NCBI GenBank assembly: GCA_024636355.1
Contig: JAGXHH010000037.1
Coordinates: forward strand, 1-33,641
Source of the DNA: Desulfobacteraceae bacterium
GTDB taxonomy: Bacteria > Desulfobacterota > Desulfobacteria > Desulfobacterales > Desulfosalsimonadaceae
Reading direction: 5' to 3'
DNA: 33,641 nt
Made by a program: the position numbers and the translations under genes
Notes under the pieces: generated by a model
The model's database searches: none
Told to the model about the DNA's origin: nothing
What the model saw: the letters and a program-made list of their open reading frames with translations, nothing else
In this document: positions 1 to 33,641 of the stretch, in pieces
Layout of the letters: each line of letters starts with the position of its first letter
Numbering within the stretch: the first letter of the stretch is position 1

Positions 1-1
1 A

Positions 2-2107
2 TCCGAAGCCGGCTACGAGATATTCCAACGGATGTTTGCCGAAAAGAGTTTTGCCTATGCAGCCGATGATGTCTTTGAATATCCGGCGGCACGGGAGCGC
101 CTGCTCGAACAGTTTAAAACGCGAAGCCTGGAAGGGTTCGGGTGCGATAACCTGAATTCAGGGGTCGGCGCGGCCGGGGCGTTGTTGTACTACATCCAGG
201 ATACCCAGAAGCAGGACATCGTCCACCTGACGGGCATCGAGACTTACAGTCTGGAAAATTTCCTGCTCATCGATGAGGTGAGCTGTCGGAACCTGGAGTT
301 GTTGTCCAATCTCCAGAACGGCGGCCGTCAGACGACCCTGCTCGGGGTCATGGACATGACGGTGACCGCCATGGGCGGGCGGGTACTGAAACGCTGGATC
401 CGGTATCCGCTACGTGATCCGGAAGGTATCGGCGCCCGGCAGGATGCGGTGGCGGCAGGGCTCGAACACGTCTCCGAGCGCCGGATGGTACGGGAGGCAT
501 TAAAAACCGTTGCCGACCTCGAACGTCTGGGCAGCAGGATTTCCATGGGACAGGCCAGTGCCCGGGATCTCTGCGCCTTGAAGCGATCCATTCGGAGTCT
601 GCCGGAAATCGTCGCCGCCGGCAACGATTTCGATGCCGCGCTGTTTTGTGTGGATGCGTCGCTTTTTTCGCCCCTTTACGCGTTGGCTGATCAAATCGAT
701 GCCGCCATTGTTGATGATCCGCCTCCGACAGTTCACGAGGGAGGCATGATCCGGCGCGGCTACCATGCCGAACTCGACGAGCTGATCCGGATCGCCCGGG
801 ACGGCAAAAGCTACCTGGCGGAACTCGAGGCCGAAGAGCGAAAAAAGACCGGCATCAATTCCTTGAAGGTCCGCTACAATAAAGTATTCGGCTATTATAT
901 CGAAATCCCGAAGAGCCATGTCGCTTCCGTGCCCGATCACTATGTTCGCAAGCAGACCCTGGTCAATGCGGAACGCTATATAACCGATGCGCTCAAAACG
1001 TTTGAAACCAAAGTGCTCGGCGCCTAGGAACAGCAGGCCGTGCTCGAGCATGAACTCTTCCTGGAACTTCGGACGGCCGTGGTCTCAGAAAATGCGGCCA
1101 TACATGCGGCCGCAGAATTTGTCGGTCTCATCGATGTGCTCCTCGGTCTTTCGGAACTCGCTGAACGAAACGGTTACGTGCGCCCCGAGCTCAATACGGA
1201 CGGGGTGATTCAGATCGAGGAGGGGCGGCACCCGGTGGTAGAAAAGCTGATTGCCGGTGAACGCTATGTCCCCAATACGGTACACCTGGACAACTCGGAA
1301 AACCAGATCCTGATCATCACGGGGCCGAACATGGCCGGCAAATCAACCGTGCTGCGCCAGGTGGCCATTATTGTCCTGATGGCCCAGATGGGGTCGTTCG
1401 TACCGGCAAAACGGGCCAGCCTCTGTCTCATAGACCGGATCTTCACCCGGGTCGGCGCCCTGGACAACCTGTCGCAGGGGCAAAGCACGTTCATGGTGGA
1501 GATGGAAGAGACCGCAAACATAATGAACAACGCCGGTCCCCACAGCCTGGTGATCATGGACGAAATCGGACGGGGAACAAGCACGTTCGACGGCTTAAGC
1601 ATCGCCTGGGCCGTGGCGGAGTACCTGCATGATCTAAAGGGGACAGGCGTTAAATCCCTGTTTGCGACCCACTATCATGAATTGACCGAACTGCCGAAAG
1701 TCAAATCCCGGGTGAAAAATTGCAGTATTGCCGTCAAGGAATGGAACGATGAAATCATCTTCCTCCACCAGCTGGTTGAAGGCGGCACCAATCGCAGTTA
1801 CGGCATCCAGGTGGCCCGTCTGGCCGGAATGCCAGAACCGGTCGTCAAACGGGCAAAAATGGTGCTGGCCAACATCGAAAACAACGGTCATGTTCTGGGT
1901 GAAAAAAAACATGGGGCGGGCCGTCGCCGGGCAAAAGGGGAATTCGAACAGCTGTCGTTATTTCGAAAGCCGGAGGAAATCGTTGTAGACCGGCTCATGA
2001 AGGTAGATATTTCATCAATGACGCCGCTCGAAGCGATCAACTACCTGAGTCAGTTGAAGGAAACGGTGCTGAAGAACGGTCCGCCGCCGGATGATTCCAA
2101 TAAATAA
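2..2107 (+). pseudogene. mutS: DNA mismatch repair protein MutS, 5'-truncated by the window edge and interrupted by a single in-frame TAG at 1025-1027
   Basis: Frame 2 is open from base 2. ORFs 32..1027 and 1040..2107 are in the same frame, separated only by TAG plus four sense codons (EQQA). The downstream part has Walker A GPNMAGKST, MDEIGRGTSTFDG, FATHYHEL and a C-terminal QLSLF clamp-binding-type motif. The upstream part reads like the MutS connector/core region (...ERYITDALKTFETKVLGA). Confidence 0.9.
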
Positions 2108-2239
2108 CAGTCGTCTCGCACAACAGCGAAACAGCCCATGTTCGCTGATTGAAGCAAAAGGTCCTTGATGTTTTCGATATTTTATGTAGTAAATTCGAGT
2201 AGACGTTCAAGCAACTACTTTCGTCCTGATTTTTCACTT

Positions 2240-4231
2240 ATGACAAAGCGTGCCATTATTCCGGTTCTACTGATGAGCTGCCTGGCAGTGCTCTGGTCCT
2301 GTGCCAGCGTGGGAGCGTCGTCAAAAGCACTCTATTTTGAGGCTGAAGCCTGTTACCGGACTCTTCAGAAGCAGCCGGAAAAACAAAAATATCGATCATA
2401 CTGGCTTCAATGCATCCGCAAGTTCGAATCGGTTTATGAAACCGACCCGGGCGGACCGTGGGCAAGTGCCGGCCTGTATATGACCGGCCGAATGTACCAG
2501 GAACTTTACCGGTATTCCTACAAACCGGCAGACCTCGCCAAGGCGGAGACGGTTTTCCGCACGGTCGTCAGGGAGTTTCCGACCAGTGCCTACCGGAAAA
2601 AGGCCCAGAGCGAACTGACGGCCATAGCCGCCCAGGGGGTCGATACCGGTCGGAGCGAAAAGGCCCGCCAGCAGTATTTTGAAGCTGAAGCCGCCTTCAA
2701 CGAATTGCGGGCGGCGCCGGATAAGCAGAAATACCGGGTTTACTGGATGAACTGTATCCGCCTTTTTGAAAACGTCCGCCAGACGGACCCGGACGGCGCG
2801 TGGGCGGCGGCCGGACATTTCATGACCGGCGAGATGTATCGGGAACTTTATCAACATTCCTACAAGCCGGCGGATCTTGCCAAAGCCGAAGAGATTTTCC
2901 GGCAGGTGGCAGCCGAATATCCGACAAGCGCCTACCGGGAAAAAGCCGAGGCCGCTCTGGATAAGAAGGCACCGGATAAATATACAGATGTAAATAAAGA
3001 TAAAGAAGATGTCCTGCGGGATCTGACCGGCGGGGATACGACATCGGGGGAAATGACCACCTCGGATGCCGGAAAAACCGGCGTTGCCGGGGAAGCGGCC
3101 AAGATTACCGGCGTCCGGTACTGGTCGAATCCGGAATATACCCGGATCGTAATCGATGTTAACCGCGAAACGAGTTTCCAGAACAACCTGCTGAACAAGG
3201 ATCCATCGAACAATCAGCCCCACCAGCGGCTCTATGTTGATTTGAAAAACAGCCTGCTGGGGGAAAACATCCAGCGAACGATCCCGATCGACGATTCCCT
3301 GTTAAAAGATGTACGCGCCGCCCAGTATAGCAAGGAGACGGTCCGGGTTGTCGTCGACATCAAATCGTTTGAGAATTACAATATTTTTTCTTTGAAAAAC
3401 CCCTTCCGGATCGTTATCGATGTCAGGGGAGATTCCCGGCAGACGGCTTCCGCCGGATCGACATCGCCCCCGATCGAATGGGGAACGGAAACCGCTTCGA
3501 TTGCACGGCAATTGGCCCTCGGGGTGCACCGGATCGTCATCGATCCCGGGCACGGCGGAAAGGATTACGGCGCACCGGGATTTGTTTCCGGCGTCCATGA
3601 AAAACATGTCGTCCTCGATATTTCCAAACGGCTCGCAGCAAGAATCCGCAACGAACTCGGGTGCGAAGTGCTGATGACCCGCAACGATGACACCTATTTG
3701 ACGCTTGAAGAACGCACGGCGATTGCCAATACACAAAAAGCCGACCTGTTTATTTCCATACACGCCAACGCGTCCCGGAACCGGGAAGCCTATGGCATCG
3801 AAACCTACTTTTTGAATCTGACCACCGATAATGAATCGATTGCTGTGGCGGCCAGAGAAAATGCCACCTCTGAAAAGAATATCAGTGAGCTCCAGACGAT
3901 TTTAAACGATCTGATGCACAATGCCAAAGTGAACGAATCGAGTCGGCTGGCCACAAGTGTGCAAAGCATCTTGTGCAGTCAACTGGAAACCGGTTTCAGC
4001 CGGATTCGGAATAAAGGGGTTAAACAGGCGCCGTTTTATGTTCTTTTAGGGGCCCAGATGCCCGCCATTCTGATCGAAACCGCATTTATCAGCAACGACC
4101 GGGAGTGCCGGCGGTTGTCGTCCCCCGAATACCAGGAAGCACTCTGCAGCGGCATTATTGACGGCATCCGGCAATACATCAAAGCCACCCGTCCGTCATC
4201 ATTTGTCTCCGTCGATAATCCCGGCGGGTGA
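2240..4231 (+). CDS. N-acetylmuramoyl-L-alanine amidase (AmiC-like). Domains: signal/lipoprotein-like N-terminus, two tandem TPR-like modules, AMIN domain, Amidase_3 domain
   Basis: Start chosen at ATG 2240 (MTKRAIIPVLLMSCLAVLWSCASVGA is signal-peptide-like); the track ORF begins at 2165. The AMIN-like segment is ITGVRYWSNPEYTRIVIDV...FRIVIDV. The Amidase_3 core is IVIDPGHGGKDYGAPG...ISIHANA...ILIETAFISN. Confidence 0.88.
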   Translation: MTKRAIIPVLLMSCLAVLWSCASVGASSKALYFEAEACYRTLQKQPEKQKYRSYWLQCIRKFESVYETDPGGPWASAGLYMTGRMYQELYRYSYKPADLAKAETVFRTVVREFPTSAYRKKAQSELTAIAAQGVDTGRSEKARQQYFEAEAAFNELRAAPDKQKYRVYWMNCIRLFENVRQTDPDGAWAAAGHFMTGEMYRELYQHSYKPADLAKAEEIFRQVAAEYPTSAYREKAEAALDKKAPDKYTDVNKDKEDVLRDLTGGDTTSGEMTTSDAGKTGVAGEAAKITGVRYWSNPEYTRIVIDVNRETSFQNNLLNKDPSNNQPHQRLYVDLKNSLLGENIQRTIPIDDSLLKDVRAAQYSKETVRVVVDIKSFENYNIFSLKNPFRIVIDVRGDSRQTASAGSTSPPIEWGTETASIARQLALGVHRIVIDPGHGGKDYGAPGFVSGVHEKHVVLDISKRLAARIRNELGCEVLMTRNDDTYLTLEERTAIANTQKADLFISIHANASRNREAYGIETYFLNLTTDNESIAVAARENATSEKNISELQTILNDLMHNAKVNESSRLATSVQSILCSQLETGFSRIRNKGVKQAPFYVLLGAQMPAILIETAFISNDRECRRLSSPEYQEALCSGIIDGIRQYIKATRPSSFVSVDNPGG

Positions 4232-4263
4232 TGCAATAAGTTAACGCATAAAGGAAATTAGCA

Positions 4264-5628
4264 ATGGGAATACAATCTATTTCCGTCCTGGATGGACGCT
4301 ACCGGCATTATATGGACGGCCTCAATGATATCTTTTCCGAGTACGGCCTGATGAAATACCGGGTATTCGTCGAAATTCAGTGGTTGAAGTTCCTGATTTT
4401 CGAGCTCAAGGTAGAAGAAGTCGATGCCGGCCTTGTAGATTACCTGGACAATATCTTTGCGACATTTACTCCCGAGCGTGCGCTCGAGATCAAAGCCATT
4501 GAAAAACGGACCAACCACGACGTCAAGGCAGTAGAATATTATATTAAGCAGCAGCTCATCGATGGCGGCTTCGATTCAATAAAAGAATGGGTGCATTTCG
4601 CCTGTACATCAGACGATATCAATAATACCGCCTATGCCCTGATGCTGCAGGCCGGCCGGTCCCATATCGTCGAGAGTCTGAGCCGGGTGCTGGACAGGCT
4701 CGAAGTGTTCGCCAGAGAAAACAAATCGGCGCCGATGATGGCCCGAACTCACGGTCAGCCGGCCACACCGACAACGGTGGGCAAGGAATTTGTCAATTTC
4801 GCATGGCGGCTGCGCACGGAAATGGCAAAACTTGAGGCCGTTGAGATCGGCGCCAAATTAAACGGCGCAAGCGGCAATTTCAATGCGCACCATTGCGTGC
4901 TTCCCGAAATCGACTGGATTGCGGCGAGTCGACGTTTTTTGACCCATTACCTCGGGGTTGCCCCCTTGCTCTACACCACCCAGATCAATCCCTGCAATTA
5001 CATTTCCGAACTGCTGCAGGCAATGATCCGAATCGCCGCAATTCATATTGATCTGGACCGGGACATGTGGGGGTATATCTCTCTCGGTTATTTCAAACAG
5101 AAGCTCAAAGAAGGCGAAGTCGGCTCATCGACGATGCCGCACAAGGTAAATCCGATCGATTTCGAAAACAGCGAGGGGAATATGGGGCTGGCCATTTCGA
5201 TGATGGAACACGTGTCGGTCAAATTGTTGATATCACGTTTTCAGCGGGATCTGAGTGACAGCACCGTGCTGCGCAATCTCGGGGTCCTGTTCGGTTATGT
5301 CGAGGTTGGATTGAAAAGCACGCTTAAAGGATTGGACAAACTGGCCATCGATCGGATCGCTATCGAAAAGGATCTGGCGGACAATCTCGAACTGCTTGCC
5401 GAACCGATCCAGACGGCGATGCGGATGTATAAAGAAGACGAGCCATATGAAAAATTAAAGGCCCTGACCCGCGGGCGCAAGATCGACCGTGGGGATCTGG
5501 TTGACTTCCTTGACCGGCTCGAAGCCCTGCCCGATTCGGTAAAAAACCGGTTCAAACAGCTGGAAGTCACAGCATATACGGGACTGGCTGAAGAACTGGT
5601 GGATCAATATTTTTCAGAAATGAAGTAA
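4264..5628 (+). CDS. purB: adenylosuccinate lyase
   Basis: 454 aa with the fumarate-lyase signature GSSTMPHKVNPIDFEN. The length and N-terminal LDGRY...EY motif are typical of PurB. Confidence 0.95.
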   Translation: MGIQSISVLDGRYRHYMDGLNDIFSEYGLMKYRVFVEIQWLKFLIFELKVEEVDAGLVDYLDNIFATFTPERALEIKAIEKRTNHDVKAVEYYIKQQLIDGGFDSIKEWVHFACTSDDINNTAYALMLQAGRSHIVESLSRVLDRLEVFARENKSAPMMARTHGQPATPTTVGKEFVNFAWRLRTEMAKLEAVEIGAKLNGASGNFNAHHCVLPEIDWIAASRRFLTHYLGVAPLLYTTQINPCNYISELLQAMIRIAAIHIDLDRDMWGYISLGYFKQKLKEGEVGSSTMPHKVNPIDFENSEGNMGLAISMMEHVSVKLLISRFQRDLSDSTVLRNLGVLFGYVEVGLKSTLKGLDKLAIDRIAIEKDLADNLELLAEPIQTAMRMYKEDEPYEKLKALTRGRKIDRGDLVDFLDRLEALPDSVKNRFKQLEVTAYTGLAEELVDQYFSEMK

Positions 5629-5780
5629 AAGCCAAAGTGGAATAGAGCAGCAGGCGCTGTTTTAATATTGACTTTAAATTGTGTATTCAATAGTTAGGAA
5701 TTAGAAAACAATCGTATTACAATTCGATTGTCTAGTAGCAAAACGAAGGGCCGGTATCGGAAAGGTTTTTAATCGGGCGA

Positions 5781-5795
5781 TGGTACGGTTTTTGC
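5781..5795 (+). promoter_or_regulatory. candidate sigma-54 (-24/-12) promoter, TGGTACGGTTTTTGC
   Basis: Matches the TGGCACG-N4-TTGC spacing exactly (GG and GC ten nucleotides apart), with one mismatch in the -24 box. It lies about 160 nt upstream of the Roadblock gene, inside an AT-rich 329-nt intergenic region. Confidence 0.35.
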
Positions 5796-5957
5796 CAAAC
5801 CGATTTTTTAATTGATTAAATCCATTGAATGCGTTAACAATTAATTGCGTTTTCACGCGAAAACAGCGATTTGTAAAATGATCAGACCGTATTCAAAAGC
5901 ACCTGCCGTTTTGCGAGGAGAACGCTTCAACCGGGATTTCTAAAGGGATGGTAATTA

Positions 5958-6350
5958 ATGGATTTTACGATTGATTTTACAAAAGAGCAGATTGAATCCA
6001 TCGAAGATGTTCTTCAGGAGGAGTTAATCGACCTCGGCGTACAGAGCGTGATACTGATGGATCTGGCCGGAAACGTGATTGTCAATCTTGATAATGGCGG
6101 TACCAGTCATGACGTTTATTCTCTGGCGGCATTGGCGGCGGGCAATTACGGGGCGGTCAGCGCAATGGCCAATATAATCGGCGAGCAGGAATTTTCTTTG
6201 CTGTTTCATAAAGGCGAGGAAGAGAGCATTCACTTCAGCAAAGTAGTCGAAGATCTGCTGCTTCTCACCATTTTTAATAAAGACGTATCTCTCGGTTTTC
6301 TGCGTTTGAAAGTGACCGAAGCGATCAAGCGGATTCAGATGCTGATTTAA
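5958..6350 (+). CDS. Roadblock/LC7-domain protein (MglB-like)
   Basis: 130 aa. The pattern ...LGVQSVILMDLAGNVIV...AALAAGNYGAVSAMA...LLFHKGEEESIHFSKV...LLLLTIF is typical of the Roadblock/LC7 fold. It sits immediately upstream of an MglA-family GTPase, in the same order as the Myxococcus mglBA operon. Confidence 0.7.
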   Translation: MDFTIDFTKEQIESIEDVLQEELIDLGVQSVILMDLAGNVIVNLDNGGTSHDVYSLAALAAGNYGAVSAMANIIGEQEFSLLFHKGEEESIHFSKVVEDLLLLTIFNKDVSLGFLRLKVTEAIKRIQMLI

Positions 6351-6499
6351 TGGCATATCCCGCGGCCGGCGAAATCGGCCCCGCATTCCGTCTCAAAGGA
6401 CAGGACTGACGGCACACCAGAGAAGATGCAACGGCTGTTGAATGATATCGACGTTCAACGGGAGCGGATTTAACAATAAATGTTCCGGAGGATAGCGAT

Positions 6500-7105
6500 T
6501 TGGCGTTAATAAATCCGAAGAAGCGGGAAGTTCAGGTTAAAATTGTCTATTACGGCCCGGGTCGTGGCGGTAAAACGACGAACTTGGAATTCATCAACCG
6601 CAAATTCAAGAAGCGGATTCTCAACGAAATGGTCACGGTCAAGACCTATGGGGACCGGACTCTTTTTTTTGATTTTCTGCCGTTTGATATCGGAGAAATA
6701 AAGGGCCACAGCATTAAAATCCAGCTATATACCGTTCCGGGACAGGTAAAGTACAATGCCACTCGGCGCCTGGTGCTCCGCGGCGTTGACGGGATCGTCT
6801 TCGTTGCGGATTCCATGGATCTCCGCAGGGAAATGAACATTCGATCCCTCCAGAACCTGAAAGAAAATCTGGAATCGTTTAACAAAAATATTTTCAATAT
6901 CCCGCTGGTCATGCAGTACAACAAGCGGGATCTTTCCGAAGAAGGCATTCCCATTTTATCGGAGGACGCCCTGCAGAAAGATTTGAACAGCCGGCTGAAT
7001 GCCCCGTATTTTCCAGCCAGTGCCATCCGCGGGGACAATGTGGCGGCAACCATGAAAAAGATTATCGCATTGACGGTAAGTTCATTAAGAAAAAAACTGG
7101 AATAG
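6500..7105 (+). CDS. mglA: MglA-family Ras-like small GTPase
   Basis: TTG start with GGAGG 8 nt upstream. The N-terminus [28 protein letters not shown] aligns by eye with M. xanthus MglA ([28 protein letters not shown]). Also present are [10 protein letters not shown] (intrinsic arginine region), LYTVPGQV (Thr in place of the Ras G3 Asp, catalytic Gln) and QYNKRD (G4). Confidence 0.9.
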   Translation: [201 protein letters not shown]

Positions 7106-7117
7106 GAGGAAAGGCCA

Positions 7118-7846
7118 TTGGCGAAAACGGAAGATGATGGGGGCATCGGAGCCGAAGTGAGCAGCAGGCTCGATGAACTGTTCGGTGAAGACGATGGTTC
7201 GGAGGCCCCGGGTTTGGATGCAGCCCCGGCAAAATCTGTCGGTCCGATGAAATCCAAGCCGCAAGCGCACGCGGAACCCAATGGTAATGCCAACGATGCC
7301 GAAGGTTCGCCCGTCAAGAATTTAAAGGCGCTGGTATTTGGAATCGACTGGGAGATTACAGACGATTCGATGAGAGCATTCCTCAAAGAGGTCCGGCGCC
7401 TCCAGCAGAAGTATCCGAACGACCAAATTCTGTCGATGTTTCTCAAGCTGCATGAATCGATCGGTAAATACATCAAAGCCAAAATGGCCCGTGCCCATCC
7501 GGACGCCCTTAACTTTGTGACATCTGTATTCACGGCTTTCGAAAAAGTCCTTCTCTCTCCTGGAATGCCGGAAGCGCAGAAGAAAAAGTTGTTGAGCAGT
7601 GAAGTAAAGACGTTTAAGGACTTTAAGCAGCGGGTTTTGAGCCGGGATAAAGCGGTGGCGCATGCTGAACCGCAAATCGCTGCGCCAGTCGAAGCCCCGC
7701 CACGGCAGGTGGTGGCGCCCGCGGCAAAACCAGCGGTTCGCCTGGATAACCAGGAGGCCCTCGATTATATCGTCGAGGAACTCAAGAAAACGATCAAGGC
7801 CGAATTTCATACCATTCGGCAGATTCTGAAGAATCTGGGCGCCTGA
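7118..7846 (+). CDS. hypothetical protein with an acidic disordered N-terminus, a helical core and a Pro/Ala-rich segment, adjacent to mglA
   Basis: 242-aa ORF with a TTG start 12 nt after the mglA stop, preceded by GGAGGAAAGG. I recognise no family. The composition is coding-like, and the antisense ORFs here look like shadows. Confidence 0.65.
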   Translation: MAKTEDDGGIGAEVSSRLDELFGEDDGSEAPGLDAAPAKSVGPMKSKPQAHAEPNGNANDAEGSPVKNLKALVFGIDWEITDDSMRAFLKEVRRLQQKYPNDQILSMFLKLHESIGKYIKAKMARAHPDALNFVTSVFTAFEKVLLSPGMPEAQKKKLLSSEVKTFKDFKQRVLSRDKAVAHAEPQIAAPVEAPPRQVVAPAAKPAVRLDNQEALDYIVEELKKTIKAEFHTIRQILKNLGA

Positions 7847-8102
7847 GCCGTTTGCGGCCGACGGTGTAATGTAACTCCTTTTAGCATTAAAAAAGAATAC
7901 CAGGACGGCAAGGAAGAAAGCGATGCTGACTTACACCGTGTAAGTTGAGGCGCTAAAGACCAGGCCAATGAAGGCGGCTTTGCAATGCGACATGGAAAAA
8001 TTCCGGGTAAACGGGGCACGCCCCTTTATCATCGAAGCGCCTGAGCGCCGGTTTTCAAGATTTGGCCTGGCGAAGTTTATTAAATGGATCGGAGGCATTC
8101 AT

Positions 8103-8576
8103 ATGGCGAATATCTTTGCGGGTGACATCTCCAAGCTCGTTCTTAAGCGGACGGTCAGGGCTGATTTAGGGGAAGTGTCCCTGGACAGTCAGATGCTGCA
8201 CGTCATGATGGAACTCGATGGGCAAAAGACACTTGGGCAGGTTGCCCAGTCGTTGAACATGAACCTGAAAACCTTGCGCGCAATCACCGACCGGCTCCAT
8301 CAGCTTCGGCTCTGTGAATCCGCTAAAGACTCGATGCCTGTCTTGAGCCGGGATTTTTTCTCCGTCCTTTCGGCTGAATTGTCGAGAGCCATGGGGCCGA
8401 TCGCCGATGTGGTCATAGAAGATGAAATCAGTGAAATGGGTGAATCCCATAATCGTTTTCCGTTACATCGGGCGGCTGAACTCGTCGATGTTCTGGCCCG
8501 GCAAATCCTCAGGGAAGAGCGAAAAGTAGCCTTCCAGCAGGTAATGGTAAAAGAACTAAGGGGAATTGGCTCTTGA
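8103..8576 (+). CDS. hypothetical protein with an N-terminal winged-HTH-like segment and a C-terminal helical module
   Basis: The ATG at 8103 has GGAGG 7 nt upstream; the track ORF starts earlier, at 7968. LDSQMLHVMMELDGQKTLGQVAQSLNMNLKTLRAITDRLHQLRL looks like a MarR/TrmB-type wHTH. The C-terminus contains an ...AMGPIADVVIEDEI... helical motif. Confidence 0.6.
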   Translation: MANIFAGDISKLVLKRTVRADLGEVSLDSQMLHVMMELDGQKTLGQVAQSLNMNLKTLRAITDRLHQLRLCESAKDSMPVLSRDFFSVLSAELSRAMGPIADVVIEDEISEMGESHNRFPLHRAAELVDVLARQILREERKVAFQQVMVKELRGIGS

Positions 8577-8814
8577 TTGGCGCCGGTAAATTCCCGTCTA
8601 TTGCATTGTCGTGATTTTTCATTCGCTCAACGCAGGTTATCTATTTGTTCGCGCATGATAAAGCACTCCGCTCTGTAGATGAATCCCTTAATTTAGATGT
8701 TTTTTTACCCGTTTTGTCCTTTTTACGAGAGTATTGACTCTTGAGGAAACCACCAAAGATGAAAAAAGGGCGCACCTTTTTCATATTGTCAACTTTGAGA
8801 AGGAGGAGTTAACC

Positions 8815-9999
8815 ATGACGGTGATTTGCGAGGAATGCGGGAAGGTTTATCACGTCGACCCGGATAAGCTGCAGCGTTACAAAGGCAAAACCATTAAGGT
8901 ACGATGTGGTGAATGTGGTCATGTCACCCAGTTGTCGAGTGTTATGGAAACCACCGGGCAGTCTGCTGATGCCTATGAGGAACCGGTCGATTACAGTGGC
9001 CCCGCAGAAACGGAAACCCCTGCGCCCTCGGATTACATGCCGTCTTACTCCGACCCCCCCGCATCCCGTCCGAAACATTCCATGGGCGACAGCAAAAAGG
9101 GTTGGATCGGATTGCGGGGAAAAATGTTTTTTCTCTTCCTGGTCATACCGATCGCGCTGATGGCAGTTTCTGGCGTTTTATCCCAGATGCAGCTGAACGA
9201 TCTGGTCGCTGGCATTACACAAGAGAGTACCGAACTGGTCAGTGAGGCGGGTAAGGAGCAGCTGCTCCAGAAAGCCCGGGACGTTGCACTCCAGTGCGAA
9301 ATCTATCTGAAGGCACATCCCGAACTGGGGCGTGAAGATTACAGCTATGACCCGGAATTCAACCAGATTGCCGTGCAGAAAGTCGGCAAGACCGGTTATA
9401 CCTGCCTGATCCAGGAGCCGGAGGCGGATAAGGGACAGAACTGGACGATATGGGCGCATCCCAACCCAAATATTATCGGCATCGATGACATCGATATGAT
9501 CCGCAAAGCCCTTGGTCCTTATTTTGACGAATTCTTTGCGATATTGGCCCGCGCACAGGGGCGCAAGGAATCGACCGGCCCGTATATGTGGAAGGACCCG
9601 GATGGAAAAATCCGACCCAAATTTATGGCGATTTCCCCCGTTACGCTCGAAGACAAGCCGTTTTTGCTGATGAGTACGGCGTATATGGATGAGTTTACCC
9701 AGAAGACCGAAAGCCTGCGGGCCGATGCCATGGAATCGGCGACTCGGACCCGGAATATCAATCTGGGTATTTTAATTGTGGCTATCATTGTTATCGGTAT
9801 GTGCATCACGATTTACGGGTACCGGTTGACCCGGAACATTCAGTATCTTACCGAAGCGGCCGACCGCATCAGCGTCGGGGATCTGGAAGCCGAAATCGAG
9901 GTGAAATCCACGGATGAGATCGGCAGCCTTGCCGATGCCATTTCCCGGATGCAGGACAGCCTCCGATTCTCGATAGAGCGCTTGCGTCGTCGACGGTAA
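8815..9999 (+). CDS. membrane sensor protein with an MJ0042-type zinc ribbon, TM helix, periplasmic Cache-like domain, TM helix and HAMP domain, and no output domain
   Basis: The ATG at 8815 is preceded by AAGGAGGAG. The zinc ribbon is CEECGKVYHV...VRCGECGHV (two CxxC pairs). The hydrophobic helices are FFLFLVIPIALMAVSGVL and LGILIVAIIVIGMCITIYGY. The HAMP-like segment is NIQYLTEAADRISVGDLEAEIEVKSTDEIGSLADAISRMQDSL. The protein ends about 12 aa later. Confidence 0.8.
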   Translation: MTVICEECGKVYHVDPDKLQRYKGKTIKVRCGECGHVTQLSSVMETTGQSADAYEEPVDYSGPAETETPAPSDYMPSYSDPPASRPKHSMGDSKKGWIGLRGKMFFLFLVIPIALMAVSGVLSQMQLNDLVAGITQESTELVSEAGKEQLLQKARDVALQCEIYLKAHPELGREDYSYDPEFNQIAVQKVGKTGYTCLIQEPEADKGQNWTIWAHPNPNIIGIDDIDMIRKALGPYFDEFFAILARAQGRKESTGPYMWKDPDGKIRPKFMAISPVTLEDKPFLLMSTAYMDEFTQKTESLRADAMESATRTRNINLGILIVAIIVIGMCITIYGYRLTRNIQYLTEAADRISVGDLEAEIEVKSTDEIGSLADAISRMQDSLRFSIERLRRRR

Positions 10000-10019
10000 G
10001 TGCTCGATTCCTGGCAAAT

Positions 10020-10063
10020 AACACGCAATGCGTTCGCCGGTGGCGACGCATTGCGTGTTTTAT
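10020..10063 (+). terminator. rho-independent terminator-like hairpin
   Basis: Perfect 14-bp inverted repeat AACACGCAATGCGT (10020-10033) / ACGCATTGCGTGTT (10046-10059) with a 12-nt loop, followed by TTTTA, 20 nt after the stop of the HAMP gene. Confidence 0.7.
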
Positions 10064-10111
10064 CTACACCAGCAGCACGCAACAACTCCGCTTGGGGACA
10101 TGTGAGGTTCA

Positions 10112-11149
10112 ATGATAATCATACCACGTGAAAAGCCGGCCATTGAAAGTCTGAACAGCTATTACCTGAATATCAAAAAGTTGATCGAGCATTACCAGGG
10201 AGACCTTGGTGCAGGGGTGGTCCATTTCACCTCCCCGGTTGCCGAAGCAGTTCTGTTCTTTGATGAAGCCAATCTGGTCAATGGCCATTACGAAGATAAA
10301 AAGCAGACGATAGACGGTCAGGCGGCCATTGATCGGGTCATGGATCTGGCGGGGAAAAACAATTTTTCCGTTTCCGTTTTCCGGGTCATTCCGGAACGGA
10401 TTTATTTCTGGGCAAATTTGTCGAATTCCAAGGTCCTGTATAGTGATTTGTCCTCCGAATTTACAGACCTCGAGGCCCTGATCAAGAAGATGGAGGCTGA
10501 ACGGTTCACCGGTTATATCGACGTGCAGTTAACCGAAGAGAAAGCGGGCGGGCTCTTGTTTTTCTTCAATGGTGAGGTTATCGGCGGTTCTTCTGCTGCG
10601 GCCGATGGGGAGATCAACCGATCCGATGCCTACAGGGAAGACCTGATAAAACGTTCCCGTCAATCCGGCGGCAAATTCAGTGTGCATAAAATCTTCATGG
10701 ATGCCACAAACAACGTCTCAGTACCTGCCCGAAAAAAAACGGCCCCGCAAATTCCAAAACCCGCGGCGCCGGCAAAAACATCGAGTAAGACCCCCATGGA
10801 TTCGGCCCGTGTAGTTGAAATGTTGCGGGTTCTACTCGTCACAATGGAACAAGTGGTGCGCGGCAACAAGAAAATTCGGGTCGATTTTGAAACCCTTCTG
10901 AATAAAAAATTCGTGGAAAAAGCGGACCAGTATGAATTTCTTGATCCTTTTGCCGCTGAATTCCGCTATTCGGGTGGAAAGATTACGTATACCGGGAACA
11001 GCAGTCAGAAAGTGCTTGTGGAAGCTATTGTCGAGTGTACAGCCGAGATTGCTTCGGCTCTCGGCATCATGAACGAACTGCGGTTGCAGCTAAATCCGTG
11101 GCGCAACGGCTTTGCAGACGAAGTCATTGGATTTGATATCCGGCTTTAG
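10112..11149 (+). CDS. hypothetical protein with two DUF4388/PATAN-like modules and a helical C-terminal domain
   Basis: 345 aa. Two segments share the pattern G-x-V/L-x-F...A-x-L-F-F-d-E/G-x-L/V-x-G (GAGVVHFTSPVAEAVLFFDEANLVNGHY and FTGYIDVQLTEEKAGGLLFFFNGEVIGGS). This resembles the DUF4388 module seen in the next gene. The domain call is by eye only. Confidence 0.6.
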   Translation: MIIIPREKPAIESLNSYYLNIKKLIEHYQGDLGAGVVHFTSPVAEAVLFFDEANLVNGHYEDKKQTIDGQAAIDRVMDLAGKNNFSVSVFRVIPERIYFWANLSNSKVLYSDLSSEFTDLEALIKKMEAERFTGYIDVQLTEEKAGGLLFFFNGEVIGGSSAAADGEINRSDAYREDLIKRSRQSGGKFSVHKIFMDATNNVSVPARKKTAPQIPKPAAPAKTSSKTPMDSARVVEMLRVLLVTMEQVVRGNKKIRVDFETLLNKKFVEKADQYEFLDPFAAEFRYSGGKITYTGNSSQKVLVEAIVECTAEIASALGIMNELRLQLNPWRNGFADEVIGFDIRL

Positions 11150-11232
11150 ATAAGTCGGACCGTATAAAACAGCAAAATATTCACCGCCCCCGCTTTTGGC
11201 GCAGGCGTTACCGCCAGGATAGGAACTCCAGA

Positions 11233-12351
11233 ATGATACCGAAGGTATTGATCGTCGATGATGACCCGGCACTGCTTGGGTTGCTGGAAGAAGAACTCAA
11301 AGATTATGATGAGATGTTTTGTGTCCGAACCGCACTCGGCGGCCAGGCCGCGCTTGATCTGATGGACAGCGATTATTTCACTCTTGCCATCACGGATTTG
11401 CGGATGCCGGGTATCGACGGTTTCGAGCTTCTGAACCGGATTTCAACCCAGTATCCGGATATTCCCGTAATTGTCATCACCGGTTACGATCGACCCAAGA
11501 CCCGGGAAGTCGTCTTGAAAAGCGGTGCCGCCGATTATTTGACAAAGCCTCTTGCCAGTGCCAAGTTAGCCGCCCGGATCATCAAGGCTCATAAGAAAAT
11601 GGCGGAGGGGGGGAGTCTGAACAACGTTACCCTGGAAACGTATCTGCAGCTGGTAGAAATGGAACAGCAGACATGTACCTTGCGAATATCTGAAAAAACG
11701 GGCTTAATGGGGGTGCTCTTTTTTCGTGACGGGGAATTGATGGATGCCCGCTTCGGAAATATGAGGGGACGGGATGCCTCTTATGAAATTCTTTCCTGGG
11801 ATGGGGTTTCCTTGTCCATTGAAAACGCCTGTATCGTCAGTAGCAAGCAGATCACCGGCGAATTACAGGCAATACTGCTCGATGCGATGCGAAACAGGGA
11901 CGAAAGCCTTGATGTTGAAAACGATCTGCAGCGAGATGACGAAGATGAATCCGGTGGCGCCATTCTTCTCAGTGATCCGGTGAATGACAGGGCGGAGCCG
12001 GAGTCAGCAGCTGCCGCATCGAGTCCTCCAACTGCATTAAACAAATCCGTAGCCGCACCGTCCCCGTCGGATCAACCGGAGCTGACGCCGGTTGATCTTG
12101 TCCGGAAGAAACTGACCGATGCGCTGGGAAACAAGGGCGCCATTGAAGATGTCTACAGCGATTCACAGTGGAATGAGTTGATTTCCCAGGTGGAGGCTGT
12201 CGGGGAGATATTTGATGCCGGGACATTAAATGTTGTATGTTTAAACCTGGGTCGTACCGGTCAGCTGCTTATAGTGCCCGGCGACGAACCGGTTATTGCC
12301 GCATTGGATGCGGATGTCTCCCGGGACAGGGCCATTGGTGCGCTGATGTAG
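11233..12351 (+). CDS. response regulator with a receiver (REC) domain, a DUF4388/PATAN domain and a C-terminal uncharacterised region
   Basis: The REC domain has DD (9-10), the phospho-acceptor D55 (LAITDLRMPG), T83 and K105 (LTKP). It is followed by LETYLQLVEMEQQTCTLRISEKTGLMGVLFFRDGELMDARFGNMRGRDASYEILSWDGVSLSIEN, which is typical of DUF4388. There is no DNA-binding or enzymatic output domain. Confidence 0.85.
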   Translation: MIPKVLIVDDDPALLGLLEEELKDYDEMFCVRTALGGQAALDLMDSDYFTLAITDLRMPGIDGFELLNRISTQYPDIPVIVITGYDRPKTREVVLKSGAADYLTKPLASAKLAARIIKAHKKMAEGGSLNNVTLETYLQLVEMEQQTCTLRISEKTGLMGVLFFRDGELMDARFGNMRGRDASYEILSWDGVSLSIENACIVSSKQITGELQAILLDAMRNRDESLDVENDLQRDDEDESGGAILLSDPVNDRAEPESAAAASSPPTALNKSVAAPSPSDQPELTPVDLVRKKLTDALGNKGAIEDVYSDSQWNELISQVEAVGEIFDAGTLNVVCLNLGRTGQLLIVPGDEPVIAALDADVSRDRAIGALM

Positions 12352-12436
12352 AAGTCGCCCGCCATGTCTCGACATCGCCGCCAACGAAACAATGATTTGC
12401 GAATGATACTCAACCACCCGATACGGGACGCGCTTA

Positions 12437-12805
12437 ATGAAAGATATTTTTACAGACATACTTGGAATCGAAGGGGTCCATGGTGGTATTGTCTTGACCA
12501 CTGGAGGCTCTGTGGCCTTGAGCAGCTTTTCTGCTCAGTACCAGGACGAAGAGTCGGCAATATCCCGAGTTGACTGGAACGGCTTTACGCTGGAGCTCAC
12601 GGACCTTAAAGAAGCTGAATTTGTATTCGAGCAGATTCGACTTTATGTGAGAAAAACACAAGCGGGTCATCTGGTGATCGTAATGGATGACATCGCTCCG
12701 ATTTCCATGGTTCGTCTGAATTGTGAAATTCTGCTGCCTGAACTGGACCGGGTAAAGCCGGCCGGTAGTAAAATCGGTCAAATTCTCAGGAAGAAAATTT
12801 TTTAA
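12437..12805 (+). CDS. Roadblock/LC7-like small protein (second paralog)
   Basis: 122 aa. ILGIEGVHGGIVLTTGGSVALSSF...EFVFEQIRLYVRKTQAGHLVIVMD follows the Roadblock pattern (GV-x-G-x-hydrophobic...dG). The assignment is by eye. Confidence 0.55.
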   Translation: MKDIFTDILGIEGVHGGIVLTTGGSVALSSFSAQYQDEESAISRVDWNGFTLELTDLKEAEFVFEQIRLYVRKTQAGHLVIVMDDIAPISMVRLNCEILLPELDRVKPAGSKIGQILRKKIF

Positions 12806-13060
12806 ACCGCCCAAACAGTCCCGCAGCACCAATTTCCTGGTTTTCGATAAATGTTTGTCAACTGACATGACATGTCGCTACTCGGGAAAATTTCGACAAT
12901 TGCTCTGTCAATCGATCAATGGTTATCATATCCTCTGTTGCACTGATTATTCTGAGCCGGCGGAGAAAATCAGGCGCATAAAATTCATTTAAAAATAGAT
13001 TGCGGCTAACGGCCGCCTGAAATTACCGCATGCGGATTATCGTTAAAGGATTGCATCAAT

Positions 13061-15451
13061 ATGCAGCCCATGGCTGAAAAAAAAGATGTGGAATCGAAAA
13101 TCAAGACGGCTGAGGCCTATGAGTCCCACGGGCTGTACGATGAAGCGGTTTGTCTTTACCAGACCATTCTTTCCGATTATTCCGAGATCGACCCGGCCAC
13201 TCGCGCAAAAATTAAAGATAGACTCAGCGGATTGAGCCAGGAACTCGACGATCTCGATCAGGAGATGCCCCAGAATTTAACTTCTGAAGAAGTCACCCAT
13301 CTCAAAACCGGGCTGTCCATCGGTGAAAGTGTACCGGAAATCTGCGACAGCGCGATGGCTTTCAAGGAACTCGGACTCTACAAGGAAGCCGTCGAGGAAT
13401 ATCGGAAGCTATTCGGCACGGAATACCCGATTGATGATTTTTTCCCCGATCTTCTGGAATGCCTCTTTCTCCTTTCCCCTCCGGCTCAGGTGGTTGATGA
13501 AATCAGACAACTGATCAAAGCCCATGCGCTGGATGAAAAGCTTACAGCGTCGATTCATTACCAGCTCGGCCTGGCGCTGGAGCAGCGGGATCACAATAAA
13601 CTTGCGGTCGAATCTTACAAATTGGTTCAGAACATCGACCCGATTTATCCGAAAATCAAGGAAAAGATTGAAGCGGCAGAGCCGGGGCGCCAATTCGAGT
13701 CCCGTTACGATTATCTGCTTCGAAACGGCATCGTTACCACCGATCAGCTCCAGAAGTGTCTGGCCATGTCCAAGCAGCTCAGAAAGAGCGTTGAACATGT
13801 ACTGATGGACCAGTTCAAGGTACCCAAGGAACAGATCGGCAAATCCCTGTCCGCCTATTACAATTGTCCCTTCAAAGTATTTGATCCGGCCATGGAGGTC
13901 CCCTATGAGCTGCTGGCCAACCTGAAAAGACCGTTCCTTCTCCAGGATATATGGGTGCCCCTTCACTGGGAAATCGATCACATCGAAATTCTACTCGATG
14001 ATCCCAAGGATTTACGGAAACTCGATCATGCTAAAGCCCTTTTCAATACGAACAAGTTTACGTTTTCGGTCGGAACCCGGGAAGATATAGAAGCGGTCAT
14101 CAACCATTTTTTTGCTGAAAAAAAGACGCAGGTGGCTCATGACCGGGGCGAAACTTCCGATGGACTGACGGAAATGCCGGAGATCGCCTTTGAAGAAGAC
14201 GATGACGATGACGAGGAGGATCCTTTTGCGGACGCCTACACCGAAGCCTCCGGGAAAGTGGTGCGCCTGGTGGATCAAATCCTGATCTCAGCTTATCGAA
14301 AAAATGCGTCCGATATCCATGTTGAACCTTCTCCAATTACGAAACGGACAAAAATCCGGTTCCGTATCGACGGGGTCTGCCAGAACTTCACCGAAGTGCC
14401 GAATACGTTTTCCAATGCGCTGCTGTCCCGGCTTAAAATCATGTCCGGACTCGATATCGCTGAGCGGCGCATGCCCCAGGACGGCAAGATCAAGTTCAAA
14501 CGCAAAGGCATTCCCCAGTTTGAACTGCGGGTCGCCACTCTGCCGACCGCCGGCGGGTATGAGGACGCGGTGCTGCGTATCCTGGCCAGCGCCGGGGCCA
14601 TGAAAATAGATGAGATGGGCCTCAAGGAACGCAACCTAAGCGTGTTGAAACGTGCCATTCTCAAACCGTACGGTCTGATACTGGTTGTAGGGCCGACCGG
14701 TTCCGGGAAAACAACCACACTGCATTCGGCCCTCGGGCATATCAATACCCCGGAACGTAAGATCTGGACGGCGGAAGATCCTGTTGAAATTTCCCAGGAA
14801 GGATTGCGCCAGGTCGAGATACACAAGAAGATCGGACTCGATTTCGCCCGGATCATGCGGTCGTTTCTGCGTGCTGATCCTGATGTGATCATGGTCGGTG
14901 AAATGCGGGATTTCGAGACGGCTTCCACCGGTGTTGAAGCCTCTTTGACCGGTCACCTCGTGTTTTCAACCCTGCATACCAACAGCGCCCCGGAAACCGT
15001 CACCCGCTTGCTTGACATGGGGCTCAATCCATTGAACTTTTCCGATGCATTCATCTGCGTACTGGCCCAGCGCCTGCTCCGTCGACTTTGCAAGAACTGC
15101 CGGAAGGAATACCATCCATCAAAAGAGGAGTTCGATGATATTGTAAACGATTACGGTACGGAAGCCTTTTCCGAAACGGGGATCGCGTATACCGCCGACA
15201 TAAAAATCCATGCTCCGGTCGGGTGCGAACAATGCAGCGGTACCGGTTATAAAGGACGGATGGGCATCCACGAGTTGATGGAAGGGACAAAGGAAGTAAA
15301 ACGGATGATAAAGAAGCAGGCCAGCGCCGAAGAATTGTTCGTACAGGCAAAGAGCGAAGGCATGACGACATTGATACAGGATGCTATTCTCAAAATGTTT
15401 GATGGGTTGACCGATATGGGCGAAGTCCGACGGGTCTGCATTTCATCATAG
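13061..15451 (+). CDS. GspE/PilB-family type II/IV secretion ATPase with an N-terminal TPR-like extension and a T2SSE_N (MshEN-like) domain
   Basis: 796 aa with Walker A GPTGSGKTTT, Walker B/Asp box DPDVIMVGEMRD, His box VFSTLHTNSA and the tetracysteine motif CKNC...CEQC. The central domain LLRNGIVTTDQLQKCLAMSKQ...FSVGTREDIEAVINHFF resembles the GspE/PilB N-terminal domain. The first ~210 aa are helical-repeat (TPR-like), and an acidic linker EEDDDDDEEDPF follows the T2SSE_N-like domain. Confidence 0.9.
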   Translation: MQPMAEKKDVESKIKTAEAYESHGLYDEAVCLYQTILSDYSEIDPATRAKIKDRLSGLSQELDDLDQEMPQNLTSEEVTHLKTGLSIGESVPEICDSAMAFKELGLYKEAVEEYRKLFGTEYPIDDFFPDLLECLFLLSPPAQVVDEIRQLIKAHALDEKLTASIHYQLGLALEQRDHNKLAVESYKLVQNIDPIYPKIKEKIEAAEPGRQFESRYDYLLRNGIVTTDQLQKCLAMSKQLRKSVEHVLMDQFKVPKEQIGKSLSAYYNCPFKVFDPAMEVPYELLANLKRPFLLQDIWVPLHWEIDHIEILLDDPKDLRKLDHAKALFNTNKFTFSVGTREDIEAVINHFFAEKKTQVAHDRGETSDGLTEMPEIAFEEDDDDDEEDPFADAYTEASGKVVRLVDQILISAYRKNASDIHVEPSPITKRTKIRFRIDGVCQNFTEVPNTFSNALLSRLKIMSGLDIAERRMPQDGKIKFKRKGIPQFELRVATLPTAGGYEDAVLRILASAGAMKIDEMGLKERNLSVLKRAILKPYGLILVVGPTGSGKTTTLHSALGHINTPERKIWTAEDPVEISQEGLRQVEIHKKIGLDFARIMRSFLRADPDVIMVGEMRDFETASTGVEASLTGHLVFSTLHTNSAPETVTRLLDMGLNPLNFSDAFICVLAQRLLRRLCKNCRKEYHPSKEEFDDIVNDYGTEAFSETGIAYTADIKIHAPVGCEQCSGTGYKGRMGIHELMEGTKEVKRMIKKQASAEELFVQAKSEGMTTLIQDAILKMFDGLTDMGEVRRVCISS

Positions 15452-15565
15452 AATTTATTCGGGAACCGTTTATGTTGTTCCTATTATGCAGGAAACGGCA
15501 TACAGCGAGGCGTTTAATCCTCTCAGAATGCAGTTGAATTCAGATAAAAAAATGAGACGGACTGG

Positions 15566-16012
15566 ATGAGGAATTTCTTTCAGTGGCTAAAACGGATATG
15601 GCGTCCTTCGTGCCCCCCGTGTACTGCGCAAAACAGTCAGTCAGATCAGCGGGGATTTGACCGTTATGCCGTTTCCTTTCCGGTAATTATTTCCGGAAAG
15701 GACGTCAAAGGTGCAGAAAATCATGAAAAGACGGTACTGCACGATATTTCCGGCAGCGGCGCCATGTTCATGTCCCAGACCCCGGGAAAATATTATCCCG
15801 GGCAACTGTTGAAGGTATCCATAATGCTCGACGGCACCAATGATGTTCGTGCCCGGATCCGTACGGAGGCCACCGTTATCCGGATTCATCACAACGGGAC
15901 TTTGTTAACGGAAGTCCGTCCGGACGGAATGTCTACCGGCATCGCCGTACAGTTTGACCGTTCCTTTGAATTCGAGCGGATCGACAACAGTGATTACAGG
16001 TCAAATGGATGA
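15566..16012 (+). CDS. PilZ-domain (c-di-GMP-binding) protein
   Basis: 148 aa with RGFDR (RxxxR) followed about 30 aa later by DISGSGA (DxSxxG), the canonical PilZ c-di-GMP motifs. Confidence 0.75.
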   Translation: MRNFFQWLKRIWRPSCPPCTAQNSQSDQRGFDRYAVSFPVIISGKDVKGAENHEKTVLHDISGSGAMFMSQTPGKYYPGQLLKVSIMLDGTNDVRARIRTEATVIRIHHNGTLLTEVRPDGMSTGIAVQFDRSFEFERIDNSDYRSNG

Positions 16013-17121
16013 AATTGGCTTATAAAAGGACTTTTGAAACATTTTCCGGAAAGATCCGCGTCGCGCTGGCGCTAATGGCGGTGTTGCCCTGTTTGATCGT
16101 TATATACCTGTTTCTGGATGAAGGAATCGTACCGACGGATACGGTTTACCTTTTCGCTTCGCTGGCATTGCTTTCCATTTTTTCCGGTTTTGCGCTCCTC
16201 TGGCGGTCTGCTTTGCAGCTTTATTATTTAAGCTGCGAAACCGGAAAGCTCGAATCAGGGGAAAAACGGGATTCGATTCAAATTCAGGGGGATGACGAAG
16301 TCAACCGGATCGCCGCTCATTTCAACTCCCTGCTCAAGCGGCTCGAGGAAATGAAGCGGAAAAATCAGGATCAGGCCACGCAGTTAATGGTCTATGCCCG
16401 GGACCTTTCCCTTTCCTATCAGCGCACCAAGCGAGAAGAGGAACTGCGCAACCGCATCAGCCGCTATGTGGGCAATAACCTGGTTGAAAAACTGGTGAAT
16501 CTCAAGGACGGGGTTTTCCTGGAAACCGAACGGCGTTCGGTGACGGTTCTTTTTGCCGACATCCGTTCCTTTACGGCCATTGCCGAGCGCATGGCGGCCG
16601 AAGATGTGGTGCTGATGCTCAATCAGTATTTTTCGATTATGGTGGATTTGATTTTTAAGAATACCGGACTGCTGGACAAATTCGTAGGCGATCAGCTCAT
16701 CGCCGTCTTTGGTCTGGTCGATTCCGATACGAATCCGCCGGAAAATGCAATCCGGACGGCCATCGAGATGCAGGCGGCCACGGAAGAAATCATGAAGAAA
16801 AGAAAACGCAAAGGCCTGGAGACGTTTGACGTCGGTATCGGGATCAACACCGGAAATGCCATTATCGGCAACATCGGCTCGACGAACCGAATGGATTACA
16901 CGGTAATTGGTGATTGTGTCAATGTCGCAGCACGGCTGGAACAGATGGCCAAGGGCGGCGAAATTATCATCGGAGAACAGACCTATATCAATAATACCGG
17001 CAGCTTTCAATTCGAAAGCCGGGGCGAGGTCTACGTGAAGAACAAACTCGAACCTGTCGTCTGCTACAACGTCCTTGGAAACCAGGCGATCTCCTCATCC
17101 AAAGCGGCAATTCCCTCCTGA
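16009..17121 (+). CDS. membrane-anchored class III adenylate/guanylate cyclase (two TM helices, HAMP-like linker, cyclase domain)
   Basis: VTVLFADIRSFTAIAE, LDKFVGDQLIAVFG, GIGINTGNAIIGNIGS and DYTVIGDCVNVAARLE are class III cyclase motifs. Lys in DKFVGD and Thr in DYTVIGD suggest ATP specificity. The start ATG overlaps the PilZ stop (ATGA at 16009-16012). Confidence 0.88.
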   Translation: MKLAYKRTFETFSGKIRVALALMAVLPCLIVIYLFLDEGIVPTDTVYLFASLALLSIFSGFALLWRSALQLYYLSCETGKLESGEKRDSIQIQGDDEVNRIAAHFNSLLKRLEEMKRKNQDQATQLMVYARDLSLSYQRTKREEELRNRISRYVGNNLVEKLVNLKDGVFLETERRSVTVLFADIRSFTAIAERMAAEDVVLMLNQYFSIMVDLIFKNTGLLDKFVGDQLIAVFGLVDSDTNPPENAIRTAIEMQAATEEIMKKRKRKGLETFDVGIGINTGNAIIGNIGSTNRMDYTVIGDCVNVAARLEQMAKGGEIIIGEQTYINNTGSFQFESRGEVYVKNKLEPVVCYNVLGNQAISSSKAAIPS

Positions 17122-17295
17122 CCCCACGGGTTATGTCAAAAGATGCCTGAAATATCCGGCGTAAAAAAGCGGAACTGTAGCGCCGGTGGAAAATGTCCGT
17201 TGAACTTGCATGAAATTCCTTGTAATTTACTTACGGTGATTACTGTGGGAAAGGACGGCAGGTAGTAAGCTGTTTTGGGGAAAAAGAGTGGAGAA

Positions 17296-17393
17296 TGGCG
17301 GAAGTGCATGGGAATCGAACCCACCCGGGACGGTATTAACGCCCCACACCGGATTTGAAGTCCGGGAGCCCCACCAGTGAGCTGCGCACTTCC
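17296..17393 (-). tRNA. selC: tRNA-Sec (anticodon UCA)
   Basis: The reverse complement reads GGAAGTGC...CCGGA-CTTCAAA-TCCGG...GTGGG-TTCGATT-CCCAT-GCACTTCC-G-CCA. Features are an 8-bp acceptor stem, anticodon loop C-T-TCA-A-A, a long variable arm (GGGGCG/CGTCCC stem), a T-loop TTCGATT, discriminator G and an encoded CCA. It is closely parallel to E. coli selC (GGAAGATC...GGACTTCAAATCC...GATCTTCCGCCA). Confidence 0.92.
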
Positions 17394-17407
17394 GCAATCT
17401 GCAAAAG

Positions 17408-17436
17408 AAATTATCGTTTAATTCCTTCGGGGTCAA
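17408..17436 (-). promoter_or_regulatory. candidate sigma-70 promoter for selC (TTGACC-17 nt-TAATTT)
   Basis: On the minus strand, TTGACC (17436-17431), a 17-nt spacer and TAATTT (17413-17408) end 14 nt upstream of the mature tRNA 5' end. Confidence 0.45.
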
Positions 17437-17458
17437 GCATTTTAAAAAAGGATCCATA

Positions 17459-18619
17459 ATGACAATGATCGACGACAAGGACCGACTGGGCCGGACATTC
17501 AAGTTCCTGGCAGGAATCGACAGCGTTTCCCGGGAAGAGGGGATAATATCTCAGGAAATCCGAAAAATCCTGGAGGAACTCGGAGCCGAGGTGTTTATCG
17601 ATGGCAGCGGCCGGCAGACCGGCAGCAATACCGGTAATCTGATCGCCAAGTTTGATGGCAATCGCAACGCCCCCATACTGTTGTTAAATGCCCACATGGA
17701 CACGGTCGAGCCGGGAAGGGGTGTCAAGCCCCAGTTCTCGGACGGTGTGTTTACGAGCGACGGCACCACGGTGCTGGGGGCCGATGATAAGAGCGCCATT
17801 GCCATCATTATAGAAGCCTTGCGGCTGATTCGCGAAAAGGATCTGCCCCACGGACCCCTGGAGGTGGTCTTCACTATCTGCGAAGAAATCGGTCTCCTGG
17901 GGGCCAAGCACCTCGACTACAGCCTGCTTGCTGCCGAGGTCGGCTATGCGCTCGATACAGCCGACACCGAAACCATTATCACCATGGCCCCGGCATCGAA
18001 TCGGTTCGACCTGACCGTGCATGGCAAATCGGCCCACGCGGGCGCCGATCCGGAACGGGGAATAAATGCCATCGCCATCGCCAGCAAAGCGATTGCAGGC
18101 CTGGAACTGGGCCGCATCGATTCCGAGACCACCTGCAACATCGGGTTTATAGAATGTGCAGGGGCAACCAATATCGTACCGGACCAGGTGCGGATCAAGG
18201 GAGAAGTCCGGAGTCATGACCTGGAAAAGCTCGAGGAGGTAACCCAACGGATCATTGCGGCATTTGATCAAACGGTGGAAAACTGGCCACAACGGGATGA
18301 CGCACAAGGCCTGCCCCATCTCACAGTTCATGTCGATAATGAATTTCCCGGAACGAATATTTCCGATTCCCATCCGGTGGTCCGACTGGCCAAAAAAGCT
18401 GCCGAAAATCTGGGGCGGCAGATCGTATCGAAAAAAACCGGCGGCGGCGCGGATGCCAACATCTTTTTTTCACGGGGAATCATTACCGGCGTGATCGGTA
18501 CCGGCATGCGCGACATCCACACGGTTCGGGAATGGATCCGGCTGGATGATATGGCCGAAACCGTTCGGCTGCTGCTCGAGATCATTCGCCTGCATGCCGA
18601 ACGGGAACCGATATCATGA
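17459..18619 (+). CDS. M20-family metallopeptidase (peptidase T / tripeptidase-like)
   Basis: 386 aa with LLLNAHMDTV, GADDKSAIA and ICEEIGLLGA (metal ligands His/Asp/Glu-Glu in M20 order) and a dimerisation-domain-sized insert. Confidence 0.8.
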   Translation: MTMIDDKDRLGRTFKFLAGIDSVSREEGIISQEIRKILEELGAEVFIDGSGRQTGSNTGNLIAKFDGNRNAPILLLNAHMDTVEPGRGVKPQFSDGVFTSDGTTVLGADDKSAIAIIIEALRLIREKDLPHGPLEVVFTICEEIGLLGAKHLDYSLLAAEVGYALDTADTETIITMAPASNRFDLTVHGKSAHAGADPERGINAIAIASKAIAGLELGRIDSETTCNIGFIECAGATNIVPDQVRIKGEVRSHDLEKLEEVTQRIIAAFDQTVENWPQRDDAQGLPHLTVHVDNEFPGTNISDSHPVVRLAKKAAENLGRQIVSKKTGGGADANIFFSRGIITGVIGTGMRDIHTVREWIRLDDMAETVRLLLEIIRLHAEREPIS

Positions 18620-19779
18620 TCGCCTACCTGGATTGTTTTTCCGGAATCAGCGGTGACATGACCCTGGGTGCCCTGGTGGATCTCGGGGTCCCCGTGGACT
18701 GGCTCGAAGACCGGATCAAGACGTCATTGTCATTAACCGGCTTTCGCCTCCAGGTTCGTACTGTTGACCGTTCGGGGATTTCCGCCCGAAAGGTTGATGT
18801 GATTGTCGATGATACGACCGAACGCGATTATGCCCGAATCCGGCAGATGATTCAAACGGGAAACCTTTCCGCCGCGGTTGCGGAAACGAGTCTGGCCATG
18901 TTTGCGCGCCTGGCCGCTGCGGAAGCAAAAATTCACGGCTGCCCGGCAGATGCGGTTCACTTCCATGAACTCGGCGGAGTTGATGCCATTGTCGACATTG
19001 TCGGTGCGGCCCTCGGGTTCGATTACCTGGGCATCAAAACTGTGCGGGCATCCTCGATTGCCCTGGGTTCAGGGACGGTGCGCTGTGCACACGGAACGCT
19101 TCCGGTACCGGCGCCCGCAACGGTGGCTATACTGGAGGGGGTGCCGGCATATGGCACCGAAAGCGGCTGCGAACTGGTGACGCCGACCGGGGCGACCATT
19201 GTCACCACCCTTGCCGAAGGATATGGTGTTCTGCCCGATATGGTGATCGAAAAAACAGGGTACGGGGCAGGGCACAGGGATCTGAAAGGCCGGCCGAACG
19301 TGCTTCGCATCATAACCGGCCGATTGGAAAGCGCTTCCGCTGATACCATGGAAATGGTGGAGACGTGCATTGACGATATGAATCCGGAGGTGTTCGGATA
19401 CGTAAGCGAACGGCTTTTCGGCGATGGTGCGGCCGATGTCTACATGGTGCCGGTCTACATGAAAAAGGGGCGACCCGGCACAATGTTGCAGGTGCTGTGC
19501 AGCCGGGCGAACCAGTCGGCGGTTATCGAGCGGATTTTAAATGAAACGACCGCCATCGGGGTGCGCCATTACAGTGTCCAACGACAGGTTCTGGAACGCT
19601 GCGCCGTGACGGTATCCACGCCGCTGGGTCCGGTTGCGGCCAAGCAAGTGAGAACCCCGGATGGAAACGTCCGTATTGCACCGGAATACGAAGCATGCCG
19701 GAAAATTGCGGCTGAAAAGAATCTGCCCGTTCAATCGGTTTATAATGCCGTTCTGCGGCATATCGGCCAGGGAAAATAG
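18616..19779 (+). CDS. larC: LarC-family nickel insertion protein (nickel-pincer cofactor biosynthesis, DUF111)
   Basis: The N-terminus MIAYLDCFSGISGDMTLGALVDLGVP and HFHELGGVDAIVDIVG are characteristic of LarC/DUF111. The start overlaps the peptidase stop (ATGA). Confidence 0.85.
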   Translation: MIAYLDCFSGISGDMTLGALVDLGVPVDWLEDRIKTSLSLTGFRLQVRTVDRSGISARKVDVIVDDTTERDYARIRQMIQTGNLSAAVAETSLAMFARLAAAEAKIHGCPADAVHFHELGGVDAIVDIVGAALGFDYLGIKTVRASSIALGSGTVRCAHGTLPVPAPATVAILEGVPAYGTESGCELVTPTGATIVTTLAEGYGVLPDMVIEKTGYGAGHRDLKGRPNVLRIITGRLESASADTMEMVETCIDDMNPEVFGYVSERLFGDGAADVYMVPVYMKKGRPGTMLQVLCSRANQSAVIERILNETTAIGVRHYSVQRQVLERCAVTVSTPLGPVAAKQVRTPDGNVRIAPEYEACRKIAAEKNLPVQSVYNAVLRHIGQGK

Positions 19780-19843
19780 AGACGAACTTTCTGCGGTAAA
19801 CAATGCCTTGACACGAGGTATGCCGGATTATAGAACCGTTTCC

Positions 19844-20302
19844 ATGAATTTCAAGCGCCACCTGATCATCGGCATTGCCACATGCGGCGGTATTGGAAAC
19901 GCCCCGTTTGCCCCCGGAACATTCGGATCGCTTCCGGGCGTGCTCCTCTATTTTCTGCTCTCGGTCCTGGCTCCGGCGTATGCGGTGGTCTGCCTGCTGA
20001 GCATTATCGGTATTGCGGTCTGGAGCGCCGGACATGCCGAGCAGTTTCTCATCCGGAAGGATCCAAAAAATGTCGTAATCGATGAAATCGCAGGGATGGG
20101 GGTCACGTTTATCGGCCTTCCGTTTTCCTGGCCGGTCGCCATTGCGGGATTTCTTCTTTTCCGGATTTTTGATATTATAAAACCGTATCCGATAAATTTT
20201 CTGGAAAAACGGTTTGCCGGCGGCATCGGCGTGGTCATCGACGATGTGGCGGCCGGTGTGATCTGCCGGATTCTGTTGGGGGTCGGACTCTGGTTGATCT
20301 GA
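19844..20302 (+). CDS. pgpA: phosphatidylglycerophosphatase A
   Basis: GIATCGGIGNAPFAPGTFGSLPGVLLY, VVIDEIAGM and FRIFDIIKPYP are typical of PgpA. The start is taken at ATG 19844 (ATG 19820 is an alternative). The track ORF start at 19661 lies inside larC. Confidence 0.85.
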   Translation: MNFKRHLIIGIATCGGIGNAPFAPGTFGSLPGVLLYFLLSVLAPAYAVVCLLSIIGIAVWSAGHAEQFLIRKDPKNVVIDEIAGMGVTFIGLPFSWPVAIAGFLLFRIFDIIKPYPINFLEKRFAGGIGVVIDDVAAGVICRILLGVGLWLI

Positions 20303-20326
20303 GAAAATTATAAAGAGATTGCCGCA

Positions 20327-20938
20327 ATGGCCGGAAACGGGAAATCACAAGACGAAAGGCAACCGGCATCGAAACGAATCCGGGCGTTTGTCGCGATAGA
20401 ACTGCCGGAAACGGTCCGGAATGCCTTGGGCAGCCTTCAGAAAAATCTCAGGGATTACGGATTTTCCGCCAAATGGAGCCGGCCGGAAAATATCCATCTG
20501 ACCCTGAAATTTCTCGGCGATATCGCCGAATCGGAAATCGCCCCTCTGGGGGAACAGATGGCGTCCATTGCGCGGGAAACCGCGCCGATAACTATAGTTG
20601 CCCAGGGATTGGGCGTGTTTCCGAGCGTGCGGCGGCCCCGGGTATTGTGGACCGGGATCGGCGGCGAAACGGACCGATTGTCAAACCTGCAGCAAGCCAT
20701 AGAATCGGGTTTCGAGACTCTTGGTTATGAACGGGAGAGCAAACGATTCGCCGGTCATTTTACATTGGCCCGGTTCAAGGGCGGGGTCGATCCGGAAGCA
20801 ATCGTTTCCGCAATGGGCCGGTTCGGTGGTTTTGTTTCCGATTCGTTTACGGCCGACCATGTACACCTGTTTCAAAGTGAATTAACGCCCCGGGGACCGA
20901 TTTATACCAAAATAGTCAGTAAGTATTTGGAAAAATAA
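20327..20938 (+). CDS. thpR: RNA 2',3'-cyclic phosphodiesterase (2H family, ThpR/LigT)
   Basis: Two H-x-T-x motifs at the right spacing: HLTLKFLG and HFTLARF. Confidence 0.85.
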   Translation: MAGNGKSQDERQPASKRIRAFVAIELPETVRNALGSLQKNLRDYGFSAKWSRPENIHLTLKFLGDIAESEIAPLGEQMASIARETAPITIVAQGLGVFPSVRRPRVLWTGIGGETDRLSNLQQAIESGFETLGYERESKRFAGHFTLARFKGGVDPEAIVSAMGRFGGFVSDSFTADHVHLFQSELTPRGPIYTKIVSKYLEK

Positions 20939-20944
20939 TCTTGC

Positions 20945-20962
20945 TCTTAATCTTAATCTTAA
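20945..20962. repeat. tandem hexamer (TCTTAA)x3
   Basis: TCTTAA occurs at 20945, 20951 and 20957, directly after the thpR stop. Confidence 0.8.
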
Positions 20963-20984
20963 TTGCCATGAAAAAGTCCGTTTT

Positions 20985-21067
20985 AACCACAGAGGGCACA
21001 AAGTACACAGAGAACTGCTCTTTTATTTTAACGACTTATCTCTGTGACCTCTGAGTTCTCTGTGGTT
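20985..21067. repeat. compound inverted repeat built from CACAGAG / CTCTGTG motifs (REP-like element or terminator)
   Basis: The terminal 10-bp perfect inverted repeat is AACCACAGAG (20985-20994) / CTCTGTGGTT (21058-21067). CACAGAG occurs at 20988 and 21006, and CTCTGTG at 21040 and 21058. Confidence 0.7.
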
Positions 21068-21258
21068 GCTTTTGCTTTTTACGAATTCATCAATACTTGA
21101 TGTATACCCGTTTTTTAAAAACTGTGTCAAATGACAATAGGGCATCGCCAAACCGGCACGGTTTTTTTGGCCGGCAACCCATGATCGGGACCGTGTTTCA
21201 CTTGCGGTGGGATGCGGTTGACGCAAACACCTTGGCGAAGATATTCAGGAGAACGACA

Positions 21259-22341
21259 ATGATCAAATCCGCGGACAAGGAAAAAGCAGTAGAATCGGCA
21301 ATGAGCCAGATCGAGCGTCAGTTCGGCAAAGGCGCCATTATGAAGCTGGGCAGCAATGTGGTCCTCGACATTCCCGCAATTCCGACCGGTTCGCTGGCTT
21401 TGGACCTGGCATTGGGTGTCGGGGGGCTGCCCCGTGGACGAATTACGGAAATCTACGGCCCGGAGGCCTCCGGAAAAACCACCCTGGCGCTGCATGCGGT
21501 GGCCGAAGCCCAGAAACAGGGGGGGATCGCCGCATTTATCGATGCCGAACATGCACTGGATACGGCATACGCCAGGAAATTGGGTGTCAATTGTGATGAA
21601 CTCCTGGTGTCCCAGCCCGATACCGGAGAGCAGGCCTTGGAGATTGTCGACATGCTGGTCCGAAGCGGCGCCATCGACGTTCTGGTGATCGACTCTGTGG
21701 CCGCCCTGGTGCCCCGGGCGGAAATCGAAGGGGAGATGGGCGATTCCCATATGGGCCTGCAGGCCCGCCTGATGTCCCAGGCCCTGCGGAAATTGACGGC
21801 CAGCATCAGCAAAACCATGACATCGGTCATCTTCATCAACCAGATTCGAATGAAGATCGGAGTGGTGTTCGGCAATCCCGAAACCACAACCGGCGGCAAT
21901 GCCCTGAAATTTTATTCGACGGTTCGGCTGGAAGTGCGGCGGACCGGAGCGATCAAGGAGGGCCAGGACATCGTAGGCAGTCGGACAAAGGTGAAGGTGG
22001 TAAAAAACAAGGTCGCCCCGCCGTTCAAGGAAGCCGAATTCGATATCATGTACGGTGATGGAATTTCTGCCGCAGGCGACCTTCTCGACCTGGGAGTCAA
22101 GGCAGAGGTAATCGATAAGAGCGGGTCCTGGTATTCCTATGAAGGCGAGCGGATGGGCCAGGGTCGGGAGAATGTCAAAAAGTATTTCGACGAACATCCC
22201 GATTTTTATGCTCAGCTGCGCGACAAGGTAAAAGTGGCTATCGGTATCACGATCCCGCAGAAAAAAGAGGATAAGGCAGATGCTAAAGCCGATGTTAAAC
22301 CCGAGGCTAAAAAAGCCGATAAAGCAGCGGCTGCGCAATAA
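21259..22341 (+). CDS. recA: recombinase RecA
   Basis: The ATG at 21259 is preceded by AGGAGA. Motifs include [25 protein letters not shown], Walker [18 protein letters not shown] and [10 protein letters not shown]. The track ORF start at 21097 is an upstream extension with no RecA similarity. Confidence 0.97.
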
Positions 22342-22361
22342 TTCAGTAAAGCGGAGTATCC

Positions 22362-25007
22362 ATGACCGGAAACGAGATTCGGAAAAAATTTTTTGAATAT
22401 TTCAGATCGCGCGGGCATCAGCTCGTCAGGAGTTCTGCGCTGGTGCCGCATGAGGACCCCACCCTGCTGTTCACCAATGCAGGGATGGTCCAGTTCAAGC
22501 GGGTTTTTCTCGGAGAAGAAAAGCGGGATTTTACCCGGGCCGCCACTTCGCAGAAATGCCTCCGGGCCGGGGGCAAGCACAATGATCTGGAAAATGTCGG
22601 GTACACGGCGCGGCATCATACCTTTTTCGAGATGCTGGGCAATTTTTCTTTCGGCGACTATTTCAAGGACCAGGCAATCCGGTTGGCCTGGGACCTTCTG
22701 GTCGACGGCCTGGGATTGCCGGCAGATAAACTGTGGGTGTCGGTTTACCTCGACGACGATGAAGCCTATGATATCTGGGCGCAGCAGATCGGGGTTCCCG
22801 AATCGCGGATCGTCCGGCTCGGTGAAAAGGACAACTTCTGGTCCATGGGAGAGACCGGGCCCTGCGGGCCGTGCTCCGAAATTCATATCGACCGGGGGGC
22901 AGTGTACGGTTGCGGATCGCCCGACTGCAAGGTTGGCTGTGAGTGCGACCGGTACCTGGAAATCTGGAATCTCGTCTTCATGCAGTTCAACCGGGATGAA
23001 ACTGGGAAAATGACCCCGCTGCCCAGGCCGAGCATCGATACCGGAATGGGGCTGGAACGGATCACTGCCGTGCTCCAGGATGTCCCGACCAATTATGATA
23101 CGGATCTGTTCGTTCCGATCATCCGCTCCATTGAGGCAATGTCCGGGCACCGGATGGGTGAAAACCGCCTAAACGATGTGGCCATGAAAGTCATTGCCGA
23201 CCACAGTCGTGCCTCGGCTTTCCTGATCGGCGACGGCGTGCTGCCTTCAAACGAGGGGAGGGGCTATGTGCTGCGCCGGATCATGCGGCGGGCGATCCGT
23301 TACGGCCGGAATATCGGGTTGACGAAACCGTTTCTGCACAAGACGGTGGAACCGGTTTTCGAGAGCATGAAGGAGGCGTACCCGGAACTTCTCGAAGCCA
23401 GTGTCTTTATCACCAATGTGGTGAAAAACGAGGAAATACGGTTCCTGGAAACCCTCGACAACGGGCTCAAACTCCTGTCCCAGACGATTTCGGATATGAA
23501 AGCACAACAGACGGATGTGGTGCCGGGTCCGGTGATTTTCAAGCTTTACGACACCTATGGGTTTCCTGTGGACATCGTGCGCGATGTGGTCCGGGATCAG
23601 GCGTTGACCCTGGATATGGAAGGGTTCAACCAGGCAATGGCCCAACAACGGGAACAGAGCCGATCCGTAGCGACGTTTTCAACCATCAGCGACGCGTACA
23701 GGGAACTTACGACATCTCTCGACAAATTGCCGGAATTCGTCGGATACGATCGACTGGAATCCGATGCAGACATTTTGCTGCTGGTGGTCGACGGTAAGGC
23801 GGCGGACCGTTCCGATGCCGGGCAGGCGGTTGAAGTGGTGACTGAAAAAACACCGTTTTATGCCGCCTCCGGTGGTCAGGTAGGTGATTCGGGAGTTATT
23901 TTCGGCAAAAGTTTCACTATCGCGGTAACCGATACGGTCAAAGATCCCACCGGATTGATCATCCATAAAGGGACGGTGGTTTCGGGTATCGTCTCCAGGG
24001 ATGCACCGGTTCATCTATCAGTTGATGCCGAAAAGCGCGTGGCAACGGCGGCCAACCATACGGCCACCCATATCCTGCACGGGGCCTTGCGGGAAGTAAT
24101 CGGCGAGCACGTGCGGCAGGCCGGTTCCTTTGTGGCACCGGATCGGCTGCGGTTTGATTTTACCCATTTTTCCCAGGTGCCTGCAGAAGATATCGAGCGG
24201 ATCGAAATTCTGGTTAACGAGCGGATCCGGCAGAACGTTTCCGTGAACACGAAAGAAATGGATGCCGAAGAGGCATTTCAGAGCGGCGCTGTTGCCCTGT
24301 TCGAAGAAAAGTACGGCGACCGGGTCCGGGTGGTTTCCCTGGAGCCGTTCAGCCAGGAGTTGTGCGGGGGGACGCATACCAGCCGCACGGGCAATATCGG
24401 CGTTTTCAAGATTGTGTCCGAAACCAGTGTTGCATCCGGAGTGCGCCGTATCGAGGCAATGACCGGGGCGGCTGCGTTTTCCCATCTGCAGCGTGCGGAT
24501 CGGCTGCTGAACGACACGGCCCGGTTGTTGAAAGATCGTCCGGAATCGGTTTACCATCGGGTCGAAACCCTGATGGCCAATTTCAAGGGGCTGGAGAAAA
24601 CCATTGACCAGCTGAAACTCAAGATGGCATCTAAATCTGCGGGGCAGATGGTCGACGACATCCGTAATATCGACGGAATAAAGGTCCTGGCCAAGACCGT
24701 CCAGGCGGACAATCCCGGAGCGCTGCGCAACATTGCCGATCAGTTCAAGGATAAAATGCAGTCCGGCATTGTGGTGCTCGGGGCCCCCAGCGGCGAAAAG
24801 GCTATGATTGTGGTCGCGGTGAGCAGTGACCTGGTCGGCCGGTTTAATGCAGGCAGTCTGATTAAAAAGATCGCTGCCGAAGTCGGCGGCGGCGGCGGCG
24901 GGCGTCCGGATATGGCCCAGGCGGGCGGCTCAAAACCCGAGAACCTGGAAAAAGCCATGGAAAATGCCTACGCGGTCGTGCAGGAAGCGGCTGCGGAAAA
25001 GGGGTAA
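22362..25007 (+). CDS. alaS: alanine--tRNA ligase
   Basis: 881 aa with FTNAGMVQFK, RAGGKHNDLENVG and FFEMLGNFSFGDYFK, editing-domain HTATHIL and CGGTH motifs, and a C-terminal GGGGGGRPDMAQAGG. Confidence 0.97.
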   Translation: MTGNEIRKKFFEYFRSRGHQLVRSSALVPHEDPTLLFTNAGMVQFKRVFLGEEKRDFTRAATSQKCLRAGGKHNDLENVGYTARHHTFFEMLGNFSFGDYFKDQAIRLAWDLLVDGLGLPADKLWVSVYLDDDEAYDIWAQQIGVPESRIVRLGEKDNFWSMGETGPCGPCSEIHIDRGAVYGCGSPDCKVGCECDRYLEIWNLVFMQFNRDETGKMTPLPRPSIDTGMGLERITAVLQDVPTNYDTDLFVPIIRSIEAMSGHRMGENRLNDVAMKVIADHSRASAFLIGDGVLPSNEGRGYVLRRIMRRAIRYGRNIGLTKPFLHKTVEPVFESMKEAYPELLEASVFITNVVKNEEIRFLETLDNGLKLLSQTISDMKAQQTDVVPGPVIFKLYDTYGFPVDIVRDVVRDQALTLDMEGFNQAMAQQREQSRSVATFSTISDAYRELTTSLDKLPEFVGYDRLESDADILLLVVDGKAADRSDAGQAVEVVTEKTPFYAASGGQVGDSGVIFGKSFTIAVTDTVKDPTGLIIHKGTVVSGIVSRDAPVHLSVDAEKRVATAANHTATHILHGALREVIGEHVRQAGSFVAPDRLRFDFTHFSQVPAEDIERIEILVNERIRQNVSVNTKEMDAEEAFQSGAVALFEEKYGDRVRVVSLEPFSQELCGGTHTSRTGNIGVFKIVSETSVASGVRRIEAMTGAAAFSHLQRADRLLNDTARLLKDRPESVYHRVETLMANFKGLEKTIDQLKLKMASKSAGQMVDDIRNIDGIKVLAKTVQADNPGALRNIADQFKDKMQSGIVVLGAPSGEKAMIVVAVSSDLVGRFNAGSLIKKIAAEVGGGGGGRPDMAQAGGSKPENLEKAMENAYAVVQEAAAEKG

Positions 25008-25013
25008 GAGAAG

Positions 25014-25109
25014 GTTCAGGGTTCAAAGTTCAAGGTTCAAAGTTAATCCGTAGGGGCGGACCTGCGTGTCCGCCCTGTCCGGTCAAGGTTCAGGGTACAA
25101 GGTAAGGCC
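25014..25109. repeat. degenerate heptamer tracts (GTTCARR x4 at 25014-25044; KTMARGG-like x4 at 25082-25109) flanking a GC hairpin
   Basis: The first tract is gttcagg gttcaaa gttcaag gttcaaa gtt. Next is the hairpin GGGCGGAC-ctgcgt-GTCCGCCC (25054-25075). The second tract is gtcaagg ttcaggg tacaagg taaggcc. Confidence 0.75.
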
Positions 25110-25125
25110 CAATCCTTTCAAAATA

Positions 25126-25153
25126 GCAGGGGCGACCGGCTGGTCGCCCCTGC
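25126..25153. terminator. strong GC hairpin between the convergent alaS and solute-binding-protein genes (likely bidirectional terminator or REP-like element)
   Basis: GCAGGGGCGACC-ggct-GGTCGCCCCTGC, a perfect 12-bp stem with a 4-nt loop. Confidence 0.6.
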
Positions 25154-25227
25154 CTTACCCCACGGCATTCGCCGAATCAGTATAATTCACCTTTCCAATA
25201 CAGAAGATGAAACTTTTAACGACGCCA

Positions 25228-27006
25228 TCACTGTTTGAATTGCTGGTCGAACCGTATGGTCGTCTCCCTGGGTGCCAGCGGCAGCTGGTTGGTCATGGAA
25301 TCGGATAAGGCTGCGGCGGCATCCGGATCGGACCACCAGTACCATAAGGCAGAGTTTTCCGCCCCATATTTGGACAGCACCGTTGGGGGCGTGCCGAATT
25401 TATTCCAGTACAACAGCCGGATATAATCGATGTTCCACAAAAGAACGTATGGATAGGCATTAAATAGGATCTGATCCATTTCCCGGTAAATATCGTTTCG
25501 TTTCTCAATATCGAAGATTGTTTTTTGTTTTTCGATCATTCCATCAACCACATCATTTTTAAACCCGGTGATGTTGGTGCCGCCGCTGCGATCGGCTTCT
25601 TCAGAAAGCCACATGCTTTCCGGATCCTTGAAAATGCCGGAACTCCATGCGGCCCAGGTCATCTGGTAATTGAATTCGTCCATGTCCCTGGCCCAGGAGG
25701 CCCAGTCCTTTTTGTCAATAACCAGCTCGATGCCCATGTCTTTGAGATCTTCGGCATAGATGGACAGAAATTTTTCAGAGGAGGCATCGCGGGTTAGAAA
25801 TTTGAAGGAAAATCGGCGGCCGTCTTTTTCCAGGTACCCGGTCGCGGAATTGACCTGCCAGCCGGCATCGGCGAGCAATTTGCGGGCGGTTTCCTTATCG
25901 GGTTCGATCAGCGGGTTGGGGCAGGGATTTTCTTCGGTGTACAGATCCTCGAAATAGGACCGGTGCAGGAAATACTGGTTGTACATCAGGGTCCGGTTCA
26001 TCTCACTCCGGTTGAGCAACAGGGCCATCGCCTTTCGTACCCGGGTGTCTTCGAATGGAAAACGACGCAGGTTCATGGCGAATCCCTGGAAACCGACCGG
26101 TTGCTGATTATGAATCTTCTGCTTGATGATGTAATTGTTGAAGAAGTCTGCGCCGCTGGTTTCCTGAATCCAGATACGCGATGTATAAACCGGAAACAGG
26201 TCAATTTTCCCCTTTTTGAAGGCTTGGAAGGCGTTTTCGCGTTCTGCGAAGAATTTAAACGTTACCGTATCGAAGTTGAATCTGTTGCGATAGCGCAATC
26301 GGTCTTTCTGCCACCAGTCGCTGCGGCGATTGAGCTTGATGTGAATGCCTTCTTCCATTGGGCCGGGCCTGTAGGGTCCGGAGAGAACGGGAAATTCGAA
26401 ATTGACTTTGTTGAAATCCTTGTTTTCGAATGCATGTTTCGGCAGGACATTAAATCCCCCGATGGCCAGCATATTTTTCCAGTGGACCGTTTTCGCTGTA
26501 AAAACGATTGTTTTCGGATCGATCACCCGGGGCGGATGAAAGCGTTCCATGCTGATCTTGTGGGGACCGGTGAGGTTTTTCGGATCCATGACGGCATCAT
26601 AGGTATATTTTACATCCTCTGCTGTAATCGGTCTGCCGTCACTCCAGCGGGCTTTCGGATCGAGATGGAACGTAAATGTTTTCTTGTCATCGGAGATGGA
26701 CCATCTCTCGGCGATCCCGGGTTCGTATTCAATAGTGATCGGATTTATCGTCAGCAGCGTTTCATACATGACTCCGAAGACTTCGGCGGAAAGGACGTTG
26801 TTGTCCAGGTAGTAGTTCAGGCTTTTGGGATATTGGCCGCCGAAAACGACGATTTCGCCGCCCTGTACGGCAAGGGGGCTGGCAAGGGGATCCGGCCGGT
26901 CTTTCCAGCCGGCCTTCGGAAACTGTTCGGCGCTGCATACACCGCTTATACTTATTGCCGTTAAAATCGCAATCAGCCAAATATGTATTTTTATAATGCG
27001 TTTCAT
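25228..27006 (-). CDS. ABC-transporter substrate-binding protein, family 5 (peptide/nickel/muropeptide-type), with no cognate permease or ATPase genes in the window
   Basis: 592 aa with an N-terminal signal peptide (IWLIAILTAISISGVCSA). The size and motifs (YPKSLNYY..., WSDGRPITAEDVKYTYD) are typical of SBP_bac_5. AGGAGG is 8 nt upstream of the ATG. Confidence 0.82.
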   Translation of the reverse strand: MKRIIKIHIWLIAILTAISISGVCSAEQFPKAGWKDRPDPLASPLAVQGGEIVVFGGQYPKSLNYYLDNNVLSAEVFGVMYETLLTINPITIEYEPGIAERWSISDDKKTFTFHLDPKARWSDGRPITAEDVKYTYDAVMDPKNLTGPHKISMERFHPPRVIDPKTIVFTAKTVHWKNMLAIGGFNVLPKHAFENKDFNKVNFEFPVLSGPYRPGPMEEGIHIKLNRRSDWWQKDRLRYRNRFNFDTVTFKFFAERENAFQAFKKGKIDLFPVYTSRIWIQETSGADFFNNYIIKQKIHNQQPVGFQGFAMNLRRFPFEDTRVRKAMALLLNRSEMNRTLMYNQYFLHRSYFEDLYTEENPCPNPLIEPDKETARKLLADAGWQVNSATGYLEKDGRRFSFKFLTRDASSEKFLSIYAEDLKDMGIELVIDKKDWASWARDMDEFNYQMTWAAWSSGIFKDPESMWLSEEADRSGGTNITGFKNDVVDGMIEKQKTIFDIEKRNDIYREMDQILFNAYPYVLLWNIDYIRLLYWNKFGTPPTVLSKYGAENSALWYWWSDPDAAAALSDSMTNQLPLAPRETTIRFDQQFKQ

Positions 27007-27012
27007 ATTCGA

Positions 27013-27840
27013 TCAACCTCCTTTTAAAACATCCATCATGGAAAACACCCGTCCGGTTTCCCCCCGGGCAAGCATTCCTGCAAGGAAAATGACGGCATCG
27101 AAAGTTCCCTGTGCATAGATATCCCGGCCGTTGATGTTGTGAACGAAACGAAATGTTGCCGTCTTATCGGGAGATACGAGGGTGTAGGTGTGCCATCCAT
27201 GCCCGGCCAGGTGTTCTTCCGGAATTTCGAGCTGATCTCTCTGAATTTCCGGATCGCGTACCTGGATGATCTGCTCCTGGCCGAAATCGATACCGAGCCG
27301 GTTGAAATACCCGACCATTGCTTTTGCCGTACCACTGGTATCGGCTTTGCCCTGTTGATGGCTTTCCATTATTTCCAGATCGTAATCTGAAAACAGGCCG
27401 GGAAAATTCTCGGCGGCATACGCCATCATGGCCTGGAACCCCACGATCTGTTTGGTCATGTTCGGAGCGATTACCGCACAACCGGCAGACTGCTCGACGA
27501 TTGCCGTAAGTGCCTCCCGGTCGCCTCCGGTAGTCCCCATGACAAATGGGATATGATGGCTGCAGTAGAAGATGACATTGTCGATAACGGCCGACGGGTG
27601 GGTGAAATCAATGGCAATAACATCGTCGCCGAAATCTTTGACGGAAGTTTCGCGCCGGTCCGGGCCGATCAACGCGATCTCCCGTCCGTTGTAAAAATAG
27701 GCGGTATCGGTAATCTCCGGGCCGGTCAATGAATAGGGGACCAGTTCAAAGCGGTTGTCGTCAACGGCATGCCGGACCAGCATTTTTGCAACATTTCCGG
27801 GCAGTCCGTTGATCATTATTTTTTGAGTTCCCATGGGCAA
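27013..27840 (-). CDS. dapB: 4-hydroxy-tetrahydrodipicolinate reductase-like protein (DapB family, variant signature)
   Basis: 275 aa with an N-terminal Rossmann-like IMINGLPGNVAKM, FTHPSA and MGTTG. ESHQQGKADTSGTA corresponds to the DapB signature E-x-H-H-x-x-K-x-D-A-P-S-G-T-A, with substitutions. Confidence 0.7.
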   Translation of the reverse strand: MPMGTQKIMINGLPGNVAKMLVRHAVDDNRFELVPYSLTGPEITDTAYFYNGREIALIGPDRRETSVKDFGDDVIAIDFTHPSAVIDNVIFYCSHHIPFVMGTTGGDREALTAIVEQSAGCAVIAPNMTKQIVGFQAMMAYAAENFPGLFSDYDLEIMESHQQGKADTSGTAKAMVGYFNRLGIDFGQEQIIQVRDPEIQRDQLEIPEEHLAGHGWHTYTLVSPDKTATFRFVHNINGRDIYAQGTFDAVIFLAGMLARGETGRVFSMMDVLKGG

Positions 27841-27916
27841 TATATTCTCCGAGGAATTATTTCATCATAGCAATTATCATTTCGAGCAATTTCGAACAGT
27901 ATATGTCCGGTAAGGT

Positions 27917-29656
27917 TTATTTTAAATCATTTTTTTTAAGGTAGAGGCCTGGTTCAGTTGTTCGGCTATTGAACCGGTCTGTGGCTGTGGCGACAACGGC
28001 GCCGAGTTGCGACAGATGCGGGTCGTCAAGTTGTGCCAGGATGTGCCGGAGTGTGGCCAGGGCGACAGGAATATAGCGTTCGAATTGGGGTTTGTGCTTG
28101 ACCCGGGTCAGGTGCCCGAAGGCGCCGAGCGCCTGGAGCAGTCTGGATACGGCACAATATGTAAACCCTGTGACAAAGCGCTGAGGATCGATGGTTGTGC
28201 AGCCGGCATAGGCGTCAACTGCCATTTGCAGCAGATTTTCCCGGACGGAGTCCGCCAGATCCACGTAAGGATCATACAGCAGAGCGGCCAGATCGTACTG
28301 CACCGGTCCGAAGCGGGCTCCCTGAAAATCGATGAAGCAATACCGACCGTCTTTGAGCATAATGTTTCTGGACTGCATATCCCGATGCATCAGGCCGATG
28401 ACCGCAGTCTCCAGGATCCGATCGGAAAGGTGGCCGAATTCGGACTCCAGGTCGGCAGGTGAAACGGCATCATGTTCCAGATATCCGTTTACGAACGCCG
28501 TAATGAAATATCCGCCTTCTTTATCGATGATCAACTGCCGGTCATAGCGGTCACCCTGGTAGGCCCAGGCCGTATCGAACCCATCGGCACCGGAAATTCC
28601 CATGCGGACCAGTGCCTCGATAACCGGTTTGTAATGGGCGATGATCCGCGCCGGATCCGTTTCGCTTGCGATCACATCCTGCAGAAGGATATCACCGAGA
28701 TCCTCTAAAAATACGAGTCCGGAAAACCGGTCGTGGGCATGGATCTGCGGGACCGGAATGCGGTTTTGGCGGAGATGGTTGCCGATGGCCACATAGGCAT
28801 CGATTTCCCCGATGTCCGGATCGGTCCGGATGCCGTGATCCGCCAGTACCCGTGTGCGCCCATTGCAGGTGATCCGATACCACATGCGGTCCGATCCGTC
28901 ACCTGCGAGCAGTTCCTTTTGAAACGGGTTGCCGGGCGGCCGGTCGCATGCAGCCGTTTTGAAAACCGCCGGCGCCATATGGTCGATGACCGCGTCCCGG
29001 TAGCGTTCGGCAATGCCCAGATCGTTCCAGTAATGCCCCCGGACGATTTCGGCCCTGACTTTCTCACCTTCCCGGATCAGCTGTCGATAGGTGTCGATGC
29101 TGCTGACGAATCCGGAATCGGGGATGTATCGAAAAATGACGGGGTCGACGACCTGGATGCCGGTAAAGGCGAGCACGGCGTCATCCGGTCTTTTCCGGCC
29201 GGAAAATCCCGTGATGAATCCCGCCGAATCGATGCTCACCGTATTGAACTGCTGGTGGTCATGCAGCACCAGGGTGACCGGGAAGGCCCGGGCCAGGTGG
29301 GCCGCATAGATGCGTCGAAGATCGATATCGGTGAGCACATCGCTGTTGATCACCATGAAAGGCGCATCATTTAATATATCGGAAAAGTTTTTGATGGCGC
29401 CGCCGGTGCCGAGGATTTCCGGTTCGAACCGGGTGACGACGGGAACCGGGTAATCCTGCCGGTTCAAAAAGGCGATGATCTGGTCGCTCAGATGATGGGT
29501 GTTTACCGCAATGGCAGTTGCGCCTGCGCAGACCAGTTGACCGATGAGGATATCGATTAAGGGTCGGCCGCCGATCGGAAACAATGGTTTGGGAATGCGT
29601 TCGGTGTGGGGCCGCAGCCGGGTGCCGAATCCCGCAGATAAAATCAGTGCCTTCAT
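27917..29656 (-). CDS. bifunctional nucleotidyltransferase + sugar kinase (fused MurU-like / AmgK-like, candidate MurNAc/GlcNAc recycling enzyme)
   Basis: The N-terminus MKALILSAGFGTRLRPHTERIPKPLFPIGGRPLI is the sugar-1-phosphate nucleotidyltransferase signature. The C-terminal half has aminoglycoside-phosphotransferase-type kinase motifs (HRDMQSRNIMLKDGRYCFIDFQGARFGPVQYDLAALL). Confidence 0.72.
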   Translation of the reverse strand: MKALILSAGFGTRLRPHTERIPKPLFPIGGRPLIDILIGQLVCAGATAIAVNTHHLSDQIIAFLNRQDYPVPVVTRFEPEILGTGGAIKNFSDILNDAPFMVINSDVLTDIDLRRIYAAHLARAFPVTLVLHDHQQFNTVSIDSAGFITGFSGRKRPDDAVLAFTGIQVVDPVIFRYIPDSGFVSSIDTYRQLIREGEKVRAEIVRGHYWNDLGIAERYRDAVIDHMAPAVFKTAACDRPPGNPFQKELLAGDGSDRMWYRITCNGRTRVLADHGIRTDPDIGEIDAYVAIGNHLRQNRIPVPQIHAHDRFSGLVFLEDLGDILLQDVIASETDPARIIAHYKPVIEALVRMGISGADGFDTAWAYQGDRYDRQLIIDKEGGYFITAFVNGYLEHDAVSPADLESEFGHLSDRILETAVIGLMHRDMQSRNIMLKDGRYCFIDFQGARFGPVQYDLAALLYDPYVDLADSVRENLLQMAVDAYAGCTTIDPQRFVTGFTYCAVSRLLQALGAFGHLTRVKHKPQFERYIPVALATLRHILAQLDDPHLSQLGAVVATATDRFNSRTTEPGLYLKKNDLK

Positions 29657-29669
29657 TTAAAATCCGGTC

Positions 29670-32324
29670 CTAATTCGGTACAAATCTTCGGTAATGCAGC
29701 ATTTTTTCCACATACGCATCGAGCTGGGCGCTGTCTGTTTCCGGGTTGACCAGTCCGTTGCTGGTAAAGTAGGTAACGGCATTTTTATAGTTGATTTTGG
29801 ACAGGGCTTCCTTCCGGGAAATTTCGTTGCGCTTGTACATCCGGCTGCCGAGATTCTGGATTTTTTTAATATGATCCTTTACATCAAAAATCGATTTCTG
29901 GGTGTATCGCATGAAAAAGTTTAAAACGATCCAGTAGGAATCAAAGTACGGGGTCAAAAAAGCGGCAAACAGATTCAGTTTCCGGAAGCCGACGGACGTC
30001 AGGTTATAGGTGTCGGGCAGGGTCGGGTGGGGCGTGAGTATGGCATCGTCAATAAACGCCTTGAGGTTTTTCCGGACGGTCAGTTCGATGGCCTCGTCCG
30101 GATCGAAAACGAACTCCATCTGAAAGAAATTTTTTAAAAAACGGTAATTGCCATACAGATCGGATGCGGAAAACTGAAAGGCGTCGATGGCCAGGATGGA
30201 AAGTGCGGTATACGCCCCCGGAACAAAGAGGATGGCCCCGTTATTTTTATAATAATCCAGATTCGGCCGTTTGTTTTCGATCACCTTTAAGATCGGATTG
30301 GCATTGGCGGTTCTTTTTTTATCCGTTGCCCCCCGGTCGATGTATTTATTTTGAACAAACAGATCGAGCACATAATCGATGGTGCTTTGCCGATCGATGA
30401 ACAGGGTATCGGCGAGCTTCGAGTTTTTGGCCGAAAGATGGTTCATGTACGTTTCGATATGTCCCACAAGCTGTTTGTAATAGATCCGTTTTTGGGAACT
30501 GTTGAGCATGGCGCCGGCAATTACGGCATGTGGGGTGATGACCGACTCCTGACTGATCGCGCTGATGATTTTTTCCCCGAACTGATACGCCTGCAATTTC
30601 TGCTCTTCACGTGGCAGGTCGGAAAATTCATTGGGCAGCTGGTCGAAATAGTCCTTGAGCGAAAACGGCTCGTGAAAATTCAGATAGATCTTTCCATACT
30701 TTTTTTTCAGGAATTTCCTGGCTTTAAAGACATTGCTGAGATTTTCCGCGGGTTTTTTACCGCCTTCGAGTTCATGGATGTAGGCTTTTTCCTCGAGCAC
30801 CCGGTCATATCCAATGAAAATCGGCACAAACATCATATCTTCCCAGCCGCTCTTCTGGAACGCCTCCAGGAGGAGGGACAAGAAACCGATTTTCGGGGTA
30901 AGCAGCTTGCCGGTCCGGCTTCTGCCTCCCTCGATAAAAAATTCCACGTGAAAACCTTCATCGAGAATTTTGGTGATATAGGCGGAAAAGACTTTCGGGT
31001 AAAGCGGTTCGCCCTTGAACGTGCGTCGGAGAAAAAAGGCGCCCCCTCCGCGGAATATGGGACCTATCGGCCAGAAGGACAGGTTTTTTCCGGCTGCGAT
31101 ATGTGGGCACGGCATATTGTTGTGATAAAACACATACGACAGAATCAGGTAGTCCAGGTGGCTCTTATGGCAGGGCACCAATATGAGCGGCCCCTTCTTG
31201 GACTGCTCTTTGACCCGGTTGAGCCCTTCGTAATCAATGACCATCCCGTCGAACATAAGGTGCAGAATCCACCGGAGGGTAATGTCGTACAGGCGAATCA
31301 CTTTCTGACTGTAATTGGCTGCGATTTCATCCAGGTATTCGGCCGCTTCCTTCTGGGCCTGGTATATCGACAGGCGATTTTCCCGGGCATAACCGATGAT
31401 CGATTTCTGCAATTCCGGATTTGTCAGGACTTCTTCCATGATTTCATCACGGGATTTCAGGGCCGGCCCGGTGATGCTCTGCCGATGGCGATTGATCTGA
31501 TCCAGCAGGTACCGACGGAGAAAAACGACCTGCTTTTTATGACTGAGTTCACGGATATCCGGCTTCTGCAGAAATTCGATCAGGGAAACCGGTTCGGGGG
31601 TCTCGACGATGATCTTTTTCGGACTGCTCAGCAGCATGTACAGGCGCCGGAGACGACCGGGGCGTTCCTTGGTTCCGAATACCACATCAATAATGGAAAG
31701 GCGGGTGGAATGCGGGGCCTTGTCATATAGTATCAATTGAGGAACCAGGTAAATCGGTCGATCGATCGTTTTTTGCATCTCGATAAGATAATCGATCGGG
31801 TCGGTTTTCGACTCTACAAGACGTCGATAAAGCCCTTTTTCTTCGATCAAAGAGAGCAGCGCGGATTGCCCGGAGAGCAGTTTGTTACGAAAATAATGGG
31901 TCTTGTAAGGATCCGGCAAGCTTCGATTCCGGAGAAAATAACGAATGTGAAACGCCATGCCTCTGAGAAACCGGCGAACCGGCTGCCAGATGTAGGTTCG
32001 GTAATCGAACCCGAGACTCGGGTAGGGGAGTTTATCGTGCCGAAACCGGGTATGATAGAACATGAAATCGAAAAAGCTTTTATATTTGTTAACGAATATG
32101 ATAATCCCGTTTTCTTTTTCCAGCGCTTTTAAAGAGTTTGAAAGTTTGGGGTCGATTCGGATGCGGTGAAAAAAGAAGTTGAGCACCATATTGGCCAAAA
32201 AACCGGTCCGGATCGGAATGTAAGAAAAAAACGGCGTTTTATCGGACAGATGTTCTTCCGCGGGAGGGCCTGCGGGAGCTTTTCGGCTCAGTTTCGGAAA
32301 CGTGCGTTTAAATAAGGACATCAT
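29670..32324 (-). CDS. plsB: glycerol-3-phosphate acyltransferase (PlsB-type)
   Basis: 884 aa. The HX4D acyltransferase motif VPCHKSHLDYLILSYV parallels E. coli PlsB VPCHRSHMDYLLL. FFIEGGRSRTGKLLTPKIG is also present. Confidence 0.82.
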   Translation of the reverse strand: MMSLFKRTFPKLSRKAPAGPPAEEHLSDKTPFFSYIPIRTGFLANMVLNFFFHRIRIDPKLSNSLKALEKENGIIIFVNKYKSFFDFMFYHTRFRHDKLPYPSLGFDYRTYIWQPVRRFLRGMAFHIRYFLRNRSLPDPYKTHYFRNKLLSGQSALLSLIEEKGLYRRLVESKTDPIDYLIEMQKTIDRPIYLVPQLILYDKAPHSTRLSIIDVVFGTKERPGRLRRLYMLLSSPKKIIVETPEPVSLIEFLQKPDIRELSHKKQVVFLRRYLLDQINRHRQSITGPALKSRDEIMEEVLTNPELQKSIIGYARENRLSIYQAQKEAAEYLDEIAANYSQKVIRLYDITLRWILHLMFDGMVIDYEGLNRVKEQSKKGPLILVPCHKSHLDYLILSYVFYHNNMPCPHIAAGKNLSFWPIGPIFRGGGAFFLRRTFKGEPLYPKVFSAYITKILDEGFHVEFFIEGGRSRTGKLLTPKIGFLSLLLEAFQKSGWEDMMFVPIFIGYDRVLEEKAYIHELEGGKKPAENLSNVFKARKFLKKKYGKIYLNFHEPFSLKDYFDQLPNEFSDLPREEQKLQAYQFGEKIISAISQESVITPHAVIAGAMLNSSQKRIYYKQLVGHIETYMNHLSAKNSKLADTLFIDRQSTIDYVLDLFVQNKYIDRGATDKKRTANANPILKVIENKRPNLDYYKNNGAILFVPGAYTALSILAIDAFQFSASDLYGNYRFLKNFFQMEFVFDPDEAIELTVRKNLKAFIDDAILTPHPTLPDTYNLTSVGFRKLNLFAAFLTPYFDSYWIVLNFFMRYTQKSIFDVKDHIKKIQNLGSRMYKRNEISRKEALSKINYKNAVTYFTSNGLVNPETDSAQLDAYVEKMLHYRRFVPN

Positions 32325-32643
32325 CGGCTTTAACTTTATTTATTTCGGGTGTTCAGGGAGGCGCTTCCGTTACATGTTTCAAAGTCAACCTGAGTATCAT
32401 AGATCATTTAAGATAACAATTGGACAAATTGTTTTCAAGCCATAAACCTGTAAATTAATGGCTGGCAAACAGTCAGAATTCCTTGTGCTTTCGGGATTCG
32501 GGAAAGATTTTTGCCTTGCTTTAGACAAACCGGTGTGTTAGATTTATTTTTATATTCAAAATCAGCGTATAAGATCCCCCCTTTGGGACCGACATACTGT
32601 AAATTCGAATCATGCAATCTAAATCAAAGGAGGCTATGGGTTT

Positions 32644-32928
32644 ATGAAGACTTTAATTGGTGGTGCAGTAGCGGCCGTAATCGGCGTAATCGGTCTGGCA
32701 ATCTGGTTTCAGGCGTTTCTGCAGCTTCTCGCCGGCGCCATTCCCGTCATGCTGCTTCTTGGCGGTTGCCTTGCCCTTTACCTGGGTTTCGATGAATTAA
32801 AGGATACCTGGCAGAGAGACACCGGTGTGGAACCGGCGGCTGCCGGCGGTATCGATGATCTCGATCAGGTCAAGCAGGAAAACGAATCGCTGAAAAAAGA
32901 AATCGAAGCATTAAAGGATCAGAAGTAA
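32644..32928 (+). CDS. small membrane protein with two TM helices and a C-terminal coiled-coil tail
   Basis: 94 aa with AAGGAGG 10 nt upstream of ATG 32644. The hydrophobic helices are GGAVAAVIGVIGLAIWF and AIPVMLLLGGCLALYLGF. The charged tail is QVKQENESLKKEIEALKDQK. A terminator follows. Confidence 0.6.
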   Translation: MKTLIGGAVAAVIGVIGLAIWFQAFLQLLAGAIPVMLLLGGCLALYLGFDELKDTWQRDTGVEPAAAGGIDDLDQVKQENESLKKEIEALKDQK

Positions 32929-32956
32929 GCTCTGTTTCGGTTCCGATAGCAACGCC

Positions 32957-32997
32957 AAAAACCCTGCTGCGCGAAAGCGTCTGCGGGGTTTTTTTTA
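32957..32997 (+). terminator. rho-independent terminator
   Basis: AAAAACCCTGC...(inner GCGC-GAAA-GCGT)...GCGGGGTTTTTTTT. The outer stem is 7 bp with one G-U pair, and a GAAA tetraloop caps the inner stem. A T8 run follows, about 30 nt after the stop at 32928. Confidence 0.7.
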
Positions 32998-33145
32998 TGC
33001 GGTTTTCCCGTGTCTGCGGATCGCTTCGGCCGCCAGGCGATCGGCCGCTTCGCTGTCTCATACCGATAATTCCCTTCGTTTGCGCCGCCATCCGGGCGCC
33101 TGCTCTCCAATCATCGTCCGTACTCCACGTGTAAATCCCCGGGTT

Positions 33146-33641
33146 TTAATCATAGAGACGAAACGGTTTGGTGCGGTCTGAAAAATCGTCGGCCTCGGTT
33201 TGCCATCCGTGTTTCAGTCCCGCAGGCGCCTTGCCGGCCTCCAGATCCTTTCGAATCTGCGGATCACCCAGAATCAGGTCAATGGGCATTTTTTCCCATT
33301 CGTACTCATAGGGCGGGGCTTTCCATTCAAACCGGTCGCCGTGATGCCGGATGACAGCTGCGAGCAATCTCAGGGTGGTTTCATAGGGGGCAAAGGCGAA
33401 CGGGTCGGTGACATGGATCTGAAAGCCCTGACAGTGACTTCCCGCCCATTTGCCGGATGTCGGCTCAAAGACAACAGGGCGCAGGATGGCACCGGTGACG
33501 CGATTGCCGCCCATTTCCCCAAGCAGTTTGTCCGTATCGATAAACGGGGCGCCGAAGAGTTCGAACGGCTGGGTGGTGCCCCGACCTTCCGAAACATTTG
33601 TGCCTTCCCAGATCACCTGGCCGGGATAGACCATGGCCGAT
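33146..33641 (-). CDS. DUF1343 / NamZ-like exo-beta-N-acetylmuramidase, C-terminal part (N-terminus lies beyond the window)
   Basis: The frame stays open to the window edge. VYPGQVIWEGTNVSEGRGTTQPFELFGAPFID matches the conserved DUF1343 core (...EGTN-SEGRGTT-PFE-IGAP). Confidence 0.72.
   Translation of the reverse strand, partial: SAMVYPGQVIWEGTNVSEGRGTTQPFELFGAPFIDTDKLLGEMGGNRVTGAILRPVVFEPTSGKWAGSHCQGFQIHVTDPFAFAPYETTLRLLAAVIRHHGDRFEWKAPPYEYEWEKMPIDLILGDPQIRKDLEAGKAPAGLKHGWQTEADDFSDRTKPFRLYD

Follow-up and report, generated by a model that had tools for sequence, protein, structure and literature searches.

The window analysed here, a stretch of 33,641 nucleotides of Desulfobacteraceae DNA, contains a run of eleven open reading frames (ORFs) on the plus strand at positions 5958-17121, which we denote g01 to g11. 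They lie between purB (4264-5628, with Lyase_1 and ASL_C domains) and the tRNA-Sec gene selC (17296-17393, minus strand). A previous interpretation made from the DNA alone (hereafter, the sequence-only reading) had described eleven co-directional genes at this place, and our search recovered all of them as ORFs at the same positions. Its domain assignments also held, and the assignment of a second Roadblock protein (g08) was verified by structure prediction. The other large ORFs of the window encode MutS, an amidase, an M20 peptidase, LarC, PgpA, LigT, RecA, AlaS, SBP, DapB, an NTP-transferase/kinase, PlsB and NamZ. Intergenic gaps in the cluster are short across related loci (medians 12-140 nt), and in the window gaps of 238-256 nt precede g04, g05 and g09.

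For comparison, we used 80 related genomes (81 loci with the window) and scored the presence of each gene over assessable loci. Domain annotation of the window's ORFs revealed no pilin motif, PilC, PilT or histidine kinase. The lack of type IV pilus structural genes, which had been pointed out for the window, extended to all 81 loci, wherein no PilC, pilin, PilM-Q, PilT or second ATPase was encoded within 10 kb of the cluster.

Switch, sensor and PATAN genes

The cluster begins with g01 (5958..6350), encoding a 130-aa MglB-like Roadblock/LC7 protein (Robl_LC7, E = 5e-8) whose match to the NCBIfam MglB model (E = 3e-16) falls under the equivalog cut-off. This gene was present in 74 of 74 assessable loci, with about 90% identity within the window's own clade (the near clade) and 65% in a more distant one. 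It lies 149 nt upstream of g02 (6500..7105), which encodes a 201-aa small GTPase similar to the solved MglA structures of T. thermophilus and M. xanthus (E = 3e-50). Its motifs comprise the P-loop GPGRGGKT, the arginine finger DRTLFF(DF), the G3 motif (Y)TVPGQ and NKRD, with YTVPGQ and DRTLFFDF invariant among 75 family members. Hallmarks of group-1 MglA proteins are the G3 motif TVPGQ and an intrinsic arginine beside the G2 threonine (PMC4316618). Group-1 MglA is also recognized by an adjacent, co-evolving MglB, here represented by g01 with its Robl_LC7 and MglB model matches. Judged by its sequence, g02 is a true group-1 MglA with all catalytic hallmarks, and g01 is the probable GTPase-activating protein (GAP) of MglA.

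The third gene, g03 (7118..7846), starts 12 nt after mglA, which is also the median spacer across 74 loci. Its product is a 242-aa all-helical protein with an N-terminal motif (RLDELFG), a central domain of roughly 120 aa and a C-terminal helix; its AlphaFold model is of low confidence (pLDDT 43). The sequence-only reading had left this protein as an unknown. Searches of Pfam, NCBIfam and the PDB gave no match for g03 or its family, and we found no description of them. We collected 354 homologues. The family is large (967 clusters at 50% identity), and many members have two or three copies of the domain, including giant acidic three-domain forms. Long forms followed a Roadblock-MglA pair in 6 of 6 sampled cases, and across the 80 related genomes mglB, mglA and g03 form a tight trio.

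Next come two genes that appear to form a sensor pair. The first, g04 (8103..8576), encodes a small winged-helix protein of 157 aa. Its ORF opens at 7968, and the later start that had originally been assigned is favoured, with homologues of about 157 aa. The proposed winged-helix identity stood, albeit weakly: HTH_47 matched at E = 0.003 and a homologue exceeded the IclR-HTH cut-off. Another precomputed match in a homologue was to DUF8082. The second, g05 (8815..9999), encodes a membrane sensor that probably starts at M28, at position 8815, rather than at 8734 where the ORF opens. It is composed of a cytoplasmic MJ0042-type zinc ribbon (Zn_ribbon_4, E = 7e-9; MJ0042_CXXC above cut-off), a disordered linker, a transmembrane segment, a periplasmic Cache-like domain of roughly 185 aa (Cache_3-Cache_2, weak at E = 0.003), a second transmembrane segment and a HAMP domain (E = 7e-13), without an output domain. 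The four cysteines and the HAMP domain were invariant in the family. A model of the GltJ N-terminus matched g05 weakly (E = 0.001; 18 bits, with the cut-off at 450), and domain-model searches detected no GYF domain. In three loci (L038, L040 and L044) g04 and g05 are duplicated in tandem as a unit.

The two genes that follow encode PATAN proteins. The 345-aa product of g06 (10112..11149) had been read as a double PATAN (DUF4388) protein. It lacks a Pfam match of its own, and the assignment was verified by family-level matches (DUF4388/PATAN in 10 of 23 members, DUF2226 in 5 of 23) and by an internal repeat. In profile comparisons, its two N-terminal halves matched each other (E = 8e-5) and the PATAN region of g07 (E = 2e-5 and 1e-3); an unassigned C-terminal domain follows them. 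The adjacent g07 (11233..12351) encodes a 372-aa REC-PATAN response regulator with REC at residues 5-116 (Response_reg, E = 2e-26) and DUF4388 at residues 127-224 (E = 2e-12). Its phospho-acceptor site (DD, D55 and K105) is kept across the family. In combining PATAN with REC and a phosphorylatable aspartate g07 agrees with PatA-type regulators, but it departs from them in domain order.

The second Roadblock protein, encoded by g08 (12437..12805), is 122 aa long, MglB/MglC-like and ends in a basic C-terminal tail. It has no Pfam match, and Robl_LC7 was found in 4 of 21 family members; JGI labels some relatives as Roadblock/LC7/MglB family. Its AlphaFold model (pLDDT 84) has the alpha-beta-beta-alpha-beta-beta-beta-alpha order of Roadblock proteins. 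Foldseek returned 79 PDB matches at E <= 0.001, the top ones being LAMTOR, MglB, MglC and archaeal Roadblocks (probability 1.0). The predicted structure thus identifies g08 as a Roadblock fold.

The TPR-PilB ATPase and the PilZ-cyclase pair

The longest product of the cluster is that of g09 (13061..15451), a PilB-type hexameric ATPase of 796 aa (T2SSE, E = 6e-118; MshEN, E = 5e-10). It is made up of a TPR arm (13061-13705; TPR_8 above cut-off when the arm was scanned alone), a degenerate MshEN/N1 domain (about 13706-14140) and an ATPase core (to 15451). Residues 216-796 are the equivalent of a full-length PilB, and the extra N-terminal residues, roughly 215, hold the TPRs. Specifically, residues 218-789 align with residues 8-557 of M. 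xanthus PilB (E = 3e-107), and the best full-length matches were type IVa pilus (T4aP) PilB proteins (3e-107), ahead of GspE (1e-88). Walker A, Walker B, the His box and Cys4 are intact, and the conserved motifs include GPTGSGKTT, DPDVIMVGEMRD, TGHLVFSTLHTN and CxxC...CxxC. The protein nonetheless scored below the cut-offs of both TIGR02538 PilB (513.5 against 675.65 bits) and the NCBIfam GspE equivalog (461 against 630 bits). The TPR arm was present in 42 of 43 complete homologues.

The MshEN receptor of c-di-GMP is built on a tandem 24-residue motif, RLGxx(L/V/I)(L/V/I)xxG(L/V/I)(L/V/I)xxxxLxxxLxxQ. In an alignment with M. xanthus PilB, both MshEN-like motifs of g09 (SRYDYLL... and SVEHVLM...) have other residues in place of the key Arg, Gly and Gln, and the protein reached 21.3 bits against the NCBIfam c-di-GMP motif model, below the cut-off of 38. 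On both counts the N1 domain departs from the motif of MshEN-type c-di-GMP receptors.

The ordinary explanation for such a gene is that g09 is the sole housekeeping PilB of the organism and that its neighbours provide lineage-specific regulation, with nothing mechanistically new. A full-length PilB homologue keeping all catalytic motifs is what this explanation predicts, and MglAB-PATAN neighbourhoods have been catalogued before. However, the near-obligatory TPR fusion, the sub-threshold score and the degenerate c-di-GMP motifs mark g09 as a distinct subfamily, and the accompanying g03 family is without a Pfam, NCBIfam or PDB match. We consider this explanation improbable.

It is also conceivable that g09 does not power a motility or adhesion pilus but drives a secretion process or a different type IV-like filament (a pseudopilus exporting surface or nanowire proteins, for example), or that it is a filament-free, nucleotide-dependent signalling protein. 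Its position under both equivalog cut-offs and its degenerate MshEN domain fit this idea, as does its location, which was never beside pilC, pilT or pilMNOPQ in the 81 loci. Many carriers are Desulfobacterales, for which our literature search found no report of MglA/MglB motility. Yet the best full-length matches favour T4aP PilB over GspE, and MglA, TPR elements, PATAN and PilZ are all known from the control of type IV pili. We regard such a role as unlikely.

The last two genes overlap by 4 nt, the median overlap in 25 loci. The 148-aa product of g10 (15566..16012) has a PilZ domain (E = 4e-7), and both RxxxR (RGFDR) and DxSxxG (DISGSG) are conserved in 29 sequences. By these motifs, it is a predicted c-di-GMP-binding PilZ domain. 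The 370-aa product of g11 (16009..17121) is a class III nucleotide cyclase (Guanylate_cyc, E = 2e-30) with two transmembrane segments. Conservation of the metal-binding Asp, the substrate Lys (KFVGD) and the Asn and Arg of VNVAARLE suggests that it is probably an adenylate cyclase.

Conservation across related genomes

Conservation of the cluster is nested, with the mglB-mglA-g03 trio at its centre, then g01-g09, then the addition of the PilZ-cyclase pair. In the near clade, each of the eleven genes was present in every assessable locus (27-39 of 27-39), flanked by mutS, amiC, purB and selC. However, mutS, amiC and purB are as syntenic as the module itself in this clade, and near-clade conservation alone is therefore no proof of a functional unit. 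More informative was the distant clade. The genes g01-g09 occur in the same order in both clades, which belong to sulfate-reducer relatives (Desulfobacterales/Desulfatiglandales) and are divergent enough that g03 identity is only 32-39%. Most loci of the distant clade have g01-g09, with g06 present in 28 of 31 loci, g07 in 28 of 31, g08 in 25 of 29 and g09 in 18 of 26. The flanks there are entirely different: EF-G, Smr and acetyl-CoA hydrolase upstream and GidB downstream.

These results bear on the possibility that the arrangement reflects chance or inherited synteny without functional coupling. The equally syntenic housekeeping genes of the near clade would permit it, but the distant clade retains g01-g09 and none of those flanks, which already disfavours the idea, and we judge it highly improbable. 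The sequence-only reading had proposed an eleven-gene module that would be refuted if it dissolved in relatives. It did not dissolve, and nine of the genes (g01-g09) withstood the comparison. The PilZ and cyclase genes did not: g10 occurred in 28 of 28 loci of the near clade, but the pair in 0 of 23 assessable distant-clade loci, limiting it to the window's clade.

Relatives also carry signalling genes that the window lacks, and in the distant clade histidine kinases are embedded in the cluster. Some relatives have a PAS-PAS-HisKA gene before the REC-PATAN gene or a hybrid kinase before the ATPase gene, and others have a small kinase with a sigma-54 regulator upstream. Hence, the reported absence of a histidine kinase is true of the window but not a general feature of the cluster. 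In locus L053, a single gene with PATAN and cNMP-binding parts is placed between mglA and mglB. The inserted kinases and this insertion independently point to signalling inputs as part of the unit.

Only the mglB-mglA-g03 trio is present in three of the distant loci (L053, L056 and L057), which implies that the trio can function without the remaining genes. Another lineage has the trio with giant g03 forms, the other module genes being absent nearby. The cluster might instead consist of three separable units, co-located and perhaps co-regulated but not one physical device, with the targets of MglA mainly elsewhere in the cell. The units would be the polarity trio mglB-mglA-g03, the sensor pair g04-g05 and a PATAN/Roadblock/ATPase unit. 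Such a division is consistent with the loci and lineage having the trio alone, with the duplication of g04-g05 as a unit and with the 238-256 nt gaps, which could hold separate promoters. It fits poorly with two clades that, despite unrelated flanking genes, both keep the three units together, co-directional and in a common order. Moreover, the placement of the g08 Roadblock beside the ATPase, and of PATAN beside MglAB, matches known functional links. We view this division as rather unlikely. The cluster is a genuine operon-like unit comprising a Ras-like polarity switch, its regulators, a membrane sensor, PATAN proteins and a TPR-fused pilus-motor ATPase.

Proposed function and known systems

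Most likely, by analogy with characterised systems, the cluster governs the location and timing of type IV pilus motor activation. Our preferred reading, to which we assign a probability of about 0.5, is that of a sensor-to-motor control module built around the MglA/MglB switch and serving a dedicated PilB-type pilus-extension ATPase. Under this reading, the g01 MglB would act as the GAP, and the MglC-like g08 together with g03, which would be coupled to mglA at translation, would tune or localise the switch. GltJ binds MglB with its zinc ribbon and MglA-GTP with its linker (PMC11135422). In a GltJ-like manner, g05 and its winged-helix partner g04 may hold the switch at the membrane through the zinc ribbon and linker, and g05 may couple a periplasmic signal to the local state of MglA.

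On the motor side, a precedent is SgmX, a TPR protein that binds MglA-GTP and recruits PilB to the pole (PMC7519303, PMC7668184, PMC11580455). MglA-GTP might similarly bind the TPR arm of g09, which would be an SgmX-like adaptor fused in cis, the TPRs themselves being generic repeats. Through its PATAN domain, PixE binds PilB1 in the N-terminal half (bioRxiv 10.1101/2021.06.11.447907), and the g06 and g07 proteins may bind the N-terminal domain of g09 in the same way, with phosphorylation of the g07 REC domain toggling the contact. As the output, the ATPase would be recruited to, or activated on, a type IV filament machine whose genes lie in another part of the genome. Second-messenger input would come, in the window's clade, from the c-di-GMP-binding PilZ protein and the cAMP-forming cyclase, and the embedded kinases of other clades would have been lost there.

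A more specific reading, which we offer only tentatively as the conjunction of two parts, is that the MglA/MglB switch of Desulfobacterota has a third core component, the g03 family, that had gone unrecognised, and that the TPR-PilB fusion is a "Rosetta stone" indicating that the pilus extension ATPase is a direct target of MglA-GTP. If so, g03, coupled in translation to mglA, could be a polar anchor or a regulator of the nucleotide state of MglA. Its range from 240-aa single-domain to >1300-aa three-domain forms with very acidic linkers resembles FimV/HubP-type polar hubs. The nine genes would then make up a complete, self-contained route from periplasmic signal to polar pilus assembly.

Among known systems, the cluster shares with the MglA/MglB/SgmX control of T4aP in M. 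xanthus (with MglC, RomR/RomX, FrzS and SopA) a group-1 MglA encoded next to its Roadblock GAP, a further Roadblock paralogue (MglC there), a PilB-linked TPR element and response-regulator input. It differs in that all partners are in one cluster, a g03-family protein is coupled to mglA, and the domain annotation of the window and sampled flanks showed no RomR-, RomX-, FrzS- or Frz-like gene. In addition, SgmX is a separate protein with 14 TPRs, whereas g09 carries its TPR element in one polypeptide with the ATPase, and the likeness is that of generic TPRs. Synechocystis PixE and PixG, PatA-type regulators that bind PilB1 and PilC, likewise combine PATAN with a phosphorylatable REC domain and are encoded with a PilB-type ATPase. 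Their kind (PatA/PixE) is ordered PATAN-REC, in contrast to REC-PATAN in g07. The present cluster also encodes another, REC-less protein that carries two PATAN domains, lacks a chemotaxis-type (Tax/Che) operon, and has an MglA switch as the partner. With M. xanthus GltJ, and the zinc ribbon of Caulobacter ZitP, g05 has in common an N-terminal MJ0042-type four-cysteine ribbon, a disordered linker and a membrane span, and like GltJ it is encoded with mglA and mglB. The match is weak, however, and g05 has no GYF domain and carries an extracytoplasmic Cache-like sensor and HAMP in place of a TonB-like Glt component.

The actinobacterial conservon (CvnA-D) also unites a small GTPase, a Roadblock protein and a membrane sensor in one operon. 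It differs in that its GTPases are group-2 MglA-like proteins without the arginine finger and that it includes a true histidine kinase and a DUF742 protein; it is also without a PATAN protein and an ATPase. Similar in gene content are the neighbourhoods surveyed by Makarova et al. 2006 and by Wuichet and Sogaard-Andersen 2014, with mglA, mglB and PATAN co-located. A catalogued example is Dalk_2485 of Desulfatibacillum alkenivorans, a 201-aa MglA in the arrangement '<MglA<MglB-<PATAN'. The accessible parts of these surveys record MglA, MglB and PATAN only; neither the g03 family nor the sensor pair appears there, nor do the second Roadblock and the TPR-PilB fusion. The earlier claim that the arrangement has no experimentally characterised counterpart should be tempered to this extent: it is not wholly unprecedented, as bioinformatic work had already described the MglA/MglB-PATAN association, Desulfatibacillum included (PMC4316618). 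Given that experiments in other systems provide a precedent for every proposed link (the GAP role of MglB and the contacts of SgmX TPRs with MglA-GTP, of PATAN with the N-terminus of PilB and of the GltJ zinc ribbon with MglB), we would read the cluster as a compact variant of type IV pilus activation under MglA control rather than as a new type of system.

Gene content between purB and tRNA-Sec

Eleven co-directional open reading frames (g01-g11; 5958-17121, plus strand) lie between purB (4264-5628) and the tRNA-Sec gene (17296-17393, minus strand). Searches against Pfam, NCBIfam and PDB sequences confirmed most of the labels assigned to them by the sequence-only reading. The g01 product is a Roadblock protein with MglB as its top NCBIfam match. 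The g02 product matched the solved MglA proteins of T. thermophilus and M. xanthus (E 3e-50) and carries both defining marks of group-1 MglA (PMC4316618), a G3 motif of the form TVPGQ and an intrinsic arginine finger; judged by sequence, it is a true member of that group. The HMM check of g04 (8103-8576), earlier called a winged-helix-like unknown, identified a small winged-helix protein. The g05 product combines a zinc ribbon of the MJ0042 type with a Cache-like domain of ~185 residues between two membrane spans, and it ends in a HAMP domain with nothing beyond it. The probable true starts of g04 and g05 are 8103 and 8815, since homologue lengths and independent gene calls agree. REC and PATAN (DUF4388) domains are joined in g07, g10 encodes a PilZ protein in which RxxxR and DxSxxG are intact, and g11 encodes a class III cyclase with two transmembrane segments and conserved catalytic residues. 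Its substrate lysine is of the type typical of adenylate rather than guanylate cyclases, which makes it a probable adenylate cyclase.

Two further labels, a double PATAN protein for g06 and a second Roadblock protein for g08, held up by other routes, neither product having a direct domain match. DUF4388 was matched by 10 of 23 members of the g06 family, and a match was found between the two N-terminal halves of g06 (E 8e-5) and between these and the g07 PATAN region (E 2e-5). The AlphaFold model of g08 (pLDDT 84) had the Roadblock order of secondary structures and matched LAMTOR, MglB, MglC and archaeal Roadblock structures. This assignment relies on the structure model because the profile-profile match between g08 and g01 was weak (E 0.07). 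Profile searches of PDB sequences with g03, g06 and g08 gave no meaningful match. The C-terminus of g08 (window 12750-12805) forms a basic tail that is conserved, reading …GQILRKKIF here and …FFKK in relatives; it is disordered in the AlphaFold model and could be a membrane- or partner-binding element.

The remaining genes of the window are housekeeping genes; scanning it revealed neither a pilin motif nor a gene for PilC, PilT or a kinase, in agreement with the earlier claim that such genes were missing. Within mutS (32-2107) there is an in-frame TAG at 1025-1027; the corresponding codon in six relatives is CAG (Gln) or GAG (Glu). The reading frame resumes unchanged past it, and the orthologue in one related locus (L081) is an intact 889-aa MutS. 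The TAG is either a true nonsense mutation, perhaps giving a mutator genotype, or an error of sequencing or assembly. The PgpA ORF (19661-20302) shares 119 nt with the LarC ORF (region 18616-20302) and its PgpA domain begins at residue 72, while 62 residues precede the RecA domain in the RecA ORF (21097-22341); both proteins probably begin further downstream than the listed ORFs. Two antisense ORFs, one of 295 aa over mglA and g03 (6646-7533, minus strand) and one of 144 aa over g08 (12434-12868, minus strand), had no independent support and were rejected as artefacts because they overlap homology-supported genes. A naive longest-ORF gene caller selects them over the real mglA/g03 and g08.

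Conservation of the neighborhood across relatives

Relatives of g03 were found in 317 genomes, nearly all labelled Desulfobacterales, Desulfatiglandales or "Deltaproteobacteria". We anchored the neighborhood comparison on g03 and used 80 loci from species-level genomes: 39 in the window's own (near) clade, with 46-65% g03 identity, and 41 in a distant clade, with 32-39%. In the near clade, all eleven genes were found wherever the contig extended far enough. The near clade alone is uninformative because mutS, amiC and purB are conserved there just as well. The distant clade keeps g01-g09 in unchanged order and strand amid unrelated flanks: EF-G, Smr and acetyl-CoA hydrolase precede the module and GidB follows it, or a sigma-54 regulator and a small kinase precede it. 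Conservation of the neighborhood extends across clades, and this comparison argues strongly against the reading that the genes share synteny and nothing more, which we regard as scarcely credible.

Membership of the PilZ-cyclase pair (g10-g11) did not survive the same comparison, with the pair present in none of the 23 assessable distant-clade loci. Three loci carry solely the mglB-mglA-g03 trio. From the near and distant loci together, the unit is therefore nested: the trio lies within a nine-gene core, which lies within the eleven-gene form of the window's clade. That the genes form three loosely linked units instead of a single device is conceivable, although we think it unlikely. Intergenic gaps are short, with a median mglA-g03 spacer of 12 nt (74 loci).

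Kinase genes accompany the module in the distant clade (L070 13842-14903; L039 6587-7681 and 9159-12494; L065 11706-15413; L067 6544-8843). One type, a PAS-PAS-HisKA gene that lacks the ATPase domain, directly precedes the REC-PATAN gene, overlapping it by 4 nt in L070. Some loci have a hybrid histidine kinase of 1100-1235 aa with GAF and PAS domains between g08 and the ATPase gene, and a third type consists of a sigma-54 response regulator and a small kinase upstream of mglB. The winged-helix and sensor genes (g04-g05) are tandem-duplicated as a pair in L038, L040 and L044 (e.g., L044 1005-4460), which suggests that their products work together. In L053, the gene between mglA and mglB (8019-9209) encodes a protein that joins a PATAN domain (DUF4388, E 3e-19) to one that binds cyclic nucleotides (E 5e-23). 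It is an independent link between cyclic nucleotides, PATAN and the MglA switch, and it makes the window's adenylate cyclase seem less accidental. Three loci with the typical Desulfobacterales-type module (L048, L050, L054) come from metagenome-assembled genomes labelled Pseudomonadota, Bacteroidales and Anaerolineales, labels that probably reflect binning contamination, not horizontal transfer.

A sigma-54 promoter upstream of g01 was considered because some relatives carry a sigma-54 regulator upstream and the window has a site at 5781-5796 (TGGTAC-N5-TTGCC). We rejected it: the number of such sites in the window was below chance, and the motif occurred upstream of g01 in 1 of 73 loci. Simple promoter and terminator scans gave no excess over shuffled expectation, and a search of the intergenic regions for riboswitches and other RNA elements found tRNA-Sec alone.

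The TPR-fused ATPase and the g03 family

From residue 216 onward, g09 is a complete PilB (E 3e-107 to M. xanthus PilB), preceded by ~215 additional residues that contain TPRs. The Walker A, Walker B, His box and four-cysteine motifs are all conserved. In alignment with M. xanthus PilB, the Arg, Gly and Gln positions of the MshEN-like motifs are lost, so g09 itself would not be expected to bind c-di-GMP. The arm was retained in 42 of 43 complete homologues and evolves faster than the core (34-48% versus 71-80% identity); searching with the arm alone returned 4 matches, uninformative on stand-alone arms. The reading of g09 as an ordinary PilB, a housekeeping protein surrounded by local regulators, seems improbable, given the obligatory TPR fusion and scores that fall short of the NCBIfam equivalog cut-offs for both PilB (513 versus 676 bits) and GspE (461 versus 630 bits). 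Neither a PilC homologue nor a second PilB/PilT-type ATPase occurred within 10 kb in 81 loci. We judge it rather unlikely that the output is not a motility pilus.

HMM searches with g03 (7118-7846) gave no Pfam, NCBIfam or PDB match, bearing out its description as an unknown, and its AlphaFold model (18 sequences) contained helices only, at a pLDDT of 43, unfit for a fold search. A g03 profile run against 1.84 billion cluster representatives retrieved 967 clusters at E <= 1e-3, of which 546 reached E <= 1e-30. Many members are 600-1350 aa long and begin with two tandem copies of a central domain of ~120 residues; an extended linker, 25-32% of it Asp + Glu, then leads to a third copy close to the C-terminus. 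The family's N-terminal motif, R(L/F)D(E/D)(L/F)FG, turns up again within the linkers of both long forms inspected (P0245 and P0240). None of eight long forms scanned had a significant Pfam domain; two sub-threshold matches were both in P0240. One long form carries the JGI name "FimV", probably due to its acidic repeats.

All six long forms with readable contexts were directly downstream of a Roadblock gene and a ~201-aa MglA gene, with the MglA 62-74% identical to that of the window. Giant, very acidic forms (750-1350 aa, two to three central-domain copies) immediately follow Roadblock-MglA pairs in other lineages (L083 10001-13165; L084 10001-13732; L086 2515-6069; L087 1196-3457; L085 455-4405). 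Two of these loci, L083 and L084, have PilC (T2SSF) encoded ~5 kb upstream on the opposite strand. By sequence and context, g03 is a short member of a large family tied to mglB-mglA, making the family a candidate new partner of the well-studied MglA/MglB switch.

A possible control circuit and its relation to known systems

Gene conservation and domain identities in the cluster are direct observations. In systems characterized elsewhere, MglB is the GAP of MglA, and MglC is a second Roadblock protein that acts with MglB. We propose, with a probability of about one half, that these genes make up a compact circuit that controls a dedicated PilB-type motor, because every link in the model has experimental precedent elsewhere; all of its contacts we infer. 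The sensor g05 and its winged-helix partner g04 would set the local state of MglA at the membrane, while MglB, the second Roadblock and g03 would shape its GTP cycle or localization. The fused TPR arm could serve as a docking site for MglA-GTP. The PATAN proteins, one of them phosphorylation-controlled, may engage the N-terminal domain of the ATPase, and the machine that is energized would be encoded elsewhere in the genome. Among the precedents, GltJ binds MglB through a zinc ribbon and MglA-GTP through a linker (PMC11135422), and PixE uses its PATAN domain to bind PilC as well as PilB1, the latter at its N-terminal half (bioRxiv 10.1101/2021.06.11.447907). Polar placement of PilB requires SgmX, a TPR protein that binds MglA-GTP (PMC7519303, PMC7668184, PMC11580455); direct SgmX-PilB contact was not detected in Myxococcus (PMC11580455).

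The sequence-only reading knew of no experimentally characterized counterpart of the arrangement. The nine-gene arrangement, like the TPR-PilB fusion, the g03 family and the sensor pair, was not described in the literature searched; nor did that search find a paper linking MglA/MglB to sulfate reducers. MglA/MglB-PATAN neighborhoods, in contrast, were already cataloged (PMC4316618). That source cites Makarova et al. 2006 as having noted them earlier, and its Table S2 includes the 201-aa MglA genes of Desulfatibacillum and Desulfobacterium.

The cluster hints at regulated surface behavior in Desulfobacterales and could be used to test the role of PATAN outside cyanobacteria. We read it as a variant of MglA-controlled type IV pilus regulation, not as a new category. 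Within that regulation, the lineage with the TPR-PilB fusion represents a minimal, genetically compact system, with MglA, two Roadblocks, PATAN adaptors and a zinc-ribbon sensor in one conserved cluster. It could serve for testing direct coupling of GTPase to motor, which bears on the way in which MglA and SgmX recruit PilB to the pilus machine of Myxococcus.
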